Sequence record: MH675927.1
Reading direction: 5' to 3' (one strand)
From: Escherichia phage vB_vPM_PD114
Length of the DNA stretch: 64,000 bases
This document shows, one piece after another, positions 1-64,000 of the stretch (its first letter is position 1; the number at the start of each line of letters is the position of its first letter). Both the position numbers and the translations under genes were made by a program. Under the pieces are notes generated by a model. The model ran no database searches. It was given only the letters and a program-made list of their open reading frames with translations, and had not been told where the DNA came from.

Positions 1-1234
1 CCGCAAAGAACATATAAATACGTCCTGTCTCTGCTCTTTGTGTAATAATTTCTGCCAGAAGATCTCGTGCTTTTACAAACTTCTTCTTAATACGTTTGCG
101 ACTAACTTTTTCATATACTTCTTCAAACTCTTCCTCGCTTTTATAAAGCGCCTCATAGAGTTCTGGTGCTTCGTCATAACTAACTAGCATCCAATCTTTA
201 CCTTTTGCTGCACGGCGCAGGAAAGCATTGTTTACTACGATAGAGTAATCAAGTTTATCTACTCGTTTTTCACTAACAGTAGTTGGGTTTTTCAAACGTA
301 CCAAATCTTCAAAATCAGGTTCTAATATTGTAAACGTTACTGTTGCACTTCCACCACGACTTGCTTGTTTTGATGCTCCAACACTTGTCTCCATCCATTT
401 CAGATATGGTAAAAGACCACCGTGAACGATACGGTTGTTCTTAACACCTTGTCCTGTGGCACGGGTTTGAAGGTTAACACCAATACCTGCATTATTCAAT
501 GTATATTCATGCGCAAGATAGTTAGCAATTGCTAAAGATTCTGCTGTATCATCTGCTCTAAACAGACAACAAGAAGCACTACCTTTAATCTTAGTACGCA
601 AAGTTGTTAAATAAGGCGATGGTAAATTAATCTTAAGATCACTTACGTAGGTATATAGACGTTTAATGTCTTCTACTCTGCGATCTTTTGGTTGGATTTC
701 CATTACCTTCATTGCTACACCAATGAATAAAAACTGTGGTGATTCAAAAACAACATCATTGATCGCATCTTTCACAAGATACTTATCAACCATCTGGCGC
801 AGTACGGAATAACCATAAGTTAGGTTTTTATCGTGATTGACAATTTTACCAATCTCAATAATTTCTTCTTCTGTATAATCCATTTTTCCCCAATAGCCTT
901 TACTTACAGACATATTGTAGAAATCCAGGAGGGAGGGGATATTATGATATCCCCCATGAGCCTGTTTATAAATCATACCAAGAAGTAACCGACCTGCCAT
1001 ATCACTATATGCCTGATCTTTCTTATCAATACATGCTGCTATCATAGCTTTATGTAAATCACGAGTAGGCACACCGTCGTAACAACGTTTAACAGCTTCA
1101 AGTTCAATTTCAGACCAATTTAATTTACCAGCAGCAAACTCTGACCATTTACGAAGTTTTTCTGGATTAAATTCTTCTTTCTTGCCGTTTGTTTTTGTTA
1201 CATAACGGATAGATTTGCTTAGATACTGAGTCAC
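1..1234 (-). CDS. nrdA: Ribonucleotide reductase class Ia alpha subunit (NrdA-like), N-terminal ~410 aa; C-terminal part lies beyond the left window edge
   Basis: Own minus-strand translation: VTQYLSKSIRYVTKTNGKKEEFNPEKLRKW... (ATP-cone-like) then ...YTEEEIIEIGKIVNHDKNLTYGYSVLRQMVDKYLVKD...FESPQFLFIGVAM..., colinear with E. coli NrdA N-terminus. GTG start at 1234 preceded by AGGAG. Frame stays open to position 1. Confidence 0.6.
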   Translation of the reverse strand, partial: MTQYLSKSIRYVTKTNGKKEEFNPEKLRKWSEFAAGKLNWSEIELEAVKRCYDGVPTRDLHKAMIAACIDKKDQAYSDMAGRLLLGMIYKQAHGGYHNIPSLLDFYNMSVSKGYWGKMDYTEEEIIEIGKIVNHDKNLTYGYSVLRQMVDKYLVKDAINDVVFESPQFLFIGVAMKVMEIQPKDRRVEDIKRLYTYVSDLKINLPSPYLTTLRTKIKGSASCCLFRADDTAESLAIANYLAHEYTLNNAGIGVNLQTRATGQGVKNNRIVHGGLLPYLKWMETSVGASKQASRGGSATVTFTILEPDFEDLVRLKNPTTVSEKRVDKLDYSIVVNNAFLRRAAKGKDWMLVSYDEAPELYEALYKSEEEFEEVYEKVSRKRIKKKFVKARDLLAEIITQRAETGRIYMFFA

Positions 1235-1245
1235 TTCCTCTCCTA

Positions 1246-1506
1246 TTAATTGTGCATGTTTAGAACATCTACATCATAACCGCCACGCATCTCATTATAT
1301 AAGCCATTTGCGTATAGAAAACCTTCAAAATGATCTATACCTTCAAAACCTTTTGCCTTTGCTTTGCGGTCTGCTTCTTGTCTTTTTGGGGATAATCTTT
1401 TAGATGTATCAAGGATAACTGTTACATTGCAACCTAATGTTTCATCAAAATAGACTTCAATTTCACAGCCTTCATATTTATTACTTTCTGTCATTTGGCC
1501 TCTCAA
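1246..1506 (-). CDS. hypothetical protein (86 aa)
   Basis: ORF track; tightly packed in minus-strand operon; no recognisable motif. Confidence 0.35.
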   Translation of the reverse strand: MRGQMTESNKYEGCEIEVYFDETLGCNVTVILDTSKRLSPKRQEADRKAKAKGFEGIDHFEGFLYANGLYNEMRGGYDVDVLNMHN

Positions 1507-1917
1507 TTAGAATTCAGAATCATCATCTCGTGATGGATCATGTTCATTTCCGAAGTCTTCCATTTTGATATGAGAGCTACCCCAACCTGTAAAATCTTCT
1601 TCTCCAAAGTGCAAAATATCTACACCTTGATAGATTCGCTTATATTTATAGTCTTGTCGAACTGGGAAAGTATACAATGTAGTATTTGCAAACACCACAC
1701 GTCGATTGTTGTTACTACGAATATTAACACCACGTTCTACTGTATAATGTCCATCGGTAGACATACCAAGCATTACTAATGCTGCTCGCAATGTAGTGTT
1801 ATGATACTCGTGAGGAATTTTTCCTCCGTGTTTTTTAGCCATTTCTTTCCAGATCGGTGTAGCCTTAATGGTAGACATACTTACGGTCGCCCAAATGGTT
1901 GTATTAATTAGTGACAT
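1507..1917 (-). CDS. hypothetical protein (136 aa), acidic C-terminus
   Basis: ORF track; abuts downstream ORF; hairpin GGAGAGC-ata-GCTCTCC lies just upstream at ~1931-1950. Confidence 0.35.
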   Translation of the reverse strand: MSLINTTIWATVSMSTIKATPIWKEMAKKHGGKIPHEYHNTTLRAALVMLGMSTDGHYTVERGVNIRSNNNRRVVFANTTLYTFPVRQDYKYKRIYQGVDILHFGEEDFTGWGSSHIKMEDFGNEHDPSRDDDSEF

Positions 1918-2014
1918 AAATTCTCCTTCTCTCTTTTAAGGAGAGCATAGCTCTCCTAACGTTAGCCTATACTACACGAATCTCAATTAAAAGTCAACTA
2001 TAATTTTAAGTTGA

Positions 2015-2986
2015 TCACCATTTTGTATGGTTAGTCAAAAGTTGACGATGTTGAATCCAACCACAGAAGTTTCCACTCCATAAACGATGTTTACGATCCA
2101 TATGTGTAATACCTTCTTCCCAAGAAGTAGGGAACGGAGGAATATTAATACCACCTTTCTGTTGTTTTAATCCTGACAAATCCATTTCTTTCATTGGTGT
2201 TGCCTGGTGTTCAAACGGGGATGCATGTACCTTTTGTCCAGACAGCAAACGAGAATAGATATCCAATGCTTTATCTTTAGTATCATTCAACTTACGATAA
2301 CTTACCTGAGCGCAACAAGAAGCTGAAATAGCTTTTGCTTCATCTTCTGTCAACATTTTCTCGTTGGAGAAGGTTTCACCCAAGAAATAACGGATCATAC
2401 CAGTTTCTGGATCTCGATCACGATTAACGTAAGGTGTATGCCATTCTCCTGGGAAAAGAAGATATGGTTCAGAAGATTCATACAGTTTTTTAATTTCTTT
2501 AGCAAGAGCCTCAATAGTAGGATCTGCATCAGCATCTACGCGCAACCACAAGAAGTTTTCTAGCTCTGTAGTGGTTACTACAGTCTTCATACGCTGAAAT
2601 GGTTCTAGTAGTCGGTTTGCAACCTGTTTATGATAACCAGCAAGGGCAAACTCTTCTGCAAAACGTGCAGCACTTAGCGCAGCCAAGTCCCACCATTCTT
2701 TTGCAGTATAACCTGCATCAATCAGGGCATCGTGATCTGTGCCTTTATCTTGCATACCTGGTTGGTTAGCACCAAAGCGATAAGGACGTGCTGGAGATTG
2801 CCGTACCATTTCAATTAGAGTTTTAACAGGGATAGCTCGACTTGATGCGGCATTACGAGAAAACAAACGATGCGTCATCAATTCAGAGTGAATGATTCGA
2901 GGATATTCAAGTTCAAAGGTAACAATATCCTTACCTTCGGATGTTTGAGAGTGTGCAATAATTTTTGCTGAAATAGAATTTGTCAT
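2015..2986 (-). CDS. flavin-dependent thymidylate synthase (ThyX)-like protein
   Basis: Motif ...THRLFSRNAASSR... resembles the ThyX signature (RHRxxSxNxxSxR); no ThyA motifs; sits beside thymidine kinase. Assignment tentative. Confidence 0.45.
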   Translation of the reverse strand: MTNSISAKIIAHSQTSEGKDIVTFELEYPRIIHSELMTHRLFSRNAASSRAIPVKTLIEMVRQSPARPYRFGANQPGMQDKGTDHDALIDAGYTAKEWWDLAALSAARFAEEFALAGYHKQVANRLLEPFQRMKTVVTTTELENFLWLRVDADADPTIEALAKEIKKLYESSEPYLLFPGEWHTPYVNRDRDPETGMIRYFLGETFSNEKMLTEDEAKAISASCCAQVSYRKLNDTKDKALDIYSRLLSGQKVHASPFEHQATPMKEMDLSGLKQQKGGINIPPFPTSWEEGITHMDRKHRLWSGNFCGWIQHRQLLTNHTKW

Positions 2987-2995
2987 TATTTCTCC

Positions 2996-3586
2996 TTAAG
3001 GTAGTAAAATACTTTCAATTTCTTCCCACTGATTATCTAAACCAGTGATAATTACATTAGGAAGTTTCTTTAACTCTTCCAAATATGGATCTTCGTAAAT
3101 AGTGTTGAAATATATTTTCAACGTTTCATCTGGAAACAGGACAAGATTTTCAGCCCTATCGTCAATAGTTACATCGCAAGGTAATAAGTATTTTTCTTTT
3201 GTTGCGAAAAAACCATTACCAGATGTTCTACTAAAATCCACTTTATCTAAAGATCGTGTTACGTGTCTATATTTAGAACTAAGGTGTCCACCCTTAGTGT
3301 GGCTTGCTATAGATATATTAGCTCCATTTGCAATTATACGATGAACAACATCTGTACTATTAGGTACTACTCCCATAGTATCATATAGATGTTGGTTATC
3401 CCAAAAAGAGTAAGGATCTACACCAAATTGCTTTTTAAAATCAGGGAAATATTTCGTAATATCATAGTGCACAGTTTTATGTGTCTTATCAAATTTGATA
3501 TTAGATCTACTTACCGCATTTAACCAATTTAACCATTCTATATCCGCTGGAGCTATTACTAAATCCCAATCACATACTAGACGCAT
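2996..3586 (-). CDS. hypothetical protein (start moved to internal ATG with AGGAG RBS; track ORF 2996-3700 would overlap tdk by 131 nt)
   Basis: Minus-strand sequence AGGAGAAATA-ATG at 3586; ORF track. Confidence 0.4.
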   Translation of the reverse strand: MRLVCDWDLVIAPADIEWLNWLNAVSRSNIKFDKTHKTVHYDITKYFPDFKKQFGVDPYSFWDNQHLYDTMGVVPNSTDVVHRIIANGANISIASHTKGGHLSSKYRHVTRSLDKVDFSRTSGNGFFATKEKYLLPCDVTIDDRAENLVLFPDETLKIYFNTIYEDPYLEELKKLPNVIITGLDNQWEEIESILLP

Positions 3587-4133
3587 TATTTCTCCTGTTA
3601 TAACATTTTCTACACATTGTTTCGTAAATGTCTTCTCCTCCAATAACAATCTGTTCTTTAGAGTCGATAAGTCTAGCATTGAAAATAGCTTTTCTTCCAC
3701 ATTTACAAATGCTTTTCAATTCTGTAATTGAATCTGCTATGGCTAATAACCGTTCAGAACCTTCAAACAATTCTGTAGCAAAATCTGTTTTAAGTCCATA
3801 GCAGAATACAGGAATATCGTAATTATCTACCACATCTCCAAGAATGTCAACCATATCTTTAGTTAGGAATTGTGATTCGTCCACAAATACTGCATCTACT
3901 GGATTTTCTTTAAGTTGTGTATAAATTTCCAGCATATCTTCTTTTGTTTTAACTGGTTTTGCTTCCTCTTTAATACCTATCCTGGAAGCAATAGCACCAC
4001 CAGATCTGGTATCTAAAGCTGAAGTTAAAAGAAGAACTTTCATATTTCTTTCTTTATAGTTCCAAGCTGTTTGTAGCAGATGTGTGCTTTTACCACTGTT
4101 CATTGGACTATATCGGAAATAAAGTTTAGCCAT
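3570..4133 (-). CDS. tdk: thymidine kinase
   Basis: MAKLYFRYSPMNSGKSTHLLQ (P-loop), VFVDESQFL, CYGLKTDF, CKCGRKA...CRKCY; near-colinear with E. coli Tdk. Confidence 0.85.
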   Translation of the reverse strand: MAKLYFRYSPMNSGKSTHLLQTAWNYKERNMKVLLLTSALDTRSGGAIASRIGIKEEAKPVKTKEDMLEIYTQLKENPVDAVFVDESQFLTKDMVDILGDVVDNYDIPVFCYGLKTDFATELFEGSERLLAIADSITELKSICKCGRKAIFNARLIDSKEQIVIGGEDIYETMCRKCYNRRNNASSM

Positions 4134-4178
4134 ATTTTCTCCTCTAACGCTCCCATTTGTGGGAGCGATAATACTTTA

Positions 4179-4754
4179 TTATTTTTCTTCATCAAGAAGA
4201 ATTTTTACTATTTGTTTTCTTCGCTTACTTACTGTACTTTCTGGTGAAATTCCGCGCTTCGTTAGCCAATTTTTATCCTTTTTAGACTGGCATAAAGCTA
4301 TCGCTTCCTTCTCCGCTTTTGCTTCCCTGAATGTCATATCGTGCTTGTCAGCATAAGCTAGGATAGCGTTACACTGCTTACAAACTACACGCAGGTCGTC
4401 TTCTGTTACATACAATAGGCGTAAAACAAAACTTGGGATATCTTCATAACAGGTTAATGTACCTGCTGCATTAATATGGTCTACTTGAAAGTCTTTCATA
4501 CCTCCTGTATGTCCACACAATTCACATTTACAATTCCAAACCTGTTTCGGTTTGCCTGTTTTCTTATCTAAAACTACATTGCCATCTTTGTCCAACCTAT
4601 CGGCTTTAAATCGTACAGATTGGATCTTTTTTATCTTATTCGGGTGTCTCACCCATGCTTTCCTTAAGCAACCCCTTAAATATGTATAAAAGGCTGCTTG
4701 AGTTTTCCAAGGTGTTCCATCTCCCCAAATAATTTTAGGTTCTTTATTTTCCAA
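4179..4754 (-). CDS. HNH endonuclease
   Basis: CKCELCGHTG...DFQVDHINAAG...CKQCNAILAYADKH: Cys pairs flanking a His-Asn-His-type core. Confidence 0.6.
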   Translation of the reverse strand: MENKEPKIIWGDGTPWKTQAAFYTYLRGCLRKAWVRHPNKIKKIQSVRFKADRLDKDGNVVLDKKTGKPKQVWNCKCELCGHTGGMKDFQVDHINAAGTLTCYEDIPSFVLRLLYVTEDDLRVVCKQCNAILAYADKHDMTFREAKAEKEAIALCQSKKDKNWLTKRGISPESTVSKRRKQIVKILLDEEK

Positions 4755-4938
4755 TAGTGCTCACCTTTTTAGCTACATAATCTCCAGGTGGAATGTTATA
4801 TTTAAAGAAAAGCATACGGTCTAAACCAGCCTTACACATGTTTTCTGGGATTGTGATTGTATATAGGAGTTTATCTCCACGTTTATTGTATATTTTATAT
4901 ACTTCACCCTCTCCGTATTGTTTACCGTGAGAAGCCAT
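4744..4938 (-). CDS. hypothetical protein (64 aa)
   Basis: ORF track; overlaps neighbours by a few nt (coupled). Confidence 0.3.
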   Translation of the reverse strand: MASHGKQYGEGEVYKIYNKRGDKLLYTITIPENMCKAGLDRMLFFKYNIPPGDYVAKKVSTIGK

Positions 4939-5323
4939 CTACACTCTCCTTCAATTGTTCAATAGCATCTGCTGCTTCAATATACTTACCTTTATACATT
5001 GCTTTTAAAGCCTTACGAACAAGATTATCGTCTGTGTATAAATCAATTAGCTGATTAGCTAACTCAATTTTTACAGGATTTTTTAAGTTAGGGTAGGCTT
5101 CATACAACATATTGTAATATTTATCACTCAATTCTTTTTCAATATGAATAACGTGAATCGCTTTGTTTAGGTTGATCACACGATCACCTTTGTTTCGACA
5201 AGCATACTTAGCTAACTTAGTGAAACAAGGAGTTGCACCAATTAGATATGCAAGTTCCAAAGGTTGCATACGCATACGTTTGTAGTGATCACCATCAATT
5301 TGAATATCCAGTGCTGTAGTCAT
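4922..5323 (-). CDS. hypothetical protein (133 aa)
   Basis: ORF track. Confidence 0.35.
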   Translation of the reverse strand: MTTALDIQIDGDHYKRMRMQPLELAYLIGATPCFTKLAKYACRNKGDRVINLNKAIHVIHIEKELSDKYYNMLYEAYPNLKNPVKIELANQLIDLYTDDNLVRKALKAMYKGKYIEAADAIEQLKESVDGFSR

Positions 5324-5332
5324 AAATCCTCC

Positions 5333-5364
5333 AAAAATAAAGGGGCTTTCGCCCCTTTTTATTA
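5333..5364. terminator. hairpin AAGGGGC-TTTC-GCCCCTT flanked by A/T runs (bidirectional terminator/attenuator candidate)
   Basis: Perfect 7-bp GC-rich stem with TTTC loop followed by TTTTTATT; same hairpin sequence recurs at 58522. Confidence 0.45.
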
Positions 5365-6324
5365 AATTCCAATAACAGTGTTTACACGCTTCTCTTTGCT
5401 ACGCAAATTAACACGTCCACGAGACAGGCTATTACATGATGTGCATCTTAGCACTTGGAATGTACTAACCGCTGTTGTGTAAACCTTACCAGGAACAACT
5501 TCAAGGTGCTCTTTACCGCAACGAGGACAACGAAGTTTTTCATCGTCATAGAATGCAGATACGTTAGGATGTTGTGGAATCCACGCACGAAGTTTGATGT
5601 AAAGATCTCTAAGAGAAACAACATCACCATCGTTGTATGTTTGCATACGGAAGAAGGCGTGTCTGTCTCCTTCACAACATGCTTTCCACAAAGGAAAACC
5701 TTCATTATCAAGTTTAAAGTTTTCTGTATCAAAATACAAACACATTTCTTTAAGCGCATTAGAAGGTAGTGCAAACTGCTTCTTAGCTGCCTTGAGTGTA
5801 TCAATCACAACATAGTGTGATGGTGGCTCCATACCGTGAAAAGCAAAACGTTGGTTAATATAAGCCTTATCAAACTTAATACCGTTGTGTGCGATCACAA
5901 TATCTGCATCGTCAAGCAAGTGCCACAGATCTTGACATAATTCCCAATCATCTGTATGATCTATGTCAAACAGAGGATAATTGCTAAGGTTCTTACCTTC
6001 TACTTCTCCTGTTTCTAAATCAGCAGATGAATAGGAAAGCAAGTAACCTCGACGAATAACTTGTTCAGGTGCAATAAAGGCTTTGAAACGTGAGAAGCTA
6101 TACACAATCTCCGGTGCTGTCTCTACGTCAATAATTTTAATTACTGGCCCACCTTTATCTTGGGGAGCACCGCGATGTGGTGAATTTACACGAGCTAAGT
6201 AATCATTTACTGTGCTCTTCTTAGTAGAACTTCCCAACACCTCTTGTGCAATCTTACGCGAAGAATAACCTTGTGCTTTCATAGATACAATCAAGGCTTT
6301 CTGTTCGTCTGTTAATTTACTCAA
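5362..6324 (-). CDS. DEDD-type 3'-5' exonuclease (DnaQ-like) with N-terminal HTH and C-terminal zinc ribbon
   Basis: IIDVETAP (Exo I), HNGIKFD (Exo II), YNDGDV (Exo III); N-terminal SSRKIAQEV...STVNDYL; C-terminal CPRCG...CTSC. Confidence 0.5.
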   Translation of the reverse strand: MSKLTDEQKALIVSMKAQGYSSRKIAQEVLGSSTKKSTVNDYLARVNSPHRGAPQDKGGPVIKIIDVETAPEIVYSFSRFKAFIAPEQVIRRGYLLSYSSADLETGEVEGKNLSNYPLFDIDHTDDWELCQDLWHLLDDADIVIAHNGIKFDKAYINQRFAFHGMEPPSHYVVIDTLKAAKKQFALPSNALKEMCLYFDTENFKLDNEGFPLWKACCEGDRHAFFRMQTYNDGDVVSLRDLYIKLRAWIPQHPNVSAFYDDEKLRCPRCGKEHLEVVPGKVYTTAVSTFQVLRCTSCNSLSRGRVNLRSKEKRVNTVIGI

Positions 6325-7355
6325 TGTTCCTCCTGCTCTGAAATATATGCTTGTAGCATACTTTCAAAAGTTGTTTCATCATTCGCCCAACGTTTCATAT
6401 ATACCAACTGAAAAATTGTCTCTATCCATTCATCAGTTGTCATCTCTACTTCTTCACCATCCCAAGAAGTAAATTTAACGCCATCTGGGAACCATTCATA
6501 ATACTGATCTTTAACTGTCTGAAAAAGTTCAGCCTGTGTTTTACATTTGGAAATAAGATTAAAGCAAGTAATATCTCCAAACTTAACATCGAAATCTTGG
6601 TAAGGTCGAATACTATCTGTCTTATCGCCCATTAGCATTTGATAAGCTAACCAGTAACTACCCCAACCCTTAATTTCTTTTTTCTTACCTTTTTCTACGA
6701 TCCAGATATCGCCAATAGATTCATCAATCAGAATAATACAAGGATTTTTATAAACACCATCCTCTTTATAAAAGTTAAAGAGTAAACTTGGTGTGTGCAA
6801 GCTATCTTTGTCGATAGATGCTACAATATGAGAAAACTTACCAGTTTCCTTGTAGGCTTTATACCCTGCATATCCATAGATTTCTAAAGCATCATCTGCC
6901 TCAATACCAGTAACAACGTCACCGTTATGTTTTTCAACTAGATAATCTTTAGTATCTGATAAATGGATTGGTCTTAAATCTGATCGTTCTGATTTATATT
7001 CTTTTGGCATTTTGAAAGAATGCCGGAAGGTTTTTCCTACCCCGATGACACCGCAATACTTTTGAAGTTTTAGGTGATCCATCATCTGGGTTATTTTTGT
7101 CTTTGCAGCTTGAAACGTAAAAGAAATATTATCTGGGACTATTTGAACATCTTTTATTTCAAAATCTTCTCTAGAGAACAACTTTTTACCAGCAGCTTCG
7201 CGTTGCGCGTTAAGTGCTCCTAACCATCCTCCAATATTTTTTGAAGATTTACCCCAAAAATCTGTTCTTGTTTCAAACTCTTTTACATTACCGGAAGCCT
7301 TGTGTACAGCGTGGATTTTTCTTTGTTCTAAAGCTGAAGACGCTTGGAACGCCAC
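6321..7355 (-). CDS. putative 5'-3' exonuclease / flap endonuclease-like protein
   Basis: GIEADDALEIYGY resembles the EADD metal-binding motif of T5 D15 / T4 RNase H family; weak. Confidence 0.3.
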   Translation of the reverse strand: MAFQASSALEQRKIHAVHKASGNVKEFETRTDFWGKSSKNIGGWLGALNAQREAAGKKLFSREDFEIKDVQIVPDNISFTFQAAKTKITQMMDHLKLQKYCGVIGVGKTFRHSFKMPKEYKSERSDLRPIHLSDTKDYLVEKHNGDVVTGIEADDALEIYGYAGYKAYKETGKFSHIVASIDKDSLHTPSLLFNFYKEDGVYKNPCIILIDESIGDIWIVEKGKKKEIKGWGSYWLAYQMLMGDKTDSIRPYQDFDVKFGDITCFNLISKCKTQAELFQTVKDQYYEWFPDGVKFTSWDGEEVEMTTDEWIETIFQLVYMKRWANDETTFESMLQAYISEQEEH

Positions 7356-7447
7356 TTGATCGTAGTCTATTGCAAGAATTGTGTTCTCGTCAACATATTT
7401 GTGCAGGTCTTCCGGTTGGATTAAAATGTAACCGCTAATATTACCTC

Positions 7448-7660
7448 CTATTCATCATCTGAACTCTCTGTTGAGAATGTTCGTGTGTAGGGACACTGAC
7501 GACTTGCAGAAACCTCTATAACCTTGTCGTACATACCGTTAGAGTAAAAACAGTATTTTGTACTTCCAGAAACTTGTTCTCCAGAATTAATTAAAGTTAT
7601 TTGACCAGCATAAGAATAAGAACTGATTACTAAAAGTAAACCGACAAGAAGTTTTTTCAT
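7448..7660 (-). CDS. small secreted protein (signal peptide, 70 aa)
   Basis: MKKLLVGLLLVISSYSYA|GQ... classic Sec signal; two Cys in mature part. Confidence 0.4.
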   Translation of the reverse strand: MKKLLVGLLLVISSYSYAGQITLINSGEQVSGSTKYCFYSNGMYDKVIEVSASRQCPYTRTFSTESSDDE

Positions 7661-7734
7661 GGTGTGTCTCCTTAAAAGCCCACCTAACTAAGTAGGTAGG
7701 CATATTAACACATATTAAATTAGTAAGTCAAGTA

Positions 7735-8619
7735 TTATTTTTGAATAGTTGACTTGATAAGGTCTTGCATAATACCACGGATTTCGTTAAAGCACAGAAG
7801 GACAGATGCTTCAAAAGATCCTTCTTCATCATTAAAGTATTTAGGGAATTTAATACCACTCAACTTAAATTCTTTATCAACAATAAAGTTAACGAAACCG
7901 TCATATTCCAGGCCAATGGCAACAACGTGCTTACCATCTTCCATAAGTTCTACTGCACGAGATTCATAAAGGGACTCTTTACTCCATACAACCACACCTT
8001 CCGAATCTTCAAGTTTAATATAATTACCCAGGGTCAGTCGTTCAGCCTCATGTTCTTCTAAGATGGTATCAAAACCTTTAATAATGGCTTCTTCGTGTAC
8101 ACTAAACGGCAGAACTGGGAAAGTACCCAACACCTCACGAAGAAATACAGCAATATCTTCACTAATTTTCTTAGTACCATTAAGAACATAGGTAATACTG
8201 TTTTCAGTGTCTACAACAACATAGTTATAGAAATCATCTGCCTCTGTTTCTGGGAGCAGAGAAAACACAATATCAGCCTCAATTGCTTTTTTGCTTTCTT
8301 TGTCCAAGAAGAACTCTTTAGTAGGATTTGCAGCAATAAACTCTTGTTCCATCTCCTGGAGTTTTTCATTAAGAATGCGTTTAACTTTCTTCTTATTAAC
8401 TTTCTTAACAGACTGCCCTACTTTAATAACCTCTAAACCAGAGAACACTTTTACATAGGAACCATCATCTTCAAAACGAACAAGACCAATGGTATGTGCT
8501 TGTTGCCCCTGTGCCACAACAAAATCCAGCGGTTTGTCTGTTACTGTGTTCAGTGCTGAAATAGACAGACCATCACCAGAAATCAGGGTTACGCAAGATT
8601 TGAAATTTTTAGCAAACAT
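7735..8619 (-). CDS. hypothetical protein (294 aa; start set at ATG after GAGGAG, track start is TTG)
   Basis: Minus-strand GAGGAGAAAACT-ATG at 8619; ORF track. Confidence 0.4.
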   Translation of the reverse strand: MFAKNFKSCVTLISGDGLSISALNTVTDKPLDFVVAQGQQAHTIGLVRFEDDGSYVKVFSGLEVIKVGQSVKKVNKKKVKRILNEKLQEMEQEFIAANPTKEFFLDKESKKAIEADIVFSLLPETEADDFYNYVVVDTENSITYVLNGTKKISEDIAVFLREVLGTFPVLPFSVHEEAIIKGFDTILEEHEAERLTLGNYIKLEDSEGVVVWSKESLYESRAVELMEDGKHVVAIGLEYDGFVNFIVDKEFKLSGIKFPKYFNDEEGSFEASVLLCFNEIRGIMQDLIKSTIQK

Positions 8620-8629
8620 AGTTTTCTCC

Positions 8630-8908
8630 TCAAATAACAACTACAAAATATTTTACACCATCATATTCGACAATATGATCAGGATATTTAAATCCTTTAT
8701 AAGATTTACCAAACAGACTAACAGCTTCATTAGCTTTGTTTTGCGGATTACTCAACCACTGTTCTTCTGTGTAAAACTTAAATTCTGTTCTCTTACCTTC
8801 TTTTTCTAAACCAACAATTTCCTGTGTGATATCTTCAATACCTGCATTCTTCAAGGATTTGATCACCTGACGCAAACCGTGTTTAAAGATATCTTCTGCT
8901 GTTAACAT
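8630..8908 (-). CDS. hypothetical protein (92 aa)
   Basis: ATG preceded by GGAGG (spacing 5); ORF track. Confidence 0.4.
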   Translation of the reverse strand: MLTAEDIFKHGLRQVIKSLKNAGIEDITQEIVGLEKEGKRTEFKFYTEEQWLSNPQNKANEAVSLFGKSYKGFKYPDHIVEYDGVKYFVVVI

Positions 8909-8944
8909 AATACCTCCAATAAGCCCCCGAAGGGGCTTTATTTC

Positions 8945-9667
8945 TTAAGCAATGATTGCTGCGATATTAGGTTTAACAAAGGTAGATGGCTTCATAATTT
9001 TACCTTTGTCATCAAAGAATACGTATACCTTTTGAACTTCGTTATATACAGCATGTACTCCAGTATAAGAACCTTCTGCACGATCTTTGCTTCGCATCTC
9101 GATAGCATCACACTCTTTTTCAAGAGCTTCAACAATATCCTTAGTTTCCCAAATAGCCAGGAGTTGCTTCTTGGTAGGATACTTGGACTCATTGCTATTC
9201 AACACTTCACGCATAACCTTCTTCTCGTTATAAACAGAACGCACCAAAGTATCTCGTGCCATACGTGTAAGTGTAAGAGACATTAGGGCAAATTGCAAGT
9301 CATTTTCTACCATTTTATCAAATTCAATGATAACATCGTAAATGTTTTCTGCCAGAACATCTCCTGTCGGCATTTCCAGGGCTTTATCAACACCTTCTTT
9401 ACCAAAGAACATAAATGCCAGGTAGGATGCTACCACAAAAATATCTGCTGCTGCATCAAGTAATTCAACGTGATCATTTTCCTGTGCTGCTGCTTGGAAC
9501 TCTTTTAGTTCTTCTCGTACAAAAGAAAGTTGAGCTTCAAACATCTCTTGAGTAAATTCTGGGGTTACGCCACCACGTGCCTTAGCATTCCAAGCAACAA
9601 TTTGATCGGCAGCTTTGATAAAGAAGCTATTGTCCACTTTTACTTGTTTGAAAAAATTCTCGATCAT
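8945..9667 (-). CDS. MazG-like nucleoside triphosphate pyrophosphohydrolase (putative)
   Basis: EELKEFQAAAQENDHVELLDAAADIFVVASYLA resembles the MazG/all-alpha NTP-PPase EExxE...D motif; RBS GGAGAAACA-ATG. Confidence 0.4.
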   Translation of the reverse strand: MIENFFKQVKVDNSFFIKAADQIVAWNAKARGGVTPEFTQEMFEAQLSFVREELKEFQAAAQENDHVELLDAAADIFVVASYLAFMFFGKEGVDKALEMPTGDVLAENIYDVIIEFDKMVENDLQFALMSLTLTRMARDTLVRSVYNEKKVMREVLNSNESKYPTKKQLLAIWETKDIVEALEKECDAIEMRSKDRAEGSYTGVHAVYNEVQKVYVFFDDKGKIMKPSTFVKPNIAAIIA

Positions 9668-9676
9668 TGTTTCTCC

Positions 9677-9856
9677 TTATTTAAAATATTGTTCTAACAA
9701 AACACTAATGCGAACTACCGATTCGCCCATATACGCCCCAGCACAGAGGAAAACAACAAATCTACAAAAATTGCAGTACCATTTGTTCACTGGAAACGAG
9801 GCTAACATTATAATTGCAATAGCAATTAACATCATAAGAACTGTTACTAATACCAT
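9677..9856 (-). CDS. small hydrophobic membrane protein (59 aa), not in ORF track
   Basis: Own translation MVLVTVLMMLIAIAIIMLASFPVNKWYCNFCRFVVFLCAGAYMGESVVRISVLLEQYFK; RBS AGAGG upstream; stop overlaps RBS of next gene. Confidence 0.35.
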   Translation of the reverse strand: MVLVTVLMMLIAIAIIMLASFPVNKWYCNFCRFVVFLCAGAYMGESVVRISVLLEQYFK

Positions 9857-9865
9857 ATTTACCTC

Positions 9866-10981
9866 TTACTCTGCTGGTTCCCAAGTACCTGGAATCATCT
9901 TACGTACACGTACCCCAACAGGCTTGGTAGGAATACCTTCGTCTGAAAATTCTTCGTACTCAATTTCAACAAATTGACCAATAAGTGTCAAAGCATTTTC
10001 TTCTTTACGATAGTTAATGGTTTCATCTGAATCCTTACGCATCAGGAATTCGACTACTTTACCATTTTCCATCTCGCCTGTCAATACCCCGTCACCATTT
10101 TTATCACGCTTTGCACTTACCACCTTAACTTCAAGCGTCTGCCGTGGTTTACGTTTAATAACATCATAAGAACGTTTATCAAACTCGTAAACACCTTGTG
10201 CATTACGATACACCACACCTTCCGCTTTCTCACGCAGAGCTTTTGCATAGAATTCATCAAACTGCTCTTGGTTTTCAATGTACTCTGTATGTACTACACA
10301 AATAAGTTCGTCTAAACCTTTATCTTGAACAACTTCTTTTAGAGCAGCCAAAACTTCAACCCTCTTCTCAAATGGTACAGATGGCACAGGAACATCATAT
10401 ACATAGTATTTAAGAAGCGGAGTGTTAGCATTATGCTTTTTCCACGCACTATTAATTTGTTGAAGGCTAAGAACACCCAAACCAGCAAAAACTTCACCGT
10501 CAAGAGGATGACCAACTACTTCTTTAATGAAGGTTGGAATTTCTTTCCAGTGAGGTGGAAGTTTATATACTTCCCCAGCTTTAGATAAGCATTCACCTTG
10601 CATGTTAATCATTGAACGTAGACCATTCAATTTATACTGTGCATAACCTGGAAACAAAACACGATCAGCATAATCTTTATAATCCTGACATTTCATGGGT
10701 GTGGAAGGAACATGGTTTTCAGCTTCCTCTTTTGTTTTATAATACCCATTCTTAAGTTGCTTTGTCCATTTGGCAAGAGCTTCTATTTCAGCTTGTTCTT
10801 CTGCTGTTGTTTCATTTGAGCGACCAATATTTTTAGGTTCTGCTGTATAAGATTTGCTAGTAATCTTTCCACCTAATTGACCATGAGTAACAGTTACAAC
10901 ACTACCTTCGGTATAGACTGACCACTGTTTAATTTTACCTGTAGAAGTTTTACCATACAATGTAGGATTAGTTTGTTTCAT
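9866..10981 (-). CDS. ATP-dependent ligase-family nucleotidyltransferase (probable DNA ligase)
   Basis: Motif I-like KLNGLR, motif III-like DGEVF, motif IV-like EGVVYR, basic KRKP region and C-terminal OB-like domain; start set at ATG after GGAGG (track start 11029 lies 16 codons upstream). Confidence 0.45.
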   Translation of the reverse strand: MKQTNPTLYGKTSTGKIKQWSVYTEGSVVTVTHGQLGGKITSKSYTAEPKNIGRSNETTAEEQAEIEALAKWTKQLKNGYYKTKEEAENHVPSTPMKCQDYKDYADRVLFPGYAQYKLNGLRSMINMQGECLSKAGEVYKLPPHWKEIPTFIKEVVGHPLDGEVFAGLGVLSLQQINSAWKKHNANTPLLKYYVYDVPVPSVPFEKRVEVLAALKEVVQDKGLDELICVVHTEYIENQEQFDEFYAKALREKAEGVVYRNAQGVYEFDKRSYDVIKRKPRQTLEVKVVSAKRDKNGDGVLTGEMENGKVVEFLMRKDSDETINYRKEENALTLIGQFVEIEYEEFSDEGIPTKPVGVRVRKMIPGTWEPAE

Positions 10982-11171
10982 CTTTAACCTCCAGTTGCGA
11001 AAGAACCCATTTAGCCATTTCAATTTCACCGTGTAGTCTGCCTAGTTCATAGGCATCATCAATATTACCACCAGTGTAATCATCCACCATAAAGTAAGGA
11101 TCTTCGCTACTGTTAGGTGCGTTTGCAATTCTCGTTAGTTCTTCAATAAATGTCATAGTTACCCTTACCAA
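10968..11171 (-). CDS. hypothetical protein (67 aa)
   Basis: ORF track. Confidence 0.3.
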   Translation of the reverse strand: MVRVTMTFIEELTRIANAPNSSEDPYFMVDDYTGGNIDDAYELGRLHGEIEMAKWVLSQLEVKDETN

Positions 11172-11389
11172 TTATACACAAGAGTTTGAATCTCTTCCAT
11201 CAAATCTTCAAGATCTGTATCAACGTATTCAGAAGATGTTGCCATAAAGTATGTAATCATTGTGAACCCTTCCGAAGAAAGAGCATCAAGGATATCATTA
11301 AACATATCTTCCATTTCAGTATTCTCACCAAATGAGAATAACATTTGTTGGTCTTCGCTTACACCTTTAACATAGATAGCTGTACTCAT
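11165..11389 (-). CDS. hypothetical acidic protein (74 aa)
   Basis: ORF track. Confidence 0.3.
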   Translation of the reverse strand: MSTAIYVKGVSEDQQMLFSFGENTEMEDMFNDILDALSSEGFTMITYFMATSSEYVDTDLEDLMEEIQTLVYNW

Positions 11390-11392
11390 ATA

Positions 11393-11713
11393 TTAATCCT
11401 TAAGACGTTCATTTAAATCTGCAATAACATCACCTAAATCTTCACATTCCAGTGTTAACTCTGAAACTTGTTCATTCAAACAAGAAACTTCTTCGTTTAG
11501 ATCTGAAATAATGTTTTCTAATGAATCTACTTGGTCATCATATGAACGTTTTGTTTCTTCAAGTTCTTCCGTAAGATCATTAATCAAACGGAGCAAAGAT
11601 AAGATATAGCCGTCTCCTGTCTCGTTCCTCCACTCACTTCCGTAGCGATAAATAATAATTTCACCATTATCGACTACTGTAAAATACTTACCTTCACCAG
11701 AATAAATTTCCAT
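11393..11713 (-). CDS. hypothetical coiled-coil protein (106 aa)
   Basis: ORF track; heptad-like LxxEL repeats. Confidence 0.3.
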   Translation of the reverse strand: MEIYSGEGKYFTVVDNGEIIIYRYGSEWRNETGDGYILSLLRLINDLTEELEETKRSYDDQVDSLENIISDLNEEVSCLNEQVSELTLECEDLGDVIADLNERLKD

Positions 11714-11722
11714 ACACTCTCC

Positions 11723-12127
11723 TTATTGTAGCTTAAGTGAACTGCGAAGACGTTTCTCTTGCTGATCACGAATATGTTGTGGAACCTCATGAATTGAGTC
11801 GTTACCGTGCCTATTTTCAACAACTAAAGAGATAACTTGATAACCAAACTCTTCAGCAAGAGTAAAATAAGGTTTAAGTTCTTTCTCTGTGGTTGAAGTG
11901 TTAGAGACAATAATCTTTTTAATATTAGATGCCATAGCATCACGAACAATACTCTGACACCATGCGTGTGCTTTACCTACATTTTCTGGCTTCCAATCGT
12001 AAACACCACTTTCTGTGTAATGATATTGATCTGCCTCACAGATAGGCCAATAACCTTCAGAAATAATTTCTGCTACTGTAGATTTACCTGCACCTGAAAC
12101 ACCACGTAAAATGATAAGTTGTTTCAT
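11723..12127 (-). CDS. polynucleotide 5'-kinase (T4 Pnk kinase-domain-like)
   Basis: MKQLIILRGVSGAGKST (P-loop) and IIVSNTSTTEKELKPYFTLAEEFGYQV, colinear with the kinase domain of T4 polynucleotide kinase; no HAD phosphatase domain. Confidence 0.6.
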   Translation of the reverse strand: MKQLIILRGVSGAGKSTVAEIISEGYWPICEADQYHYTESGVYDWKPENVGKAHAWCQSIVRDAMASNIKKIIVSNTSTTEKELKPYFTLAEEFGYQVISLVVENRHGNDSIHEVPQHIRDQQEKRLRSSLKLQ

Positions 12128-13060
12128 TTAGCCTCCAAAGAAGTTTTCTATTTCTTTACGTCGCTCTTGTGGATCTAAAGCAGCCCATTGAGTCTTGGTA
12201 AAGTTGTTTCGAAGCCATTCTAGCAAAGTATAATATTCTTCGTCAACAATTTGTTTAGCATTTTTTGGGTTGTCCCAAATCATATCCCACTTCTTATTGC
12301 CACCACGCATAAGGAATTTCTTAGCAAGATAGTATGGTGACTTAATCTTTAACAGCAAGTTAAACGGATAGTTTGTTTCACGAACTACAAACCCTTCGTG
12401 CTTACATTGTTTAGACATTTCAACAACATCTGAAAATTTAATCATCTGATAAACTTCAGGACGTTTAAATTTTGTAACAGATGCAATCCCATCGAGCACA
12501 CCTTCAGGTAGCATGAAACTTGTCCCATCATCATTTTGAATTCTTGCTCCGATTAAGTATGCACCTGGTTCTTCTTCAACAATATGTGGATCAGAAGGAT
12601 CACAGATTTCAAAAAGGAAAGTTGCTTTTGCACTTTCTGTCCACTTAATGAAATATTCTATGTCATCACACTCGGAAACAATATGGTTCTTGGCAAGAGT
12701 TGCAAAATCTGACTCTAGGCTCCCTGTTGTTGATACAATAAGTTGCCCTTTGTACACACCTACAGATGCCATAAAACCGTTTACTTTACGGACAGCATCT
12801 ACAAGTTGGTCTGCTGGAAGATCTGTACCATTCTCAAAACGATTAAAGATTTTAGTAAAAGGCCAAATAACAACATTGTCTTCTGAGTCAACAACCAACC
12901 CACGACAATCTAGAAGTCGTTTGTCAACGTTCCACAAGTTATCCCAGAATACATTGTTTTTGTATTTAAGTACAGCAAGACCAGCATACTCTCCAGATTT
13001 AACTTCTTTTTTATGCACTAAACCTTTTGCAATCAGGTCATCACAATTGAACTTAGCCAC
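12128..13060 (-). CDS. RNA-ligase-like nucleotidyltransferase (putative RNA ligase)
   Basis: KVNGF (KxNG motif I-like), EGFVVR (motif IV-like), KIKSPYY (motif V-like); lies between phosphoesterase and kinase genes. Confidence 0.45.
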   Translation of the reverse strand: MAKFNCDDLIAKGLVHKKEVKSGEYAGLAVLKYKNNVFWDNLWNVDKRLLDCRGLVVDSEDNVVIWPFTKIFNRFENGTDLPADQLVDAVRKVNGFMASVGVYKGQLIVSTTGSLESDFATLAKNHIVSECDDIEYFIKWTESAKATFLFEICDPSDPHIVEEEPGAYLIGARIQNDDGTSFMLPEGVLDGIASVTKFKRPEVYQMIKFSDVVEMSKQCKHEGFVVRETNYPFNLLLKIKSPYYLAKKFLMRGGNKKWDMIWDNPKNAKQIVDEEYYTLLEWLRNNFTKTQWAALDPQERRKEIENFFGG

Positions 13061-13061
13061 C

Positions 13062-13613
13062 TTAATCTCCTTTGATTATCTTATGATGGTCTACAACAAC
13101 AATATCACGCTTATCCATAATAGAGATGATTTCGTCAAAATGCAAGATTTTTCCGTGTGCGTCCCAACCAACGTCCAACATTTTCCCATACAAATGATCA
13201 GGGAATGATCCGTGAGAGTGCCCGTGTAGCATGATTGATCCATGCCCTTGTTTATTCCAGGAAGCCATAGGGTAATGACTTAAGACGAAGAACAGTTTCT
13301 GATATTTCACTTCGTCATAATACACCACCTCGCCATATTCTGCAAGCACTTCTCGGTGTTTGCTGTAATCATGGTTCCCAACACAGTAAGTGATATCACC
13401 TTGAAGACGTGAAGCAATTTTACGGGTATCTTCTTCAGTCCCGAAACAGAAGTCGCCCAAGTGCCACATCTTGACACCAGGACTCGTAGCACATTTATTC
13501 CATGCTTCAATCAGTGCTTCTGTCATATGATCCATATCTTCCCACGGGCGATATTCAGGAGCAAACTCTCGAATACGTTTGTGCATAAAATGCAAATCAC
13601 TTGTAATAAACAT
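13062..13613 (-). CDS. calcineurin-like metallophosphoesterase
   Basis: GDFCFG...(x)GNHDY...HGHSH metallophosphatase signature; 1-nt gap to downstream gene. Confidence 0.6.
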   Translation of the reverse strand: MFITSDLHFMHKRIREFAPEYRPWEDMDHMTEALIEAWNKCATSPGVKMWHLGDFCFGTEEDTRKIASRLQGDITYCVGNHDYSKHREVLAEYGEVVYYDEVKYQKLFFVLSHYPMASWNKQGHGSIMLHGHSHGSFPDHLYGKMLDVGWDAHGKILHFDEIISIMDKRDIVVVDHHKIIKGD

Positions 13614-13975
13614 TAGTATAATCCCTCGCTGAATAGTTCACTGTCGTGACCATTTCTTTCATAGTTAATTTGTTTGGCGTTATCTGCAATGATATAAGCA
13701 TCTTTGCGACTCCACCAATTATAATACTGATCAATAAACCCTTGATTATCAGGTAAGCAAAACAGCTTATCAATCAATCCTGCATCTTTTAAAACATTAA
13801 GTTGTGCAGATAGTACAGGATTTGCATGCCTAACACAAAGAATAATCAATTCTTCGCCATTGTTGAGAATATACTTATTCGCAGCGCATACTATAACACG
13901 TTGAGCATAGTGATCCTCACCAATCCAAGTAAGAGGTTGGTAACAAATATCATGTTGATTAGTAGCGCACATCAA
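13613..13975 (-). CDS. hypothetical protein (120 aa)
   Basis: ORF track. Confidence 0.35.
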   Translation of the reverse strand: MMCATNQHDICYQPLTWIGEDHYAQRVIVCAANKYILNNGEELIILCVRHANPVLSAQLNVLKDAGLIDKLFCLPDNQGFIDQYYNWWSRKDAYIIADNAKQINYERNGHDSELFSEGLY

Positions 13976-14130
13976 TTTTCTCCGTACTCTTTTAATCTAT
14001 CAGCGAAAAAACTGTAATCAGGAAGTAAAAGATCATTACTCGTATCGTTACAGTTTTCTTCATCTTTATAGATAAAACGCCCTTCATCCTCTTCTTGCTC
14101 TGACCAAACTGAGTAATGCATAATACCTAC

Positions 14131-14505
14131 TTAATAGTTAACACGTTTAATTTCAACACCATAGGATGAAATAAAATTTTCCTTAGCTAACATATATTTA
14201 CCGGCAGCAGAAGGATTTGATGTATGAACATAGATAGTTTTAAGAGCATCCCATTCACCAGCGTACAACATACATTCTACGTCTAAGAACGCATGATATC
14301 CTTCTTGATCTTCTCCAAGATCATTATCGAAGTGTATCTCTGAGATATTATTGAAATTATCTTCATCTGAAACAAAAGATAACCAATCCTCAAAAGATTT
14401 TAACCAAATGGCATCCTCATAACCATAATCTTTAGGATCTCTTAAATCGTCTAACCAAAGAATTTTAGCCACTATCAACCCCCTTCCTGTTTCTCTTCTT
14501 TCCAA
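14131..14505 (-). CDS. hypothetical protein (124 aa)
   Basis: ORF track. Confidence 0.35.
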   Translation of the reverse strand: MERRETGRGLIVAKILWLDDLRDPKDYGYEDAIWLKSFEDWLSFVSDEDNFNNISEIHFDNDLGEDQEGYHAFLDVECMLYAGEWDALKTIYVHTSNPSAAGKYMLAKENFISSYGVEIKRVNY

Positions 14506-14666
14506 GTTTTACCATTATCTACCAACTTCTTAGAAACAGCAAATCTTTCTCCATTGATATAAAACAAATAAAGAATAAAGGATTTTCCTATAGTTACAGT
14601 ATCTACTACTTTTACACGCTTCACACCTTGCATGTATTTGGCTTTACCTGAATAAATAAGGAACAT
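14475..14666 (-). CDS. hypothetical protein (63 aa)
   Basis: ORF track. Confidence 0.3.
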   Translation of the reverse strand: MFLIYSGKAKYMQGVKRVKVVDTVTIGKSFILYLFYINGERFAVSKKLVDNGKTWKEEKQEGG

Positions 14667-14944
14667 TACTTATTCCTTTTGTTGTTGATCACATCTAAAG
14701 CTGTGTAAGGTTTGTTTGTACCGCTGTATTCAAGAATAATTGGTACATATTCATAGACCAACTCAAAAGTACCATACATAGAATCTGCAACTGAAATAAG
14801 CATTTCAGTGCCTTTGTCGTTCTTAATTAATGAAAATCTTGCCCCTGGTTTATTGAGCACTTCATATTTCTTACCTGCTGTCAGCAAACCTGAATACCAT
14901 TCATTTTGCACAACAGACAAACACTTCAGATAAGTTTTTCTCAT
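14666..14944 (-). CDS. hypothetical protein (92 aa)
   Basis: ORF track. Confidence 0.3.
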   Translation of the reverse strand: MRKTYLKCLSVVQNEWYSGLLTAGKKYEVLNKPGARFSLIKNDKGTEMLISVADSMYGTFELVYEYVPIILEYSGTNKPYTALDVINNKRNK

Positions 14945-15282
14945 TTCTTTTTGCTCCTTCTTTTAGGTTTCTCGTATAAACCTAACACAGCCGATTCTTT
15001 TGCGCAAATAGGAACTGACTTCATTCCTCGTTTTTTAGCTTCTGGTAGATTCAAAACCCACCAGCCAAACCAGTACAATTCATCTTCTGTGAAAGGATCT
15101 GCCATAGGATCTGCATCACGTTCCTCAAATTTAGCAAGAGCTTCTTCTATCTTTTCTATTGGAGTATCAAAGACAAAAGCCTCTGTGTCAAATTTTTGTT
15201 TCTTAGGAGCGGCTTTTGCCGCCCCATCTTTAGATGCGCGCTTTGTTACGGATCGCTTCTTCGGTGTTTTCGCCATCAACAA
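14941..15282 (-). CDS. hypothetical lysine-rich protein (113 aa)
   Basis: ORF track; basic N- and C-termini (KKRSVTKRASK..., KPKRRSKKK). Confidence 0.35.
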   Translation of the reverse strand: MLMAKTPKKRSVTKRASKDGAAKAAPKKQKFDTEAFVFDTPIEKIEEALAKFEERDADPMADPFTEDELYWFGWWVLNLPEAKKRGMKSVPICAKESAVLGLYEKPKRRSKKK

Positions 15283-15469
15283 CCTCCATGCGGTGTAAGA
15301 AATCTTGCTGGAATCGCCAATACTGTTGACCAGTCCTTACATCTTCGTAGATCACAACAGGATCAAATACTTTAGATACACCCGCTGGTTTAGGAAAGCC
15401 AACTACACGATATAAACCGCCTTTGCTAATACAAGAATATGTTACATCAGTTAAAATTTCTTTTTTCAT
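15230..15469 (-). CDS. hypothetical protein (79 aa)
   Basis: ORF track. Confidence 0.3.
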   Translation of the reverse strand: MKKEILTDVTYSCISKGGLYRVVGFPKPAGVSKVFDPVVIYEDVRTGQQYWRFQQDFLHRMEVVDGENTEEAIRNKARI

Positions 15470-15663
15470 TTCTTAATAAACTCCAATACAGGTACGTGAT
15501 CAGCAGTTAAAGTTACACAATTGTAACTTACCTTTTCAACTTCAGAGAATGCTTCAACCCATAGCAAGAAATTCTCTTTAGCTTCTTCATAATTCAATGT
15601 TGACTTAACAACATGGAACTCACCAAGGATTACTCTATAGATTGTTTGCATAGTTTGATTCAT
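15466..15663 (-). CDS. hypothetical protein (65 aa)
   Basis: ORF track. Confidence 0.3.
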   Translation of the reverse strand: MNQTMQTIYRVILGEFHVVKSTLNYEEAKENFLLWVEAFSEVEKVSYNCVTLTADHVPVLEFIKK

Positions 15664-15729
15664 TTATTTTTCCTTTGTTTAAAATGTGTTAAACAATCGC
15701 AAATGCTTGTGACGCACTTTGTGATCCCA

Positions 15730-16137
15730 CTAATTAACGTCAGCACTATGATTGTTGAGAGTATAGGATACTCCATCGCCCAAGTCAACATGAATCTCAA
15801 CTCCTAATTGTCTTTCTAATGGTAAACGTTTTGAGAATTGATAATTACAAAGTTTACAGTCTAAGTCAAGCAACTCATGTTTGCTTAAACCTGCAACGAT
15901 AACTTTGCTTCCTACTGTCCACTCAATACCTTCAAAGTTATCTCTTCTTTTCAAAATGTCAAGTAAGAAGATGATTTGTTGCCATTCCGTAGACAAGTCT
16001 TCTTCATAGAATGCAGAACAAAAAGTTTTATCATCGTAGAAAGCATACATTATGCCTCCATCTATTGTTTCACTTCTAACGTAACGTGTGACCCTCATTA
16101 TTCCCTCCTGTATGGCTCTGTAACGAGCTAATAGCAC
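15730..16137 (-). CDS. hypothetical protein (135 aa), first gene of the minus-strand block
   Basis: ATG preceded by CAGGAGGG; ORF track. Confidence 0.4.
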   Translation of the reverse strand: MLLARYRAIQEGIMRVTRYVRSETIDGGIMYAFYDDKTFCSAFYEEDLSTEWQQIIFLLDILKRRDNFEGIEWTVGSKVIVAGLSKHELLDLDCKLCNYQFSKRLPLERQLGVEIHVDLGDGVSYTLNNHSADVN

Positions 16138-16228
16138 CTAAGATATGCAATCACCTTACCTCACAGTAAAACTCGTTACAATCGTTTTTAGGAGGTTCAG
16201 GTTGTACTTAAAAATAATCTAAAAGGTG

Positions 16229-16257
16229 TTGACAAACGCAAAAAAGTATGCTACCCT
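16229..16257 (+). promoter_or_regulatory. sigma70-like promoter TTGACA-N17-TACCCT
   Basis: Read directly; followed by GC-rich inverted repeat CCCCCG...CGAGGGGG. Confidence 0.35.
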
Positions 16258-16437
16258 AACCCCCGAAAAACGCCGAGCGCAGCGAGGGGGTGTTATCTAA
16301 TCTTGTGATACATGATCTAACAGACAACTGAGTAGTCTACATATAGCACTATGTTATGTCTATAATACTAACATACATGCTCTATACTAACAATAGATTA
16401 TTTATTAATTTTATTATTAATTAAATAATAAATATCT

Positions 16438-16466
16438 ATTGACTTTAGATCTATCTGTATGTAGAG
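16438..16466 (+). promoter_or_regulatory. sigma70-like promoter TTGACT-N17-TAGAGT with AT-rich UP-like element upstream
   Basis: Read directly; ~40 nt before the Prs-like gene start. Confidence 0.5.
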
Positions 16467-16506
16467 TAGAGAACATAAAGTCCTAACGCAACTAAGGAGA
16501 TAAAGA

Positions 16507-17400
16507 ATGAAAGTTAGTATTCTGCATGGTGTTGACTGTTATGTTACTGATGTAGACGTTAAAGTGTTTACATTCTCTGGTGGAGAACAACATGTTCAAT
16601 TAGATACGAATCTATCAGGTTTCAATCATGCTACAGACAGAATCTTACTCACTTTAGAAGTAAGATCTGCTAAAGACTTGATGACTTTGGTTATGACTAA
16701 GAATGCATTGGACAATATGCTATATCATAAACCATATTGTGTTGATTTACTCATGTTGTATGTGCCGTATGCACGACAAGACAGAGTGTGTGAGCCTGGG
16801 GAAGCATTCGGAGTTAAAGCATTTGCTTCTATAATTAATTCATTAAATTTCTCACGTGTTATCGTTGCTGATCCGCATAGTGATGTTACTCCAGCAGTGT
16901 TTGACAGACTCTGTGTAATACCTCAAGAGGAGATTGCTTACGAAACTTTAAAGTGGAAGTTACGTATGGAGAATTTTGCTCTTGTTAGCCCTGATGGTGG
17001 TGCTCTTAAGAAAATATTTAAATTATCTAAGAAAATGTCTTTAGATGTGTTCTGTGCAGAGAAGGTTAGAGATACCGCAACAGGTGCTATTGTTCGTACA
17101 GACATTTCTGTACAGGATTTCAATAAGCGTAACCTGATGATCGTAGATGATATCTGTGATGGTGGTAGAACTTTTATTGAATTGGCTAAAGTGCTACGTG
17201 CTCGTAACGCAGGTAAGATTGAGTTATATGTTACACACGGTATCTTCTCTAAAGGTCTTAAAGAGTTGAGTGAACACTTTGACTGCATTCATTCTCTTAA
17301 TGTGTGGGAAGATAACATCCAAGAAGATTCCGGTGTTCTTGTTAAGAATCAGTCAGATTTGCAACAACAAATTGTATCTCCATACGTGTGGAATTTTTAA
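16507..17400 (+). CDS. PRPP-synthetase-family pyrophosphokinase; candidate ADP-ribose pyrophosphokinase (Adps) of NARP1
   Basis: PYARQDR, LVSPDGGALKK, LMIVDDICDGGRTF, VTHGIFSKG align with Prs motifs (PYFGYARQDRR, VVSPDIGG, VLVDDMIDTGGT, ATHPIFSG); RBS AGGAG; followed by NAMPT-like gene. Confidence 0.7.
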   Translation: MKVSILHGVDCYVTDVDVKVFTFSGGEQHVQLDTNLSGFNHATDRILLTLEVRSAKDLMTLVMTKNALDNMLYHKPYCVDLLMLYVPYARQDRVCEPGEAFGVKAFASIINSLNFSRVIVADPHSDVTPAVFDRLCVIPQEEIAYETLKWKLRMENFALVSPDGGALKKIFKLSKKMSLDVFCAEKVRDTATGAIVRTDISVQDFNKRNLMIVDDICDGGRTFIELAKVLRARNAGKIELYVTHGIFSKGLKELSEHFDCIHSLNVWEDNIQEDSGVLVKNQSDLQQQIVSPYVWNF

Positions 17401-17410
17401 ATAATAAGTG

Positions 17411-17439
17411 TTGACAATAGGGAGTATGCTTAGTAAGAT
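17411..17439 (+). promoter_or_regulatory. sigma70-like promoter TTGACA-N17-TAAGAT overlapping inverted repeat GGGAGTAT/ATACTCCC
   Basis: Read directly. Confidence 0.4.
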
Positions 17440-17471
17440 ACTCCCACATTAACAAACAAGGAGACATAACT

Positions 17472-19205
17472 ATGAATATTTTTGCACCTTTTGCTACTGA
17501 TTGGTACAAACCTGGTCACAAGCAGATGTACAATCAAAATACAAAACTCATTTTCTCTAATTTAACTCCTCGTAATGATAAAAACTTTGCACACTATGCA
17601 GATCGTGAAGCACGTGGTGTGATTGTTTTAGGTATTCGTCGAGCAGTCACTGATGCTCTTGTAACTATGTGGGATAGCTTCTTTAAAATGTCTCGTAGTG
17701 CAGCAGTAAATAAATTTTATCGTATGTCTAAAAATGCATTAGGTGCTTCTGCTCCTTCTGCTGAATGTTGGGGAGAATTGCACGATTTAGGTTATCTTCC
17801 GCTGGAAGTTCGATCTCTGCCAGAAGGTGTTTTGTGTCCTATTGGTGTTCCTGTGTTTACTGTGCATAATACTTTAGAAAAATTCTTTTGGTTAACTAAC
17901 TATGTGGAAACACTGTTGTCAGATGAAACTTGGAAGACAATGACTAATGCCACAGCAGCTTTTCAGTATAAGCGTATCGCTATGGCATATGCGATGGCAA
18001 CGTGTGATAATATTGATCACGTTAACTTCCAGTGTCATGACTTTAGCCTACGTGGTTTAAGTAATATCGAAGATGGTTATAAGAGTGGTATCGCTCACTT
18101 GGCATCGTTCACAGGAACAGATAATATTCTGGCTATTGAAACTGTGCATGACTATTATGGTATTGATTATGATCAGTTTGTTGCAGGTTCTATTCCGGCA
18201 ACAGAACATTCAGTAGCAACGACTAACATTGGAGCTATTGTTGAAGATCTGAAGAAACATTTCCCACATCTTAAAGATGATGTAGATGGGCTTCGTTATG
18301 TAGCAGAAAAAGAGTTTCTTCGTCGTTATATCGAAGAAATTGTTCCAGAAGGTTTTTGTTCATATGTAGCAGACTCTTATGACTATTGGGCTGTATTGAC
18401 TCGCATTCTGGTAGAATTGAAAGATTCCATTATGTCACGAAATGGTCGTCTTGTTATTCGTCCAGATTCAGGAGATCCGGTTAAAGTTGTTGCAGGATAC
18501 AATGTTGAATCTTTTGATAACTATGAAGACCTCTTAAATAATGGTATTGCGACAGCCACTGAAGTAGTTCATTTGGCTGATGTTAATAAGTATTACAATG
18601 TTCTTCAGGATTGCAGTGTTGCTGACTGTATTGATGAAACTTATGAGATTCCTTATTGTGAAGCAGTAGGTTCTATTCAAATCCTTTGGGAAGTGTTTGG
18701 TGGTACTATCAACCGAAAAGGCTACAAGGTTCTTGATCAGCATATCGGTATGATTTATGGTGATTCTATTACTGTTGAACGAGAACACGAGATCTTACGC
18801 CGACTGAAGAAGAAAGGTTTTGCAGCTTCCAATATTGTATTTGGTGTTGGTAGTTATACTTATCAGTTCAATACACGAGATACTTTTGGTTTTGCTGTTA
18901 AAGCAACAGGTAGTATTATCGGTGAACACGAAATTTTGGTAAGTAAGGAGCCTAAAACTGATCCTGGTAAACGCTCTGCAAAAGGTTTTATTAAGGTTGT
19001 TAAGGATACCAATGGTAATCTGTCTCTTGTAGATAATCTTTCTTTTAAAGATATCCAGGATGAAGACAATGAGTTACAAGTTATCTTCAAGGATGGTAAG
19101 GTTATTACACCACAAGTAGAAGGCCGTGATGAAACATTCACTGATATCCGCAACCGTGTTGACGTAGAGGTTCTTCGTACTATGGGAACCATCCAGGTTG
19201 ACTAA
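17472..19205 (+). CDS. nicotinamide phosphoribosyltransferase-family protein; candidate nicotinamide ADPR transferase (Namat) of NARP1
   Basis: 577 aa, NAMPT/NadV-like length and motifs (e.g. SIPATEHSVATT, GDSITVE); RBS AAGGAG; immediately downstream of the Prs-like gene. Confidence 0.7.
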   Translation: MNIFAPFATDWYKPGHKQMYNQNTKLIFSNLTPRNDKNFAHYADREARGVIVLGIRRAVTDALVTMWDSFFKMSRSAAVNKFYRMSKNALGASAPSAECWGELHDLGYLPLEVRSLPEGVLCPIGVPVFTVHNTLEKFFWLTNYVETLLSDETWKTMTNATAAFQYKRIAMAYAMATCDNIDHVNFQCHDFSLRGLSNIEDGYKSGIAHLASFTGTDNILAIETVHDYYGIDYDQFVAGSIPATEHSVATTNIGAIVEDLKKHFPHLKDDVDGLRYVAEKEFLRRYIEEIVPEGFCSYVADSYDYWAVLTRILVELKDSIMSRNGRLVIRPDSGDPVKVVAGYNVESFDNYEDLLNNGIATATEVVHLADVNKYYNVLQDCSVADCIDETYEIPYCEAVGSIQILWEVFGGTINRKGYKVLDQHIGMIYGDSITVEREHEILRRLKKKGFAASNIVFGVGSYTYQFNTRDTFGFAVKATGSIIGEHEILVSKEPKTDPGKRSAKGFIKVVKDTNGNLSLVDNLSFKDIQDEDNELQVIFKDGKVITPQVEGRDETFTDIRNRVDVEVLRTMGTIQVD

Positions 19206-19276
19206 ATAAAAACTTCGTGATAAGATTAAGGTAAGGAGAGCCTACAACTGCCCTGGATGGGCTTCACGAAGGATTT

Positions 19277-19498
19277 ATGAAACAACATAATTTTTATTTT
19301 CGTTGCCGAGCCTGTAACAGACACTTGACTAATCATTCCCGTAGAGACAGGAATGGTAATATTCAAGAGTCGGATCTATGCTCGATTTGTACAAGTTTGG
19401 CATTCGATGACAGTCCCGAAAGGGTTTATCAACATCAAAGTGTAACTGATCTTCTTCTAAATTACACAACACCAGAGGAGGAATTAGATTTCACATAA
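19277..19498 (+). CDS. hypothetical zinc-ribbon-like protein (73 aa)
   Basis: CRACNRH ... CSIC Cys pairs; ORF track. Confidence 0.35.
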   Translation: MKQHNFYFRCRACNRHLTNHSRRDRNGNIQESDLCSICTSLAFDDSPERVYQHQSVTDLLLNYTTPEEELDFT

Positions 19499-19511
19499 TT
19501 AAGGAAACAGT

Positions 19512-19622
19512 ATGTCTACAGAAATTATTTTTGGCTTATCTGTTTTTATTGCTATTGTATCTTTTGTATGCGGTTATACACTAGGTTACAGATCAAGAAA
19601 AAATATTGTAAAAACTAGTTGA
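19512..19622 (+). CDS. very small hydrophobic peptide (36 aa), not in ORF track
   Basis: AAGGAAACAGT-ATG; MSTEIIFGLSVFIAIVSFVCGYTLGYRSRKNIVKTS. Confidence 0.25.
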   Translation: MSTEIIFGLSVFIAIVSFVCGYTLGYRSRKNIVKTS

Positions 19623-19648
19623 CAACATAGCTAGTTATTTGCTAAGAT
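19619..19648 (+). promoter_or_regulatory. sigma70-like promoter TTGACA-N18-TAAGAT
   Basis: Read directly. Confidence 0.4.
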
Positions 19649-19678
19649 AAGCACAAGTTAAACAAAAAGGAGAAAACT

Positions 19679-19945
19679 ATGACAGAACGTACTTATGGTA
19701 AAGAATTGATTGAGAAGCACGTATTGATTGATAATAAAGGTGGAGCAATCTTTATTTTTGAACCTGAATCAGTTCTTACTGAAAACGAAAATGGTAGCGT
19801 TAGCCTTAAAACAGAAAGTTTGGTAATTGACTTCCTTGCTCTTCTGGATGAAATGGGGCTTCCGCACGAAGAAGAAGCAGCTATTGCTTTGATTACAGTT
19901 CTTCTGGAGAAACGCGAAGCTGGTGAAATGACCCAGTATGCTTAA
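19679..19945 (+). CDS. hypothetical protein (88 aa)
   Basis: AAAGGAGAAAACT-ATG; ORF track. Confidence 0.4.
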   Translation: MTERTYGKELIEKHVLIDNKGGAIFIFEPESVLTENENGSVSLKTESLVIDFLALLDEMGLPHEEEAAIALITVLLEKREAGEMTQYA

Positions 19946-19952
19946 TATTCAA

Positions 19953-20028
19953 GGTTCCATAGCTCACTGACGAGAGCGCACACCTCATAAGTGTCGAGGG
20001 CAGGGATTGTAACCCTGGGGAACCACCA
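19953..20028 (+). tRNA. tRNA-Met(CAT)-like, atypical T-loop
   Basis: Acceptor GGTTCC/GGAACC (position 7 mismatched), D-stem GCTC/GAGC, anticodon loop CTCATAA, T-arm CAGGG-ATTGTAA-CCCTG, encoded CCA. Hand-folded. Confidence 0.4.
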
Positions 20029-20059
20029 TTTAAAAGGAGATGCTATGCATCTCCTATAT

Positions 20060-20145
20060 GCAAGTGTGGTGGAATTGGTGATACACATTGTGCTTAAAAC
20101 GCAACGCTTAAATGATTGAGGGTTCGAATCCCTCCACTTGCACCA
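20060..20145 (+). tRNA. tRNA-Leu(TAA), class II
   Basis: Acceptor GCAAGTG/CACTTGC, anticodon loop CTTAAAA, long variable arm, T-arm GAGGG-TTCGAAT-CCCTC, discriminator A, CCA encoded. Confidence 0.6.
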
Positions 20146-20147
20146 AC

Positions 20148-20253
20148 GCCTAGTAGGGTATTTGGTAATTCCGAGGCCATCAAAGCCTGAAAAATATGTT
20201 AGACCGCTTTGTCTAACTAAATACGAAATATGGTTCGATTCCATAACTAGGCT
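20148..20253 (+). tRNA. tRNA-like element, unusually long (106 nt); possible pseudo-tRNA or tRNA with insertion
   Basis: Perfect acceptor pairing GCCTAGT/ACTAGGC and T-arm TATGG-TTCGATT-CCATA, but 74 nt between them with internal 7-bp hairpin GTTAGAC/GTCTAAC. Confidence 0.25.
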
Positions 20254-20285
20254 TCAATTTAAATAATAATTTTAGTAAAAATATC

Positions 20286-20314
20286 TTGACATTCACTTAG
20301 TTTTTTGTTATAGT
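20286..20314 (+). promoter_or_regulatory. sigma70-like promoter TTGACA-N17-TATAGT
   Basis: Read directly; ~12 nt upstream of next tRNA. Confidence 0.5.
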
Positions 20315-20325
20315 TACTGTGAAAA

Positions 20326-20407
20326 CGGGGTGTATCTCACCTGACTTCTAATCAGGCGTTAACCGAGTAATTGGAGTATGCAGGTTCGAATCCTGTCACC
20401 CCGACCA
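20326..20407 (+). tRNA. tRNA-like with Arg(TCT)-type anticodon arm, atypical D region
   Basis: Acceptor CGGGGTG/CACCCCG, T-arm GCAGG-TTCGAAT-CCTGT, CCA encoded; hairpin CCTGA-CTTCTAA-TCAGG only 7 nt after acceptor, no D-arm found by hand. Confidence 0.4.
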
Positions 20408-20425
20408 AAAAGTTTTAAAAACTAC

Positions 20426-20455
20426 TTGACAAGCAAGATAGTTTTATGTTAGATT
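20426..20455 (+). promoter_or_regulatory. sigma70-like promoter TTGACA-N18-TAGATT
   Basis: Read directly. Confidence 0.4.
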
Positions 20456-20470
20456 TAAAGTATGATAACG

Positions 20471-20560
20471 GGAAGGTAGGGCGCAGCGGTGCGCAACCAG
20501 GTTTGAACCCTGGCCCATTGTAGCGATACGGTGATGGTTCGACTCCATTATCTTCCTCCA
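20471..20560 (+). tRNA. tRNA-Ser(TGA), class II
   Basis: Acceptor GGAAGGT/ATCTTCC (one G-U), anticodon arm CCAGG-TTTGAAC-CCTGG, long variable arm, T-arm GATGG-TTCGACT-CCATT, CCA encoded. Confidence 0.55.
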
Positions 20561-20578
20561 AATTCAACTAGGAGCTTT

Positions 20579-20731
20579 ATGAATTATAAAACTATTGGAC
20601 AGGTTGTTACCGGAGTTAAGATTGTAGATAATAAAGTTGTTTATGAGTATTCTAATCTTCAACAATCTGAAGATGGTAAAAATATTCGTATGGTAAAAGC
20701 AGAACAAAAAGATTCCGGTTGTTTTGAATAA
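20579..20731 (+). CDS. hypothetical small protein (50 aa; track ORF 20531-20731 trimmed to avoid tRNA overlap)
   Basis: TAGGAGC...ATG at 20579 right after tRNA-Ser. Confidence 0.3.
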   Translation: MNYKTIGQVVTGVKIVDNKVVYEYSNLQQSEDGKNIRMVKAEQKDSGCFE

Positions 20732-20739
20732 TTAAGAAC

Positions 20740-20825
20740 GGTAGATTGGTGAAATGGTAGCCACAACAGTTTGCTAAACTGTCGTCGGAAACGGCGTGTA
20801 GGTTCAAGTCCTACATCTACCGCCA
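20740..20825 (+). tRNA. tRNA-Ser(GCT), class II
   Basis: Acceptor GGTAGAT/ATCTACC, anticodon arm ACAGT-TTGCTAA-ACTGT, long variable arm, T-arm GTAGG-TTCAAGT-CCTAC, discriminator G, CCA encoded. Confidence 0.6.
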
Positions 20826-20845
20826 AATTTATGCGAGGAGGATGT

Positions 20846-21226
20846 ATGCCAAGCAATGATTATATGCGGGAATACATGAAAACTCGGTGGCAGAAGCGAA
20901 GAGCTTCCGCAATCCTCCAGCTTGGAGGTAAATGTGTTAATTGTGGGTCTGTAGATGACTTGGAATTTGATCATAAAGATTCAAGCGAGAAGAAGTTTTA
21001 TATTAGTCGAATGAGTTCATGCTCTGAGGCTAAATGGCAGGAAGAACTTGCCAAATGTCAACTTTTGTGCCATGACTGTCACATGAAGAAGACAAGAATA
21101 TCCCAAGACATGGGAAACAGAATTAGAACAACGGTGTGTGTTTGCGGGGCAGTATTTTATAGTACAAAGGCTTATGCTGGACATACACGGTGGTGTAAAG
21201 AGTATGCATCGTTAGCCAAGCGGTAA
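20846..21226 (+). CDS. HNH endonuclease (free-standing, inside tRNA cluster)
   Basis: CVNCGSVDDLEFDHKD...CQLLCHDCHMKK...C-terminal Cys/His cluster; RBS GAGGAGG; last ~7 codons overlap the 5' end of the following tRNA. Confidence 0.55.
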   Translation: MPSNDYMREYMKTRWQKRRASAILQLGGKCVNCGSVDDLEFDHKDSSEKKFYISRMSSCSEAKWQEELAKCQLLCHDCHMKKTRISQDMGNRIRTTVCVCGAVFYSTKAYAGHTRWCKEYASLAKR

Positions 21227-21280
21227 GGCACTTGACTTTTAATCAAGGGAGCGAAGGTTCGAATCCTTCACGATGTACCA
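21206..21280 (+). tRNA. tRNA-Lys(TTT)
   Basis: Acceptor GCATCGT/ACGATGT (G1-U72), D-stem GCC/GGC, anticodon arm CTTGA-CTTTTAA-TCAAG, T-arm GAAGG-TTCGAAT-CCTTC, CCA encoded. Confidence 0.55.
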
Positions 21281-21285
21281 AACAC

Positions 21286-21372
21286 GTAGGTATCGCATAG
21301 CGGCAATTGCTGGAGACTGTAAATCTCCTGCCCTTCGGGGCTTCGTTGGTTCGAGTCCAACTACCTGCACCA
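21286..21372 (+). tRNA. tRNA-Tyr(GTA), class II
   Basis: Acceptor GTAGGTA/TACCTGC, anticodon arm GGAGA-CTGTAAA-TCTCC, long variable arm, T-arm GTTGG-TTCGAGT-CCAAC, discriminator A, CCA. Confidence 0.55.
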
Positions 21373-21379
21373 AATTAAA

Positions 21380-21464
21380 GATGGATTGGCCTAGTGGTTG
21401 GGCGACGGACTGTTAATCCGTGAACGAAAGTTCTAGCAAGGTTCAAATCCTTGATCCATCGCCA
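21380..21464 (+). tRNA. class II (Ser-like architecture) tRNA with GTT anticodon
   Basis: Acceptor GATGGAT/ATCCATC, 3-bp D-stem GCC/GGC, anticodon arm ACGGA-CTGTTAA-TCCGT, 15-nt variable hairpin GAAC-GAAA-GTTC, T-arm CAAGG-TTCAAAT-CCTTG, discriminator G, CCA. Confidence 0.45.
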
Positions 21465-21471
21465 GAATTAT

Positions 21472-21548
21472 GGACTTGTAGAGTTAAGGTAAACCCTCAG
21501 TCGCAAAGAGGCTTCTGGAATTGCAGGTATCGAATCCTGCCGAGTCCA
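21472..21548 (+). tRNA. tRNA, anticodon unresolved
   Basis: Acceptor GGACTTG/CGAGTCC, T-arm GCAGG-(T)ATCGAAT-CCTGC with 8-nt loop; anticodon arm could not be folded unambiguously (possible loop GTCGCAA). Confidence 0.35.
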
Positions 21549-21554
21549 ATTATT

Positions 21555-21629
21555 GCTCCTATCGTATAACGGCTATTACGGTTGCCTTGTAAGCAACTTA
21601 TCAGGGTTCGAGTCCTTGTGGGAGCACCA
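21555..21629 (+). tRNA. tRNA-Thr(TGT)
   Basis: Acceptor GCTCCTA/TGGGAGC, anticodon arm GTTGC-CTTGTAA-GCAAC, T-arm CAGGG-TTCGAGT-CCTTG, CCA encoded. Confidence 0.55.
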
Positions 21630-21652
21630 ATTTTAACTCTAAAGGAGTGTAT

Positions 21653-21976
21653 GTGACAGAAAAAGAGTTAGAGAAATATTTTAATATCAATGTTTTCGAT
21701 GGTTTTGATGATATTGAAGATGTTGAAAGATATTATGAAGTAGAGTTAGATAAGGATAACATTGTAATTCTTTCTGCCACTTATGATTGTGCATATTATG
21801 AAGGTGAATCTCACGTTTATTTTTATGATATGAAAACATCTTTGTTTTATGAAGTACACGCATATCATTGTTCTTGTTATGGTTTAGAAGGTCAGTGGGA
21901 ACCTGAAGAAATAGGTGATTTGAGCTTTACGGTTGCATATCTAAACAGACGTGGTGCATCTACTATTTTAAAATAA
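21653..21976 (+). CDS. hypothetical acidic protein (107 aa) inside tRNA cluster
   Basis: AGGAG then GTG at 21653 (track start 21647 overlaps the RBS); ORF track. Confidence 0.4.
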   Translation: MTEKELEKYFNINVFDGFDDIEDVERYYEVELDKDNIVILSATYDCAYYEGESHVYFYDMKTSLFYEVHAYHCSCYGLEGQWEPEEIGDLSFTVAYLNRRGASTILK

Positions 21977-21990
21977 ATATTAAAAGCCTC

Positions 21991-22020
21991 TTGACAAAGG
22001 GGCTAATAATATGTTAGAGT
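21991..22020 (+). promoter_or_regulatory. sigma70-like promoter TTGACA-N18-TAGAGT
   Basis: Read directly; precedes tRNA-Gly. Confidence 0.45.
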
Positions 22021-22031
22021 AATATTGTTAA

Positions 22032-22106
22032 GCGGGTATAGTGTTAATGGTAGCATATGAGGTTTCCACCCTCCAGGTGCAGGTTCAAGTCCTGTTACTC
22101 GCTCCA
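22032..22106 (+). tRNA. tRNA-Gly(TCC)
   Basis: Acceptor GCGGGTA/TACTCGC, anticodon loop TTTCCAC, T-arm GCAGG-TTCAAGT-CCTGT, CCA encoded. Confidence 0.5.
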
Positions 22107-22537
22107 AGATTATTTAAATGGAATCGCTAGAGAAAATTTCTCTTTTCGCTCATGGTTTTCTCCTTCAAACTCTAGCGGTTCTTTTTAAGTGATTTTTTAG
22201 TTTATTGGAGATTCACTGCCTTAGTGTGAGCTAAAATCGAGGAGCCATCGAACTGTCTGATTAATGATTTGCGAATCATTATAGTTTTAAGACCCCGGCA
22301 GTTTTATGGTGTACCTCTTGAATGTGAATGATGACGGGTTTATGGTTATCCTGGTCGTTAAATATCCAAAAACCTATGTTCCCCTTGAGGGCTTGCGCAG
22401 GCAATGCCAATAAGTCCTGCATTTTCATTTAAAAGAGAATTTATAATGGAAAAAGATGAACTTAAGTATGCTAAGCCTCTGGCTTCTGCTGCACGAAAAG
22501 CAGTTCGTCACTTTGTGGTAACACTGAAGTAATTTAT

Positions 22538-22612
22538 TGGAGATTAGCCTAGTGGGAAGGCAACGGCCTTTGAAGTCGTGATGACTAGGTTCGATTCCTA
22601 GATCTCCAGCCA
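22538..22612 (+). tRNA. tRNA-Gln(TTG)
   Basis: Acceptor TGGAGAT/ATCTCCA, D-stem GCC/GGC, anticodon arm ACGGC-CTTTGAA-GTCGT, T-arm CTAGG-TTCGATT-CCTAG, CCA. Confidence 0.5.
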
Positions 22613-22619
22613 AGATTTA

Positions 22620-22695
22620 CAGTGCGTAGCGCAGTTGGTAGCGTGGGAGCCTTGGACGCTTCAGGTCGCAGGTTCGAGTCCTGCCGCACTGACCA
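22620..22695 (+). tRNA. tRNA-Pro(TGG)
   Basis: Acceptor CAGTGCG/CGCACTG (C1-G72), anticodon arm GGAGC-CTTGGAC-GCTTC, T-arm GCAGG-TTCGAGT-CCTGC, CCA. Confidence 0.55.
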
Positions 22696-22700
22696 AATTT

Positions 22701-22775
22701 GCAGAGATAGCTGAGACGGATTAGTGCTACCCTGAAAAGGTAGAAAGGATGGATCGTTACCATCTCTCTGCACCA
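22701..22775 (+). tRNA. tRNA-Phe(GAA)
   Basis: Acceptor GCAGAGA/TCTCTGC, anticodon arm CTACC-CTGAAAA-GGTAG, T-arm GATGG-ATCGTTA-CCATC (atypical loop), CCA. Confidence 0.5.
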
Positions 22776-22852
22776 AATAACACCATCCAAGGAGTAGACT
22801 TGGTTAACTGTCAATAGCACATTGAGGCTTCTTACAGTGGTGTACTTATTAT

Positions 22853-22937
22853 GGCTAAGTGGTGGAATGGTATACACGATACGCTTAGAACGTATTGCCC
22901 CAAGGGATTGTGAGTTCGAGTCTCACCTTAGCTACCA
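22853..22937 (+). tRNA. tRNA-Leu(TAG), class II
   Basis: Acceptor GGCTAAG/CTTAGCT, anticodon arm ATACG-CTTAGAA-CGTAT, long variable arm, T-arm GTGAG-TTCGAGT-CTCAC, discriminator A, CCA. Confidence 0.55.
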
Positions 22938-22952
22938 AATTATTACAGATTG

Positions 22953-23031
22953 CGCGGGATAGAGGAGTCTGGTCGTCCTCGCCAGTTTCATATGCTGGAG
23001 ATCATCGGTTCAAATCCGATTCCCGCCTCCA
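22953..23031 (+). tRNA. tRNA with CAT anticodon (Met, or Ile2 if lysidine-modified), C1:C72 mismatch
   Basis: Acceptor CGCGGGA/TCCCGCC with unpaired 1:72, D-stem GAGG/CCTC, anticodon arm CCAGT-TTCATAT-GCTGG, T-arm ATCGG-TTCAAAT-CCGAT, CCA. Confidence 0.45.
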
Positions 23032-23089
23032 CTAAATACCTCCCTTCTGGTGTAATGATTAAATTACATTGACACCTCAAGGAACTCAT

Positions 23090-23172
23090 AGCTGGGTAGA
23101 TTTAAAAGAGTATGGTACTCAATATGGCTCCAAACCATAGATCAAGGGGTTCGATTCCTCACCTTGCTGCCA
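23090..23172 (+). tRNA. tRNA-Trp(CCA)-like, boundaries uncertain
   Basis: Anticodon arm TATGG-CTCCAAA-CCATA, T-loop TTCGATT, 3' CCTTGCT-G-CCA; acceptor pairing has a mismatch, D region long. Confidence 0.3.
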
Positions 23173-23177
23173 ATTAT

Positions 23178-23253
23178 TGTGGTATCGTACAGATGGTTAG
23201 TACACTCGACCGATAATCGAGAAACAACGGTTCGACTCCGTTTACCACGACCA
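23178..23253 (+). tRNA. tRNA-Ile(GAT)
   Basis: Acceptor TGTGGTA/TACCACG, D-stem GTAC/GTAC, anticodon arm CTCGA-CCGATAA-TCGAG, T-arm AACGG-TTCGACT-CCGTT, CCA. Confidence 0.45.
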
Positions 23254-23366
23254 AACTCCGTGCCAGCGGTGTCTTCGAAGAACAAGCCTAGTTCCTTCTG
23301 AGATGGAGGGGTGCGACTCCTTAACGCACAATTCTAATAAAGCATTTCAACTTAACAGTATTTATT

Positions 23367-23391
23367 AGCCTCCTTATTGGAGGCTTTTTGC
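23367..23391 (+). terminator. rho-independent terminator AGCCTCC-TTATT-GGAGGCT + TTTTTG at end of tRNA array
   Basis: Perfect 7-bp stem followed by T-run. Confidence 0.6.
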
Positions 23392-23457
23392 TATTTATTG
23401 AATAAAACTTGACTTATTATTTTTTATATGTTATCCTTAAGTAAGGAGGTGCATATT

Positions 23458-23748
23458 ATGCCTAAATTGAAAAGAGGTCGAGGTAGACCTACAGCCGAAA
23501 TGCAACAGATTTATGCTATGGATGCTGCACAGGCGCAAGTAAAAGAAATTTTTGCTGGTCGTTATTTAGATGCTATGCGTTACATTGCAGATCTTGTTGT
23601 AGATGAAAAGGCTTCTGCTAATATTAAGTTGACTGCTTCTAAGATCATCAAAGAACAAGTAGAAGAATGGCTGGAAGAACATTATGAATCTATGGAAGAA
23701 GAAGATATTCTTCCAGAAAATTCTCCCCCTCAAAAAATCGTTATCTAA
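23458..23748 (+). CDS. hypothetical DNA-binding protein with AT-hook-like KRGRGRP (possible small terminase; speculative)
   Basis: AAGGAGG-N8-ATG at 23458 (track ORF starts at 23428); basic N-terminus, acidic C-terminus. Confidence 0.35.
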   Translation: MPKLKRGRGRPTAEMQQIYAMDAAQAQVKEIFAGRYLDAMRYIADLVVDEKASANIKLTASKIIKEQVEEWLEEHYESMEEEDILPENSPPQKIVI

Positions 23749-23886
23749 TTCTCCTCTCTTGGGAACTTTGTTCCCCCCTCTCCTTGTTAATTAACACCCC
23801 TTTCCGAAAGGTTAGGGGGTTTTTTATTTATACCTATTGCTTTTATATATGTTTTTATGATATGATTAATACAGGAGGACTATAAA

Positions 23887-24060
23887 ATGAGAAACTATGT
23901 AGCTAAACACGATTTCAATAGGGCTTCTTATCACAGAGATAAGAAGAACAGTTATTCGCGTAAATGGGATCTGGAGGAAGAATTAGATTATGATTACAGA
24001 AGAACAATGGAAGGAGATTTTGGAGAATGCACAACCGATGGTAGTGAAGAAGATAGTTAA
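23887..24060 (+). CDS. small acidic protein (57 aa), not in ORF track
   Basis: AGGAGG-N8-ATG; MRNYVAKHDFNRASYHRDKKNSYSRKWDLEEELDYDYRRTMEGDFGECTTDGSEEDS. Confidence 0.3.
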   Translation: MRNYVAKHDFNRASYHRDKKNSYSRKWDLEEELDYDYRRTMEGDFGECTTDGSEEDS

Positions 24061-24095
24061 TAATTCACCAAGTCTCCCTAAAGTAAAATTTAAAG

Positions 24096-24527
24096 ATGAT
24101 GATACTGATTATGTTAATAAACCTACTGAAGAATAAATGGGTTAGGTATTTTGTTCTTATTATAGCATTGTTTGGTGGTTTGTATATTGGTTTAAACAAA
24201 TTACACGATGATGTGTATGCACAAGGCTACAACGCAGGTGTTGCTAAACAAGAACAAATATTACAACAAAACCAAATTAAAGCAAAACAGCAATTCGATA
24301 TTTTACAAGCAAAAGCAGATTCAGAAAGATCTAAATTGAATGAAAAAATTCATTCATTAACGAAAGAAAAAAATGATCTTCTTATACAATTGGATAAGAA
24401 GAGTAATAACATAACACAAGAGAGAATAGATTATGCGAAAACATCTTCTGGCGCTATGTCTTGTTTTAGCCCTAATGATGACGGGTTGCGCATCATCAAC
24501 AACAGCTTCCCAGCCTCTACTGATTGA
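24096..24527 (+). CDS. i-spanin-like protein (N-terminal TM helix + coiled coil)
   Basis: TM segment VRYFVLIIALFGGLYIGL followed by Q/K-rich coiled coil; 3' end overlapped by a lipoprotein ORF in another frame. Confidence 0.4.
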   Translation: MMILIMLINLLKNKWVRYFVLIIALFGGLYIGLNKLHDDVYAQGYNAGVAKQEQILQQNQIKAKQQFDILQAKADSERSKLNEKIHSLTKEKNDLLIQLDKKSNNITQERIDYAKTSSGAMSCFSPNDDGLRIINNSFPASTD

Positions 24528-24762
24528 GCAGTGTAAAGCTGTAGCAACACAACAAATAAAAGCCCCTGATTCTGTTAGTATGGAGAAACCATCTACCCCT
24601 GTTTTATATACTCCTAATCAAATAAAGAAAGGAGTTACAAGATCAGAGGTAGTTGATAATCAAACTTTAAACAACGCTTTGTGGGAAAAAGATAGGATAA
24701 AACTTATCAGTTTGCAAAACTATATTAAAACATTACAAAGCGAAGGAATAATTTCTAATTAG
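24433..24762 (+). CDS. o-spanin-like outer-membrane lipoprotein, overlapping the i-spanin-like gene
   Basis: MRKHLLALCLVLALMMTGC lipoprotein signal/lipobox-like; starts within the 3' part of the previous ORF in a different frame. Confidence 0.4.
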   Translation: MRKHLLALCLVLALMMTGCASSTTASQPLLIEQCKAVATQQIKAPDSVSMEKPSTPVLYTPNQIKKGVTRSEVVDNQTLNNALWEKDRIKLISLQNYIKTLQSEGIISN

Positions 24763-24770
24763 GAGGAGAT

Positions 24771-26009
24771 GTGGCAAGGAAACCTGTCAAACAATCTTTT
24801 GAAAATGTAGATATTGAAGTTAAAGCCCAACCTGGCAAACAAACACTAGCTATGGATCTTATGCCTGAAGTAATGATTTATGGTGGTGCGGCAGGTTGTG
24901 TTTCAGCAGAAACAGAATACTTAACAAGAGACGGTTGGAAACAAATAAGTGAATATGATGGTGAGGATATTTATCAATACAATCCAAGAAACAAACGTCT
25001 TGAATTAGTTACACCATCTTTTGTAGAATATGATGCTAAAGATAATCTGTATTGTATTACAAACGGAGTAGGTGTCTTCCAAGAATTAAGTATGGAACAT
25101 CGCTTTGTTTTCTACAAGAAGAAAAAATCCAAAAAACATTTTGAAATTCTTGTTGGGGATCTTATTGCACTACAGCAAGCAGGACACCCATTACGAGGAT
25201 ATATTGAAAATCCTTTTGGTAAACGTGTTCCGTTTAACATTCAAGGTAAACCTAGCACATATCTAAAAATTCATGAGGTAATGACAAGTGATGATAAGAA
25301 ATATTGCTTTGAAACTCCAAGCAGTTATGTCGTGTTTAGACGTGGCGATCACATCTTCGTTACTGGGAATAGCGGCAAAAGCCGTCTGCTACTTCTAAAA
25401 GCACTTAAATACGCATATAAAGATCCACTGTTTGGTGGTATTCTTTTCCGTAAAAATACAACAGCTTTACGTAAATCTGGTGGTTTGTTTACTGAAGCTA
25501 AAAAACTTTATCTACCATTAAAGCCTCACGTAAGAGAACAGGCTATGGAGATGGAGTTCAGAGCCACAAAAGGTGGCACACTTAAATTTGACCATCTTGA
25601 AAATGATAACGTAACTGCTGAAACTAACCATCAAGGTACACAGTATTCGATGGTAGGGTTTGACGAACTTACACATTTTACACAATATGAAATGCTGTAT
25701 CTGTTAGGGCGTATGCGTTCTGAATCAGAAACATCTTTTATGCTGTGTACTTGTAACCCTGATGCTGACAGTTGGGTGTTGAAATGGGTACTTCCTTATT
25801 TGGATGAAGCTGGTTATCCACGGGAAGATATGTGTGGCAAACAGCTATACTTTCTTATTGTGCAAGATGAACCAGTATTTGCTGAAACAGCAGAAGAGTT
25901 GAAAGAAAAGTATCCTGAAAACTGTTTTATGCAAAACCCAAACACAGGTGAAACAGTGGTTATTGAACCACAAACATTTGTGTTCATTGGTGGAACCATT
26001 AATCAATAG
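24771..26009 (+). CDS. terminase large subunit, ATPase domain (contains mini-intein in Walker A)
   Basis: GTG start after AGGAGG; YGGAAG|C...intein...N|SGKS reconstitutes P-loop GGAAGSGKS; Walker B SMVGFDELTHF; followed by portal gene downstream. Confidence 0.7.
   Translation: MARKPVKQSFENVDIEVKAQPGKQTLAMDLMPEVMIYGGAAGCVSAETEYLTRDGWKQISEYDGEDIYQYNPRNKRLELVTPSFVEYDAKDNLYCITNGVGVFQELSMEHRFVFYKKKKSKKHFEILVGDLIALQQAGHPLRGYIENPFGKRVPFNIQGKPSTYLKIHEVMTSDDKKYCFETPSSYVVFRRGDHIFVTGNSGKSRLLLLKALKYAYKDPLFGGILFRKNTTALRKSGGLFTEAKKLYLPLKPHVREQAMEMEFRATKGGTLKFDHLENDNVTAETNHQGTQYSMVGFDELTHFTQYEMLYLLGRMRSESETSFMLCTCNPDADSWVLKWVLPYLDEAGYPREDMCGKQLYFLIVQDEPVFAETAEELKEKYPENCFMQNPNTGETVVIEPQTFVFIGGTINQ
24897..25370 (+). 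mobile_element. mini-intein (158 aa) inserted in the terminase Walker A motif
   Basis: Starts CVSAETEYLTRDGW (block A-like, Cys1), ends ...DHIFVTGN followed by Ser (+1); flanking extein residues join to a canonical P-loop. Confidence 0.6.
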
Positions 26010-26063
26010 TGGCTTTGTGCAGCGATGCACATCGAATAACTTTGTTAATTGCTGGGAAGTCTA

Positions 26064-26092
26064 TTGACAAATAGATAATCAGCAGCTATAAT
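26064..26092 (+). promoter_or_regulatory. consensus sigma70 promoter TTGACA-N17-TATAAT driving the HNH endonuclease gene
   Basis: Exact -35 and -10 consensus hexamers, 17-nt spacer. Confidence 0.55.
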
Positions 26093-26124
26093 CACTTCTC
26101 CAAAAATATTAGTAGGAGAGTAAA

Positions 26125-26805
26125 ATGAAAAACTTAGATTTCATCGGATACCCGCATTATTGCGCCACATACGATGGTCGTATTTTTAGTTTATACACCC
26201 AAAAATTCCTAAGCGAAAATAAGATGCTTGGAGATTACAAGGGAGTAACCATTTGTGAAAATGGTAACAGGATAGAAGAATTACAGCACAGGTTGATAGC
26301 AAAAGCATTTGTGCCTAACCCTGAAAATAAGCCTTTTGTTAATCACAAAGATGGCAACAAACTTAATAATTGTGCAGACAATCTTGAGTGGACAACAGAA
26401 CAAGAGAATACTCTTCACGCTATGTCCACAGGGTTAAGACGAACAGAAGTCATAAATGACTACAGACCTATTCCAGACACTGTTGCTGTGGAAATTTGCA
26501 AACTGTTAGAGCAAGGATCACGTAACAAAGATATCTGTCAGATGTATAATGTGGCACAATCTGTTGTTAGTGATATAAAAGCTGGCAGAACATATAAAGA
26601 CATTTCACAAGACTTTAACTTTAGAAAAATACCCTCTTCCAACAGAATAAGTGAAGATAAAGTCTTAGGGATTTGTGAAAAGCTGCAAGAAAATATTCTA
26701 TCAATAAATAAAATAGCTAAAAAATACGGCGTAAGTTTTAATGTAGTTAAGAGTATTAAAGATAGGAAAACCTATACGTACTTATCTAATAACTACAATT
26801 GGTGA
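26125..26805 (+). CDS. HNH homing endonuclease (HNH_3-type with C-terminal DNA-binding region) inserted within the terminase gene
   Basis: VNHKDGNKLNNCADNLEWTTEQEN core motif; RBS GGAGAG; located between the two terminase reading frames. Confidence 0.65.
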   Translation: MKNLDFIGYPHYCATYDGRIFSLYTQKFLSENKMLGDYKGVTICENGNRIEELQHRLIAKAFVPNPENKPFVNHKDGNKLNNCADNLEWTTEQENTLHAMSTGLRRTEVINDYRPIPDTVAVEICKLLEQGSRNKDICQMYNVAQSVVSDIKAGRTYKDISQDFNFRKIPSSNRISEDKVLGICEKLQENILSINKIAKKYGVSFNVVKSIKDRKTYTYLSNNYNW

Positions 26806-27017
26806 TGTAGTTCAACGACTATCCCGAAAGGGAGTAGGGCAGAAGCAAATGCTGCTCGAAAAGCAAAGCATCTCTTAGGAGATGATGATATAGTCTATTC
26901 TGCACAGTGATGTGCAGCAGTTCATAAGAGAACGTGGAGTAGAGTTGCGACTACTCCAGAATAAAAAGATTTGATAACCCTGAACTAATAAGACTTAACC
27001 CTAAATACTTAGCTTCT

Positions 27018-27824
27018 TTGAAGGCTCAAACCGCCGTTAAGAGAGCACAGCTTTTAGATGGTTGTTGGTTTGCTCGTGCGCAAGAAGAGAGTTTCTTTAA
27101 CAGAGAATGGTTACACGTTATCAAGTTTAAAGATTTACCAAACAATCTTAAATATATGCGAGCGTGGGATAAAGCAGTATCTGTTCCAACAGAATCTTAT
27201 CGTTATCCTGACTACACAACATCTGTTAAAATGGCTAAAGACTCTGATGGAAATTATTACATTTTTGGTGATTATGATTATGATGCTCACGATGAAGGTA
27301 GTAAAATTTTTGGTAGATTCAGAAGACTACCAGGTGATCGAGATAATTTAATTCTAAACCAATGTAAGATTGATGGAGATGAAGTTACAGTTGTATTGCC
27401 AAAAGATCCTTCTGGTGCTGGTTTGATTGAATATACAGAATCAGCTAAAAAACTAATTGCTGAAGGGTTTGTTGTTAAACCAGACGCTATGCCTGGTAAC
27501 AAGAAAAAGTTACAACGCTTTATGCCATTTAGTAGTGCTTGTCAAAATGGTTTTGTTTATATTGTAGAAGAATCTTTCCCTAATAAAGAAACTCTTGATC
27601 ATTTCTATAAAGAGATGGAGTCGTTTAATGGAGAAAGATCTACAGCAACATTAAAAGATGATATTCCAGATGCTGCTGCATCTTGCTTTAATACTTTGTC
27701 AAAAGAACAGATGTTTAAAGCAGTAGCAATACCTTCTGCAACAAATGCATTAACAGGGTATGGTAAGATGGGTGGAAGATCAAGAAACTCTTTATCTTCT
27801 CCATATAGTATCAGAGGAAGATAA
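27018..27824 (+). CDS. terminase large subunit, C-terminal (nuclease-domain) part; true 5' end uncertain
   Basis: In the same frame as the N-terminal terminase ORF; frame open from 26943; track start is TTG; position between ATPase part and portal. Confidence 0.45.
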   Translation: MKAQTAVKRAQLLDGCWFARAQEESFFNREWLHVIKFKDLPNNLKYMRAWDKAVSVPTESYRYPDYTTSVKMAKDSDGNYYIFGDYDYDAHDEGSKIFGRFRRLPGDRDNLILNQCKIDGDEVTVVLPKDPSGAGLIEYTESAKKLIAEGFVVKPDAMPGNKKKLQRFMPFSSACQNGFVYIVEESFPNKETLDHFYKEMESFNGERSTATLKDDIPDAAASCFNTLSKEQMFKAVAIPSATNALTGYGKMGGRSRNSLSSPYSIRGR

Positions 27825-27827
27825 ATC

Positions 27828-27857
27828 TTGACAAAACTATTTAAAATATGTTAAAGT
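27828..27857 (+). promoter_or_regulatory. sigma70-like promoter TTGACA-N18-TAAAGT
   Basis: Read directly; upstream of portal gene. Confidence 0.4.
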
Positions 27858-27921
27858 AGCATTATATGTCTACCCCTTCAATGGGGTAGAGTCATTTGTC
27901 CAGCATTAGCGGAGGTTCTGA

Positions 27922-29490
27922 GTGTCTACAGGTAAGCGTAAGTACACTAAAAGATCGGATTACTGGAACAAAGGCTCAACTGAAAAAGCTGCACTGTCTC
28001 CAACACAAAGTGCAACTAAAGAGAAGAACTTGGTACTTTCACCAGAAATAGGTACTATTGGTCTTAATTCGATTAAAGCCTTTACGAACTTCATGCAACC
28101 GTATGAAACTCGCTTCCCAGAAAACATCCGAACATACAAAGAAATGGGAGAAGACCCTGACGTAGCTACTGCTCTTGATGCTACGTATATCTTTGTAGAT
28201 AGAGCATTCTTTGATTTTAAAATAAAATACAATGTTAGTTCAGCTAAGTCAAGACGTGCTGCAAAGTTTGTAGACTACACACTTCGCAACATGAATGCAC
28301 CACTAAGACAGTATGTACGCTCCTTGCTAACATATAAGCAATTTGGGTTTGCATTTGCAGAAAAGGTGTATGAACTTGATGAAGATCCAAAAAGCCCGTA
28401 TTTTGGTTATTACCGTCTTGTTAAATTGGCGTTTAGACCCCAGGATACAATTGATTTGGCACAACCTTTCACCTATTCTGATGACGGTCGCACTATTCTT
28501 ACGGTAAACCAAAACATTACTAATGCAATGGTAAGCCCCGGTACTAACGCAACTCTGATAGGAAGAAAAGAAATTCCTATGGAGAAAGTTATTTACGTAG
28601 GGAGCAACATTACAGAGAATAATCCATTAGGTGTAAGCCCACTTCTTGCAGTATATAGAAGTTGGCGTGAAAAATCTCTGATTCAAGAATACGAAGTTGT
28701 TGGTGTTTCGAAAGACTTAGGCGGTATGCCAGTGTTGATGGTTCCAAGTGATATTCTCAACAGGGCATCACTAAACCCAAGCGGGGATGAAGCACAATCT
28801 TTACGTGTTCTGCAAGCAAATATCGCTAACTTACACGCAGGTGAACAATCTTATATGGTGTTACCTTCTGATGTTTATGAAGGTACTGTTATGCGCCAGT
28901 ATGATCTTGTATTCCAAGGTGTTGAGGGTAGTGGTAAGCAATTCGATACACAGGCTCTAATAAAACAACGTAAATTAGATATCTACAACAGATTTGGTGC
29001 AGGTGTTCTGATTATGGGTGATGGAGAAGGTGGTAGTTACTCTTTGTCAGATAACAAACAAACCCTTCTTTCACATTTTATTGAGCGTGATGTAGATATT
29101 ATTACAGAAGCACTAAATACTCAAGTAATTCCCCAACTTCTACGTTTGAACGGTATTTTCTTATCTCAAGAAGATATGCCTAAATTTGTTAGTGACGATA
29201 TTGGTGATCCTGATATTGAAGTTAATGCTAAGGCAATCCAACAAATCGTAGCTGCTGGTGCAATACCATTAACGCCAGAAGTAATTAATGAATTCTTCGA
29301 ACGTTTAGGTTTCAATTATAGAATACCTGATGATATTGTTGCTGATCCAGATAAGTTCCAAGAGTTCCTTGAGACTTTTATGCCAGATAAGACTTCAAGA
29401 TCTGGTGATGGTTTAGCGGCTGGTGCTGGTAATGGAACGTCAACATCTCCTGCTGCATTAGATACATCGGCAGCAAATTTGGCAAATTAA
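27922..29490 (+). CDS. portal protein (putative)
   Basis: 522 aa ORF immediately after terminase; GTG start after GCGGAGG; size and position typical. Confidence 0.55.
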   Translation: MSTGKRKYTKRSDYWNKGSTEKAALSPTQSATKEKNLVLSPEIGTIGLNSIKAFTNFMQPYETRFPENIRTYKEMGEDPDVATALDATYIFVDRAFFDFKIKYNVSSAKSRRAAKFVDYTLRNMNAPLRQYVRSLLTYKQFGFAFAEKVYELDEDPKSPYFGYYRLVKLAFRPQDTIDLAQPFTYSDDGRTILTVNQNITNAMVSPGTNATLIGRKEIPMEKVIYVGSNITENNPLGVSPLLAVYRSWREKSLIQEYEVVGVSKDLGGMPVLMVPSDILNRASLNPSGDEAQSLRVLQANIANLHAGEQSYMVLPSDVYEGTVMRQYDLVFQGVEGSGKQFDTQALIKQRKLDIYNRFGAGVLIMGDGEGGSYSLSDNKQTLLSHFIERDVDIITEALNTQVIPQLLRLNGIFLSQEDMPKFVSDDIGDPDIEVNAKAIQQIVAAGAIPLTPEVINEFFERLGFNYRIPDDIVADPDKFQEFLETFMPDKTSRSGDGLAAGAGNGTSTSPAALDTSAANLAN

Positions 29491-29521
29491 AAATATTTTT
29501 AAAAATTTTTTAATTTAGGTA

Positions 29522-29550
29522 TTGACAAATAAGCAAATATCCTGTAGACT
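29522..29550 (+). promoter_or_regulatory. sigma70-like promoter TTGACA-N17-TAGACT
   Basis: Read directly. Confidence 0.4.
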
Positions 29551-29586
29551 AAGATTTATGGGATATTTGTTTTTATGAGGAACCGT

Positions 29587-30066
29587 ATGGAACTTAATAA
29601 AGACACGCTTTGGGAACTCTATAAAACGTTCAGTGGAACGAAAGAGAAAAAGCAAACCCAACAAAATTCCACTCCAGAAGAAACACCTGCTACTATCGTC
29701 AAACAAAATAAATTTGACGAAGAAAAAATGCAAGTGATTGAAGTGATGTATTGTCCACCAGAACACGATGACCTCCACGGTGAACGTATGTCTGAAATTG
29801 AAATCAGAAAGATGGTTGACAACTTCAACGCAAATATTACTAACGTAAGTGGTAATCTTGGTCATATCAAAAACACCGATAAATTTAAACCAGTTAAGGC
29901 TTGGGTTAATGAAGTCGATTGTTATATTGGTGACGAGTTTGTTGTTGAAGGAACACCACTCGTTAAAATTCAATTCTATGATCCTGAACTGTATGAAGCA
30001 AGAAAGAACGGCGTTCTTAAAGGTTTAAGCATTGGTGCAGTAGGATGTAAAGTGAAGAAGGATTAA
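29587..30066 (+). CDS. head morphogenesis protein (possible prohead protease)
   Basis: Position between portal and scaffold; start moved to ATG after GAGG (track 29575). Confidence 0.3.
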   Translation: MELNKDTLWELYKTFSGTKEKKQTQQNSTPEETPATIVKQNKFDEEKMQVIEVMYCPPEHDDLHGERMSEIEIRKMVDNFNANITNVSGNLGHIKNTDKFKPVKAWVNEVDCYIGDEFVVEGTPLVKIQFYDPELYEARKNGVLKGLSIGAVGCKVKKD

Positions 30067-30068
30067 TT

Positions 30069-31184
30069 GTGGCACATACATATCTAGCTGACGTAGACTT
30101 TTCGGGTAAAGCTACGGAAGATTCTTGCGGAGCACACATTGCTTACACCTTCGAATTTCAAGGTGGTGCTGCTTCTGGCTTTAATACCCCTCTACTTTTT
30201 AAATCTGGCGACAACCCAGACATTAGCTTCACTAAATTAGAAGCTCTAGAAAAAATGGGTGAAGACGTTACTGAATTACGTAAATCATATATGAACCAAC
30301 TTATGGGATCATTATCTGATGCCGTTCGTGAAAAATACGAATCTGGTTGGGATTGGGTTTATGTAGTCGATGCCGATTTTGATAATGGCATTGTTATTTT
30401 CTGTTCTGACTATGGAATGTTCTCTACTGATTTTACCATTAACGGACTTCTTGTTGAAGTTGGTGATGTTGCAAAACCAGTAGTACAAACAACGGACTAT
30501 GAAGTAGTAGACGGTGATGTTTTAGTTTCCCTGGATTTCTTTGATAACTTGATTGATGATGCTCTAGGTGATTTAGTTAAGAGCGCAATTAAGTTTGATC
30601 ACGTAAAAGATTATTTAGTAAAAGCTCACGAAGCTCGTACTAATAAAGACTCTGTGATTGCAGAGGATAATCCAGCAGATCTTGAATCTGCAAACACAAC
30701 CGATATAAATAAAGGAGATACCCCTTTGGAAAATATTAACAAAGAAGAATTCCTGAAATCTGCTGAGGTGCAAGACCTTATTAAAGCACAGATTGCAGAA
30801 GCGGTAGAAAAAGCTGCTGCTGAAGCTCGTGCAGAGGCAGAAGCTAAAGCACAGGAAGAAATCAACAAAGCTAAGGCAGAAGCCGAAGAACTTCGTAAAG
30901 CAGAAATTGCTCGTATCGAAGAAGACTATACCAATGTAATTAAGTCTTATGGCTATGTTGAAGAAGACAAAGTTGAAGCACTTGTTAAATACCTAGTAGA
31001 TAACAAAGAAATTGCTGAAACTGTTGTTACTGCATTTGAAAAAGCTCGCGAAGAAGTTGAAACAGTTAAGAAAGAATTTGGCAAAGAAGTAGGTGTTGAT
31101 GTTGAAAACAAAGAACCTGTTGCTAAATCTGCTTCTGAACTGATTCGTCAAAAAGCTGCTGAACTTAAAAAAGCCCAGAAATAA
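30069..31184 (+). CDS. scaffolding protein (putative)
   Basis: Ala/Glu/Lys-rich coiled-coil C-terminal half (AEAVEKAAAEARAEAEAKAQEEINKAKAEAEELRKAEIARIEE); precedes capsid gene. Confidence 0.5.
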   Translation: MAHTYLADVDFSGKATEDSCGAHIAYTFEFQGGAASGFNTPLLFKSGDNPDISFTKLEALEKMGEDVTELRKSYMNQLMGSLSDAVREKYESGWDWVYVVDADFDNGIVIFCSDYGMFSTDFTINGLLVEVGDVAKPVVQTTDYEVVDGDVLVSLDFFDNLIDDALGDLVKSAIKFDHVKDYLVKAHEARTNKDSVIAEDNPADLESANTTDINKGDTPLENINKEEFLKSAEVQDLIKAQIAEAVEKAAAEARAEAEAKAQEEINKAKAEAEELRKAEIARIEEDYTNVIKSYGYVEEDKVEALVKYLVDNKEIAETVVTAFEKAREEVETVKKEFGKEVGVDVENKEPVAKSASELIRQKAAELKKAQK

Positions 31185-31202
31185 TCTAAGGAGATTTAAT
31201 TA

Positions 31203-31595
31203 ATGGCAACTGGAATTTCTTTATCAAACTACCGCCAGGAATTTGGACACCTTGTTCTGGGTGGAGTATTTAGTTCTGACCTAGGTCACTGTGTTCGTGA
31301 AGTGAACCTGGTTAAAACTGCAACCATGAAAATTGGTTCTGTACTGAAAGCTGACAACACAGAAGCTGCTTCTGCTGGTGAAGCTGTTAAAGTTCTGCTG
31401 TGGACTGACGCACTGTTCGGGATCGATGATGTTGCAGTAGGTGACACTTTCACCGCAGTTGTTGGTGTACGTGACCTGACTCTCAACCGTTATGCAGTTT
31501 ACTACAAGAGTGGTGATCTGATTGATGACGCTGGCGTTGCAGCACTGGAAACTCACGATCTGAAACTGACTGAAAAAGTTGTTTTCACTTCTTAA
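31203..31595 (+). CDS. head decoration / minor capsid protein (putative)
   Basis: 130 aa ORF between scaffold and major capsid gene; high-expression-style codon usage. Confidence 0.3.
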   Translation: MATGISLSNYRQEFGHLVLGGVFSSDLGHCVREVNLVKTATMKIGSVLKADNTEAASAGEAVKVLLWTDALFGIDDVAVGDTFTAVVGVRDLTLNRYAVYYKSGDLIDDAGVAALETHDLKLTEKVVFTS

Positions 31596-31616
31596 TTTTT
31601 AATAGGAGATTTATAC

Positions 31617-32618
31617 ATGCCAGCTATTATCTTAGATCAGGTTGTTGACTTTAGCCCAATGATTGAGCTACAAGAAACTCCTGATACACTTATCGCAAGT
31701 CTGAACCTGTTTGATGTTCAGTATCATGCTACCACTGCTATCGAAATTGGCAGACAGAAAAATGCAGATGGTCTGATCCCAGCACGTGAACGTGGTGGTG
31801 AGCGTAACTTCCTGACTATGGACGCTCCAAGCGTTAAAGTCTTCCGTATTCCGTTCTTCCCTCTGGATAAGAACATTAAGGCACAGGATATTCAATCCTT
31901 CCGTAGCTTCGCTATGGGTGGCATCAATGATAACCTGCGTACCGAAGCGGAAGTTGTTAACCGCTATATGACTCAAATCCTGCGTGATGTTGCAAAAACT
32001 AAAGAAAAAATCTTTGCAGAAGCAGTAATGGGTCGTGCATACAATGGTGTTGGTGGTGCAGCTAACTCTGCATACAACTGGTACACCGAATGGGGTGCTA
32101 CCCAGAAATCAGTATCTGTAGATTTCTCTTCTACTACTGTTTCTCCGGCTGCTACCATTGAGAAAGAAGCTCGTGCATACATCATCGATCAGAAACAAGA
32201 CGGTTCTACCGCTACTCGTATCGTTGCTCTGTGCTCTCGTGAGTTCTTTGCTTCTCTGGTTAACTCTCCGTTTGTTCGCCAGGCTTATCAATACTTCCAA
32301 GGTACTCCTAACCTTCTGCGTGACCGCCTAAGCGGTAATATGGACGTTCAAGTATTCGAATGGAATGGTGTAACCTACATCGAAGATATCCACGGTAACA
32401 TTCCTGCTGGTGAAGCGTTTGTTCTGCCAATGGGTATTCCAGATATGTTCCAGGCGCACTATGCTCCAGCGGATACTCCAGAACTGGCTAACACTGTTGC
32501 TCGTGATCTGTATACCTTTATGGTATCTGAACACCGCACTGTACAGCTACAGTCTGAATTCTCCTTGCTGGCGGTTAATACCCGTCCAGAACTGGTAGTT
32601 AAACTGACTACTGCTTAA
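31617..32618 (+). CDS. major capsid protein (putative)
   Basis: 333 aa; strong RBS AGGAG; codon usage biased toward ctg/cgt/ggt; strong terminator follows. Confidence 0.55.
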   Translation: MPAIILDQVVDFSPMIELQETPDTLIASLNLFDVQYHATTAIEIGRQKNADGLIPARERGGERNFLTMDAPSVKVFRIPFFPLDKNIKAQDIQSFRSFAMGGINDNLRTEAEVVNRYMTQILRDVAKTKEKIFAEAVMGRAYNGVGGAANSAYNWYTEWGATQKSVSVDFSSTTVSPAATIEKEARAYIIDQKQDGSTATRIVALCSREFFASLVNSPFVRQAYQYFQGTPNLLRDRLSGNMDVQVFEWNGVTYIEDIHGNIPAGEAFVLPMGIPDMFQAHYAPADTPELANTVARDLYTFMVSEHRTVQLQSEFSLLAVNTRPELVVKLTTA

Positions 32619-32639
32619 TCCTTAACGGGATTCTAAAAA

Positions 32640-32666
32640 GCCTGCCCCTTGCGGGTGGGCTTTTTT
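32640..32666 (+). terminator. rho-independent terminator GCCTGCCC-CTTGC-GGGTGGGC + TTTTTT
   Basis: 8-bp stem (two G-U) followed by T6. Confidence 0.55.
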
Positions 32667-32685
32667 ATTATGTGTCCCACTAACA

Positions 32686-33054
32686 ATGAGAGGAAACACG
32701 ATTATGGGTAACGCTGTACTGAAAACATATTTTAGCTACCATGAAATGATTATGGATTTTGCTTCACTATCTCCTGCCTTAGATGCAGGTAAGACACTTA
32801 GTGTTGCTCCACCTATGTCATTCTATACTACAGATGGTAGAGTAGCCCTTGGCGGTAACTTTATTCACTTCTTAGTTCGTCTACGTGAAGAGACAGGGAT
32901 TCAGGTTCATCCTTTCGGAAGTGAAGAACATCCTGGCTACTATCTCGTTAGCTATGAAGATTATGCCCCTGTAGAATTAAAAACGCAAGATAAAATTGAA
33001 GTTAAAGCAGTAGACACACCAGCAAAGAAACGTGCACAGCGCACTAAAAAGTAA
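32686..33054 (+). CDS. hypothetical structural protein (start possibly at 32703)
   Basis: ORF track. Confidence 0.35.
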   Translation: MRGNTIMGNAVLKTYFSYHEMIMDFASLSPALDAGKTLSVAPPMSFYTTDGRVALGGNFIHFLVRLREETGIQVHPFGSEEHPGYYLVSYEDYAPVELKTQDKIEVKAVDTPAKKRAQRTKK

Positions 33055-33066
33055 CAGGAGGTTTAC

Positions 33067-33615
33067 ATGCTTGTAGCTAGTGACCTTGTACCTATGATCC
33101 GCATATTGGTGTTTAATCCTTCACAAGAAACACTTCCTGATGCAATGATTGAACAAATCATTCAAACGTGGATAGATGTGCTAGGAAATGATGATGCCAA
33201 TAAATGTGCCGTATTGTGGAACAGTCTGATCTCTGTACTTGAATACTTGTGGAATACAGACGTACTAAATCATAATACACAGACAGGTGGTGCTCTTTCT
33301 AGAAAAGAGAAAGTTGGCGAAGTACAGGTTGAAGTAACCTTTGGTACTGGACAGACAGAATACATCTCACCTTGGGAAAATATCTATAAAGGATATCTTG
33401 ATGGTGATATGATGATACCTGGTTGTACTTCTGGCAGAGGTGTAACGAGTAAAGTATTAGTTGGTGGTGTTGATGCTCGTGAAATTGATCGTGTCAACAG
33501 TGATCCTAATTCAGTAAATGGTTTAGGTGGTGTTGGCAGTGTAGATCGACATACGAGAAATATCAAGTATGCCAGAAACTATGGCCCCATTGGTTACTAC
33601 AGAAGGGATAAATAA
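33067..33615 (+). CDS. head-tail joining/structural protein (putative)
   Basis: ACAGGAGG...ATG; ORF track; stop overlaps next start (TAATG). Confidence 0.35.
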   Translation: MLVASDLVPMIRILVFNPSQETLPDAMIEQIIQTWIDVLGNDDANKCAVLWNSLISVLEYLWNTDVLNHNTQTGGALSRKEKVGEVQVEVTFGTGQTEYISPWENIYKGYLDGDMMIPGCTSGRGVTSKVLVGGVDAREIDRVNSDPNSVNGLGGVGSVDRHTRNIKYARNYGPIGYYRRDK

Positions 33616-34103
33616 TGAAATGTGAGATCAAACGTGGCGATGATATGTCGTTAGATGAATATTTTAGTAAAATGCTGGCTCTGGATAATATAGAAATAGA
33701 TGCTGGTTTTCTTACTGCTGTTCGCCATCCAGAATCAGATCTCACTATCCCTGCAATTGCTGCCATACAACAGTTTGGTAATGAAACAAACAATACTCCT
33801 GCACGTCCGTTTTTAACGGATGGTGCAGTCCACGCCAGCAAAGAAATACCTAAACATTTTGATGAAGTGTTTAGAGATTATTTACTTCGTGGAAGGGGTT
33901 TAGCTGCCTTTGAACCTATTGCAAAAGTTTCACGAGAATCTATTGCTAAAGCGATTGCTCTGCAACGTTATAGACCACTATCTCCTGTGACTATCAAAAT
34001 CCGTAGAGATAAAGGTAACTACTCTTCTCATATTCTTATTGATACTGGACACTTAATTAACAGTATTGAATCAGAAATCAAGAAGGGTCGTTCTAAAAAA
34101 TAA
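33615..34103 (+). CDS. structural protein (putative)
   Basis: Translationally coupled (TAATG); ORF track. Confidence 0.35.
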   Translation: MKCEIKRGDDMSLDEYFSKMLALDNIEIDAGFLTAVRHPESDLTIPAIAAIQQFGNETNNTPARPFLTDGAVHASKEIPKHFDEVFRDYLLRGRGLAAFEPIAKVSRESIAKAIALQRYRPLSPVTIKIRRDKGNYSSHILIDTGHLINSIESEIKKGRSKK

Positions 34104-34147
34104 CTTGCAATAAGTCTGTTTTTGATGTATACTAAAAAGGAGATACA

Positions 34148-34564
34148 ATGCTATTAGACCAATTTACTCTCCTTGATCTTACAACGTATCAGGGTCGTAA
34201 AAGAACCTATGTTCAAGATCCTGATTCGCCAATTTCCAATATGGGTAATACAGTAGCATACGAAGACTTTACAATAGAGGCTGCAAGTTTGCAACCAATA
34301 TCAGGTAGAACACTTCAAGCACTGCCAGAAGGATACAGATCTAAGGCACAATATAGCTTCTGGACAAAAACAGAAATCAGAGGCATTCAGCAAGGATCAG
34401 ATCAATTATCTGACCAAATACTAATAGATGGACAATGGTTTTCCATTTATTCTTTGAAAGATTGGACAAGAACATCTTTCTTAATACACACACATTGTGT
34501 TGCTATTCTAGATGACCAGAATAACACCTATTCTTATTCTGAGGAGGGTGGTAATTTTGGCTAA
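34148..34564 (+). CDS. structural protein (putative)
   Basis: AAGGAG...ATG; ORF track. Confidence 0.35.
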   Translation: MLLDQFTLLDLTTYQGRKRTYVQDPDSPISNMGNTVAYEDFTIEAASLQPISGRTLQALPEGYRSKAQYSFWTKTEIRGIQQGSDQLSDQILIDGQWFSIYSLKDWTRTSFLIHTHCVAILDDQNNTYSYSEEGGNFG

Positions 34565-35213
34565 TATCTACGAACAAATTGAATTGTATGAAAATACGAT
34601 ATTATTAAATATCGCTAAGTTCTTACAAAGACTCGTGGGGCTTCCGGTTTATGTTATGGATAAGCCATTTGTTAAACCAACAACCCCATATCTGACATTA
34701 CGTATTGTATCATCTGATGATTCAGGTGGTTGGTCACAAAAATATTCTTTTAGTGAAGATGCGTTTTCATATCTAATGGACAATAAGTATGAAATAGAAC
34801 TTATGGCTTTTAGAGGAAGACCAATGACACTTTTAAGTTATGTTCTTGCGGCACTTCGTGGTGCAGATGAATTAAAATACCAGTATCTTTATTCCAAAGG
34901 TATTAGCTTCTTGTCTGCAACAAATGTTGCACAGGCTAACACTGTTCTGGATGGAGATAAAACTGAACAAAGAGCGAGAATATTTCTTACATTCAATACT
35001 ACGATGGTTATTGAGGATTTAGTAACTACCGAAATTGAAGCAATTAATATGAACATTCATTCGTTCAGAGATGATTACGATGATCCTACTCCAATAGATC
35101 TTCCTTTGGATAAGATTTACATTGTTGCTCACAGAAGTAAAACTTATTACTTTACGACGACTGATGATGGATCATTAATTAAGTATATCCCAACGGATAA
35201 TTCATTGGAATAA
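34557..35213 (+). CDS. structural protein (putative); start set at TTG after GGAGGG
   Basis: Track ORF 34512-35213 trimmed to the start with an RBS. Confidence 0.3.
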   Translation: MANIYEQIELYENTILLNIAKFLQRLVGLPVYVMDKPFVKPTTPYLTLRIVSSDDSGGWSQKYSFSEDAFSYLMDNKYEIELMAFRGRPMTLLSYVLAALRGADELKYQYLYSKGISFLSATNVAQANTVLDGDKTEQRARIFLTFNTTMVIEDLVTTEIEAINMNIHSFRDDYDDPTPIDLPLDKIYIVAHRSKTYYFTTTDDGSLIKYIPTDNSLE

Positions 35214-35233
35214 AGTTTCTAACAGGAGCATAA

Positions 35234-36640
35234 ATGGCAACTTTTCGTGATAAGGTAGTTTCCGTAACCCTTACCTACGGTGCTACTTCAATTAGTGAAA
35301 CACAGTTTGATATCCCTCTAATTCTTACAGGGCATAACGTTACTGGCAATCTTGTAGATTATTTCACTTCTTCAGACGCACTTCTGCAAGCAGGTTTTGG
35401 CACTGCCGATCCAGCTTATAAAATGGCAAAACTACTATTTGACGGTCTGTTCGCACCAGAACAAGTTATCGTCGGTAAGCGTGATGTTTCTAAAACAACT
35501 CTAACTCCAGTAGTTGAAGATAGTGCAACTTACGTTATCACTATTAAAGCAAATTCAAAAAGCAAGGACTTCAAGTTTGTTGCCGATGATACTGCAACTG
35601 CTCAAGAGATTGTTGTTGGTTTAACAGAAATGATCAACGCAGACATGGTGTATAAAGAATTCTTCACTGTGTCAAACGATGGTAGTGTTATCACTGTAAC
35701 CCCAGTTGCAGGTAAATACGCTACTATGGATAGTTCAGGATTCACAACTAAAGTAGAATATGCAAATGATATCTTAGAAGATATTGCTAAAATTGCAGAT
35801 TATGAAAACAGTTGGTTCTGGTTACTATCTGATTCTCACGCAGAACAAGATATTATCGATCTAGCAGGTTATGTAGAAGAGCACGATAAAGTGTATTTCT
35901 TCTCTACCTCGCAACCAGGTGTTCTAACTAAACAAGAAGATAACATTCTAGAACGCTTAGGTGATATGGGCTACAATAACACTTGTATGGCATTGTGGAT
36001 GACTAACGCTGATACAGTGTTCCCAGAAGCTGCTGTAGTTGGTTCTATCTGCTCTGCAACACCAGGTACTACTACCCTGCATGGTAAAACCCTTGTTGGT
36101 ATCGAGATTGAAAAACTTGGTCAGACAGCAGAAAACTTTATCGTTCAACAGAATGGTAATATTTACCGTAAAGAACACGGTGTTCTGTTCTACCGTGATG
36201 GTTTCATGGTTAGTGGTTTCTATGTTGACTATGTGGTACACGCTCTGTGGTTCAAAGCTCGTGTAGAAGAATCTCTGTTCGCTCTATTTAAACAGCAATC
36301 TATGCTTGGTAGTGGTGTTAGAGCAACTTCTGCTGGTCTTGCTTTGATTCGTCAGGCTGTTACTGCAAACCCAATCCAAGTAGGTATTAACAATGGTTCT
36401 ATTGCCAATGAGGTAGTAACTTCAGAGGAAACAGGACTTCTGGTAAGCCTTAAACCTACTATCTATATCCCATCTCGTGCAGATATGACTGATGCTCAAA
36501 TCAATGCACGTTTGGTTGATGGTATGGTTATTGAATACGTATATGCTGGATTCTTCCACTATGTTAAAGTGCAGGTAAACGTTCTGACGAACCGCACTGC
36601 AAATAGCCAGAATTCCAATAGCTCTACTGTATCTTCATAA
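35234..36640 (+). CDS. tail sheath protein (putative)
   Basis: 468 aa ORF directly upstream of a ~160 aa tube-like ORF and tape measure; order and sizes typical of contractile tails. Confidence 0.5.
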   Translation: MATFRDKVVSVTLTYGATSISETQFDIPLILTGHNVTGNLVDYFTSSDALLQAGFGTADPAYKMAKLLFDGLFAPEQVIVGKRDVSKTTLTPVVEDSATYVITIKANSKSKDFKFVADDTATAQEIVVGLTEMINADMVYKEFFTVSNDGSVITVTPVAGKYATMDSSGFTTKVEYANDILEDIAKIADYENSWFWLLSDSHAEQDIIDLAGYVEEHDKVYFFSTSQPGVLTKQEDNILERLGDMGYNNTCMALWMTNADTVFPEAAVVGSICSATPGTTTLHGKTLVGIEIEKLGQTAENFIVQQNGNIYRKEHGVLFYRDGFMVSGFYVDYVVHALWFKARVEESLFALFKQQSMLGSGVRATSAGLALIRQAVTANPIQVGINNGSIANEVVTSEETGLLVSLKPTIYIPSRADMTDAQINARLVDGMVIEYVYAGFFHYVKVQVNVLTNRTANSQNSNSSTVSS

Positions 36641-36698
36641 TTAAAAGCAGCGGGGGAAACCCCGCTTATATGAAAAGTAGTATAAAAGGAGATCCACT

Positions 36699-37178
36699 TT
36701 GGATAAAATGCTTACTGGCGTAATGGCCTATGATCCTTCTCAAGTAATCCTGTCTTTGGGTGGTTGGGAACCTTGGGGTTTCGCCGCAGATACCAAAATT
36801 GTTATTAACAAAACTAACGATATCATCAACCCATATTCAGGTACTGATGGTGACGTTTCCTTGGCGCTTAGTCGTAACCGTTTAGGTACGCTAACAATGT
36901 CACTGCAACGTACTTCTCCAGCAAACGAAGTTCTTGCTGCTTATGCACAAACGATGTATTCTACTCGTCAAGTAGCATTTAGCGTATATCTGGAAGACCC
37001 TCGCGGATATTATATCAGCACAATTGGTTGGATTCAAAGCCAACCGGACGACACTATTGGTGAAACTATTCAAGAAAACCAATGGGTAATTGGTCTTAAA
37101 GATGCAAGCCTACTTCGTTCTACTGTAGGTGTTGGTGTTAACGCACTTAACTCTATTAGTGCTCTAACTATTCAGTAA
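36699..37178 (+). CDS. tail tube protein (putative)
   Basis: 159 aa ORF after sheath; strong RBS AAAGGAG; terminator hairpin follows. Confidence 0.45.
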   Translation: MDKMLTGVMAYDPSQVILSLGGWEPWGFAADTKIVINKTNDIINPYSGTDGDVSLALSRNRLGTLTMSLQRTSPANEVLAAYAQTMYSTRQVAFSVYLEDPRGYYISTIGWIQSQPDDTIGETIQENQWVIGLKDASLLRSTVGVGVNALNSISALTIQ

Positions 37179-37183
37179 TAAAA

Positions 37184-37206
37184 AGGGCAGAAATGCCCTT
37201 TATTTT
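37184..37206 (+). terminator. hairpin AGGGCA-GAAA-TGCCCT + T-rich tail
   Basis: Read directly. Confidence 0.45.
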
Positions 37207-37221
37207 TAAAGAGAGGAAATA

Positions 37222-37704
37222 ATGGAACAACAAAAAGATAATACTATTGCAAAATTTGCTCGTCCAGAAGTAATGGTTGAAATTGATCTGGATGAAGGAC
37301 GCAGTGTAAAATTTAGAGTTCTCAAGTGGAGTCCGACTAAAGTTTTTGAAAGGATTCCAGAACTAGGTAGTGTACTGGCTGTTCCTATGACAATGTATAA
37401 TACTGCTCTTATGTCAGCAGACGAAGATCTAGAAGCTCGTATTGCTATGGCACTGATCCAATTATTCAGTGGTCTGGAAGAAAAAAACTTAGCTGCATTC
37501 TTACGTAAAATTTTAGATGAAGTTTACACAGAAGCAGGACACAGTGTTTCCGATAATTTTGATGAATTGTTTTTTGCTCACCCAGAATTAGTTGTTGACT
37601 TAGCTGCAAAAGTTCTTGAGGTGAACTATGCCCCTTTTTTCAAACGAGGTTTCGGAAAACTGTTGACCCAATTTCAAGGAATAGAGACTCTAGCGAAGAG
37701 TTAA
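37222..37704 (+). CDS. tail assembly chaperone (putative)
   Basis: Acidic 160 aa ORF between tube and tape measure. Confidence 0.35.
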   Translation: MEQQKDNTIAKFARPEVMVEIDLDEGRSVKFRVLKWSPTKVFERIPELGSVLAVPMTMYNTALMSADEDLEARIAMALIQLFSGLEEKNLAAFLRKILDEVYTEAGHSVSDNFDELFFAHPELVVDLAAKVLEVNYAPFFKRGFGKLLTQFQGIETLAKS

Positions 37705-37751
37705 GTCCGGCAATTAAATCAGCAATTGAAATTGCCTCACAAACCCTTAGC

Positions 37752-37979
37752 TTGACATGGTATGAAGTAATTCTTTGTAAGGTAATTAAGAATACCTCCG
37801 AAACCTTGTCCTCGTTAGATAATTATGGTGTAGATTATCTACTTAAAATTTATGAATATTTAACATTTGAAGACTATGTACAAGATCTTCACGTTAAAGA
37901 TGCGGATATTAAACGTGGTCAACAGAGAACAATAAGAGAACTGGATACGGCTATGAAAAAATTAATTCCAGATTCATAA
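37752..37979 (+). CDS. hypothetical protein (75 aa) upstream of tape measure
   Basis: ORF track. Confidence 0.3.
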   Translation: MTWYEVILCKVIKNTSETLSSLDNYGVDYLLKIYEYLTFEDYVQDLHVKDADIKRGQQRTIRELDTAMKKLIPDS

Positions 37980-37998
37980 GTAATACGGAGGATTACCC

Positions 37999-39978
37999 TT
38001 GTTAGAAATTAACACTTCCAAGATTAAGAATACAGTAACGTTTACTGTAGATAAAGACAGTTTAAAAAATACTAAAGACGCAATTAAAAACCTTAAAACT
38101 TTTACAGAATCTATTGAACCATCTTTAAATATGACTAAAATGCGTCGTCAGTTTAAAAGTATGGAAGAGTATGCTAAAAGAATAAGGCAGCAAATGTCAG
38201 GTCTTGGCGGCGGTAATCCTCCACCAATCCCACCAACCGGAGGTTCAAGTGGTGGTGGAAAAGGAGGAAGTGGTAGAGGTGGTTCTGGATCTTCTGGAGG
38301 ACGTAAAACACCAGAAGAAAGAGCCGCAGAAGCCGCCGCTAAACGTGCAGCACTTGCTAATATGAAGCAAGACGATTTTAGTTTTAAAGCTATGCCTTTT
38401 ACAAAAGCAGACAGCAGAATTCTAGAAAAATCTAAAAAGATTGTAGAAGAAACTATTGAACTTTATCGTAAAGGTGTGATCACTAGCCAACAAATGAATA
38501 ATACTTTGGCTAGACAGTTAGAAGAACTACGCAGATCTCATAAAGAGAAGAATGCACAACTTCTTGATGAAGAGAGAGCTAGACGTAGAATTGCCCGTCT
38601 GCAAGAAGCAGAAGATAAAAGAAGACAGCGTATCCGAGAAAGAGAAAGAAAGGATTTCGAACGTCAGCAAAGAAGAGAAAAAGAAGCAAGACAACGCGAC
38701 AGACAACGTAAGCTATCTGGTGTAGGTAATGCTGCTATTGCTCTTAACCCTGCTATGTTTGGTGCTGCTCTTTTAGGTGCTGGTTTATATCAAGGTATAA
38801 GCAAAATAGCTGAAAGTATCACAACTGCGGCAGAACGTATTAATATGGTTAGTAAAGGTGGTCAGAACGTACAGGTAAACCCTAACGCAATTTTAACAAT
38901 GCGTACTTGGGGTGAAATGAACGGTGTAGACTCTGCCAGCATTATTAAAGCCATTGACAATATTAAAGACGTTCGTGAACGTTTAGGTAATACTGTACTC
39001 CACTCTGAATTTGATGAAAAATCAGGTAAATGGAAAGGTGGAGACAGTGGTATTAATGAAATCATGAACCAATTTGGTTGGTCGAAAGAAGATGTTGCTA
39101 AATTCCAGAACAGACCTCTAGACTTTGTTCAAGCACTTGTTAATGAAGGTCAAAAAAGAGGAATGAACTCCGCGCAAATTGGTCGTTTGATGGAAAACCT
39201 TGGTGATGACTTAATGCACTACCAACGTATGTTTTTGGATAACGGTAAAGAGTACATGAAAGTCTTGGATATGTTAAAAAATTCAGGAGCAACTCTTAAC
39301 GATGAAAACATCAAAGCAGCACAAGATTTTGTTAAACTAAGAGCACAAATTAGTGCAGCAGGAGAAGGTTTTACCAATAACTTACTTGTAGGGTTTATGG
39401 ATGGTTTAAAATCTGCACCAGATTTTGCAGAAAATATGAAAACTTTCCAAGAAGCTGCTCGTGGTCTTGGTGAAATGTCTGGTAGTATTGTAAGTAGCCT
39501 TGCAAAAATTGCAAAATATTTCCTTGATTTTTCCAATAAGGTTGGGCCAAAAAACAATACTAAAGAAGCTGTAAGAGATTATTATAATGGTACGCAGTAT
39601 GGGTACGATGCACAGGTTGGTGGTAATCCTTGGGCTTATTGGCCTATTGGAAGAGATCAACATAAACCTGAAAATCAACCTTTAGGTGACTTTGATAGTA
39701 GTTTCTTAACTAGCGCCTTAAATCCAAGTGCTTCTAGTATTGGTTACAATAGACCTGATTTAACAGCATCTATGCTAACACCACGCCAAGGTGTTCCAGT
39801 ACCGTTAAGTCTAGAGAATACGGTTGTTATCCCAGACAACGCATTCCAGATTAATGTTATTCCAGATGGTTATGGTTTTAGTAATTATCTAGATGCGACA
39901 ATGAATACCAGTTTTAGTAACTTCTCACAAGGTTTAACTCTTCAGTTAAGCAGTGGACAATCTTCTACTGGTGGTTAA
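37999..39978 (+). CDS. tail tape measure protein (putative)
   Basis: 659 aa; Gly-rich low-complexity stretch (GGGNPPPIPPTGGSSGGGKGGSGRGGSGSSGG), R/E-rich coiled coil, hydrophobic segment; TTG start after GGAGGA. Confidence 0.55.
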   Translation: MLEINTSKIKNTVTFTVDKDSLKNTKDAIKNLKTFTESIEPSLNMTKMRRQFKSMEEYAKRIRQQMSGLGGGNPPPIPPTGGSSGGGKGGSGRGGSGSSGGRKTPEERAAEAAAKRAALANMKQDDFSFKAMPFTKADSRILEKSKKIVEETIELYRKGVITSQQMNNTLARQLEELRRSHKEKNAQLLDEERARRRIARLQEAEDKRRQRIRERERKDFERQQRREKEARQRDRQRKLSGVGNAAIALNPAMFGAALLGAGLYQGISKIAESITTAAERINMVSKGGQNVQVNPNAILTMRTWGEMNGVDSASIIKAIDNIKDVRERLGNTVLHSEFDEKSGKWKGGDSGINEIMNQFGWSKEDVAKFQNRPLDFVQALVNEGQKRGMNSAQIGRLMENLGDDLMHYQRMFLDNGKEYMKVLDMLKNSGATLNDENIKAAQDFVKLRAQISAAGEGFTNNLLVGFMDGLKSAPDFAENMKTFQEAARGLGEMSGSIVSSLAKIAKYFLDFSNKVGPKNNTKEAVRDYYNGTQYGYDAQVGGNPWAYWPIGRDQHKPENQPLGDFDSSFLTSALNPSASSIGYNRPDLTASMLTPRQGVPVPLSLENTVVIPDNAFQINVIPDGYGFSNYLDATMNTSFSNFSQGLTLQLSSGQSSTGG

Positions 39979-39984
39979 TGCATA

Positions 39985-40012
39985 AAGCCTCGCTTCGGCG
40001 GGGCTTTTTATT
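39985..40012 (+). terminator. rho-independent terminator AGCCTCGC-TTCG-GCGGGGCT + TTTTTATTT
   Basis: Read directly. Confidence 0.55.
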
Positions 40013-40016
40013 TGTC

Positions 40017-40046
40017 TTGACAAAGAGTTGTTTTTCGTGATAAAAT
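40017..40046 (+). promoter_or_regulatory. sigma70-like promoter TTGACA-N18-TAAAAT with TG extended -10
   Basis: Read directly. Confidence 0.45.
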
Positions 40047-40093
40047 GAGTGATAAGGGAGAATGTTTCTTATCACATTAAGAGGTAAAATTAT

Positions 40094-40804
40094 ATGGCAG
40101 CAAACACTCCAGAACAACACGTTCAAGCGGTTTATAAAGCGGAACAAGATATAAATTCTACAAAAAACACAAATAACTCTGCCTCTACTGTGAAAGGGGA
40201 GAATGGTTTTTGTATTTTAGCAAGTGTTTACAATAGTGCAAGTGATCAATATATTCAAAACTACCAGGCTATAGTTTTTGATGCTGTGCCAAATATCGGT
40301 GTAAAACGTCAAGCAGATGTAACTAGTTATCCTGTAGAAAATGGTGCTAATGTATCGGATCACGTTCAAGTTAAGAATAATACTTTCTCTTTATCAGGAA
40401 TGATTACAGAGACACCTGTAAGATTAATGCGAGATATGCTATATAGTGCTGGTGTTAACGGTACTCGTATCAGTCAAGCAATTACTTACTTAGATAAAAT
40501 ATTTGATGAAAGACAGCCTATCATTTTAATAACAGAACATAAGGTGTATGAGAATGTTATTTTGAAAGGCATATCATATGAATATCAAACAGAGTATGCA
40601 ATGCAATTTGACTTGGAATTTGAACAAGTAAGATTAGTTTCCTACGGGGAAACAAATGCTATTGCACTTAAGACAAAACCAAATAAGAATACAGGTGTTA
40701 AAAACAAGAAAGGTACTAGTCCAGATGCTGATTTGGATGCAAGAACAGGGAAAGCAACTGGTACAGAACATCTTAGTGATCACAGTGCAGATGGTAAAAA
40801 ATAA
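40094..40804 (+). CDS. tail/baseplate structural protein (putative)
   Basis: ORF track; position. Confidence 0.35.
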   Translation: MAANTPEQHVQAVYKAEQDINSTKNTNNSASTVKGENGFCILASVYNSASDQYIQNYQAIVFDAVPNIGVKRQADVTSYPVENGANVSDHVQVKNNTFSLSGMITETPVRLMRDMLYSAGVNGTRISQAITYLDKIFDERQPIILITEHKVYENVILKGISYEYQTEYAMQFDLEFEQVRLVSYGETNAIALKTKPNKNTGVKNKKGTSPDADLDARTGKATGTEHLSDHSADGKK

Positions 40805-40815
40805 GGAGAAAATTT

Positions 40816-41235
40816 TTGGCTATTTCATCTTATTCAAAGATCAGTAGAAGCACATCTAATAGTGGCTACAATGCAGTATTTATTGATCGAAATTTAGGTT
40901 ATTATTCTTGGTACTTACCTACAGAACAGTACCCAGACCAAACATATACGGTAACTCTCGATGGAGTAGATTATGATATACGTTTGAGATGGAATACAAG
41001 AGATCAAGCGTGGCAAATGCAATTAGGATTATCAGGAGACAACCCTAGTGTAACTTTTAAAGTAACCAATGGTTTAGATCTTCTAGAACCATATAAGTAT
41101 ATAGAATCTGTGCCGGATGGTCAACTCTATTTGGTAGATACTGTTAAAATAAACGGTAGACCTAATTACTATGACACAGGTGTAGATAAAAGATTTGCTT
41201 TGGTTTATATCGACGCTCTTCCATATCAAGCATGA
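40816..41235 (+). CDS. tail/baseplate structural protein (putative)
   Basis: ORF track. Confidence 0.35.
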   Translation: MAISSYSKISRSTSNSGYNAVFIDRNLGYYSWYLPTEQYPDQTYTVTLDGVDYDIRLRWNTRDQAWQMQLGLSGDNPSVTFKVTNGLDLLEPYKYIESVPDGQLYLVDTVKINGRPNYYDTGVDKRFALVYIDALPYQA

Positions 41236-41251
41236 TAAAAGGAGTTTTTAA

Positions 41252-42262
41252 ATGGCAGAAGAAAGAAATTACACAAAAGCTCCTGCACCCAATCTAAACA
41301 GAGCATACAAACTGTTAATAGGTACAGCTACTAATACTAAAGAAAAAAGGACAAAAAATTCCTCTTTCAAATCTACAGTAGACTTAGATACTAAACTAGG
41401 GGATGCTAAAAAATCAACCCCTAATTTGTATGTTATTACGGAGCACCAAATATCTTTCACAATAAGAAAAGATAATAATAAAGATCCTAATCAAGCCGAG
41501 ATAACTATTTATAACCTAAGTGATGATACTGTTAATTATATTAACAAAGGTATTCGTAACAACTTGGCTGTTGCTTTGGCAGTAGGTTATGAAGGTCAAG
41601 AGTTAATTATGATCTTTAAGGGAACGGTGCAGTGGGTGAGTGATACCTTTAACAATACAGACAGACGTACAGTGTTACATTGTCTGGATGGTGGTATTAA
41701 CATCTCCGAAGCAAGGACAAGCAGAAGTTATCCGAAAGGTACAAAAGTAAGTAAGGTTGTTAAAGATTTAGTTAAAGATTTAGGTACTACAGAAGGTAAT
41801 ATTCACGTAGATACAGAGAAAACTTTATCATCTGCAACAGCTATGTGTGGGAACACATCACATTACTTAGAAAGTATCTGTAAAGGTATTGATCATAATG
41901 TGTCAATACAAGACGGATCTGTTTACGTAACACCAAGATCACAAATGTCTAGTGCAAGATGCGCATATATTAGTGCAGAAACAGGTTTAATTGGTAGTCC
42001 AGAACCTTTCCACAACGATATTAAACCGACACAAAAAGTAACTAAATCTTCTAAGAAAGCTAAAAAGCCTACAGATGGTGTTAAGTTCAGATGTGAAATG
42101 AACGGTGCTATCTTACCAGAAAAAACTGTTTGGCTCAAGAGCCATAATTACGATGGTGGTTTTAAGGTAGTATCTGTTGTTCATACAGGAGATAGGGAAG
42201 GTAAAGACTGGACAACTGAAGTAGAGTCTGTATCTGTATCTGCAATTATTAAGAAGGGCTAG
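41252..42262 (+). CDS. baseplate hub-like protein (putative)
   Basis: ORF track; position before spike-like gene. Confidence 0.3.
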   Translation: MAEERNYTKAPAPNLNRAYKLLIGTATNTKEKRTKNSSFKSTVDLDTKLGDAKKSTPNLYVITEHQISFTIRKDNNKDPNQAEITIYNLSDDTVNYINKGIRNNLAVALAVGYEGQELIMIFKGTVQWVSDTFNNTDRRTVLHCLDGGINISEARTSRSYPKGTKVSKVVKDLVKDLGTTEGNIHVDTEKTLSSATAMCGNTSHYLESICKGIDHNVSIQDGSVYVTPRSQMSSARCAYISAETGLIGSPEPFHNDIKPTQKVTKSSKKAKKPTDGVKFRCEMNGAILPEKTVWLKSHNYDGGFKVVSVVHTGDREGKDWTTEVESVSVSAIIKKG

Positions 42263-42264
42263 AA

Positions 42265-43002
42265 ATGGATGCTTTAAATTTTGTAACAGCAATCCGTGGA
42301 TTAATCAACGAGCAAGTTGCGGAAGTACATACATCTTTACCTGTAAGGGTAATTGGTGTAGATTATGGATCTAAGACAGTAACTTTAGAATCTATCGTAA
42401 AAAATACCAGATCGACTGAAGATGAAATAGATTATCCAACATTCCACGATGTTCCTTTTATGGTAAATGGTGGTGGTACAGGTAGAATTTCATTTCCAAT
42501 TAAAGCAGGAGATATTGGTGTTGTTGTTTTTTCAGAAAGAGATCCGTCGAATGCTTTCCAGACAGACGGAGATACAGCCAGCAGCGGAACATTAATTCAA
42601 CCTTGTGGTTTGTATCCAGCCTGTTTTATTCCTAAGATAGCAACAGCTACAGATTCTTCTGAAGAAGTAGATTCTGAAAAAGTTGTTATCTCAAATAATA
42701 AGCAAACTTACGCTTCGTTTGATCCTAACGGTAATATATCTGTGTACAACACACAAGGTATGAAAATAGATATGACACCAAACAGTATCGTTCTTACTGA
42801 TGCAGGAGGAGGAAAACTTACACTGCAAGGCGGGACTATGACATATAAAGGTGGTACTGTAAATTTAAACGGTTTAACAATCACACCTGACGGTCGTATG
42901 AAAGATAGTGGTGGCATTGGTTTACACACACATACACACCCTGTACGCGGTGTTGAAACTGGTGGTAGCACTGTTACTTCCGACAAACCAAATGGAGGTT
43001 AA
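42265..43002 (+). CDS. baseplate spike protein (gpV-like, putative)
   Basis: N-terminal ...LPVRVIGVDYGSKTVTLESIV... reminiscent of P2 gpV OB-fold N-terminus; Gly-rich C-terminus. Confidence 0.4.
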   Translation: MDALNFVTAIRGLINEQVAEVHTSLPVRVIGVDYGSKTVTLESIVKNTRSTEDEIDYPTFHDVPFMVNGGGTGRISFPIKAGDIGVVVFSERDPSNAFQTDGDTASSGTLIQPCGLYPACFIPKIATATDSSEEVDSEKVVISNNKQTYASFDPNGNISVYNTQGMKIDMTPNSIVLTDAGGGKLTLQGGTMTYKGGTVNLNGLTITPDGRMKDSGGIGLHTHTHPVRGVETGGSTVTSDKPNGG

Positions 43003-43005
43003 CAG

Positions 43006-43641
43006 ATGGGAATACCATTTGATTTAAAACTTGATGGTTCTAACGATTTAATAATGGTGGATGGTGATTTAACACTAACCACAACTAAAAGTGAAATTGC
43101 AGCACAGACGCTTGGAATAACACTTAGAACTTTCCGTGGAGAATGGTTCCTCAATTCTAATTTTGGGGTTCCATATCTACAAGAGATTATTGGTGTTGCC
43201 AAGAAGAAAGAGATTGTTGATCGCATTTTCTTATCAACTATCGCAAGTAATGTTTATATAGATAATATCAATTCCTATACATCCTCTTATGATAGAGATG
43301 ATAGGTATTACTCAATGAACGTTACTGTTACAGTTGGTGAACAAGTTGTTAGTGCTCTATTCAGTACACAGCCGTCTGAAGAATATATCTATCCAGAAGC
43401 TGGTGATGATAATGCAGCAATCACTTGTGAAGCATTTGAAATTGTTGAATCTGCAAATAGACTCTATCGCTTTATTAACATTGTTGGTCTTCCTAAAGAT
43501 ACTTATTCTACTTGGTGGAATGAGTGGTCTAACGAGGCATTGCTTGAAAAATACCTTGTTAACGAAGCCAATAAAGGTCTTGCAACCAATTACAATTATG
43601 CTATAACAGCAACAATGGGAGCTACAAATAATAATGGCTGA
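43006..43641 (+). CDS. baseplate protein with gp25/GPW-like N-terminal motif (putative)
   Basis: SEIAAQTLGITLRTFRGEWFLNSNFGVPY resembles the GPW/gp25 motif. Confidence 0.35.
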   Translation: MGIPFDLKLDGSNDLIMVDGDLTLTTTKSEIAAQTLGITLRTFRGEWFLNSNFGVPYLQEIIGVAKKKEIVDRIFLSTIASNVYIDNINSYTSSYDRDDRYYSMNVTVTVGEQVVSALFSTQPSEEYIYPEAGDDNAAITCEAFEIVESANRLYRFINIVGLPKDTYSTWWNEWSNEALLEKYLVNEANKGLATNYNYAITATMGATNNNG

Positions 43642-44107
43642 TTTAACTACAATCAAGGTGTCTGATCTACCTGTAACAACATCTGTTTCAGACACAGATT
43701 ATTTTGTAACAGATCAATCAGGCATCACTAAGAAAACATCATTACGTGTTCTTCTTGCGGGTGCTGGTGTTACACGAAATCGTCTTTCTGCAAGGGGTAC
43801 TGTCACAAATACCCTAGCTTTAGATATTAGCACGGCAGAGTATTTCTCTGCCACTTTATCTAGCCCAACTTGCAGTATTTCATTTAGTAATGTTCCAGTT
43901 ACAACTAACATTGTTCAAAACTTTACTCTATCCCTACGTCAAGGCAGTGGAGCAAATAAAGTAACGTGGCCTCAATCTGTTAAATGGAGTTTTGGTCGCG
44001 CTCCTGTTTTGAGTTATAAACAGGGAGCTACAGATATTTTTGAATTTGTTAGTTATGATAATGGAGCTACCTGGATAGGTAGTTTAGTGATGGCAGGAGT
44101 GATTTAA
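43634..44107 (+). CDS. tail protein with fibre-type N-terminal motif (putative)
   Basis: N-terminal LP...DY.VTDQ motif shared with the 49160 fibre; overlaps neighbours. Confidence 0.35.
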   Translation: MADLTTIKVSDLPVTTSVSDTDYFVTDQSGITKKTSLRVLLAGAGVTRNRLSARGTVTNTLALDISTAEYFSATLSSPTCSISFSNVPVTTNIVQNFTLSLRQGSGANKVTWPQSVKWSFGRAPVLSYKQGATDIFEFVSYDNGATWIGSLVMAGVI

Positions 44108-46983
44108 TGTCAAGAATTAAGCACAGAATTGACAATGTTTTTCAACTGATCGATGGACATATTCAGTTCTTAGATCGTAATACAGGTTTAACTGTAGATC
44201 CTACAGTGCAACACTATGTATTAAACCCACAAAACGTTCTAGCTAATAACAGACACTTTATAAACTGGACTGCTCAAGAAGGGCAACCAAACGGGGATGC
44301 TACAACAGAAGGTCAATCCGTGCTTATTCTTGGTTGCGCTTATGCATACCTGGCTTCCGGCGATACAAAGTATTTAGACTCTGCTAAAAAATATTGGCAA
44401 GCCTATATAGATTACTTCTTTGGTGGTCAACCTATCCCAGATCCGCCAGCAAAATATCGCCCTAACTGGATTATTAACGGTAAAGAACCACGTCTTGCAC
44501 ACTATCCTCTTACAGATGATGGCTACCCTACACACGGAGGTTTTAAGGGTAGCTTAATGACGTGGACTAACGGTAGAACAGTTATTCCTCATGGTGCTCC
44601 TCATTGGGGAGAATACCTTGACAAAGCATGGTTTGCTTTTAATGGTAATCTAGGATGGAACTCTGTAAACGCTACAGTATATGCTGTTAATGCAGATGGT
44701 ACAACAGATTGGTCTAAGAATGGAGATCAATGGGATGTTGATTGGATCATTGATCGTCTAGGACGTAAAGTTGATTGGGATGGAAATATCTTAGAAGAAG
44801 GTTTTCCAACATCTCAATACGGAACAGTTCAACTAAAAAATACTTCTGTAAACGGTACATATAAATTTAACTACGCGACTTGTAACCCTGTTGAACACGG
44901 TGGTTATTTAATGGAGCGTAACACTATGTGGCATAACAGACCAGTTAACGTTCCGGTAGAAATGGGCTTTCAGGATAATGCGTCAGATGCTGAAACTTGG
45001 TGGTGTGATGCTAATTACCTGATGTACCAAATTACAGGAGAAAGAAAATATTGGCTATGCTGGCAGTCTTCACTGTTAGTGTGTCAAGATTACTCAAACA
45101 TTGATATGTTTGATAAATTCTTCCGTAAGTCTACATATGCAACTATCCCGTTTACAGATGGCATCTCTTACGATTATTCGTATCCATCTACAGCAATACC
45201 TAAATATTCAAGAGATACTTTAGGTTATATTGTTATTAGACAAGATGTTGCTGCTCAAACAACATTAGAACAGCAAGCCATTTGGTTTAAAGTTGATCAG
45301 AACTCTAAGTTACGAGTTCAGTTCCAAGGTGTAGATGACGTAGGACATGGTATCCTTTTCCGTCCAGAATTGGAGCTAAGTAAGACCAAAGATGAAAATA
45401 ACACAGTAACTTACCGTTGTGGTTTACCACTAGGTACAGCTAATATGACAAGCATGGATATTCCATTATCCAGCTTTATGAGAAGTACCCCTCCGAATGG
45501 TGGAACATATATTATCGCAGACCCGCGAATTATTGTTGACTGGGGTGACAATACTGTGGTACAATATAAGTATGTAACAGGTATTGCTGGAACTAATAAT
45601 GACCAGATTGTTACTGCATCAATGGATACGGATGGTGGTGTTACTGTTGGTTTTTGGTTAACTCCTACATCAAAAGCTAATGTTAAGTCTATCACATATA
45701 GAACATATGAAGATGACTTTAACATGACTATCACGGATGCTCAAGGTTGGAGATGGTGGGCTATGCTGCCTAAAACGCAAGGGGCATGGAGTACGAAGAC
45801 TTTATCAGCCTCTGCTTTTAAGTTAAGTGCTTACCAGCCTAATCATCCAGAAACAGATCCTAAACCTTCAGCAATAAATCTTACTGCGGTAGATCAGGTA
45901 AATTTAGTTCTGGATACGGCTCCTGTCAATGGTTTAACAGGAACAATAGATTTCTATTGTATTAACGATGTACCTGAAAGATATTCATCATCTTCTGGTG
46001 ATGATTATACCATGTACTTCCGTATCACTGTACAGGCTTCAAGTTCTCATACTGCTAAGTTAGGTGATTGTACTATTATTGACTATAAGTTAAATAGTCT
46101 TAATTACACACCAGGAATAATTCCATTCTCTAATATCAGTGACCCAAACACTGCATTATACGATGGATGGCGTGGTATTCCATACCCAGGATACCAGTAT
46201 CCTTCCTTATACTGTTTCGCAGGTAGGGATATTGATTGGACACGTTTAAACAACAGTATTGATTTCTTGTATGATGCTCAAATGTGGTTTTATAACACGT
46301 TTGATCCTGTGATGCCTGGGCCTATGGCACAAGCATATGTGTGGGATCGTTGGGATGCAAGAAAATACGGTGAACCTAATACGTTTACAATGAAACACTG
46401 GAATGAAAAAGCGTGGGATGGTTATGAAGCTCGTGCATTCTACTGTGCTTGTCATGCTGTATACGAACTTGTACAAAGAGGAGAAACACCTCCTGAAAAA
46501 CTAGTAACTGTTTGTAAAAATTGGATCAACTACCTTAAATGGTTCCAAGACAATAATGATGGAAGAACACCAACTATCTTTAACCCAGATGGTACAGTTC
46601 TTGCACCTATAGATGACTTTACTAGTCATATGTCTGCACTGTTTATGGCGGGTTGTTCAATCATGGGTTTGGCAGGTTATGATTCACAAATTCCAAACAT
46701 TGGTATTGTAGCAGACAGATGTTTTGATCTGATTCAGCAAAACTATATTGTGCTTTCCCCTAACCATCCGATGAATGGTTCCTGGAGTGTTGCACCACGC
46801 CCAGATTCAGATAACGGAATGTTCTTTGGTTTCCATGCTGGAGAACTATTACGTGGTTTTGGTTTATATGCCTTGTATCGTAAACTAAACCCTCAAAACG
46901 CTTTACCAATTTTGGATAATAGTAACATACCAACACTAACTGTTCTAACTATGAATGATATTAGTGTTGATGTAACCAAATAA
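44107..46983 (+). CDS. large baseplate/tail structural protein (958 aa)
   Basis: ORF track; start overlaps previous stop (TAATG). Confidence 0.4.
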   Translation: MSRIKHRIDNVFQLIDGHIQFLDRNTGLTVDPTVQHYVLNPQNVLANNRHFINWTAQEGQPNGDATTEGQSVLILGCAYAYLASGDTKYLDSAKKYWQAYIDYFFGGQPIPDPPAKYRPNWIINGKEPRLAHYPLTDDGYPTHGGFKGSLMTWTNGRTVIPHGAPHWGEYLDKAWFAFNGNLGWNSVNATVYAVNADGTTDWSKNGDQWDVDWIIDRLGRKVDWDGNILEEGFPTSQYGTVQLKNTSVNGTYKFNYATCNPVEHGGYLMERNTMWHNRPVNVPVEMGFQDNASDAETWWCDANYLMYQITGERKYWLCWQSSLLVCQDYSNIDMFDKFFRKSTYATIPFTDGISYDYSYPSTAIPKYSRDTLGYIVIRQDVAAQTTLEQQAIWFKVDQNSKLRVQFQGVDDVGHGILFRPELELSKTKDENNTVTYRCGLPLGTANMTSMDIPLSSFMRSTPPNGGTYIIADPRIIVDWGDNTVVQYKYVTGIAGTNNDQIVTASMDTDGGVTVGFWLTPTSKANVKSITYRTYEDDFNMTITDAQGWRWWAMLPKTQGAWSTKTLSASAFKLSAYQPNHPETDPKPSAINLTAVDQVNLVLDTAPVNGLTGTIDFYCINDVPERYSSSSGDDYTMYFRITVQASSSHTAKLGDCTIIDYKLNSLNYTPGIIPFSNISDPNTALYDGWRGIPYPGYQYPSLYCFAGRDIDWTRLNNSIDFLYDAQMWFYNTFDPVMPGPMAQAYVWDRWDARKYGEPNTFTMKHWNEKAWDGYEARAFYCACHAVYELVQRGETPPEKLVTVCKNWINYLKWFQDNNDGRTPTIFNPDGTVLAPIDDFTSHMSALFMAGCSIMGLAGYDSQIPNIGIVADRCFDLIQQNYIVLSPNHPMNGSWSVAPRPDSDNGMFFGFHAGELLRGFGLYALYRKLNPQNALPILDNSNIPTLTVLTMNDISVDVTK

Positions 46984-46991
46984 GGAAAATA

Positions 46992-49151
46992 ATGAAACAG
47001 GCTATTTTTACTGTAACTCGAAATACGAGAGTAAATGCCAGTTCATTCAGCTATAAGACCGTCGATGGAACGGCGGTCGCTGGTAGAGATTATGTAGCTA
47101 AACAGGGAACAGTAACGTTCCCTTCTGATGCAGATTCTGCTACTGTAGTGGTTGATGTATATGAACGTCCGGCAAACTCTTTAGATCTTTATTTTACTCT
47201 TGAGATTACTAGCATAAGTCAAAATAACATGATGATCAATGAAGAAATTCGTTGTGTTATTACGACTAATCAATCGAATACAACCCCGCTAACTTGGCCT
47301 GTTGTGAAGTCTAGAATGTTTGATCCTAAGTTTTGGACAATAGATTCTCAAGCAACAGAAAGTTGTTCTATTATCTCTAATGGTGATTCTTTCACAGCAA
47401 GAATGGTTAATAGGACAGTGGCTGGTCTTGCTGGGATTATTTGGTCAACTTACGATAAATATGATCACAAAGGATTAGGCTACCAAGAACATTCTGACTT
47501 AAGTAAAGAGAAACTTTGGTTTAAAATGGAACTTAGTCAAGGTGTTCCTGGATTAAAAGAAGAAAAATTATTGCCATCCTTAACAGTGACACTGAAGGAT
47601 GAAACAGTTCATTATGTATCTCTAAACTTTTATGCAGAAGAAGTTTCAGAGGATGGTAAAACAGCAACAATCAAATTAGATTTCTCAAATTTAAAATCTG
47701 GGCCAGAAAATAATATTGTTGTTGACACTACACAGGTAGATAATATGTTCTTCTCCTTGATCTCCACAAGGTATCAAGAAATTGAAGATATTATTCCTGT
47801 AGAGAATGAGGATCTTTCCTTTAAGTTTACCATACTGGAACCTGATACGGGTTATAGTATGATGAATATGGGTAATTTAAATGTTCCAGCACACACCATA
47901 AGAATGTGTACATCTTATGATGATATGTATAACCTTACCCCAGAGCGAGTTATTTCTAACACCTACAGATTAGGTTATAGGGATATGATTAACCACTATA
48001 ATGGTATGTCACACTATTATCAATTTAGTTGGGACGCTGGCTCTAATAAATGGGCTTTGAACAGAACAGAATATTTAAACCCAGCAACAGAAGCCTGGTT
48101 TGATAACTTCCACGCTAATGCAAAAGCTATGGGCTACACAGTAATGAACTCCTTAAGTTTTGAACTTATGAGTACAGTGTGTCCTGTAGAATGGGTACAA
48201 CATACTTGGAATGATGATCTGGCTGCTACAGGTTATGAGCCACCAAGTTATGTTTTATCTCCTTCAATTGACGAAGGGATGAATTATTTACAAGGTGTAA
48301 TAAATAAGATAGCTTCTATATCCGCTGCTAATGATCTTCCGGTTATTATTCAGGTTGGTGAACCGTGGTGGTGGTATAACACAGCTACCAATGTACCGTG
48401 TATTTATGATTATACAACCAAAGTTGCATTTAATAATGAAACTGGATTATATGCACAAGATGTTGGTACAGTTAAAAATTATAAAACTGGTACACCATAT
48501 GATGAATATTATGCATTCCTATCTAAAACATTAGGACTGCGTGTTGCTAAATTTGCAACAGATACCAGATTAGCATACCCTGGAGCGAAAGTTACATTGT
48601 TACCATTTGTACCATCCATCTTAGGTAATGGTATGATGGAGTTTGTTAACTTCCCTAAAGATTATTATATCCCAGAAAACTTTGACTTTTATTGTTCAGA
48701 ATGTTATGACTGGTTGTTGGAAGGTAAAATGGAAAGATCTTTCGACGCTATCACAATACCTAATGAGCAACTAGGTTTTAGTTACGATAAGATACATTAT
48801 CTTGCAGGGTTTGTTCCAGATGCAACTCTAGCACCATTATATGGCTTTGATCCTGAATCAAACTATAGAACATATTTGTGGAAAATGATTATAGGCAATA
48901 TTGTATTGAATGACCAGAAGTTTGTTGGTTTATATCAATACATATGGGCTTACCCACAAATAATGCATGATTCAATAACTGTTCTTAATTCAAAATCCCA
49001 AGTGTTTTATATGGGTAATGTGCCTTTGAATTGCTACTTGCAAGATATCACTCTTAAACAGGTAAATGTTGAGATTGCCACTATAAGTGGAATTACATTA
49101 GCCACTAAATCTGGAGAAGATTTAGTAACAACACAAAAATTTTATATATAG
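46992..49151 (+). CDS. baseplate/tail structural protein (719 aa)
   Basis: ORF track. Confidence 0.4.
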   Translation: MKQAIFTVTRNTRVNASSFSYKTVDGTAVAGRDYVAKQGTVTFPSDADSATVVVDVYERPANSLDLYFTLEITSISQNNMMINEEIRCVITTNQSNTTPLTWPVVKSRMFDPKFWTIDSQATESCSIISNGDSFTARMVNRTVAGLAGIIWSTYDKYDHKGLGYQEHSDLSKEKLWFKMELSQGVPGLKEEKLLPSLTVTLKDETVHYVSLNFYAEEVSEDGKTATIKLDFSNLKSGPENNIVVDTTQVDNMFFSLISTRYQEIEDIIPVENEDLSFKFTILEPDTGYSMMNMGNLNVPAHTIRMCTSYDDMYNLTPERVISNTYRLGYRDMINHYNGMSHYYQFSWDAGSNKWALNRTEYLNPATEAWFDNFHANAKAMGYTVMNSLSFELMSTVCPVEWVQHTWNDDLAATGYEPPSYVLSPSIDEGMNYLQGVINKIASISAANDLPVIIQVGEPWWWYNTATNVPCIYDYTTKVAFNNETGLYAQDVGTVKNYKTGTPYDEYYAFLSKTLGLRVAKFATDTRLAYPGAKVTLLPFVPSILGNGMMEFVNFPKDYYIPENFDFYCSECYDWLLEGKMERSFDAITIPNEQLGFSYDKIHYLAGFVPDATLAPLYGFDPESNYRTYLWKMIIGNIVLNDQKFVGLYQYIWAYPQIMHDSITVLNSKSQVFYMGNVPLNCYLQDITLKQVNVEIATISGITLATKSGEDLVTTQKFYI

Positions 49152-49159
49152 GAGTAAAA

Positions 49160-51277
49160 ATGTCAACTACAATTACTAATTTACCCGAAACATCAAAAGT
49201 TAATGGTTCTGATTACCTGGTTTTAGACCAACCTGATAAGACTGTTAAAAGCACAGTTTCCAACTTTCTTGCTGACACTGGGGTGGTTTTAGCCACCCAG
49301 TTGAAAGATACAGATGGAGCAGATTTAATACAATCCTCAAATGGTAATACTGTTCAGGAAGAGTTGAATAACAATCTTCTTAATGATCGTGAACAGTGGC
49401 GTCGTAGTCTTGCTGAAGCGGGGTTAACACTTGTTGATGGTAGCTTTGAGGATGGTGCTACATTAAATAATAATACTGATGCTGTTTGGTATATTGCAGG
49501 TGGACAGTGCTATACATGGGGTGGTGCTTTCCCTAAAGCTGTTCCCGCTGACTCAACCCCTACATCAACCGGTGGTGTTGGTCCTAGTGCGTGGGCTAGT
49601 GTTGGTGATGCCACCCTGAGGGGTGATTTAAATAAAACAAATGGCTTGTCTTATATAGGAACTGCATCATCAGTTTCTGAGTTATCATCAATATCAGGAT
49701 CAATTGGTGATTCCATAATACTTGATTCGTATGTGAGCGGTTTTAACTTTGGTGGTGGTATTATGGTAGCTGTTAGCGCGGATACAGCTATAGACAATAT
49801 TGTTACCTTCCCCGGAAACGGTGTGGTATGGAAAAGAAAATTCTTCAATGGTTCCGTGGATGTGTATGATGCTGGTTATACTGGAACCGAAGATTTGGCG
49901 GTATTCATCAACACAATAAACGCTGCCGGGTTTGACTGTGTAGTCCCTGTTTCAGGAGAGATAACAACACCAATTATTTTCGACATAGCAAAAGGCGCAC
50001 TTATTGGAAAAAATAAATGTACTTTAACAGAATCTTCATCTGTAACCGGTGACTACTACCTAACCATCATTAATACAGGCGCTGATTACACTAACAGAGA
50101 TGCAATTAACGCAACTTCTTTGATTAGTGGTGTGTCATTCGTCGGGAAAGGTTCCAGGAAATTGGCTATCGGTGGTTCTACCAGTGGTGAAGTATCAGAG
50201 TTAAGAATCTCTAATAGTGGGTTTATCTCAACTGCCGGGATTGAGTTTCTTGATAATGCATATCGTATTCTTTTTGATAAATGTGCGTTGTCCAGAAGTT
50301 TTACAAATTCTGTTATTTTCAATTCACCAGCAAATTCCGGTGAAGTTATAAGATTTAATCATTGTTGGATGGTTGACAACGGTGGACCTTTCACATTTGT
50401 TAATGGTCAATTTATATTCGATGGCTGCTCTCTGCCAGCAGGTAAAAAATCAGGATATTTTGACCCTGCTGTTGCGCTATCTGATAACGCAACAGTGGTT
50501 TTCACAAACGGTAACATTGAGTACCAACCTGGTCAGAGTTTCGTTGGGTTTACTGTGGAGGGCAGTTCACGATTAACCGTCAGTAATTCGACGATACTAC
50601 TCCCAGACGGGTATACCAGTGTACCTATTGTTAGCAACGGCGATGGGGTTGTTAGCCTAAATAATTGCTCGTTATCCCTCTATGGGAATACAACGATTGC
50701 TACTGGATTTCCCACAAGACAGTTGATAGGTGGCGCGAGCAAAAAAGTAATGTCCAGAGGGTGCTATCCACGGGCAGGATTTATCACAAGTAACTGGAAT
50801 TTAGGGAGCATTGTAAGCCCTTATATTAATAGCATCAGTAATGGCTCAGGACAGTTTTTAAACACATCTAACTGGACACTATCGCAAACTGGAACAGGAG
50901 TTGTCACTGCTACTACAGCAAACGATGTTCCTAATGATTTAATGTTTTCAACTTCTTTTGTTTTATCTGTACCATCAGCTGAGGCAGCAGCTAATTTCAC
51001 CCAAACAATCATTGATTGTGAGCCTGGTCGTTATTTTCAGCTTGGTTTTTGGGCTAAAAATCTAACAACAACCCTGGCGTCAATTAGATTCCTGGACCAG
51101 CAAGGAAATGCTGTTGCGGATTCCATAGGGTATAACATCCCAGTAGGCGACACATTCAATTTTTATGCTTTAGTGGATTCAGTCCCTCAAGGAGCATACA
51201 AGGCTGAGGTGAATTTTAATGTTGGGAACTCGATTGGCAGTTTAACAATACACAATGTAGTGTATGGTTTAATATAA
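49160..51277 (+). CDS. tail fibre / tail spike protein (putative)
   Basis: N-terminal fibre-anchor-like motif; shares YTWGG..PKAVPADSTPTSTGG module with the 58558 ORF. Confidence 0.45.
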   Translation: MSTTITNLPETSKVNGSDYLVLDQPDKTVKSTVSNFLADTGVVLATQLKDTDGADLIQSSNGNTVQEELNNNLLNDREQWRRSLAEAGLTLVDGSFEDGATLNNNTDAVWYIAGGQCYTWGGAFPKAVPADSTPTSTGGVGPSAWASVGDATLRGDLNKTNGLSYIGTASSVSELSSISGSIGDSIILDSYVSGFNFGGGIMVAVSADTAIDNIVTFPGNGVVWKRKFFNGSVDVYDAGYTGTEDLAVFINTINAAGFDCVVPVSGEITTPIIFDIAKGALIGKNKCTLTESSSVTGDYYLTIINTGADYTNRDAINATSLISGVSFVGKGSRKLAIGGSTSGEVSELRISNSGFISTAGIEFLDNAYRILFDKCALSRSFTNSVIFNSPANSGEVIRFNHCWMVDNGGPFTFVNGQFIFDGCSLPAGKKSGYFDPAVALSDNATVVFTNGNIEYQPGQSFVGFTVEGSSRLTVSNSTILLPDGYTSVPIVSNGDGVVSLNNCSLSLYGNTTIATGFPTRQLIGGASKKVMSRGCYPRAGFITSNWNLGSIVSPYINSISNGSGQFLNTSNWTLSQTGTGVVTATTANDVPNDLMFSTSFVLSVPSAEAAANFTQTIIDCEPGRYFQLGFWAKNLTTTLASIRFLDQQGNAVADSIGYNIPVGDTFNFYALVDSVPQGAYKAEVNFNVGNSIGSLTIHNVVYGLI

Positions 51278-51524
51278 AACCCCGCTTCGGCGGGGGAAAT
51301 GAATACTTACTTATTGATGACAAGAGGCCAAAAATGGCATTCCGCACAACCCATACAAACTATGTCCTGCAAGCGCATGTCATCGCCATGTGATAAAATG
51401 ATGAAAACATATCGTAGCAGGGTTAATCTTGTCTTTAGTTACTATCGTACTAACTCAAAGTGTTGTCACTACCACTGCAAGCCCCTCCAAAGAGGGGCTT
51501 ACTTAGAAAAACAAAGAGGTTGTT

Positions 51525-51833
51525 ATGAACGAAATGTTCTCCCAAGGTGGTAAAGGTTCAACCGGAATCTTAACCAATAAACAAGCAGTAGCCCGTCACT
51601 TTGGAGTTAAACAATCTGAGGTTGTTTACTTCTCAGTTGGTGTGGATTTGGGTGGGTATAAGGTTATCTATGATAAGGAGACGCAAAGGGCGTATTCCCT
51701 ACCTGCTGATATTGCCCCAGGTACTACTGCCATTAGTCTTAGTGCTGCTGTACTTGTGCATTCAGCGGGTTCTGTAGACCTTGGGGAATTAGCTGTATAT
51801 CGTGATTTAAAAAGTAATGAGAACGCACCATGA
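51525..51833 (+). CDS. hypothetical protein (102 aa)
   Basis: ORF track. Confidence 0.35.
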   Translation: MNEMFSQGGKGSTGILTNKQAVARHFGVKQSEVVYFSVGVDLGGYKVIYDKETQRAYSLPADIAPGTTAISLSAAVLVHSAGSVDLGELAVYRDLKSNENAP

Positions 51834-52075
51834 GAAAATTTTTAATAGGTATGTTTTGTACATATCCTGATAATAAAGTCAGTTCTACTAAAGTTTGGAA
51901 TGCTATTGGTATGATTGTTATGTCCAGTATGTTTATTTATTTGGGAATTGATAAAGAAATTCCTGAATGGATGGGCTGGGCTTTTGTTTTTATGATCACA
52001 CCATCCAGACTAATGAAGAATTTAATAGATTTACGTTGGGGCAGATCACCTGCCCCTGATAAGGAGGATAATTAA
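51830..52075 (+). CDS. small two-TM membrane protein (holin-like topology; function unproven)
   Basis: Hydrophobic segments VWNAIGMIVMSSMFIYLGI and WMGWAFVFMITP; ATGA overlap with upstream ORF. Confidence 0.3.
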   Translation: MRKFLIGMFCTYPDNKVSSTKVWNAIGMIVMSSMFIYLGIDKEIPEWMGWAFVFMITPSRLMKNLIDLRWGRSPAPDKEDN

Positions 52076-53562
52076 TGGCAGATTATGGTTTAACAGATGC
52101 TGGTTTTGTAATTCCAACGTTTGATGATATTTTAAATAATTATATGACAGCATTGAAAAACACTTTCGGTGCAGATACAGCTACATCTGAAGATACTGTC
52201 TTTGGTCAACTGTTCCGTATTATTGCATACACAGATTACACCCTTTGGGAAGGTATGCAAGGTGTTTACAATACCCAAACCTTAGATGGTGCAGAAGGTA
52301 TTTACCTTGATGAAATCTTCTCTAAAAGAGGTTTTTATCGTAAAGCTGCTTCTGCTGGTAGTGGTCATGCTTATGTTAAATCTAACAATAAGGCAGCTTG
52401 GACTTATGAGCTAAGCACAGATGTTTATTTTAATGCCGATAACGATTTGACATATTATGTCAGTGCACCAACAATGTTGAATGCTAAGATTGGAGCATAC
52501 ACCATTTCTAAAGCAAACGCAACAGCTTCTGGTGAAACTTCTATTACTTTCTACATTCAAAGTGCTATTGATGGTGGTCTTAACAGTAAAACATTAAGTC
52601 CTAGCAATACAAACTTTATTTTAGATCTCACGAATTTCATTAAAGCTAACGTATCAACAACAGATCGTGCTTTAGTATGGAATGATGCTAGTAATGTTTA
52701 TATGGGTTATAATCCAGAAGATAATGTTAACCCAATAGGTCTAGTAACACCAGTGAAATTTTACGCATCTATTGCAATTGGTACAAAATGGAGTGAAATT
52801 CCAGTTACGTGTTCAGACGTTGGTTATAATCCAGTAGGTACAGAAAGTATTACAGGTATTTCTTCAACGTTTACAGGCTTTTTAGATACAGGTAACTTCT
52901 ATCCATTCTCTCCAGGTACGGATGTTGAAACAGATGCAGAATTCCGCTCTCGTTTCAATGATAATATGGATGAAGCTAATGCTGCTACTCGTGCTGCTAT
53001 TGTTAAAGCTCTACTACTGACAGATGGTGTGACAAAGGTTAAGATTTATGATAACCCTACACTACATGATCAGGAACATGCTCCAGCTATGACATTCCAG
53101 ACTATTGTGTATGGTGGTACAGCAGAAGAAGTTGCACAGGTTATTTATAATACTAAGCCTATTAACACCTTAACCTATGGTACAACAGCAATTACTATCA
53201 TAACAGAAGATGGTGGTCAAGAAGTAATTCGTTTTTCTCCTGGGGATAATGCGGAATACTCGCTTAAACTGGTGTATCAAACTGGCAATGGTAGTGTGTT
53301 AAGTACAACAGAAAGGGAAAATATTGTTTCTGCTCTTGCAAACTTACAGGCTTATTTTGAATTAGGGTCAACAGTAACTAACGATCAGATAAAAGGTGTA
53401 ATTTATTCTGCACTTGCGTTCGGACGCTTGACTTCTCTCCGTGTTTATGTTAAACTTAATACTGAGGATGACAGTAAATATAATGAGGGAGATATTACTC
53501 CAGCGTACAATGTTGTACCATCCTTTGACCTTGATAATATTTCCTACGAGTACGGAGTCTAA
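52075..53562 (+). CDS. baseplate/tail structural protein (495 aa)
   Basis: ORF track; TAATG coupling. Confidence 0.35.
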   Translation: MADYGLTDAGFVIPTFDDILNNYMTALKNTFGADTATSEDTVFGQLFRIIAYTDYTLWEGMQGVYNTQTLDGAEGIYLDEIFSKRGFYRKAASAGSGHAYVKSNNKAAWTYELSTDVYFNADNDLTYYVSAPTMLNAKIGAYTISKANATASGETSITFYIQSAIDGGLNSKTLSPSNTNFILDLTNFIKANVSTTDRALVWNDASNVYMGYNPEDNVNPIGLVTPVKFYASIAIGTKWSEIPVTCSDVGYNPVGTESITGISSTFTGFLDTGNFYPFSPGTDVETDAEFRSRFNDNMDEANAATRAAIVKALLLTDGVTKVKIYDNPTLHDQEHAPAMTFQTIVYGGTAEEVAQVIYNTKPINTLTYGTTAITIITEDGGQEVIRFSPGDNAEYSLKLVYQTGNGSVLSTTERENIVSALANLQAYFELGSTVTNDQIKGVIYSALAFGRLTSLRVYVKLNTEDDSKYNEGDITPAYNVVPSFDLDNISYEYGV

Positions 53563-53564
53563 AA

Positions 53565-54194
53565 ATGGCAGTGAGTGTTGACCATGTGACAACGTGGGAT
53601 AGTATCAATGAAGATGTTAAAGACCTACTGATTGAAGATTTTAAATCTTCTCCGAACATTGTCAAACTACTCTATATCATTTCTAGCGAAAAACAAAAGA
53701 TAGATCAGGCAATGATCTATCTTGCCAAACACCGCTTAATCTCTACTGCAACTGGTAAGTATTTAGATCTTATTGGTGAAGAAATGGGAATGGAAAGAAA
53801 TGGTGCTACAGATGAAGAGTATCGTACAATATTAAAAATCAGGGCTTATCGTGTTGCGTCTTCTGGTACGCGAGATGATATCATTGATATGTTCGCTCGT
53901 TTTACAGGAACAGAAAAAGAAACGATTAATACATACGTTGGATTAAATAAAACATTCGACGTATTCTTTTATAATTTGTGTCTACAATCCGATCAGGCAG
54001 TAGCACAGTTACTTAACGTTTTCCCGATCCTAAGTAGTTATCGCTTAGGTGCGAAAGCGGGTTCAGCCTTTGGTTTCACTTCCTATTATGCCACAAATCC
54101 ACCTCATGGTATAGGTGGTTTAGGTTCTCTTTACACAGAGGCTGAAGGAGATGATACAGGGCGAATGACTATGCTGATAGCTCAAATAGAATAA
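53565..54194 (+). CDS. tail structural protein (209 aa)
   Basis: ORF track. Confidence 0.35.
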   Translation: MAVSVDHVTTWDSINEDVKDLLIEDFKSSPNIVKLLYIISSEKQKIDQAMIYLAKHRLISTATGKYLDLIGEEMGMERNGATDEEYRTILKIRAYRVASSGTRDDIIDMFARFTGTEKETINTYVGLNKTFDVFFYNLCLQSDQAVAQLLNVFPILSSYRLGAKAGSAFGFTSYYATNPPHGIGGLGSLYTEAEGDDTGRMTMLIAQIE

Positions 54195-54207
54195 GGAGTT
54201 ACCCTTA

Positions 54208-55191
54208 ATGGCAAAGCCACAATACTACCCTGACTGGGCGACACAAACAGTAACCCTCCCAGGAACGGGAAACACAAACAAGATTAGACCAAAAGAAACC
54301 ATCCGTAATGTCGGTATGGACTTTGGTCAGATTATGACTTGTGAAGAAATGAACTGGATCTTAAACAATATTGGGTCTTGGATTCGCTATATGCAAGATG
54401 AATTCTTCCCAACATTGCCTACGACATATCTTCCTATAGTCGGTACTAAAATTACAATGGCAGGTGATGCTACAGGTGAAGTTACATGGAATGGTAATGC
54501 TGCTGTAACATTATCTATTCAAGTCGTAGATAACAGTCACAATCACTTATCAGCTAACATTACAGACGCAACATCAAGCCAAGTTGTAGGGAATGTCCTT
54601 GTTAAGCGTGATAATGGTGGTGCTATCTATGCAGGTGATATTTACACTTGTGGTACAGGTGCTACAGATCCTGCAACATTATTTTTTAGAAACTATAATG
54701 GACAAACAGTAGGCAATATGTCTTCTGAACCAGGTGCAGGTGATCAACTCTATATTTATAGAATAAATCCATCTACTGGAGGAACATCTTGTGGAGTCCG
54801 TTTGTATGATGCAGGTTATGTTTTAATAGACAATCCTCGTTCTAATTCTGGTCAAGATACTGGCAATGGTAATGCTCTTGTAAGATTAGATTATCTTAAC
54901 TCAAGACTAAACTCATTGCAAAGTACACTGCAAAATAATATTAACAACGTTAATAGCAACTTGCAAGGCCAAATTAATAACATTAACAATAGAGTTTCTT
55001 CTGTTGTGTCTTCTATCCGTCTAGGAGCACGTATCCAAGCTGGTGTGTCCGAGTCTCGTTTCTATGCTGGTCACGTGATCACAGGTTGGGGCTTTGGTGA
55101 TAAGAAAGAACTTCGTGGTGCTTGGTATTGGTCAGCCCCGCTACAATATTATATTAATGGTAGCTGGATAACAGTAACCAACGTTTCATAA
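54208..55191 (+). CDS. tail fibre-like protein (327 aa)
   Basis: N/Q-rich coiled segment LQSTLQNNINNVNSNLQGQINNINNR; ORF track. Confidence 0.35.
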   Translation: MAKPQYYPDWATQTVTLPGTGNTNKIRPKETIRNVGMDFGQIMTCEEMNWILNNIGSWIRYMQDEFFPTLPTTYLPIVGTKITMAGDATGEVTWNGNAAVTLSIQVVDNSHNHLSANITDATSSQVVGNVLVKRDNGGAIYAGDIYTCGTGATDPATLFFRNYNGQTVGNMSSEPGAGDQLYIYRINPSTGGTSCGVRLYDAGYVLIDNPRSNSGQDTGNGNALVRLDYLNSRLNSLQSTLQNNINNVNSNLQGQINNINNRVSSVVSSIRLGARIQAGVSESRFYAGHVITGWGFGDKKELRGAWYWSAPLQYYINGSWITVTNVS

Positions 55192-55200
55192 GGAGAGTCT

Positions 55201-55752
55201 ATGAAAAAAGATGTTATTTTTACAGGTTTTGAATTGTACGAACCGGAATTAACAGAGGAGAACATTCTTTATCTTTCTGTTGGCGGTGGTTTTTTGCAAG
55301 ACAAGGATGGTAATGATTGGTATCAACTTCAAAAAACTTTGATGGCTGAATATCCCGACGCTTATTTCATTACCTTAGATGATAATAATATTGTACGTGG
55401 TGCTACTAAAGATGTTACTACCTATTTCCCTGCCGGACAATCTATTTTAGTTACATATAATGCACCAGATAAAATAGAAGATGAAAGTAATATTGGCTCT
55501 TGGCAATATGTTGAAGGTAAATTTGTTCCTCACAATAGTCTTGCTATTGAAGATGCTACTCTTAAGTTAGAAAAGGAGTTAACTTGGGCTACGAATCAAG
55601 TGTCTGCGATTCAAGATTTAGAGGAATTACAAGGTTTATCTCAAGAACAAAAAGATTGGTTAGGAAAAGTTAAACTATATCGTGCAACACTGATTCAAAT
55701 TAACGTTGAAGATGCACCTAATATAACTTGGCCTACAAGACCTAAGAAATAG
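55201..55752 (+). CDS. tail fibre assembly/chaperone-like protein (putative)
   Basis: 183 aa ORF immediately after a fibre-like gene. Confidence 0.3.
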   Translation: MKKDVIFTGFELYEPELTEENILYLSVGGGFLQDKDGNDWYQLQKTLMAEYPDAYFITLDDNNIVRGATKDVTTYFPAGQSILVTYNAPDKIEDESNIGSWQYVEGKFVPHNSLAIEDATLKLEKELTWATNQVSAIQDLEELQGLSQEQKDWLGKVKLYRATLIQINVEDAPNITWPTRPKK

Positions 55753-55761
55753 GGGTAATGT

Positions 55762-56103
55762 ATGGAGCTAACAGAAGTATGGGATATCGCTAAAGAGGCG
55801 ATTATCCCTCTTATTGGTGTAATCTGGGTGGTCTTCAAACAGAAGATAGATGATATGGCAAGTGATTTGGACAAAATGGAAGAGAAATACCGTGAACTAG
55901 AAAAGAAGTTGGTGTTTGTTGAATCCACTTATGCTACCAAAGCAGAACTTGCTCAAATGCTTAACCAGATCAACTCTACATTAATGGCAAATAATACTGC
56001 CTTAGAACAGAAGATTGAAAAAATAATGGATTTAAAAAATGCTCCTGTTCAATTAATGCTAGAGGAGATTACGAAGCGCACACAAAGTAAGGACAAAAAT
56101 TAA
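55762..56103 (+). CDS. hypothetical coiled-coil protein (113 aa)
   Basis: ORF track. Confidence 0.3.
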   Translation: MELTEVWDIAKEAIIPLIGVIWVVFKQKIDDMASDLDKMEEKYRELEKKLVFVESTYATKAELAQMLNQINSTLMANNTALEQKIEKIMDLKNAPVQLMLEEITKRTQSKDKN

Positions 56104-58517
56104 TGGCGAATTTTCCAACATATCCTGCTACGACACTAGAACAAGGTGTTGATCTGGTTATATTCTCGTCTAACCAGATGCATGATGTTATTAACGGGGA
56201 TGCTACAGCAACTGTAGAAACCGAAACAGGTTTAATACCTACACTGCGTAAAGCACTTGTTGATAACTTCTTCTTTAAGAGTCCTGTTGCTTGGTCAGCA
56301 GGATCAACTGAAACTGTATTTAACCAGTTACGTTATTTTGAAAACGGCATCTTGAGTGGGTACTACTATGCCCCATCTGCCACTACTGCGAACCCTGTAC
56401 CTATGCAGGGTACACCTGTAGGAGACAGTAACTGGACTCTGTACGCTCTTAAAACTGAACAGTTAGCTTCAGATGTGTATCCTTGGTATTTTAAAGGTGC
56501 TACAGGATATGAAACAGAAATCAGTCCTCCTTATATCTTTGATAATGCTATTGTCACCATTAACGGTGTAATTCAGATTCAAGGTGAAGCATTTACTATC
56601 AAAGATAGTAAAATTATTCTGGCAGAACCATTAGGTTTAGATCCGTCTACTGGTCTACCTAACAAATTGTTTGCTTTTATTGGTAAAACAACAGCCTCTA
56701 CTTCTTATGTAGAGAAAAACCTTTTGTCATCTACCACTGGTGCAGCAATGGTTGGTCTTCCATCTGGAGGCAACCTGTTACAAGCTCAATACTTTGTAAC
56801 GCCTGAACAGTTTGGTGCAATTGGTGATGGAGTTACCGATGATACTCAAGCAATTCTAAAAACCATTACTTTCGCTAACACGAATAACATTCAAGTACGT
56901 GCAGATAAGAATTATAGATTCACAAGCTCAATTGCTATGTCTGGTATTCGTTGGTATGGTGGTACATTCACTGGTAACGGTGGAACAATGATTTCTACTG
57001 TGTCCTGTTGGATTGAAAACGTTCGCTTTGAAAAATGTTATGTTAAGATGTTAGGTGGTGATTGTCGATTCTATCGTAATATCTTCTCCAACGCAACATC
57101 TACAGCAGCATTTTTAATGCAAGCAATGACAAGTGAAGGTACGTTGGACTTCAGTTACAACGAAATGTATGGTTGTAAATATGCGATCCTGCAACAAGGT
57201 ACTGGAGAAGTAATGACCTATGGGCGTTACTCTAACAACTACATTCACGATATCAAAGGTGATGCTATTGAACTTAACGTAGTTCAAAGACACTACACTG
57301 AAGGTTTGATCATCGAGAATAACCACATTGCTAACGTAGATGCTTCTGGACAAGGTGCAAACTGGGGTATTGGTATTGGTGTAGCAGGTAGTGGCCCATA
57401 TGGTGTTGATGCTCCTGATTCACAATATGTACGTAACTTCAGTATCGTTGGAAATAGGGTTTACAATTGCCGTCAATGTCTACACGTTGAAATGGGTAAA
57501 AACTTCACAATACGTGATAACGAAGTTTATCCTAACACAGCAGTTTCAACAGGTACAGGTTTAACTACTTGTGGTGTTGCATTATACGGATGCCAAGACT
57601 TTGAAGTTGATGGTTTAACTGGTTATCTGCTTAATGATCCGTCTGTTTCAACACGCATGGTCTTTATTGACTGGGGTGTTAACGGTGGAAGATATGCGGG
57701 GCCACCAATTAACTTTACAATTAAGAATTTGGATATTCCAGAATCTTCGATTGAGATTGCAACTGCTGGATCAGACGACTGGGAAAACTCTACAATTGTT
57801 AGTAACATCAATTGTAATGATTTTAAATGGCGTGGGCTACCATCTAGCTCTACTTTTAATAATATTCGTTGCCGTAGTATTGACTTTATTGGTCAACACG
57901 GAAGCGGAGAAGGAAGTGGTGGCGGTTTCTATGCTCGCAGCCAATTCACGTATATGAAGTGGGTAGGATGTACAGCACTTAGCGGAGATGAAACAACAGT
58001 TTCTTTTGCTAAAATCTACACGGATCGTTGCGATCAGGTTGGAAATAACTTTGGTGTTCCAACTGCTGTTGATGGTACAGGTCATCGTGGGCCAGTCTTA
58101 ACCACTATTTCTGAACAATATTTTACAGATTATGATGAATTCCCAGGTGGGCGTGACTTCCCTACTGGAACAGTTATTCATTGTGCAAGCGGTAAAAAAC
58201 ACGTTGTTACAGCAGGTGGTGCTTTCTTTAGTGATAATGAGAAAATAAAAGCAACTGTTACAGGTCAAACCTATCTACAGTCTAATGCTTTAAACTGGGC
58301 TAGTAATGGCTACGCTAAAGCAGCAGGTACTAAGATTGTTATTCCAGGTGCAGGAGCAAATGGTGGCGATCTTGTGACAACTATAGCACGTGCTACATAT
58401 GTGACAAATAGTTTGTACACAATAGATATTGCAGATCCAATTGTAACACCTACAGCAGAGAATACACAAATTAAAGCTCTGAACCCTGTTACTTTTGTTA
58501 CTGTCAATAATGCTTAA
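56103..58517 (+). CDS. tail spike protein (804 aa; beta-helix/pectate-lyase-like fold suspected)
   Basis: Large ORF with repetitive G/N/T-rich segments typical of beta-helix tailspikes; terminator follows. Fold not verified. Confidence 0.4.
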   Translation: MANFPTYPATTLEQGVDLVIFSSNQMHDVINGDATATVETETGLIPTLRKALVDNFFFKSPVAWSAGSTETVFNQLRYFENGILSGYYYAPSATTANPVPMQGTPVGDSNWTLYALKTEQLASDVYPWYFKGATGYETEISPPYIFDNAIVTINGVIQIQGEAFTIKDSKIILAEPLGLDPSTGLPNKLFAFIGKTTASTSYVEKNLLSSTTGAAMVGLPSGGNLLQAQYFVTPEQFGAIGDGVTDDTQAILKTITFANTNNIQVRADKNYRFTSSIAMSGIRWYGGTFTGNGGTMISTVSCWIENVRFEKCYVKMLGGDCRFYRNIFSNATSTAAFLMQAMTSEGTLDFSYNEMYGCKYAILQQGTGEVMTYGRYSNNYIHDIKGDAIELNVVQRHYTEGLIIENNHIANVDASGQGANWGIGIGVAGSGPYGVDAPDSQYVRNFSIVGNRVYNCRQCLHVEMGKNFTIRDNEVYPNTAVSTGTGLTTCGVALYGCQDFEVDGLTGYLLNDPSVSTRMVFIDWGVNGGRYAGPPINFTIKNLDIPESSIEIATAGSDDWENSTIVSNINCNDFKWRGLPSSSTFNNIRCRSIDFIGQHGSGEGSGGGFYARSQFTYMKWVGCTALSGDETTVSFAKIYTDRCDQVGNNFGVPTAVDGTGHRGPVLTTISEQYFTDYDEFPGGRDFPTGTVIHCASGKKHVVTAGGAFFSDNEKIKATVTGQTYLQSNALNWASNGYAKAAGTKIVIPGAGANGGDLVTTIARATYVTNSLYTIDIADPIVTPTAENTQIKALNPVTFVTVNNA

Positions 58518-58520
58518 TTA

Positions 58521-58543
58521 AAAGGGGCTTTCGCCCCTTTATA
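58521..58543 (+). terminator. hairpin AAGGGGC-TTTC-GCCCCTT (same sequence as at 5341)
   Basis: Read directly. Confidence 0.45.
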
Positions 58544-58557
58544 AAAGGAGTAGTAAA

Positions 58558-60519
58558 GTGATTTTAACACGTCCAAATAGTGCCATTGCAGACATGGTAG
58601 AGTCTCGCTATAGAAAGCGTAGAAGTTTTGCAAGTGGTTTTACCTTAAGAGATGCTCGTGAAGCATTGCTCTTTGAAGCTGACGGTAACTACTATCAGTG
58701 GAAAGGTTCTCTACCTAAAGTTGTACCTGCTAACTCTACTCCTACATCTACTGGAGGGATTTCAGATACAGCTTGGAAAAATGTGGGTAATGCAGATGAC
58801 ATTGCTCAAATAGAATCAGAATTAGATGCTATTGAAGCTGAAATTGAAGATCTTAGAGAATCCATCCCAGAAGCTGGTAAATCAGCTTACCAGATGGCCG
58901 TAGACAATGGTTTCCAAGGTACTGAGACACAGTGGTTGGCTTCTTTAAAAGGTGATCCAGGTGCTCCATTAAAGCTATTAGGGACACTATCTAATACCAA
59001 CCAATTACCTACAAGTGGAAACAATGCAGGGGATGCATGGATTGTAGGCGAGAATATGTATGCTTGGGATGGTACTGCTTGGAGAAAAGTAAACTCACAG
59101 GGGCCAGAAGGTAAATCTGCTTATGAAGTATGGCTTGCAGCAGGAAACGAAGGTACAGAACTAGATTATCTTGCCGCAATTAAAGGTGATAAAGGGGAGC
59201 CTGGCCCAGAGGGGCCACAAGGTGTGCCAGGTAACAATGCTAATGGTTTTGATTACCAAGGTGCAGCTAATTCCGTTTCAGATCTTCCTTCTGCATCTCA
59301 TGGAAACACATCTCAAGCATGGAGTGTTGGTACATATCTATACGTGTCAAACGGTGTAGAATGGATCAATATGGGCGCTATAGTGGGGCCAAAAGGAGAT
59401 AAAGGCGACAAAGGAGATAAGGGTAACACTGGTGATTCAGCTTATCAAGTCTGGTTAAATGCTGGTAACGTTGGTACTATTGACGAATATATTGCCTCTC
59501 TGAAAGGAGAAAAAGGTGATAAGGGAGACAAGGGTGATCAAGGTGAACAGGGTATACAAGGCTTGACGGGGCCAACTGGTGCAGGGTTGACCATTATTGA
59601 CATTCTGACTAGCACTTCTGAACTGCCACAAACTGGAGAAGAGGGTGATGGTTATCTGATCAATAATGAACTTTGGGTCTGGTTGCAAGGAGCCACAGAG
59701 TGGACAAATGTTGGTCGTTTAGCTGGTACTCCAATCACTGCAAAAGGACACGTTGCGTCTGCAAGTGCACTTCCTCCTACAGCTAATTACGGTGATGCTT
59801 ATCTGACGGAAGATACAGGTCATCTTTACATTTACACCTATGATGAACAAACTCAAACTGCTGAATATGTAGATATGGGTAGTTTGAAAGGTGATAAGGG
59901 TGAAAAAGGTGACGCTGGTACTAACGGTACAGACGGTGCAACTTGGATTGTTAAAACAACAGATCCAATCTCTAGTGATGGTAAACAAGGTGATTATGCC
60001 TTTAATATCTCCACTGGCGAGGTGTTCTTAAAAACATCTGCAACTGTCTGGACTTCTCAAGGTACACTACCTAGTATCACAGATGCACCTAGTGATGGTA
60101 AGACTTATGCTCGTAAAGATGGAGCATGGGAAGAACTCACTAGTTCTGTAGATGGTCAAGATATAGTTCCAACAAAAGTAACAACTAATTTTATAGAGGT
60201 TACAGCATATACCAACAATTCTGTTACAGGGGACTGGACACCTCCAGGAACACATAACATGAATGTGTTGAATCTTACTGGTAACTCTACTATAAAAGCA
60301 TGGCCTGGTGTCGAAGATAGCACAAAACCTAAACCATTCTCTGCAATAGTTTATCTTATCCAAGATGCCACTGGAGGTCATACTGTTACTTTAGATCCAT
60401 CTTACAAAGTAATTGGTTCTAGTGATATTAATACAGATCCTAACGGAGTAACAATACTACAACTAACATATTGTGGTGTTGGCGATTACGTGGATGCTAT
60501 TGTTGCTAAACGCACATAA
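58558..60519 (+). CDS. tail fibre protein with collagen-like Gly-X-Y repeats
   Basis: GDKGEPGPEGPQGVPG, GPKGDKGDKGDKGNTGD, GEKGDKGDKGDQGEQGIQGLTGPTG, GDKGEKGDAGTNGTDG; GTG start after AAGGAG. Confidence 0.55.
   Translation: MILTRPNSAIADMVESRYRKRRSFASGFTLRDAREALLFEADGNYYQWKGSLPKVVPANSTPTSTGGISDTAWKNVGNADDIAQIESELDAIEAEIEDLRESIPEAGKSAYQMAVDNGFQGTETQWLASLKGDPGAPLKLLGTLSNTNQLPTSGNNAGDAWIVGENMYAWDGTAWRKVNSQGPEGKSAYEVWLAAGNEGTELDYLAAIKGDKGEPGPEGPQGVPGNNANGFDYQGAANSVSDLPSASHGNTSQAWSVGTYLYVSNGVEWINMGAIVGPKGDKGDKGDKGNTGDSAYQVWLNAGNVGTIDEYIASLKGEKGDKGDKGDQGEQGIQGLTGPTGAGLTIIDILTSTSELPQTGEEGDGYLINNELWVWLQGATEWTNVGRLAGTPITAKGHVASASALPPTANYGDAYLTEDTGHLYIYTYDEQTQTAEYVDMGSLKGDKGEKGDAGTNGTDGATWIVKTTDPISSDGKQGDYAFNISTGEVFLKTSATVWTSQGTLPSITDAPSDGKTYARKDGAWEELTSSVDGQDIVPTKVTTNFIEVTAYTNNSVTGDWTPPGTHNMNVLNLTGNSTIKAWPGVEDSTKPKPFSAIVYLIQDATGGHTVTLDPSYKVIGSSDINTDPNGVTILQLTYCGVGDYVDAIVAKRT
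59390..59580 (+). repeat. collagen-like triplet-repeat coding region (GGN-GAN-AAR periodicity)
   Basis: Nucleotide-level 9-nt periodic repeats ggagataaaggcgacaaaggagataagggt... Confidence 0.5.
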
Positions 60520-60522
60520 TCA

Positions 60523-60547
60523 AAGCCCCTTCGGGGGCTTATTATTT
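60523..60547 (+). terminator. rho-independent terminator AAGCCCC-TTCG-GGGGCTT + TTATTATTT
   Basis: Read directly. Confidence 0.5.
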
Positions 60548-60558
60548 AAGGAGATTAA

Positions 60559-62445
60559 ATGTATCCTATTCCTTTATTTATGTCAACAACATCAGCTTCA
60601 GTAGTAACAGCTACGTCTATAACCACTTCCTCTATTGGTATTGCAATAGTTGGTAGTAAAAAGCAACTGACATACACAGTTTCACCAGAAGATGGTGCGT
60701 TATTTGATATAGCTTTTTCATCTTCAGATAATACCAAAATGGTTATAGATAATAACGGTATGATGGAGTTTGTTGCTGAAGGCGGTTTTGATGCAATAAT
60801 GACAGCTAAAAATAATTTAGGTGCTGTCTTAACTGATCAATCTGGTGGCTATGCTTCAGAATTAAGTGTGTACACTGAAAGTCTGTCTGCTATGGATGCA
60901 GGAACTACTCAACAATTGGTTGCTACAATCAGTCCAGAAGGTGCTAAAGACCTTCCAGACATGGTAATTACGTACACCACAACAGATCCAGAAGTAGCTA
61001 CTGTAAGCCCTACAGGATTAATAACTGCTCTTAAAGATGGCAGTTGCCGTATAGGTTGTACTGCAACTTATCAAGGAACAGTGGTGGCCTCTGATAGTTC
61101 TTATTTAGGTGTTAATGCTATTCCTGTTATTTCTAATGTAACAGCCGTGGCAAACAGCTATGGAGACATTCGTGTTGCTTGGGATGTAGCTGATCCGCTA
61201 GATGGTGATACTTATACTGTAGAAGTATTAGATTTAAGTAATAACAGTGTCCAGTGGACTACAACAACCACGAATACTTACGCTTACTTTGATATCTCTG
61301 ACTCTATTCCTCTTTATGGGTTTGCTCCAACATACCTTAAAATTAGCGTTAAGAGCACCAAAGCAGCACCCGTTATCTTTAATAACTCAATAGCTACAGA
61401 TGATTCATTCATTAAAGAAGTTATTGTCTTTGCTGGACAAGATAACGTAAATGCACACTTTACAGAATTATCTGGTGCAAATAAAGCAGCAATGAGTAGC
61501 ACAACAGCCCGTAACGCATATGCTACGCAACGTGGTTTAGCAAATGCTGAAGTTCTTCCGTTAAATGCAGCTTCTGGATCATCAGCAGCAGATAAATATG
61601 CAGATGATAAAGCCGGAACAGGTACACCAGACAACTACTGGTATGATCTGGATAACGCAGCAGATGGGCCATGCTTAACTAATTTTATCACTAAAGTCAC
61701 ACCTTATGCAAGTAAGGTTAAAGCAATTATTTGGGGACAAGGTGAAAACGATGCTGTATCAGCATCTTCGACTGTTGCAGGTAGGTACAGTAACACTACA
61801 CGTTACCATGATGCTACGATAGCTATCTTTGATAAGATGCGTACAATAGTTCCTGCTTCTCAAGCAAAAATTGTTTGGCAGATCCTAGGACGTTCTTATC
61901 TATATGGTGTAGAAGTTAATGGTGTGGATTGGCAGAAATACAGAAATGTACAAAGAACCATCTCTACAGCACGTGACGATGTTATCATTGGTTCTTGGGT
62001 GGATGGTGCTGAACGCTACAGTGGTTATGTTTATGAAGAAGGTATTGATGGTCGTATCCATTATGTTTCTTCTGTATATCAAACAGCAGCTACAAAACTT
62101 GCTAAATCAGCAGCAGACGGTACAGACTTAACATCAACACCGCCTGTTTGGGTTGATATGTCTGTTCCAACAGGAGGAGCCGCTGTAAGACAAGCTAACC
62201 AAGATGCAATTATTTCTTGGGAACCAGCAGGATATACCAAACATTACTTCCGAAATGTAAACGTCCTCACAGCAGCAATTCTTACAGAACAAACTCTTGA
62301 TACTAACACTTACACATTTACTTATGCAGATCAGGTTGAACAATACGGGTTTGCAGCAGGTACAACAGTGTTTGATGTTGCACACTATGATGCTGATAAT
62401 GACGTGTTATCACCTCTTGTCAGATTTACAGTTAATATTACATAA
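60559..62445 (+). CDS. tail protein with Ig-like (Big_2-type) domains and SGNH/SASA-like esterase domain
   Basis: N-terminal Ig-like repeats (TYTVSPEDGALFDIAFSSSDNTKMV...); C-terminal AIIWGQGENDA motif typical of sialate O-acetylesterase/SGNH hydrolases. Confidence 0.45.
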   Translation: MYPIPLFMSTTSASVVTATSITTSSIGIAIVGSKKQLTYTVSPEDGALFDIAFSSSDNTKMVIDNNGMMEFVAEGGFDAIMTAKNNLGAVLTDQSGGYASELSVYTESLSAMDAGTTQQLVATISPEGAKDLPDMVITYTTTDPEVATVSPTGLITALKDGSCRIGCTATYQGTVVASDSSYLGVNAIPVISNVTAVANSYGDIRVAWDVADPLDGDTYTVEVLDLSNNSVQWTTTTTNTYAYFDISDSIPLYGFAPTYLKISVKSTKAAPVIFNNSIATDDSFIKEVIVFAGQDNVNAHFTELSGANKAAMSSTTARNAYATQRGLANAEVLPLNAASGSSAADKYADDKAGTGTPDNYWYDLDNAADGPCLTNFITKVTPYASKVKAIIWGQGENDAVSASSTVAGRYSNTTRYHDATIAIFDKMRTIVPASQAKIVWQILGRSYLYGVEVNGVDWQKYRNVQRTISTARDDVIIGSWVDGAERYSGYVYEEGIDGRIHYVSSVYQTAATKLAKSAADGTDLTSTPPVWVDMSVPTGGAAVRQANQDAIISWEPAGYTKHYFRNVNVLTAAILTEQTLDTNTYTFTYADQVEQYGFAAGTTVFDVAHYDADNDVLSPLVRFTVNIT

Positions 62446-62450
62446 ACAAA

Positions 62451-62477
62451 AAGGAGCCATTAGGCTCCTTTTCTTTT
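62451..62477. terminator. bidirectional terminator AAGGAGCC-ATTA-GGCTCCTT between convergent genes
   Basis: A-run upstream and T-run downstream of a perfect 8-bp stem; near-identical hairpin at 63621. Confidence 0.55.
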
Positions 62478-62480
62478 ATC

Positions 62481-62912
62481 TTAATCAGTGAAAATTACGC
62501 TTACATCTTCTTTAGAGAAGAGTTTATGATCTTCACCTTTTGTCTCAAGAGTTTCATACAGGTTAAGAAGTTCTGAAACATCTTTCTCTACTAGTTTCTT
62601 CAATGTTGCAATTTTCTGTTTGCGATTTTTAATACGTTCAGCTACAACCTTACGTTGGTATCCAGCAGTACGATAACCTGAGAAAGTTACACCAGTAAGA
62701 CTTGCAGTTACAGGATCGTAGTGACGTTCAATCTGAAATTTATTAAAAGGTACAGCGTCATCACGAATAATCTTACCGCCATTACTTACTTGACGAAGAC
62801 CAGTAACTTGTTCCAGTCGTGCCATAGAAATCTTTGGAGACAGACCAGAGTCCAGGTTCATACCGTTGTTAATCAGTGCTTTCAGGGTGATTTTGCTGTT
62901 CAGTGTACTCAT
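62481..62912 (-). CDS. hypothetical protein (143 aa)
   Basis: ORF track; GGAGG upstream of ATG. Confidence 0.35.
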   Translation of the reverse strand: MSTLNSKITLKALINNGMNLDSGLSPKISMARLEQVTGLRQVSNGGKIIRDDAVPFNKFQIERHYDPVTASLTGVTFSGYRTAGYQRKVVAERIKNRKQKIATLKKLVEKDVSELLNLYETLETKGEDHKLFSKEDVSVIFTD

Positions 62913-63600
62913 TTAGTCGTTCCTCCGCTTGCTTAAAAATATTTACATCGGCTTCACAGCCTAAGTATTCTCTACCTGTTAAAAGTGCCGCAACTTGTGT
63001 TGTTGCACTTCCAGAGAAGAAGTCTAAGACTACATCTCCTTCGTTGGTATGTATATTAATAAGGTCACAAAACAAAGTCAAGTGTTTTTGTGTTGGATGA
63101 AAACGATCTGCTCCTTGATAGATAGGATACTCAAACACACCCTTATGGTAGGAAGCATTGAAGGTTGGCTTCGAACCTTTAACACAAACAATAGCCATCT
63201 CTTTAGCGTTACTAAGGTAGTTAACACCACTGTTGATGGGTACAGGGTTTGTTTTAATCCATTCAATAGTACGGAACATACGAAAACCAAGTGGTTCAAG
63301 GATCTCACGTAGCTCCTGGATCTTCCAGATATCATACCAAACTATGCAAGTACCACCTTTTCTAAGCACCCTATAGGCTTCTTTGAATACTTCTTTAAAG
63401 TAAGGAATATCTACAACATCCCAGTCACCAAAGTTGTAAGATACACGGAATCTATCCGTATCTTTTCCAGTAGGCTCTCCAGATTGAAAATTTGTGTCAC
63501 GAGAAATAGCATATGGTGGGTCAGTAAGAATCAAATCTACACTATTGCTTTCGAGGGTTTGCAGGTAGTTTAATGCAGTGTTGTTTACAAATTCGCTCAT
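62869..63600 (-). CDS. DNA methyltransferase (DPPY motif; probably N6-adenine)
   Basis: VDLILTDPPY (motif IV) and C-terminal VLDFFSGSATT (SAM-binding motif I); RBS GAAGGAG. Confidence 0.7.
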   Translation of the reverse strand: MSEFVNNTALNYLQTLESNSVDLILTDPPYAISRDTNFQSGEPTGKDTDRFRVSYNFGDWDVVDIPYFKEVFKEAYRVLRKGGTCIVWYDIWKIQELREILEPLGFRMFRTIEWIKTNPVPINSGVNYLSNAKEMAIVCVKGSKPTFNASYHKGVFEYPIYQGADRFHPTQKHLTLFCDLINIHTNEGDVVLDFFSGSATTQVAALLTGREYLGCEADVNIFKQAEERLNEYTEQQNHPESTD

Positions 63601-63611
63601 TATATCTCCTT

Positions 63612-63638
63612 CAAAGAAAAGGAGCCGTTAGGCTCCTT
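63612..63638 (-). terminator. rho-independent terminator GGAGCC-TAAC-GGCTCC + TTTTCTTTG (minus strand)
   Basis: Read directly. Confidence 0.5.
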
Positions 63639-63660
63639 ATATTCACACAATATTTAATTA

Positions 63661-64000
63661 TTAGAAACAGTGCAGGAAGTTTCGACCATATTGCAAACCA
63701 ATAGGAGCAAATGGGATATCATCATCGAAATCTTGAACAACAGGTTCTGGTTCTTTCGGTGCTGGCTCTTTCTTCTCTACTTTTTTAGTTTCTTTCTTAA
63801 CTTCTTGTACTGGAATAGACATTCCACGGATAGCAGCAGCTACTTTATCAGACAAAGCAAGAACTTCACGAGCAGCTTCAATAATCTCTTCTGCCGTTAC
63901 AGTTTTACCTGTATGATCACGACAAGCGTTAAGAATTGCGTGTCCAACTGAAGCACCAAGATCATAGTCAGTCACATCAACGCCACGATCTTTAGCAATT
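63661..64000 (-). CDS. partial ORF (N-terminus beyond right window edge) carrying an SSB-C-terminal-tip-like motif DFDDDIPF
   Basis: Frame is open from 63975 to the window end (no stop); Lys/Glu/Pro-rich linker then ...EPVVQDFDDDIPF followed by 18 more residues. Confidence 0.4.
   Translation of the reverse strand, partial: IAKDRGVDVTDYDLGASVGHAILNACRDHTGKTVTAEEIIEAAREVLALSDKVAAAIRGMSIPVQEVKKETKKVEKKEPAPKEPEPVVQDFDDDIPFAPIGLQYGRNFLHCF

Follow-up and report, generated by a model that had tools for sequence, protein, structure and literature searches.

The spacer between tRNA-Gly and tRNA-Gln

The window analyzed here, a 64-kb stretch of Escherichia phage vB_vPM_PD114, belongs to a phi92-like phage (Justusliebigvirus) with 99.9% identity to phage muut and 99.4% identity to phi92. 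Positions 22107 to 22537 lie within its tRNA array, between tRNA-Gly (UCC; 22032 to 22106, + strand) and an intact tRNA-Gln (UUG; 22538 to 22612, + strand), both of which were recovered by ARAGORN and Rfam. Two features occupy this interval on the + strand. The first is a conserved structured RNA of ~95 nt that is present in one copy per genome, which we call element A (22105 to 22202), and the second is a circularly permuted 332-bp insert of T-even DNA (22214 to 22545). We are confident, though short of certain, in an overall explanation in which the interval is a composite of these two unrelated and independent features.

The transcription unit that holds element A and the insert likely starts at a sigma-70-like promoter upstream of tRNA-Gly (TTGACA-18-TAGAGT, with TG; 21991 to 22020, + strand), to judge from its match to consensus. 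A second, similar copy of this promoter is found at 20426 to 20455 (repeat family D6). The consensus promoter scan detected no promoter from element A through tRNA-Gln to tRNA-Ile, and the seven downstream tRNA genes have none of their own in that scan; therefore, transcription must read through element A. Elsewhere in the array, a sub-threshold tRNA-like sequence (22.9 bits) is present at 23109 to 23169.

A sequence-only reading of this interval had described it as a noncoding, structured stretch without an intact tRNA or a convincing ORF, and all of the individual features that it listed were found to within ≤1 nt. ARAGORN finds no tRNA or tmRNA in 22107 to 22537, and a convincing native gene is likewise absent. 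The Rfam scan that it had recommended (Rfam 15, on 22107 to 22537) returned nothing at the gathering score or at an E value of ≤1 and, at an E value of ≤10, only three chance-level minus-strand matches (E values of 5.8 to 9.8). The scan thus gave no family on the + strand and no tRNA.

Element A, a structured RNA following tRNA-Gly

The covariance model of element A (R1) matched the locus with a score of 106 bits (E = 4e-22) and found no second copy in the window. An outer helix of 11 pairs joins positions 22107 to 22117 to positions 22185 to 22195 (99% of cells paired, 2 compensatory pairs), and an inner helix of 13 pairs joins positions 22120 to 22132, which contain GAATCGCTAGAG, to positions 22170 to 22182 (97% paired, 8 compensatory pairs), so that the two 3' arms together span 22170 to 22195 on the + strand. 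The apical loop of 37 nt (22133 to 22169) is pyrimidine rich and nearly invariant across the alignment columns. The inverted repeat of the sequence-only reading is therefore real: GAATCGCTAGAG at 22121 to 22132 pairs with CTCTAGCGGTTC at 22170 to 22181 (its start had been given as 22169), and the AGAGAAA/TTTCTCT pairing lies inside it.

Across the 24 pairs, 98.3% of cells were paired, compared with 39 to 64% when the 3' partners were slid by 1 to 3 columns. There are 10 compensatory pairs, a count that includes inherited changes because the 12 sequences represent ~5 lineages; sliding the partners gave 0 to 2, and none of 500 shuffles equaled the observed values. Compensatory pairing in excess of shifted and shuffled controls is the generic mark of a conserved structured RNA, and element A bears it. 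All of the wobbles are G·U on the + strand; these 45 cells would mismatch on the other strand, where just 83% of cells would pair, and the element was assigned to the + strand for this reason. The hairpin that holds the first inverted repeat folds at −27.3 kcal/mol, better than shuffles (z = −3.2).

Homologs occupy the same position after tRNA-Gly in phi92-like phages, Klebsiella phage FKP3, Citrobacter phage Tr1, the phAPEC8-like phages, and 13 metagenome or IMG/VR contigs. Element A is thus conserved after tRNA-Gly across the sampled Stephanstirmvirinae; among 185 fetched loci, the model matched only Stephanstirmvirinae-type copies. The element matches no Rfam family on the + strand and is not tRNA-like. 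Two coding alternatives were rejected: a 24-codon + strand ORF across the element is not conserved in frame, because indels in relatives shift it, and a micro-ORF on the minus strand of the loop is of variable length (8 to >18 codons). The suggestion of a candidate small RNA is thus upheld for the first ~95 nt, a conserved structured RNA within a tRNA transcription unit, and fails for the 332 of 431 bp that are imported T-even DNA.

The core of the loop, ATGGTTTTCTCCTTC, is the same in 12 of 12 variants. Its antisense is GAAGGAGAAAACCATG, a Shine-Dalgarno sequence plus start codon (AUG), and several phage genes have a translation-initiation pattern that this antisense matches. The ribosome-binding pattern common in the phage is GGAGAAAAC-C/U-AUG, seen for example at the starts of genes 19679+ and 8619−; since the loop is its exact antisense, we suggest that element A may most plausibly act by pairing with translation-initiation regions. 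The RNA would be co-transcribed with the tRNAs from the promoter at 21991, would form two stacked helices capped by the invariant 37-nt pyrimidine-rich loop, and might be freed as a small RNA when RNase P cuts at the following tRNA during tRNA processing. Searches of the window and E. coli found no conserved target of the loop. The best loop duplex in the window, at the start of a methyltransferase gene at 63600 (−28.5 kcal/mol), is no outlier (the next best are −26.7 and −25.9 kcal/mol), and this gene is missing from phAPEC8-like phages that retain element A. In E. coli, the best match covers 22 of 23 nt where a hypothetical prophage gene begins (512 genomes) and falls short of significance (E = 2). 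It could also be that the pyrimidine-rich loop reflects protein binding, for example by S1 or Hfq, rather than base pairing.

Element A might instead function only in cis, either as an RNase III-type processing hairpin between tRNA-Gly and the downstream tRNAs or as an intrinsic terminator or attenuator, with no action in trans; we consider this somewhat unlikely. Phage RNase III sites resemble a 24-bp stacked helix with a small internal loop, as seen here, and a UUUUU tract follows the 3' arm of the inner helix. However, a processing or terminator hairpin would leave the invariant 37-nt loop unexplained while both stems vary freely. A terminator would in addition have to be reconciled with the terminator scan, which made no call on element A because the 37-nt loop far exceeds 3 to 8 nt, and a strong one would leave tRNA-Gln to tRNA-Ile without a promoter. 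The G+C-rich stem, 3- to 8-nt loop, direct U tract, and location at the end of a unit that together characterize intrinsic terminators do not describe element A.

In T4, the tRNAs are co-transcribed with the small stable RNAs species 1 and 2 (rnaC/rnaD). Element A resembles these in being a structured non-tRNA RNA of a phage tRNA unit, presumably freed by tRNA processing, but it differs in size and fold and in that its conserved part is the loop; no T4 sequence match to it was found. In E. coli, regulatory RNAs from tRNA spacers, such as the 3' external transcribed spacer of leuZ, sponge host small RNAs. Putatively, element A would likewise be a processed tRNA-operon spacer that serves as a base-pairing RNA, although its loop, unlike those sponges, resembles an anti-ribosome-binding-site seed. 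A putative phage noncoding RNA next to a tRNA array also recalls the large RNAs GOLLD and ROOL (PMC12286853). These run to hundreds of nucleotides with complex folds, whereas element A is a simple bipartite hairpin of 95 nt. With element A, phage tRNA arrays, the non-tRNA contents of which are largely unexplored, gain an undescribed RNA element that has good support, and its anti-ribosome-binding-site loop points to a concrete experiment.

T-even DNA preceding tRNA-Gln

The insert consists of two halves, 22214 to 22449 and 22450 to 22545. When rejoined in T4 order, they are identical at 332 of 332 positions to positions 127553 to 127222 of RB27 (KM607000.1), and at 327 of 332 positions to the T4 reference. 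The rIII-30.9 intergenic region and the start codon of gene 30.9 come first, followed by the last 27 codons of rIII. The intergenic DNA downstream of rIII, through the gene 30.9 ribosome-binding site, covers 22214 to 22445 (+ strand, 100% identical to RB27), and the 3' part of rIII, up to and including its TAA stop codon, covers 22450 to 22532 (+ strand, also matching RB27). They meet at 22448 to 22450 (+ strand), where rIII codon 56 is joined to the 30.9 start codon in the sequence ATAATGG/AAAAAG (ATAATGG/AAAAAGATG, with the slash marking the junction). The GG at 22448 to 22449 is the sole microhomology between the two joined T4 sites.

The insert is flanked by a 13-bp direct repeat, TTTATTGGAGATT (repeat family D11), with its left copy at 22201 to 22213 and its right copy at 22533 to 22545, both on the + strand. 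The copies are exactly 332 bp apart and are identical over 13 nt (16 nt with one mismatch), and tRNA-Gln takes its first 8 nt from the end of the right copy. Just two exact matches of ≥13 nt link the insert with the remainder of the window, of which this repeat is one, compared with 0.6 expected by chance. The left copy accounts for the fragment TGGAGATTCAC, which is present at 22206 to 22216 and had been likened to the 5' end of tRNA-Gln; it is a recombination scar, the duplicated 13-bp crossover site, and not a decayed tRNA.

Within the intergenic part, the perfect AT-rich hairpin TAATGATT-TGCG-AATCATTA (8 bp, TGCG loop) of the sequence-only reading was confirmed at 22262 to 22281 (+ strand). 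It is of T4 type; in the donor, it follows the rIII stop codon at a distance of 49 nt. Its loss from some T-even alleles (HY01, IME339) shows that it is dispensable in those phages. The 233 nt left before the ORF fold no better than shuffles (z = −0.94), and so the term "structured," apt for the first hairpin on both folding energy and covariation, does not apply to the T4-derived part. The T4 spacer is also an indel hot spot (+44 bp in T6, ~+150 bp in SF2-1, and deletions in HY01 and IME339), and the 49-codon minus-strand and 34- to 35-codon + strand ORFs are not genes because they span it. A transposable element, MITE, or homing-endonuclease cassette was rejected, as there are no terminal inverted repeats, no ORF of >49 codons, and only one copy in the window.

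In ~1,000 T-even-like records, the two halves align separately and always in the reverse order. Not one of ~780 T-even records contains the junction intact, and no tandem duplication was found in the sequenced T-even phages. The junction 22-mer occurs elsewhere in two IMG/VR contigs, both phi92-like; matches in three bacterial genomes are due to chance, with 36 to 41% identity around the pattern. The insert sequence is confined to one T-even locus and this single phi92-like site, and a megablast search of the window detected no further T-even DNA. In T-even phages, the 332-bp segment is flanked by full-length rIII and 30.9, and conservation of the rIII tail extends to Klebsiella and Serratia T4-like phages. 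These comparisons give the direction of transfer as from a T-even phage to a phi92-like phage; transfer the other way is at odds with the complete genes on either side of the segment in T-even phages.

Comparison with related phages, also recommended by the sequence-only reading, separated the two parts of the interval: element A is conserved, whereas the 332-bp part was found in only 16 phi92-like database records. Approximately 70% of phi92-like phages, inny and alia among them, lack it (~55 records with the native spacer at ≥95% identity versus those 16), and in most phi92-like phages the native spacer runs directly into tRNA-Gln. Nine named carriers agree (phi92, muut, ESCO9, SD2, PD06, phiWec187, AV123, arall, and A150), isolated in at least five countries where the records state one, as does one separate IMG/VR contig; this concordance makes it unlikely that the carriers are assembly chimeras. 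Site and junction are identical in all carriers, and the insertion appears from the aligned records to be a single event. The divergent allele of "Campylobacter phage A150" has an intergenic block that is 100% identical to the ECML-134 type, and its rIII block keeps the RB27-type single nucleotide polymorphisms (SNPs); this pattern indicates a later patch replacement, and an independent second circle capture in the A150-type records, which are flagged UNVERIFIED, was rejected on the SNPs.

Entry of the insert and its consequences

Alignment shows that a contiguous T4 segment of 332 bp has been circularly permuted to give the insert, and that the 13-bp repeat now bounding it was already common to T4 and the recipient. 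One crossover joining the phage to a small circle of T4 DNA would be expected to leave this product. Such a 332-bp circle, or a head-to-tail repeat equivalent to it, may have arisen from T4 DNA in a mixed infection through illegitimate joining at the GG; it would then have entered between element A and tRNA-Gln by a single exchange within the 13-bp homology. Because no T-even record has the junction, the intermediate has left no independent trace. The insert is a recent import and most likely a neutral passenger; the 22262 hairpin and the 28-codon ORF came in with it as by-products.

Encapsidated mini-circles of 400 to 1,400 bp occur in T4-type phages and have been proposed as gene-transfer vectors (Arbiol et al. 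2010, PMC2839356; Comeau et al. 2014, PMC4122927). These promoter/stem-loop (PeSL) mini-circles are excised from T4-type genomes, are present in virions, and are proposed to re-integrate by one crossover, thereby moving cassettes (PMC2839356; PMC4122927). The insert has the topology that they predict, a circular permutation with a direct repeat at both ends. It departs from them in several respects: its junction lies inside two coding sequences at a 2-bp microhomology rather than between two PeSL motifs, it would have entered via a 13-bp chance homology, it was received by a phage of the unrelated Stephanstirmvirinae and not by a second T4-type phage, and its cargo is gene fragments with no complete gene. 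A promoter scan of the insert called no strong promoter. The permuted insert and duplicated crossover sequences also match Campbell-type integration of plasmids and prophages, in which one reciprocal exchange joins a circle to a linear target, but here no integrase or attachment site takes part, and the homology is a 13-mer shared by chance.

The same product as from a free circle would also result from tandem duplication in the donor or from repeated switching of template in break repair. In the former case, duplication of the 332-bp segment would be followed by a double crossover copying one junction-spanning unit; in the latter, a break in the tRNA array would be repaired from T4 DNA with switches at the 13 bp, the GG, and the 13 bp again. 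Tandem duplications and microhomology joins are known in T4, both routes give the identical permuted, repeat-flanked product, and the tRNA array is a hot spot for break-making elements, with an HNH endonuclease gene separating tRNA-Gln from tRNA-Pro in ALITA and tRNA-Gly from element A in Tr1. We nevertheless consider these routes somewhat unlikely. The junction is absent as one piece from the ~780 T-even records, template switching needs three coordinated switches compared with two events for the circle, and mini-circles of such size have been physically shown in T4-type infections (PMC2839356).

When unrelated virulent phages exchange genes, the event is usually deduced from mosaic genes, and its mechanism is invisible. 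The insert is a footprint of such transfer for which the donor allele is extant and identical, the empty site of the recipient is known, and both junctions can be read to the base; part of it has since been overwritten by a second T-even allele. Together, these make the mini-circle route and ongoing recombination between T-even and phi92-like phages directly testable. A bolder combination of the two features, which we regard as unlikely and offer as speculation, is that element A is a trans-acting RNA cut from the tRNA precursor, its loop masking the GGAGAAAAC-C/U-AUG ribosome-binding sites of phage or host mRNAs, and that the adjacent T4 fragment is the first natural footprint of mini-circle transfer between unrelated virulent phage families. 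If this were true, element A would be an RNA counterpart of the shut-off of early translation by T4 RegA and RegB.

The 28-codon ORF of the sequence-only reading, MEKDELKYAKPLASAARKAVRHFVVTLK, was confirmed at 22446 to 22532 on the + strand (its start had been given as 22447). It is a chimera in which the gene 30.9 ribosome-binding site and ATG are fused in frame to RIII residues 56 to 82, and its ATG is the 30.9 start in the T4 reference annotation. Its RIII residues are 100% identical to the RB27 protein, and it matches positions 60 to 86 of 86 of the profile for RIII, the lysis inhibition accessory protein (PHROG 1457; E = 7.6e-12). T4 rIII encodes a cytoplasmic antiholin and S1-binding protein of ~82 amino acids that covers the whole PHROG 1457 profile; the ORF falls short of this, lacking two thirds of the protein, including residues 1 to 55, and taking its expression signals from gene 30.9. 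Pfam, from which a family for RIII is absent, gave no matches for the 28-residue peptide, RIII, or gp30.9. The corresponding phi92 gp113 is not an rIII gene, and the RefSeq label "lysis inhibition; accessory protein" overstates its content; the misleading database annotation is corrected here.

That the insert is retained for some benefit from expression of the 28-residue RIII C-terminal peptide, whether by disturbing T-even lysis inhibition or the RIII-S1 interaction in mixed infections or by tuning lysis of the carrier, seems to us improbable. The fusion is in frame with an authentic ribosome-binding site and ATG, the ORF fits the RIII family profile, the part that was kept is the region of RIII best conserved at the DNA level in distant T4-like phages, and the insert persists in isolates spanning decades and continents. 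RIII is also known to interact with holin T and ribosomal protein S1 (PMC9409239), but that report does not establish through which part. Against retention, an in-frame fusion has a 1-in-3 chance of arising, a 1-nt deletion breaks the frame in four A150-type records, AV123 has a K3N change, divergence is too low for a selection test, and the majority of phi92-like phages do without the insert.

Least probable of all is that the whole 430 bp represents decayed tRNA genes or native small stable RNAs like T4 species 1 and 2, as the sequence-only reading proposed: although the interval sits within a tRNA array that holds a sub-threshold tRNA-like sequence elsewhere and its first ~95 nt are a conserved structured RNA, 22107 to 22537 has no tRNA-like signal even below threshold (ARAGORN; Rfam at E ≤ 10 and E ≤ 1), the fragment resembling tRNA-Gln arose by duplication of the crossover site, and 332 of the 431 bp are missing from most close relatives, are 100% identical to T-even rIII/30.9 DNA, and fold no better than shuffles. 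For 22214 to 22537, that proposal is largely refuted. The analogy to T4 small RNAs gives way to the literal presence of T4 DNA, which comes from the rIII/30.9 locus rather than from the T4 tRNA and small-RNA cluster; because ~77% of the interval was recently imported from that locus, its link to T4 is one of DNA transfer.

Composition of the tRNA-Gly to tRNA-Gln spacer

The window comes from a phi92-like myovirus (Stephanstirmvirinae, Justusliebigvirus). Over 801 bases around the noncoding interval at 22107-22537, its identity is 99.9% to Escherichia phage muut and 99.4% to phi92. ARAGORN and Rfam placed the interval within a plus-strand array of 15 to 16 tRNA genes, between tRNA-Gly(UCC) at 22032-22106 (+) and tRNA-Gln(UUG) at 22538-22612 (+). 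This spacer is probably transcribed within a tRNA precursor, since the consensus scan called a sigma-70-like promoter (TTGACA-18-TAGAGT, 21991-22020, +) directly before tRNA-Gly and, from there to a strong terminator-like hairpin at 23367-23385 (+), no further plus-strand promoter.

All of the features that a sequence-only reading had listed here are present, with two coordinates one off: an inverted repeat (GAATCGCTAGAG at 22121-22132, pairing with CTCTAGCGGTTC at 22170-22181), a perfect hairpin (TAATGATT-TGCG-AATCATTA, 22262-22281), a fragment TGGAGATTCAC at 22206-22216, and a 28-codon open reading frame at 22446-22532. Its statement that the interval holds no intact tRNA was borne out, as neither a tRNA nor another described RNA was found in 22107-22537 by ARAGORN or by Rfam scans at the gathering score, E ≤ 10, and E ≤ 1. 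Its interpretation of the stretch as candidate small RNAs or decayed tRNAs stands in part: a small RNA is a fitting candidate for the first quarter, decayed tRNAs are not, and the remainder is imported T4 DNA.

When the 431-base interval was searched against 50,697 phage records, bases 1 to 107 matched phi92-like phages only, and bases 92 to 431 matched approximately 1,000 T4-like phages at up to 99% identity, under the annotations "rIII" and "30.9" and always as two aligned pieces. The whole interval was covered by only 16 records, all Justusliebigvirus, four of them being UNVERIFIED and seemingly mislabeled "Campylobacter phage" entries. In the remaining phi92-like phages, such as inny and ALITA, the native spacer passes straight to tRNA-Gln; about 70% of phi92-like phages lack the imported DNA (approximately 55 records with the native spacer at at least 95% identity versus 16 with the insert).

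The structure of the insert was read from an alignment with RB27, a Tequatrovirus, and the insert-free inny. In RB27 and T4, the 3′ end of rIII is followed by its TAA stop, TTTATTGGAGATT, an intergenic region of approximately 200 bp, and the ribosome-binding site and ATG of 30.9. In the window, a left copy of TTTATTGGAGATT (22201-22213) is followed by the intergenic region with the 30.9 ribosome-binding site and ATGG (22214-22449), the final 27 rIII codons with TAA (22450-22532), and a right copy of the repeat (22533-22545) whose final 8 nt start tRNA-Gln. With its pieces put back in T4 order, the 332-bp unit agrees with RB27 at 332/332 positions (KM607000.1, 127553-127222) and with the T4 reference at 327/332 (NC_000866, 130867-130537). 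At the internal junction, ATAATGG/AAAAAG, the GG is the sole sequence common to both joined T4 sites. The 13-nt direct repeat is exact, its copies lie 332 bp apart, and insert-free phages have one copy in the same place. Treated as a circle, the unit has two exact matches of at least 13 nt with the rest of the 64-kb window, where approximately 0.6 would be expected by chance, and one of the two is the integration site. The T4 DNA sits in a gap of approximately 20 nt between a native structured element (element A, discussed below) and tRNA-Gln, both of which are left intact, and no other T-even DNA was detectable within the window. We regard this anatomy and origin as close to certain.

Origin, proposed route, and contents of the T-even insert

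The transfer ran from a T-even phage to a phi92-like phage, because in T-even phages the segment is flanked by complete rIII (82 codons) and 30.9 and because the rIII tail is conserved out to the T4-like phages of Klebsiella, Enterobacter, and Serratia. The integration site and junction are common to all carriers, which comprise nine named isolates from at least five countries (phi92, muut, ESCO9, SD2, PD06, phiWec187, AV123, arall, and the A150-type, whose records are labeled "Campylobacter phage") and an IMG/VR contig. The junction as one piece was absent from every T-even record searched, and a junction 22-mer was found only in two IMG/VR contigs, both phi92-like, besides chance matches in three bacterial genomes.

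The A150-type records differ internally from the other carriers, having an additional block of 44 bp and a divergent patch, and their allele is 100% identical to a natural T-even allele of the ECML-134/VEc74/teqsoen type. Their rIII-derived part keeps two RB27-type single nucleotide polymorphisms and not the ECML-134-type ones, on which ground an independent second capture was rejected. The simplest reading would be one ancestral integration, after which a collinear block was replaced in the A150-type by homologous recombination with a second T-even phage; it is also conceivable that the mosaic is an assembly chimera, the records being unverified. These four records (MG065639, MG065645, MG065656, and MG065689) are Justusliebigvirus genomes nearly identical to Escherichia coli phages and are probably mislabeled or contaminated; all have the mosaic allele, and the 28-codon frame is disrupted in each by a 1-nt deletion.

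The insert is permuted, with the crossover sequence duplicated at both ends, the arrangement expected when a circle and a linear genome undergo one reciprocal exchange. Excised circles of 400 to 1,400 bp from T4-type genomes have been shown within infected cells as well as DNase-treated virions, and such mini-circles have been proposed as gene transfer vectors (PMC2839356; PMC4122927). We lean toward a route by which a T4 circle would have closed at the 2-bp microhomology inside coding DNA and then integrated into a phage of another family. Such an event works like the integration of a mini-circle formed between promoter/stem-loop (PeSL) cassettes of T4-type phages, or like Campbell-type integration, but one defining feature of the PeSL mechanism is lacking, as the junction does not lie between PeSL motifs, and the insert crosses a family boundary. 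Topologically equivalent routes would yield the same product and are credible: a double crossover with a donor in which the segment was tandemly duplicated, or break repair with three template switches. The tRNA array is an insertion hot spot that attracts break-making elements, with tRNA-Gln and tRNA-Pro separated by an HNH endonuclease gene in ALITA (locus positions 730-1089) and an HNH-like frame between tRNA-Gly and element A in Citrobacter phage Tr1 (locus positions 292-402). ZYD and VEcB apparently have an extra segment similar to that of ALITA.

The perfect hairpin at 22262 derives from T4, where it lies 49 nt downstream of rIII; some T-even alleles lack it. The rIII-30.9 spacer is hypervariable among Tequatrovirus genomes, where the two halves of the query lie approximately 213, 288, 339, 382, or 492 bp apart; the insertions, of 44 and approximately 150 bp, and the deletions all fall at a single indel hot spot after CTCTTGAATGT. 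Because of this hypervariability, small open reading frames on either strand of the T4-derived spacer were ruled out as genes. The noncoding part folds no better than shuffled sequences (z = −0.94).

In the 28-codon frame, the authentic start of 30.9 (annotated in NC_000866) is fused in frame to RIII residues 56 to 82; the frame matches positions 60 to 86 of the 86 in the RIII family profile (E = 7.6e−12). RIII is described in the literature as a cytoplasmic antiholin cofactor and S1-binding protein. The frame is a fragment of rIII and not an rIII gene, which means that the label "lysis inhibition accessory protein" for phi92 gp113 overstates what is present. We rate it a passenger because it carries K3N in AV123 and a frameshift in A150-type records and because most phi92-like phages lack the insert; that it is functional seems improbable.

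A probable structured RNA element after tRNA-Gly

The first ~95 nt of the interval fold into a long hairpin (−27.3 kcal/mol, z = −3.2). The sequence of this element A (22105-22202, +) is identical in every phi92-like phage examined, and distant homologs occupy the same slot, with tRNA-Gly upstream and either tRNA-Gln or tRNA-Glu downstream, in Klebsiella phage FKP3, Citrobacter phage Tr1, phAPEC8-like phages, and IMG/VR and metagenome contigs. An alignment of 12 distinct sequences from approximately five lineages defined, on the plus strand, an 11-bp outer helix (22107-22117 with 22185-22195) and a 13-bp inner helix (22120-22132 with 22170-22182), between the arms of which lies a 37-nt apical loop. 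Standard pairs occurred in 98.3% of cells versus 39 to 64% when the 3′ partners were slid by 1 to 3 columns, compensatory double changes were seen in 10/24 pairs versus 0 to 2 in the slid controls, and none of 500 shuffles attained the observed values. The folded molecule is the plus-strand RNA, which has the orientation of the tRNAs, because 45 cells are G·U on that strand and minus-strand pairing would drop to 83%. The stems vary while the loop is nearly invariant, its core ATGGTTTTCTCCTTC being identical in 12/12 sequences. A covariance model scored 106 bits at 22105-22202, with one copy per genome. No plus-strand Rfam family matched, and no sequence relative was found among described families. 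Element A is very probably a structured RNA.

The tRNA cluster of T4 contains small stable RNAs, and tRNA operons of E. coli yield spacer-derived RNAs; element A is like these in kind only. A literature search found no published description of element A or of the T4 insert. Neither is a new category, and each varies an already known sort of thing.

Read as antisense, the loop of element A corresponds exactly to GAAGGAGAAAACCATG, which combines a Shine-Dalgarno sequence and a start codon, and the pattern GGAGAAA-N(1-6)-ATG is found upstream of at least seven real gene starts in the window (for example, 19679+ and 8619−). These observations hint at our preferred reading, in which tRNA processing may free a small RNA whose loop would pair with translation initiation regions of this class. 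A serious rival is that element A is purely cis acting, as an RNase III-type processing site, but this leaves the invariant loop unexplained. A strong terminator is unlikely because the loop is much larger than those of terminators and seven downstream tRNAs would be without a promoter. Our confidence in any specific function is low.

No specific conserved target of the loop was found in the window or in E. coli genomes. The best duplex in the window, though no outlier, involved the start of a DNA adenine methyltransferase gene (63600-63626, −; TTTGAAGGAGATATAATGAGCGAA), which has 11 + 9 nt in common with the loop antisense; this gene occurs in Justusliebigvirus only, is absent from further phages that keep element A, and was rejected as the conserved target. 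The best E. coli match (22/23 nt, E = 2, not significant) fell where a 56-codon hypothetical gene begins in a prophage-like region of E. coli E2865 (locus positions 3501-3523), a gene present in 512/5,426 E. coli genomes. Within the interval, loop segment AATTTCTCTTTT (22135-22146) is complementary at 11/12 positions to the imported ribosome-binding region AAAAGAGAATTT (22431-22442), with which it could pair in one transcript; this may be chance, given the purine/pyrimidine bias.

Other features of the tRNA array

A subthreshold tRNA-like sequence with a good T-arm lies between tRNA-Met and tRNA-Ile at 23109-23169 (+; RF00005, 22.9 bits versus a gathering score of 29), uncalled by ARAGORN and unannotated in phi92; nothing inside 22107-22537 is as good a candidate for a decayed tRNA. 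Rfam also placed a tRNA at 20326-20404 (+; 40 bits) that ARAGORN missed. In this part of the array, the spacers of the window exceed those of phi92 by approximately 370 bp, and spacer content differs among very close relatives. Two similar promoter-like cassettes lie inside the array at 20407-20453 and 21972-22018 (+), reading TTGACA-18-TAGATT and TTGACA-18-TAGAGT, respectively, with TG in both; in the second, the −35 box is in the loop of a short stem, which recalls the PeSL cassettes of T4. The tRNA-Thr region (21545-21633) is 94 to 96% identical to that of Felixounavirus-type phages (Mijalis and KhF1), and the tRNA-Pro region (approximately 22612-22698) is 95 to 96% identical to that of T5-like Salmonella and Escherichia phages, such that unrelated phage groups have near-identical tRNA genes in common.

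Follow-up and report, generated by a model that had tools for sequence, protein, structure and literature searches.

Two overlapping open reading frames (ORFs) lie at 24096..24762 in the 64,000-nucleotide stretch of Escherichia phage vB_vPM_PD114 analysed here (record MH675927.1; hereafter the window), directly before the terminase gene (TerL) and with no endolysin or holin gene beside them. This raises the question of whether such a pair encodes a spanin, and whether its genes are new. Our results make it very probable that the pair codes for a two-component spanin, belonging to a phi92-like (Justusliebigvirus) myophage. Three lines of evidence favor this reading: the predicted anatomy of the two proteins, their matches to PHROG profiles, and their identity with a pair catalogued in phi92. 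Judged by these sequence matches, the gene pair is already known as the catalogued overlapped spanin of phi92, and what we describe is therefore a rediscovery of known spanin genes.

On the evidence of nucleotide similarity, the window belongs to a phi92-like myophage of the genus Justusliebigvirus, subfamily Stephanstirmvirinae. The region 23400..26900 matched Escherichia phage cardinal over its full length at 99.1% identity and Salmonella phage UAB_1 at 99.0%, and many Justusliebigvirus genomes were ~99% identical to it over the shared part. Genomes of phi92-like Justusliebigvirus phages are ~146–150 kb in size. Gene order in the window runs from nucleotide-metabolism genes on the minus strand, through a block of 15 tRNA genes (19953..23253), to the packaging, head, tail and tail-fibre late genes on the plus strand. 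Examination of 23200..24900 revealed a terminator-like hairpin at 23367..23385, 3' of the tRNA block, and a promoter scan of the same interval returned five promoter-like sites, compared to 5.8 expected by chance. Upstream of the first gene of the pair are three small ORFs, all of them conserved, of the gp115-like (23428..23748), gp116-like (23887..24060) and gp117-like (23990..24136) types, the last of which overlaps the start of the i-spanin gene. At the other end, 8 nt separate the stop codon of the o-spanin gene (24760..24762) from the start of TerL (GTG, 24771), confirming the placement upstream of the terminase proposed in the first-pass annotation, and a Shine-Dalgarno sequence, AGGAGGAG, extends across that stop codon. 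The order tRNA block, gp115, gp116, gp117, i-spanin, o-spanin, TerL is kept in phages Tr1, KP13-26, phAPEC8, nepoznato and PsgM04F. The exception is FBKp34, in which ~2.2 kb of tRNA genes and small ORFs separate the spanin pair from TerL, demonstrating that adjacency of the two is not obligatory.

The first gene of the pair (24096..24527, plus strand) encodes 143 amino acids when read from the first of three candidate ATG starts (24096, 24099 and 24111), and matched phrog_4297 and gp118 of phi92. We found no convincing Shine-Dalgarno sequence upstream of the start, and the phi92 record likewise states 'No RBS identified'. The protein has a single hydrophobic segment at residues 15–33 (24138..24194; Kyte-Doolittle 19-residue mean 1.86), with K12, K14 and R17 as positive residues for its N-terminal side, an arrangement that suggests one N-terminal transmembrane (TM) segment with the N-terminus in the cytoplasm. 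In a single-sequence AlphaFold2 (AF2) model, one unbroken helix extends over residues 14–119, with pLDDT values above 90 at roughly residues 20–110, and the TM segment falls within it. The part of this helix that follows the TM segment, residues ~34–119 (24195..24452; block pLDDT 89–98 for residues 31–110), is predicted to be a periplasmic helical region of the coiled-coil type. A published census of spanins assigned one coiled coil, at residues 54–115, to the 143-residue i-spanin of phi92 (Kongari et al. 2018, supplement file 4; PMC6139136), and together the AF2 model and the coiled coil of this orthologue point to a periplasmic domain that is largely alpha-helical. The tail of the protein (residues 120–143) was modelled at low confidence (pLDDT ~50). 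Alignment of six homologues delimited a conserved C-terminal segment, YAKT..G.MSCF.PNDDGL.IINKSFP (24432..24524), which was modelled as non-helical, and in which the codon of the invariant Cys123 occupies 24462..24464.

The second gene (24433..24762, plus strand) matched phrog_1267 and the o-spanin of phi92, and encodes a 109-residue precursor of a predicted mature lipoprotein of 91 residues, five of them prolines. Its N-terminus, MRKHLLALCLVLALMMTG/CAS, where the slash marks the predicted processing site, has a positive n-region, a hydrophobic core, and the lipobox M-T-G-C with Cys19. The lipoprotein signal peptide occupies 24433..24489, with the codon of Cys19, the predicted site of lipid modification, at 24487..24489. 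The lipobox on which the first-pass reading depended (L-M-M-T-G/C) is valid by a PROSITE-style rule for signal peptidase II signals, and both G18 and C19 are invariant in the six homologues. An Asp at position +2 is the inner-membrane retention signal of lipoproteins. The +2 residue is Ala in the window and Ser, Thr or Asn in relatives, and the window protein is thus without an Asp-type retention signal. When the PROSITE-style rule was applied at every start codon on both strands of the whole 64-kb window, there were five matches, among which the 109-residue ORF was the only free-standing ATG ORF. The other four were ORFs of 43–99 residues, each lying beneath a larger ORF; the one at 18057 runs antisense to the NAMPT-like ORF and the one at 25814 antisense to that of TerL. 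In the AF2 model of the o-spanin, the signal peptide forms a helix, a linker modelled at low confidence follows, and residues 70–103 (24640..24741; block pLDDT 89–95 for residues 81–109) form a confidently predicted C-terminal helix that holds the conserved motif NNALW..DR...LQ.Y. The invariant Cys34 (24532..24534) is the only free Cys of the mature protein, and is predicted to be periplasmic. Taken together, the TM segment at residues 15–33, the long helix and the lipobox agree with the Rz/Rz1 spanin architecture that the first-pass annotation had recognized in a TM plus coiled-coil protein and a lipoprotein. We also considered a unimolecular spanin of the T1 gp11 type, and rejected it, as the only hydrophobic segment of the 109-residue protein is its signal peptide and its C-terminus is an amphipathic helix.

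Comparisons with protein families and with phi92 point in the same direction as this anatomy. The i-spanin matched phrog_4297 (E = 8e-40) and the o-spanin matched phrog_1267 (E = 2e-20), both of which are labelled 'Rz-like spanin'. Of the 143 i-spanin residues, 136 (95%) are identical to those of phi92 gp118, a protein named 'Rz-like spanin' in RefSeq, leaving seven substitutions, and the o-spanin is identical to that of phi92 (56007..56336) at 109 of 109 positions. Kongari et al. (2018; BMC Bioinformatics 19:326, PMC6139136) list the phi92 pair as 'ovl', with the i-spanin at 55669-56101, the o-spanin at 56006-56336, and an overlap of 95. The same census gives proteins of 143 and 109 residues with a mature o-spanin of 91 residues, and places phi92 and phAPEC8 in i-spanin and o-spanin families of their own (PMC6139136). 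The genes are annotated as i-spanin and o-spanin in the BASEL phage PaulScherrer, with use of the Kongari et al. spanin database, and RefSeq records carry the label 'Rz-like spanin' for them. Because these PHROG and GenBank labels are themselves predictions, they do not constitute independent evidence. Scans of both proteins against Pfam and NCBIfam gave nothing significant: Pfam matches at E <= 0.1 reached only 12–14.5 bits, below cut-off and to unrelated families, and the sole NCBIfam match, to TraV, was below threshold. Membership in the sequence family of lambda Rz/Rz1 was rejected on this result, and homology to lambda-type Rz/Rz1 accordingly cannot be claimed; as with most spanin families, assignment to the spanin class rests on architecture.

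The two genes are locked together by a dual-coding overlap of 95 nt (24433..24527, plus strand), in which the C-terminus of the i-spanin is read in frame 0 and the signal peptide of the o-spanin in frame +1. This gives exact coordinates to the overlapping, differently framed pair that the first-pass annotation had placed at 24096-24762. Searches by tblastn recovered 135 phage records for each of the two proteins, essentially all of them Stephanstirmvirinae-type genomes. We compared the window with a set of six homologues, from Citrobacter phage Tr1, Klebsiella phages KP13-26 and FBKp34, the Pseudomonas-labelled phage PsgM04F, phAPEC8 and nepoznato, whose identities to the window proteins ranged from 31 to 66%, the lowest i-spanin value being 31% and the lowest o-spanin value 37%. 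In all six, both ORFs were open, and the o-spanin start was always in the +1 frame, with overlaps of 95–110 nt. Invariant residues of the i-spanin in this set include K12, K14, Y113, K115, G119, C123, S137 and P139, and those of the o-spanin are G18, C19, C34, N80, N81, L83, W84, D87, R88, L94, Q95 and Y97. The equal record counts, the conserved +1 overlap and the invariant Cys residues indicate that this pairing of ORFs is more than chance. Since C123 of the i-spanin and C34 of the o-spanin are both invariant, exactly one free, putatively periplasmic Cys has been kept in each partner, where it would be available for intermolecular disulfides. According to the spanin census, two-component spanins carry periplasmic cysteines, which are used for homotypic disulfides (PMC6139136), and one conserved periplasmic Cys per partner, as predicted here, fits this rule.

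The same conservation bears on whether both ORFs are genuine genes. Gene calling in AT-rich DNA can leave non-coding artefacts, and it might be suspected that one of the two is such a product, given that gp118 carries the flag 'Bad Prodigal statistics' in the phi92 record, which leaves the o-spanin unannotated, and that shortened gene calls of 60 or 95 residues occur in other records. Against this, both frames are open, both proteins match family profiles built from many phages, and functional residues remain invariant where identity has fallen to 31–37%. We consider an artefact extremely unlikely, and the conservation of both frames at the protein level in effect excludes it. A second explanation accepts the genes and assigns them another function, in which the lipoprotein, with or without its membrane partner, would exclude superinfection or mask a receptor in the manner of Cor or T5 Llp. 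Phage outer-membrane lipoproteins of ~60–100 residues can act in exclusion, the pair is not beside a lysin, and the FBKp34 homologue has a weak match to phrog_1119, 'Cor superinfection exclusion protein' (E = 1.3e-4). That match, however, is confined to residues 8–41, which are signal peptide only, so that no Cor- or Llp-type profile match extended beyond the signal peptide; the window o-spanin itself has no Cor match, and its best PHROG is the spanin family at 2e-20. Strict +1-overlap pairing with a protein that has a TM segment and a long helix, and a conserved Cys in each partner, are a spanin signature and not a feature of Cor or Llp, and exclusion, as an early function, would not be expected of a pair that heads the late packaging operon. 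An exclusion role thus appears very improbable.

The location of the pair could be read in yet another way. In Stephanstirmvirinae the pair keeps its site directly before TerL, and the spanin genes of the rV5-like phage LL12 also adjoin TerL, and it is conceivable that the pair forms an envelope-spanning complex with a different late role, linked to packaging by its TerL adjacency, for instance as a membrane tether for assembly or packaging, or as a modulator of the envelope. We know of no packaging system that uses a periplasmic lipoprotein, and the separation of ~2.2 kb in FBKp34 speaks against a link of this kind. In addition, a spanin is a general requirement of phages with Gram-negative hosts, and the lipobox scan found no other candidate pair in the window. 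We regard a packaging-related function as highly unlikely, to about the same degree as exclusion, and retain the two-component spanin as the preferred reading. Weighing against the spanin reading are the lack of detectable similarity in sequence to tested spanins, the location outside a lysis cassette with no recognizable holin nearby, the want of an obvious ribosome-binding site at the i-spanin start, and a mature o-spanin that is longer and less rich in proline than lambda Rz1.

For the spanin pair, a mechanism can be postulated by analogy with lambda Rz/Rz1 and T4, from which we infer membrane topology, complex formation, disulfides, expression timing and a role in lysis. The 143-residue i-spanin would be anchored N-in in the inner membrane, with a helical rod of ~85 residues extending into the periplasm. 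The 109-residue precursor would be lipidated at Cys19, lose its signal peptide, and be sorted to the outer membrane, where it would sit in the inner leaflet. The two proteins would then bind each other across the periplasm by their C-terminal parts, and candidates for the contact are the conserved i-spanin tail (residues 113–143) and the conserved C-terminal helix of the o-spanin; homotypic disulfides would probably form via Cys123 in the former protein and Cys34 in the latter. Once the endolysin, a soluble T4-lysozyme-like enzyme that would be encoded ~30 kb away on the other strand, had removed the peptidoglycan mesh, the spanin complexes may fuse or disrupt the outer membrane as the last step of lysis. 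Because the spanin genes are the last two before TerL, ending 8 nt upstream of it, they are probably expressed along with the late packaging and structural genes.

Spanin genes are typically, but not obligatorily, found in a lysis cassette next to holin and endolysin genes, and such a cassette is absent from this locus. No endolysin was found in the window by tblastn with the 166-residue T4 E-like enzyme of the family. In phi92, a distance of 31.6 kb separates the endolysin gene gp061 (23603..24100, minus strand) from the spanin genes (55670..56336). The endolysin gene of PaulScherrer (118281..118781, minus strand) would lie ~7 kb past the left edge of the window, at a distance from the spanins similar to that in phi92, and in cardinal the distance is ~29 kb. 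Across the relatives, the T4-lysozyme-like endolysin is encoded 29–32 kb from the spanins on the opposite strand. Its neighbors are a PhoH-like ATPase, a hydrophilic ORF of 47 residues and glutaredoxin, and hence that site offers no holin; the 47-residue product beside the endolysin (bas60_0208) was rejected as a holin for its hydrophilicity. On the spanin side, the gp115-, gp116- and gp117-like ORFs were likewise rejected as holins, as none of them contains a hydrophobic segment. There was thus no recognizable holin near either the spanin pair or the endolysin, and none is annotated in the curated PaulScherrer genome. These results agree with the first-pass annotation that neither endolysin nor holin is adjacent to the pair and that the lysis genes are dispersed. 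Dispersal of this kind has already been described in T4 and in LL12, and the arrangement is not unusual; nor, in view of these two phages, is location in a lysis cassette a defining property of spanins.

The first-pass annotation went on to name an ORF at 51830 in the tail cluster as a protein with two TM segments and the only holin-like ORF of the window, and on both counts our results differ. Simple hydropathy of this 81-residue product (51830..52075; phrog_1322, 'membrane protein', with no Pfam or NCBIfam match) shows one clear TM segment at about residues 22–40 and a weak second stretch, and there are two further small membrane ORFs. One, at 9677..9856 on the minus strand, encodes 59 residues with two hydrophobic segments and matched phrog_19851, a family of unknown function; the other, at 55762..56103, encodes 113 residues with an N-terminal TM helix and a coiled coil. 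None of the three had a holin-family match. The 113-residue ORF was also considered as a second i-spanin and rejected, its match to phrog_739 'Rz-like spanin' being weak (2.5e-4) and no lipobox ORF being embedded in or adjacent to it. For BME3, a relative, it is likewise reported that no holin comes before the endolysin, with two small proteins, of 61 and 81 residues, put forward as candidates (PMC12210895). We tentatively suggest, as a possibility that is more doubtful than probable, that the holin of these phages belongs to an undescribed family and is encoded by a scattered small membrane ORF, for which 51830..52075 and 9677..9856 (minus strand) are candidates. If this is true, the three steps of lysis would be wired into three separate transcription units. 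A holin lacking a recognizable gene in the phi92-like group would be relevant to the engineering of these broad-host-range phages for therapy.

The TerL gene that follows the spanin pair has two insertions of its own. An insert of 158 residues (24897..25370) splits the Walker A motif as GGAAG/C...TGN/SGKS, where slashes mark the junctions, and TerL of FBKp34 has the uninterrupted GGAAGSGKS. The first residue of the insert is Cys and its last is Asn, followed by Ser, and an S-x-x-H motif is present. At both ends it is similar to the intein annotated in the DNA polymerase of PaulScherrer, whose last residues are likewise ...ITITGN/C. Sequence searches of Pfam and PDB gave no intein match for the insert, and it carries no intein annotation in the curated PaulScherrer genome. 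On its junction motifs only, this P-loop insert may be described as intein-like. Farther downstream, TerL is interrupted by a 969-nt insertion (26001..26969), a group I intron that is absent from PaulScherrer and most other relatives; its match to Rfam Intron_gpI (45.8 bits, E = 4e-10) is just below the gathering score, and an HNH gene (26125..26805) lies within it.

Public records of the phi92-type spanin genes are inconsistent. The o-spanin is absent from the RefSeq record of phi92, is cut to 60 residues in SD2, and is annotated at 95 residues in PaulScherrer, where most of the signal peptide is missing, while many genomes label both spanin genes 'hypothetical'. The practical value of our results lies in cleaning up these records; otherwise they matter little beyond correct annotation.

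Comparison with well-studied spanins places the window pair in a familiar architectural setting. Like P2 LysB/LysC, the prototype of the overlapped arrangement, and lambda Rz/Rz1, in which the second gene is embedded in the first, the pair would combine a type II inner-membrane protein that has a helical periplasmic domain with an outer-membrane lipoprotein whose coding sequence, in the +1 frame, overlies the 3' part of the first gene. Periplasmic cysteines, and a presumed role in disruption of the outer membrane, are likewise common to these systems. The window pair differs from them in having no detectable sequence similarity, with no significant Pfam or NCBIfam family, and in its location outside a holin-endolysin-spanin cassette. 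Lambda Rz has two helical domains with a hinge, whereas the model of the window i-spanin is a single uninterrupted helix. Lambda Rz1 is shorter and more proline-rich than the mature o-spanin of the window, which has 91 residues with five prolines and a C-terminal helix.

Among large virulent myophages, T4 offers a parallel in gene placement. Its spanin genes pseT.3 and pseT.2 are far from the genes for endolysin (e) and holin (t) (PMC6139136, Fig. 8 legend), its o-spanin is rather large and is predicted to have a helix at the C-terminus (PMC6139136), and an endolysin of the T4 E-like type is common to T4 and the phage family of the window. In contrast to the overlapping genes of the window, those for T4 PseT.3/PseT.2 are of the 'separated' class, one of the embedded, overlapped and separated architectures described in PMC6139136, and they belong to another sequence family. 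T4 also needs two disulfide linkages (PMC6139136), compared to one free, predicted periplasmic Cys in each of the window partners. The rV5-like phage LL12 is closer in layout, with TerL as gp64, the o-spanin as gp65, the i-spanin as gp66, and the endolysin elsewhere as gp90 (PMC6658697). It shares with the phage of the window spanin genes that adjoin TerL, an endolysin at a distance, a holin that is not identifiable, and a TerL gene interrupted by an intron (PMC6658697). Its spanins, however, belong to other PHROG and sequence families than those of the phi92 type, consistent with the census, in which the rV5-type spanins fall into families separate from phi92, alongside the T4- and KP27-type spanins of separated architecture (PMC6139136). 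The closest counterpart by far is the phi92/phAPEC8 family, which has the same pair: proteins of 143 and 109 residues, a 95-nt overlap in the +1 frame, and a location directly upstream of TerL. Compared to phi92 itself, the window is distinguished by the seven substitutions in the i-spanin and, in addition, by the HNH-containing group I intron in its TerL gene.

The cluster that ends in the large terminase gene (TerL) lies directly downstream of a block of 15 tRNA genes (19953-23253, plus strand), among them two genes each for tRNA-Met(CAT), tRNA-Leu and tRNA-Ser. Past the end of this block, at 23367-23385, there is a terminator-like hairpin. At the head of the cluster, in a conserved position, is a gene resembling gp115 of phi92 (23428-23748, plus strand), whose 106-aa product matches phrog_3330, a function-unknown family, and is basic at the N-terminus (KLKRGRGRPT) but acidic and helical towards the C-terminus. 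Because the stretches of relatives' records that we examined carry no annotated small terminase subunit, we can speculate that the gp115-like protein is a candidate for this role. Beginning upstream of the spanin pair, a 48-aa gp117-like ORF (23990-24136, plus strand) shares 71 nt with the end of the gp116-like ORF and 41 nt with the start of the i-spanin ORF. Its counterpart in the phi92 record carries the flag "weak Prodigal statistics". Conservation of its core, W.EIL..AQPM.VKKIVNN.PSLPK.KF, in phAPEC8, nepoznato and Tr1 suggests that it is probably a real gene.

Public records of related phages handle the o-spanin inconsistently. It has no annotation whatsoever in the phi92 RefSeq entry NC_023693 (1208-1537 of the stretch examined), whereas SD2 lists a 60-aa fragment of it (14851-15033 of its stretch) and PaulScherrer a 95-aa version that starts at MMTGC and lacks the signal peptide (380-667 of its stretch). 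The endolysin is often wrongly labelled "baseplate hub subunit and tail lysozyme". A nucleotide search returned four unannotated records with 98.9% identity over 3.5 kb to the phi92-like E. coli phage studied here (MG065639, MG065645, MG065656 and MG065689), all titled "Campylobacter phage" with C. jejuni as host, which may reflect host mislabelling or contamination of the records.

Elsewhere in the window, a 113-aa protein encoded between the tail-fibre chaperone and lateral tail-fibre genes (55762-56103, plus strand) has an N-terminal transmembrane segment (about residues 11-27) and a coiled coil, and gives a weak match to phrog_739, "Rz-like spanin" (2.5e-4). Despite a further match to phrog_15210, "lipoprotein", its N-terminus has no cysteine and hence no lipobox. 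We rejected this locus as a second spanin pair, since no lipoprotein ORF is embedded in or adjoins it. The only obvious holin candidates within the window are two small membrane ORFs, one of 59 aa with two hydrophobic segments (9677-9856, minus strand) and one of 81 aa with one clear and one weak hydrophobic segment (51830-52075, plus strand); neither gave a holin-family match, and it appears that no holin has been identified in the curated genomes of phi92-like phages.

Examination of TerL itself revealed two insertions. Relative to PaulScherrer and most relatives, the gene is interrupted by 969 nt (26001-26969, plus strand) that contain an HNH homing-endonuclease ORF (26125-26805, plus strand) and a match to the Rfam group I intron model RF00028 at 26729-26917 (E = 4e-10), with a score of 45.8 bits that falls slightly under the gathering score of 50. 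A T at 26000 is the last base of the upstream exon, and the TerL coding sequence restarts at 26970 and ends at 27824.

The other insertion (24897-25370, plus strand) adds 158 aa in frame and interrupts the Walker A motif, which reads IYGGAAG/CVSAETEYLTRDGW...HIFVTGN/SGKSRLLLL, with slashes marking the insert boundaries, whereas TerL of Klebsiella phage FBKp34 has an uninterrupted GGAAGSGKS. The insert had no match in Pfam or in a PDB sequence search, and the curated BASEL genome annotation does not label it as an intein. Judged from its sequence, it nevertheless looks like a mini-intein: its first residue is Cys, its last residue is Asn, followed by Ser, and at both ends it resembles the annotated DNA-polymerase intein of PaulScherrer (...ITITGN/C).

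Follow-up and report, generated by a model that had tools for sequence, protein, structure and literature searches.

Whether a terminase gene has been split in two by a free-standing endonuclease, or is still a single gene interrupted by an intron that encodes one, is the question raised by the large-terminase gene (terL) of Escherichia phage vB_vPM_PD114 (MH675927.1), from which a stretch of 64,000 nt was analysed (the window). The terL ORF upstream of the endonuclease gene (24771-26009) ends in a TAG stop and the downstream terL ORF is listed from TTG 27018, indeed in the same frame, as a sequence-only reading had pointed out (27018 - 24771 = 2247 nt, i.e. 749 codons). That reading had left the choice between intron and free-standing endonuclease undecided. 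The choice is settled here in favour of an intron with an intron-encoded homing endonuclease, supported by an RF00028 core, covariation, precise insertion and the restored TerL: with a probability of roughly 0.9, window positions 26000-26968 are a mobile IA-type group I intron in terL of a phi92-like coliphage (Justusliebigvirus).

The limits of the element were set by alignment with the intron-less allele of PHB05, with agreement to the base. Comparison with related phages, which had been proposed as a check, gave 49 near-identical phi92-like records in which terL is uninterrupted and from which exactly these 969 nt are missing. The earlier estimate of an element of about 1 kb therefore holds, but not its limits (26010-27017). 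Excision of the 969 nt yields a TerL of 694 aa that is 100% identical to the uninterrupted TerL of PHB05. Since exon 2 starts at 26969 and the downstream frame is open already from 26943, the 16 conserved codons (FDNPELIRLNPKYLAS) ahead of TTG 27018 belong to terL. The insertion falls at codon 410, within the Pfam Terminase_6N (ATPase) match (residues 201-458 of the uninterrupted protein), and not between an ATPase ORF and a nuclease-domain ORF as had been supposed.

A covariance-model search, the other check that was run, places a group I core on both flanks of the endonuclease ORF (Table 1), RF00028 matching 26729-26917 (45.8 bits, E 3.9e-10) as well as the P4-P6 region (26050-26128). The score is depressed by the 723-nt P6 loop, which interrupts the alignment, and as it lies below the gathering score of 50, membership of RF00028 leans on covariation and on a homologue without the ORF, from the same site of terL in phage RudolfGeigy (rV5-like), which reaches 95.6 bits against the same gathering score. 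In fact, an Rfam scan of the whole window at the gathering threshold returned 14 tRNAs only and missed the intron, i.e. a routine Rfam scan would not flag it.

Table 1. Features of the terL locus in the window (^ marks a splice or insertion point)
Feature	Positions	Strand	Details	Basis
terL exon 1	24771-25999	+	ends with AT of Ile codon 410; U25999, its final base, is the 5' splice-site U	ORF list, PHB05 alignment, spliced translation
Mini-intein	24897-25370	+	TerL residues 43-200, 158 aa, Walker A loop, GAAG^C...TGN^SGKS; inside exon 1	
Group I intron	26000-26968	+	969 nt, phase 2; 3' end is omega-G 26968	missing exactly from intron-less alleles; RF00028; covariation
Ribozyme 5' half	25994-26090	+		homology to RF00028-aligned ORF-less intron; pair counts on homologue alignment
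P1	25994-26001/26007-26014	+	U25999.G26009 at splice site	
P10 guide	26002-26006	+		
P2	26016-26021/26026-26031	+	GCGA loop	
P3 5' strand	26040-26046	+		
P4	26050-26055/26079-26084	+		
P5	26059-26065/26070-26076	+		
Sigma-70 consensus TTGACA-N17-TATAAT	26064-26092	+	-35 in P5 stem-loop, -10 overlaps P6 5' strand; predicted start ~26099	
P6 5' strand	26085-26090	+		
Shine-Dalgarno (SD) hairpin	26096-26120	+	UUCUCC (26096-26101) pairs with endonuclease Shine-Dalgarno GGAGAG (26115-26120)	
HNH homing endonuclease	26125-26805	+	226 aa, loop of P6; HNH_3, then helix-turn-helix repeats	Pfam, 1U3E, phrog_59, rV5 homologue
Ribozyme 3' half	26806-26968	+		RF00028 alignment, covariation
P6 3' strand	26806-26811	+		
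P7	26817-26821/26891-26895	+		
P7.1	26822-26833	+	GAAA loop	
P7.2	26837-26857	+	two compensatory pairs	
P3 3' strand	26862-26868	+		
P8	26869-26874/26879-26884	+		
P9	26900-26917	+		
P9.1	26920-26933	+		
P9.2	26935-26958	+	inverted repeat of the sequence-only reading	
terL exon 2	26969-27824	+	begins with A completing Ile410, then FDNPELIRLNPKYLAS; 26971-26975 pair with internal guide sequence (P10)	PHB05 alignment, pair counts on homologues, spliced translation
Intron-less (PHB05-type) insertion site			...GGTGGTACTATCTTTGATAACCC...	

Over seven homologues, the P1-P10 model comprises 77 pairs in 14 helices, with 96.5% of cells paired (a percentage that is inflated by deriving the model from the same sequences on which it is scored) and 21 pairs changed on both sides, a count to which no more than about four truly different sequence types contribute. 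None of 500 shuffles reached either value, and models slid along the alignment gave 32-48% paired and 0-5 double-changed pairs. The core helices P3-P9, including the P3/P7 pseudoknot, are present and backed by covariation; J6/7-P7 (UCAACGACUA) and J8/7-P7' (GAUAUAGUC) agree with the RF00028 consensus, and both the splice-site U25999.G26009 and omega-G 26968 are invariant among the seven homologues. P10 is 80% paired in the homologue alignment and has one compensatory pair, between the guide sequence and position 3 of the Phe codon that is the first complete one in exon 2; the beginning of exon 3 in rV5 encodes this residue too. The inverted repeat that had been noticed earlier (TGGAGTAG/CTACTCCA, at 26935-26942 and 26951-26958) is indeed there and corresponds to P9.2. 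In the Michel-Westhof classification P7.1 and P7.2 mark subgroup IA introns, and both are found here between P7 and the P3 3' strand, which makes the intron IA-like at a level that does not separate IA1 from IA2.

From this structure we infer that the terL transcript undergoes RNA splicing. After transcription the RNA would fold into the P1-P10 core, guanosine would attack after U25999 (held by the U.G wobble of P1), and the freed exon would then attack after omega-G26968. Joining of ...GGAACCAU to AUUUGAUAAC... would put the Ile-Phe-Asp-Asn-Pro motif of TerL back in place, with a predicted spliced RNA junction of ...GGAACCAT^ATTTGATAAC..., which can likewise be written as ...GGTGGAACCAT^ATTTGATAACCC....

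The gene in the P6 loop was correctly recognised as being of the HNH_3 type and correctly placed at 26125-26805 (Pfam HNH_3, 37.6 bits against a cut-off of 24.8, E 1.7e-9). Its 226-aa product matches phrog_59 (E 1.1e-49), and its closest solved relative is I-HmuI (PDB 1U3E, E 7.9e-11, residues 5-156), encoded by the DNA-polymerase intron of Bacillus phage SPO1, which likewise combines a phage group I intron with an HNH endonuclease, although in another host gene and another host bacterium. The HNH residues align with those of I-HmuI and lie in an I-HmuI-like N-terminal region that is followed by a helix-turn-helix domain, the window protein being 52 aa longer, with additional helix-turn-helix repeats. 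By family, the protein would act as a homing endonuclease specific for the terL site: during mixed infection it would nick or cut an intron-less terL near the insertion site, upon which repair off the intron-bearing genome would copy in the intron and, with it, part of the upstream exon. I-HmuI itself nicks DNA, and nicking of this type would fit the one-sided co-conversion seen for the window intron.

The distribution of the intron is sporadic even among close relatives: it occurs in 6 of about 55 phi92-like records and in 1 of about 60 Phapecoctavirus phages. The latter, nepoznato, carries the same intron with 99.5% identity in exons that are only 86% identical. Compared with the intron-less phAPEC8_ev052, nepoznato differs at 10 of 800 positions, all of them between -51 and -3 from the insertion site, and at each of these it has the window allele. 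Donor-allele sequence in nepoznato thus extends over 51 nt on the 5' side, with none on the 3' side, the exchanged segment ending at most 13 nt 3' and between 51 and ~64 nt 5' of the insertion site. Window and PHB05 differ near the junction at -6, -3 and 0 only, the next differences being at -933 and +474, and the intron-type junction that precise loss would leave behind was found in none of the 49 intron-less records. Judged from these sequences, the intron is a genuine selfish element that has moved recently.

The perfect TTGACA-N17-TATAAT sequence that had been reported upstream of the endonuclease gene is present as well, at 26064-26092. It is the single match in the 64-kb window, where 0.13 would be expected by chance, and at least one perfect match arises in 11 of 100 shuffles of the window. 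TATAAT is kept in every ORF-bearing homologue despite 25-35% divergence elsewhere and is missing from the ORF-less ones, i.e. the -10 hexamer travels with the ORF cassette, whereas the -35-like element in P5 is found in ORF-less introns too. The endonuclease would probably have its own expression route, through a sigma-70 promoter built into P5/P6. Downstream of it, the SD hairpin is what minimum-free-energy folding gives for the window and for two diverged homologues, but its stability is not significant in the three (-5.1 to -5.8 kcal/mol; z-scores -1.35, -0.10 and +0.39). Its conservation weakly suggests that it masks the ribosome-binding site. The terL pre-mRNA, keeping the full hairpin, would then limit translation of the endonuclease, while a short transcript, beginning inside the hairpin, would leave the Shine-Dalgarno uncovered and allow translation; in this sense both promoter and hairpin may be in use. 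An operator of the I-TevI style, resembling the homing site, was rejected: the best local score between the 60-nt intron-less homing site and the promoter region was 9, which 587 of 2000 shuffles reached.

Against this background it is very improbable that a free-standing HNH cassette has split terL, with a terminase made of two separately translated polypeptides and a flanking RNA structure of no relevance. Public annotations do give two or three separate CDSs at the locus (UAB_1, nepoznato), and the stop of the first ORF at 26009 and the in-frame TTG at 27018 would allow two products. Yet a full group I core with covariation lies on both sides of the ORF, excision at U25999/G26968 recreates the uninterrupted protein exactly, and the ORF-less versions of the insertion in related phages cannot be endonuclease cassettes. 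The two-polypeptide terminase was rejected because exon 2 lacks a start codon where it begins (26969) and a start at TTG 27018 drops 16 residues, including an FDNP motif common to rV5 TerL; an obvious Shine-Dalgarno is also lacking ahead of 27018.

If the intron does splice, it could still be immobile, with the endonuclease and its promoter mere relics, TTGACA and TATAAT a by-product of the ribozyme, and the endonuclease unmade or made by read-through only. Decay of the endonuclease after fixation is what the homing-cycle model predicts (PMC1654191), and ORF-less derivatives do occur in Vequintavirus; the weak SD hairpin, the -35-like P5 element of ORF-less introns and the 11% of shuffles with a perfect promoter point the same way. 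That the window intron has reached this stage is nevertheless unlikely, with an intact ORF of 226 aa whose HNH residues align to I-HmuI, with an intron that is far from fixation in both genera, and with a TATAAT retained in all ORF-bearing lineages; the transfer across genera, the fresh co-conversion tract and the 99.5% intron identity argue for recent homing driven by the endonuclease. The transfer itself might instead reflect ordinary homologous recombination between co-infecting phages, given that these phages share hosts, that their terL genes are 86% identical and that gene conversion is widespread in the genomes of large coliphages according to the BASEL paper. For the 51-nt tract and intron held in common with nepoznato this is quite improbable, as the exchanged segment consists of the intron plus a short, one-sided flank with the narrow limits given above, and has at its centre the insertion site of an element that encodes an endonuclease, a pattern characteristic of gene conversion initiated by a break or a nick.

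The mobile group I intron of the window is a further example of an already published kind, its rV5 terL homologue being known since 2013, when the terL introns of rV5 (Vequintavirus) were described (Kropinski et al., PMC3606486). The second terL intron of rV5 has the same TerL insertion site (...ACC AT^A TT(T/C) GAT AA...), a homologous ribozyme with the same helices and ~76% core DNA identity, a homologous HNH endonuclease (63% aa identity) in the same P6 loop, and also a TATAAT and a hairpin over the Shine-Dalgarno. The identity of the host gene is lower (44.5% aa; 61% DNA for the exon), which speaks for mobility of the intron, and the -35 differs as well, being a perfect TTGACA in a re-paired P5 in the window and TTGCTA in rV5. 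Furthermore, rV5 terL lacks an intein and has a further intron, at Walker B, whereas the window terL has a single intron and a Walker A intein. ORF-less versions of the same insertion are found in Vequintavirus (rV5-like) phages.

More distant relatives share the ribozyme core only. The DNA polymerase genes of Vi06 (T7-like) and CB7 (Pectobacterium) and nrdB of Sureiya (Serratia) contain 3' ribozyme halves that are 73-80% identical to window 26808-26962, but in other host genes and at other insertion sites, and with other cargoes (a short HNH protein, a winged-helix protein and an endonuclease VII-like protein). The CB7 and Vi06 elements score 32-47 bits with RF00028 (the ORF-carrying introns of CB7 only 35-47 bits), and no match is listed at the Sureiya locus. 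The CB7 introns are reported to splice by RT-PCR (PMC7344957); the verified terL intron of CB7, the one terL intron found for which splicing has been seen by experiment, was rejected as direct support and serves as an analogy only, since it lies at about codon 128 (the region of rV5 intron 1), i.e. at another site. In Lactobacillus phage LL-H, an unrelated phage of an unrelated host, the large-terminase gene is interrupted by a group I intron as well (Mikkonen and Alatossava 1995, as cited in PMC3606486). The promoter-plus-hairpin design, finally, is documented for the intron endonucleases of T4 (PMC2988022), which likewise have their ORF in a peripheral loop and a dedicated promoter within the intron. 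The T4 promoters are however phage middle or late ones, while the sequence in the window matches the host's sigma-70 consensus and lies in a late gene (packaging); the window hairpin is much weaker than those of T4, and, unlike for I-TevI, no homing-site-like operator was found in the promoter region.

Exon 1 contains a second interruption, at the protein level. Where rV5 TerL has a contiguous GGAAGSGKS, the window TerL has an in-frame insertion in the conserved Walker A motif (Table 1), with a Cys at position 1, an (S/T)xxH in block B, an Asn at its end with Ser as the next residue, and a predicted Hint fold. Pfam and NCBIfam gave no match for it, a PDB search with the single sequence gave noise only, a word-indexed protein search returned 5 close fragments only, and a single-sequence AlphaFold model was unusable (pLDDT 42). 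The exhaustive HMMER search that was needed found 734 relatives, which sit in P-loops of unrelated ATPases and among which C1, S65-x-x-H68, C137 and N158 are invariant. The family profile matches the AceL NrdHF intein (6ZGQ, E 1.4e-8), and the alignment-based AlphaFold model (pLDDT 94.6) has only inteins or Hint domains among its top 20 PDB folds. Minus the intein, TerL would be ~536 aa (~61 kDa), and by its sequence the mature terminase should need both RNA splicing and protein splicing.

A joint reading of these features can be put forward tentatively: P5/P6 would be doubly coded as -35 and -10, the P5 stem having been re-paired by compensatory changes that created TTGACA, so that unmodified host RNA polymerase would transcribe the endonuclease early, apart from the late terL transcript, with the terminase itself depending on two-step splicing. 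If true, a T4-style translational gate would be coupled to the host polymerase and not to late transcription of the phage, and, with the Walker A intein, an active terminase would need RNA splicing as well as protein splicing for one gene.

General knowledge of group I introns is unchanged by the window intron. In UAB_1, cardinal, nepoznato and others terL has been deposited as two or three genes or as hypothetical proteins, although it should be annotated as a single gene that contains a 969-nt intron and encodes a 158-aa intein. Typing and therapy collections make use of such phages, and the intron and its conversion tract will distort terminase-based phylogenies and PCR typing across the site. 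The intron is also a clean natural case of a homing intron in the middle of its spread, rare in its own genus and just moved to a sister genus, and together with its rV5-like relatives (including the ORF-less derivatives) it spans several stages of the homing cycle.

The element that interrupts terL at 26000-26968 is a group I intron, which is mobile and encodes an HNH homing endonuclease. The phage from which the window was taken is a coliphage of the phi92-like type (Justusliebigvirus, Stephanstirmvirinae), its terminase region being 99% identical to that of phages UAB_1 and cardinal. The sequence-only reading had described an interrupted terminase with an HNH ORF between two same-frame terL ORFs, and the ORF listing agrees (see table). 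Only 8 of the 66 matching phage records contain the insert, the others having one uninterrupted terL of 2085 nt (98.7-99.5% identity), and alignment with PHB05, which has an intron-less allele, leaves exactly 969 nt of extra DNA in the window. The junction reads GGT ACT ATC|TTT GAT in PHB05 and GGA ACC AT[T AAT ... AAAAAG]A TTT GAT in the window, and 26000-26968 follows as the insert because it is the sole placement with a U at the 5' exon end and a G at the insert end. An insert of ~1 kb had thus been recognised correctly, but not its limits (26010-27017); likewise the terminase is indeed split, but not between ATPase and nuclease domains, since the insertion site falls within the Pfam Terminase_6N (ATPase) match (residues 201-458). 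The intron falls between the second and third bases of Ile codon 410, and joining 24771-25999 to 26969-27824 yields a 694-aa protein with zero differences from PHB05 TerL.

Coordinates of features in the window and in related retrieved loci (L handles)
Feature	Position	Strand	Remark
Array of 14 tRNA genes	20060-23250	+	Rfam RF00005, 40-73 bits; directly upstream of lysis and terminase region
Two overlapping ORFs (143 aa, 109 aa)	24096-24762	+	Directly upstream of terL
Upstream terL ORF	24771-26009		
Mini-intein (158 aa)	24897-25370	+	TerL residues 43-200, within terL exon 1
Weaker RF00028 match	26050-26128		P4-P6 region
Promoter TTGACA-N17-TATAAT	26064-26092		
Pairing partner of Shine-Dalgarno	26096-26101		
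Shine-Dalgarno GGAGAG	26115-26120		
HNH ORF	26125-26805		
Best RF00028 match	26729-26917		E 3.9e-10
Inverted repeat	26935-26958		Helix P9.2
terL-like downstream ORF	TTG 27018 to 27824		Frame as upstream ORF
Terminator-like hairpin (8 pairs)	27869-27890	+	45 nt past terL stop codon
Second group I intron, rV5-like terL	L004/L005/L007 about 849-1127		RF00028 84-85 bits; directly past Walker B motif (...MVCFDEG|)
ORF-less derivatives (about 250 nt) of same terL intron	L004, L008, L009, L010 around 1495-1750		Several Vequintavirus and Avunavirus phages
3'-half relative, Certrevirus CB7	L016 2501-2632		
3'-half relative, Serratia phage Sureiya	L017 1501-1645		
3'-half relative, T7-like Vi06	L018 1501-1660		

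As for the surroundings of terL, the second of the overlapping ORFs has a lipoprotein-like N-terminus (...LALMMTGC), and the position of the two matches the i-spanin/o-spanin pair annotated beside terL in rV5-like phages. The bases that follow the hairpin past terL (GTCATTTGTC) include just five T; a rho-independent terminator is annotated at the corresponding position of rV5.

A covariance-model search for a group I core, proposed earlier, gave two matches to RF00028 (the Rfam group I intron family), the better of which scored 45.8 bits against a gathering score of 50. The score is lowered because 723 nt, including the ORF, are held in one loop; the ORF-less intron of RudolfGeigy reaches 95.6 bits across the entire model. 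BLAST with the insert retrieved homologues at the same terL position in rV5-like phages (Vequintavirinae, 67% identity), as well as ORF-less versions of about 250 nt. With the RF00028 alignment of the RudolfGeigy intron as guide and the ORF loop removed, seven distinct homologues were aligned and helices P1-P10 drawn, including the P3/P7 pseudoknot and P10. In this model, which was built from the very sequences scored (about four really distinct types among them), 96.5% of cells hold standard pairs, compared to 32-48% with partners slid, and 21 of 77 pairs show changes on both sides, compared to 0-5 in the slid controls; these pairing values were matched by none of 500 shuffles. Compensatory changes occur in P2, P3, P5, P7.2, P8, P9, P9.1, P9.2 and P10 (P9.2 being the inverted repeat already noticed in the sequence-only reading), the splice-site pair U25999.G26009 and omega-G 26968 do not vary among homologues, and GNRA loops cap P2, P7.1 and P9. 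By the established classification, the presence of P7.1 and P7.2 assigns the intron to subgroup IA.

The 226-aa endonuclease (HNH_3 plus helix-turn-helix repeats; phrog_59) lies wholly within the P6 loop, its stop codon adjoining the 3' strand of P6. Among solved structures, its best relative is I-HmuI (E 7.9e-11), the HNH endonuclease encoded by the DNA-polymerase intron of SPO1. The perfect promoter reported for the insert is present as well, being the sole match in 64 kb (0.13 expected; at least one in 11 of 100 shuffles); its -35 hexamer is part of the P5 stem-loop, while its -10 hexamer overlaps the 5' strand of P6. At the position of TTGACA rV5 has TTGCTA, P5 pairing being kept by compensatory changes. 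TATAAT occurs in all ORF-bearing homologues and in none of the ORF-less ones, so that the -10 element moves with the ORF cassette; ORF-less derivatives have a 21-nt hairpin in P6 instead, which points to loss or gain of the whole cassette at once, together with the -10 element of its promoter. The Shine-Dalgarno can pair with an upstream segment, giving a hairpin that is weak (-5.1 to -5.8 kcal/mol; z-scores non-significant) but that minimum-free-energy folding yields for the window, rV5 and phage 18-1-2 alike. The predicted transcription start of the promoter is near 26099, within the 5' strand of the hairpin, so that the structure left in such a transcript would amount to only -0.7 kcal/mol. 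We infer that the endonuclease may be expressed from the intron promoter, with the hairpin masking the Shine-Dalgarno on longer RNA; a search for an I-TevI-like operator found none.

Between the two options left by the sequence-only reading, the free-standing endonuclease, with terL divided between two polypeptides, is very unlikely, given the group I core, the exact protein restored by excision, an exon 2 without a start codon at its beginning and the existence of ORF-less homologues; the intron with its intron-encoded endonuclease stands. Its distribution is sporadic: it is found in 6 of about 55 phi92-like records (4 of them labelled Campylobacter phage), not in phi92 itself, and in one phage, nepoznato, among about 60 Phapecoctavirus records. 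The nepoznato intron is 99.5% identical to that of the window, compared to only 86% for the flanking exons. Over 800 nt, only 10 positions separate nepoznato from its intron-less relative phAPEC8_ev052; they all fall at -51 to -3 from the insertion site, a stretch in which nepoznato has the window allele, and from +13 onward it keeps its own. This makes for a one-sided co-conversion tract, which implies that the intron was transferred from a phi92-like donor. Plain recombination as the source of the tract would leave unexplained why it centres on the insertion site and extends to one side only, while a decayed, immobile element is at odds with an ORF that is still intact, with an intron so rare and with a fresh transfer between genera.

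Within the phi92 group, intron-bearing and intron-less alleles differ near the junction only at -6, -3 and 0 (the next differences being at -933 and +474); two of these bases are located in P1, which pairs better with them, and none of the intron-less records carries the intron-type junction. In the host exon, identity to rV5 amounts to 44.5% (aa) and 61% (DNA); the intron is better conserved, with about 76% in the ribozyme core and 63% (aa) between the endonuclease and the protein encoded by the rV5 intron. Separately, MG065639, MG065645, MG065656, MG065689 and others carry the name 'Campylobacter phage' and give C. jejuni as host, yet they share about 99% identity with phi92-like, rV5-like and phAPEC8-like coliphages, this intron included; the probable cause is wrong labelling, or coliphages contaminating Campylobacter phage preparations.

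The rV5 terL is reported to consist of three segments, with a homing endonuclease inside one of the introns (Kropinski et al. 2013, PMC3606486); its GenBank record gives terL as a join of three exons, and such introns are annotated in the BASEL collection. Introns of this general type in CB7 were shown by experiment to splice (PMC7344957), although the CB7 terL intron occupies a different site. Other enterobacterial phages have introns in DNA-polymerase and nrdB genes that share 73-80% identity with the 3' half of the ribozyme, and RF00028 also matches the CB7 and Vi06 elements. The ORF cargoes of the CB7, Sureiya and Vi06 introns differ, and this suggests that the ribozyme chassis is shared while the endonucleases have been swapped. 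A literature search found no paper on the intron in phi92-like phages, and deposited records of this type of locus annotate separate genes; the intron adds a member to an already described group. Unlike rV5-like phages, the window phage has no intron at the Walker B site; in HdK5 and phiWec193 an ORF annotated as recombination endonuclease lies upstream of that point.

Exon 1 also encodes a mini-intein, which interrupts the Walker A loop (GAAG|C...TGN|SGKS) that is contiguous in rV5 TerL (GGAAGSGKS). An exhaustive HMMER search gave 734 cluster representatives (E<=1e-3), occupying the equivalent P-loop point (G|C...GN|[S/T/C]GK[S/T]) in unrelated ATPases, among them RecD-like, ResIII/DEAD and SNF2 helicases (proteins P0008-P0155). 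Most are interrupted centrally by about 150 aa, the sort of insertion that an endonuclease domain would make. Across the family there is no variation in Cys1, block B S-x-x-H, the block F Cys or the terminal Asn; in the window intein, Cys1 and the block F Cys are accompanied by a penultimate Gly. Neither Pfam and NCBIfam on the window intein nor Pfam on ten relatives (for intein or Hint) returned a match; the family profile matches the AceL NrdHF intein 6ZGQ (E 1.4e-8), and the top PDB folds for the alignment-based model (pLDDT 94.6) are inteins and Hint domains, the class 3 AceL NrdHF intein being best. P-loop inteins in TerL are well known in mycobacteriophages (PMC5050341). Judging from terL length (2085 nt in Justusliebigvirus, 2076 nt in Phapecoctavirus) and the same Walker A junction in nepoznato (GGAAGCVSAETEY), both genera appear to be fixed for the intein.

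The intron represents a clear natural homing event and also matters for annotation, while mature TerL, of about 536 aa, would require both RNA splicing and protein splicing.
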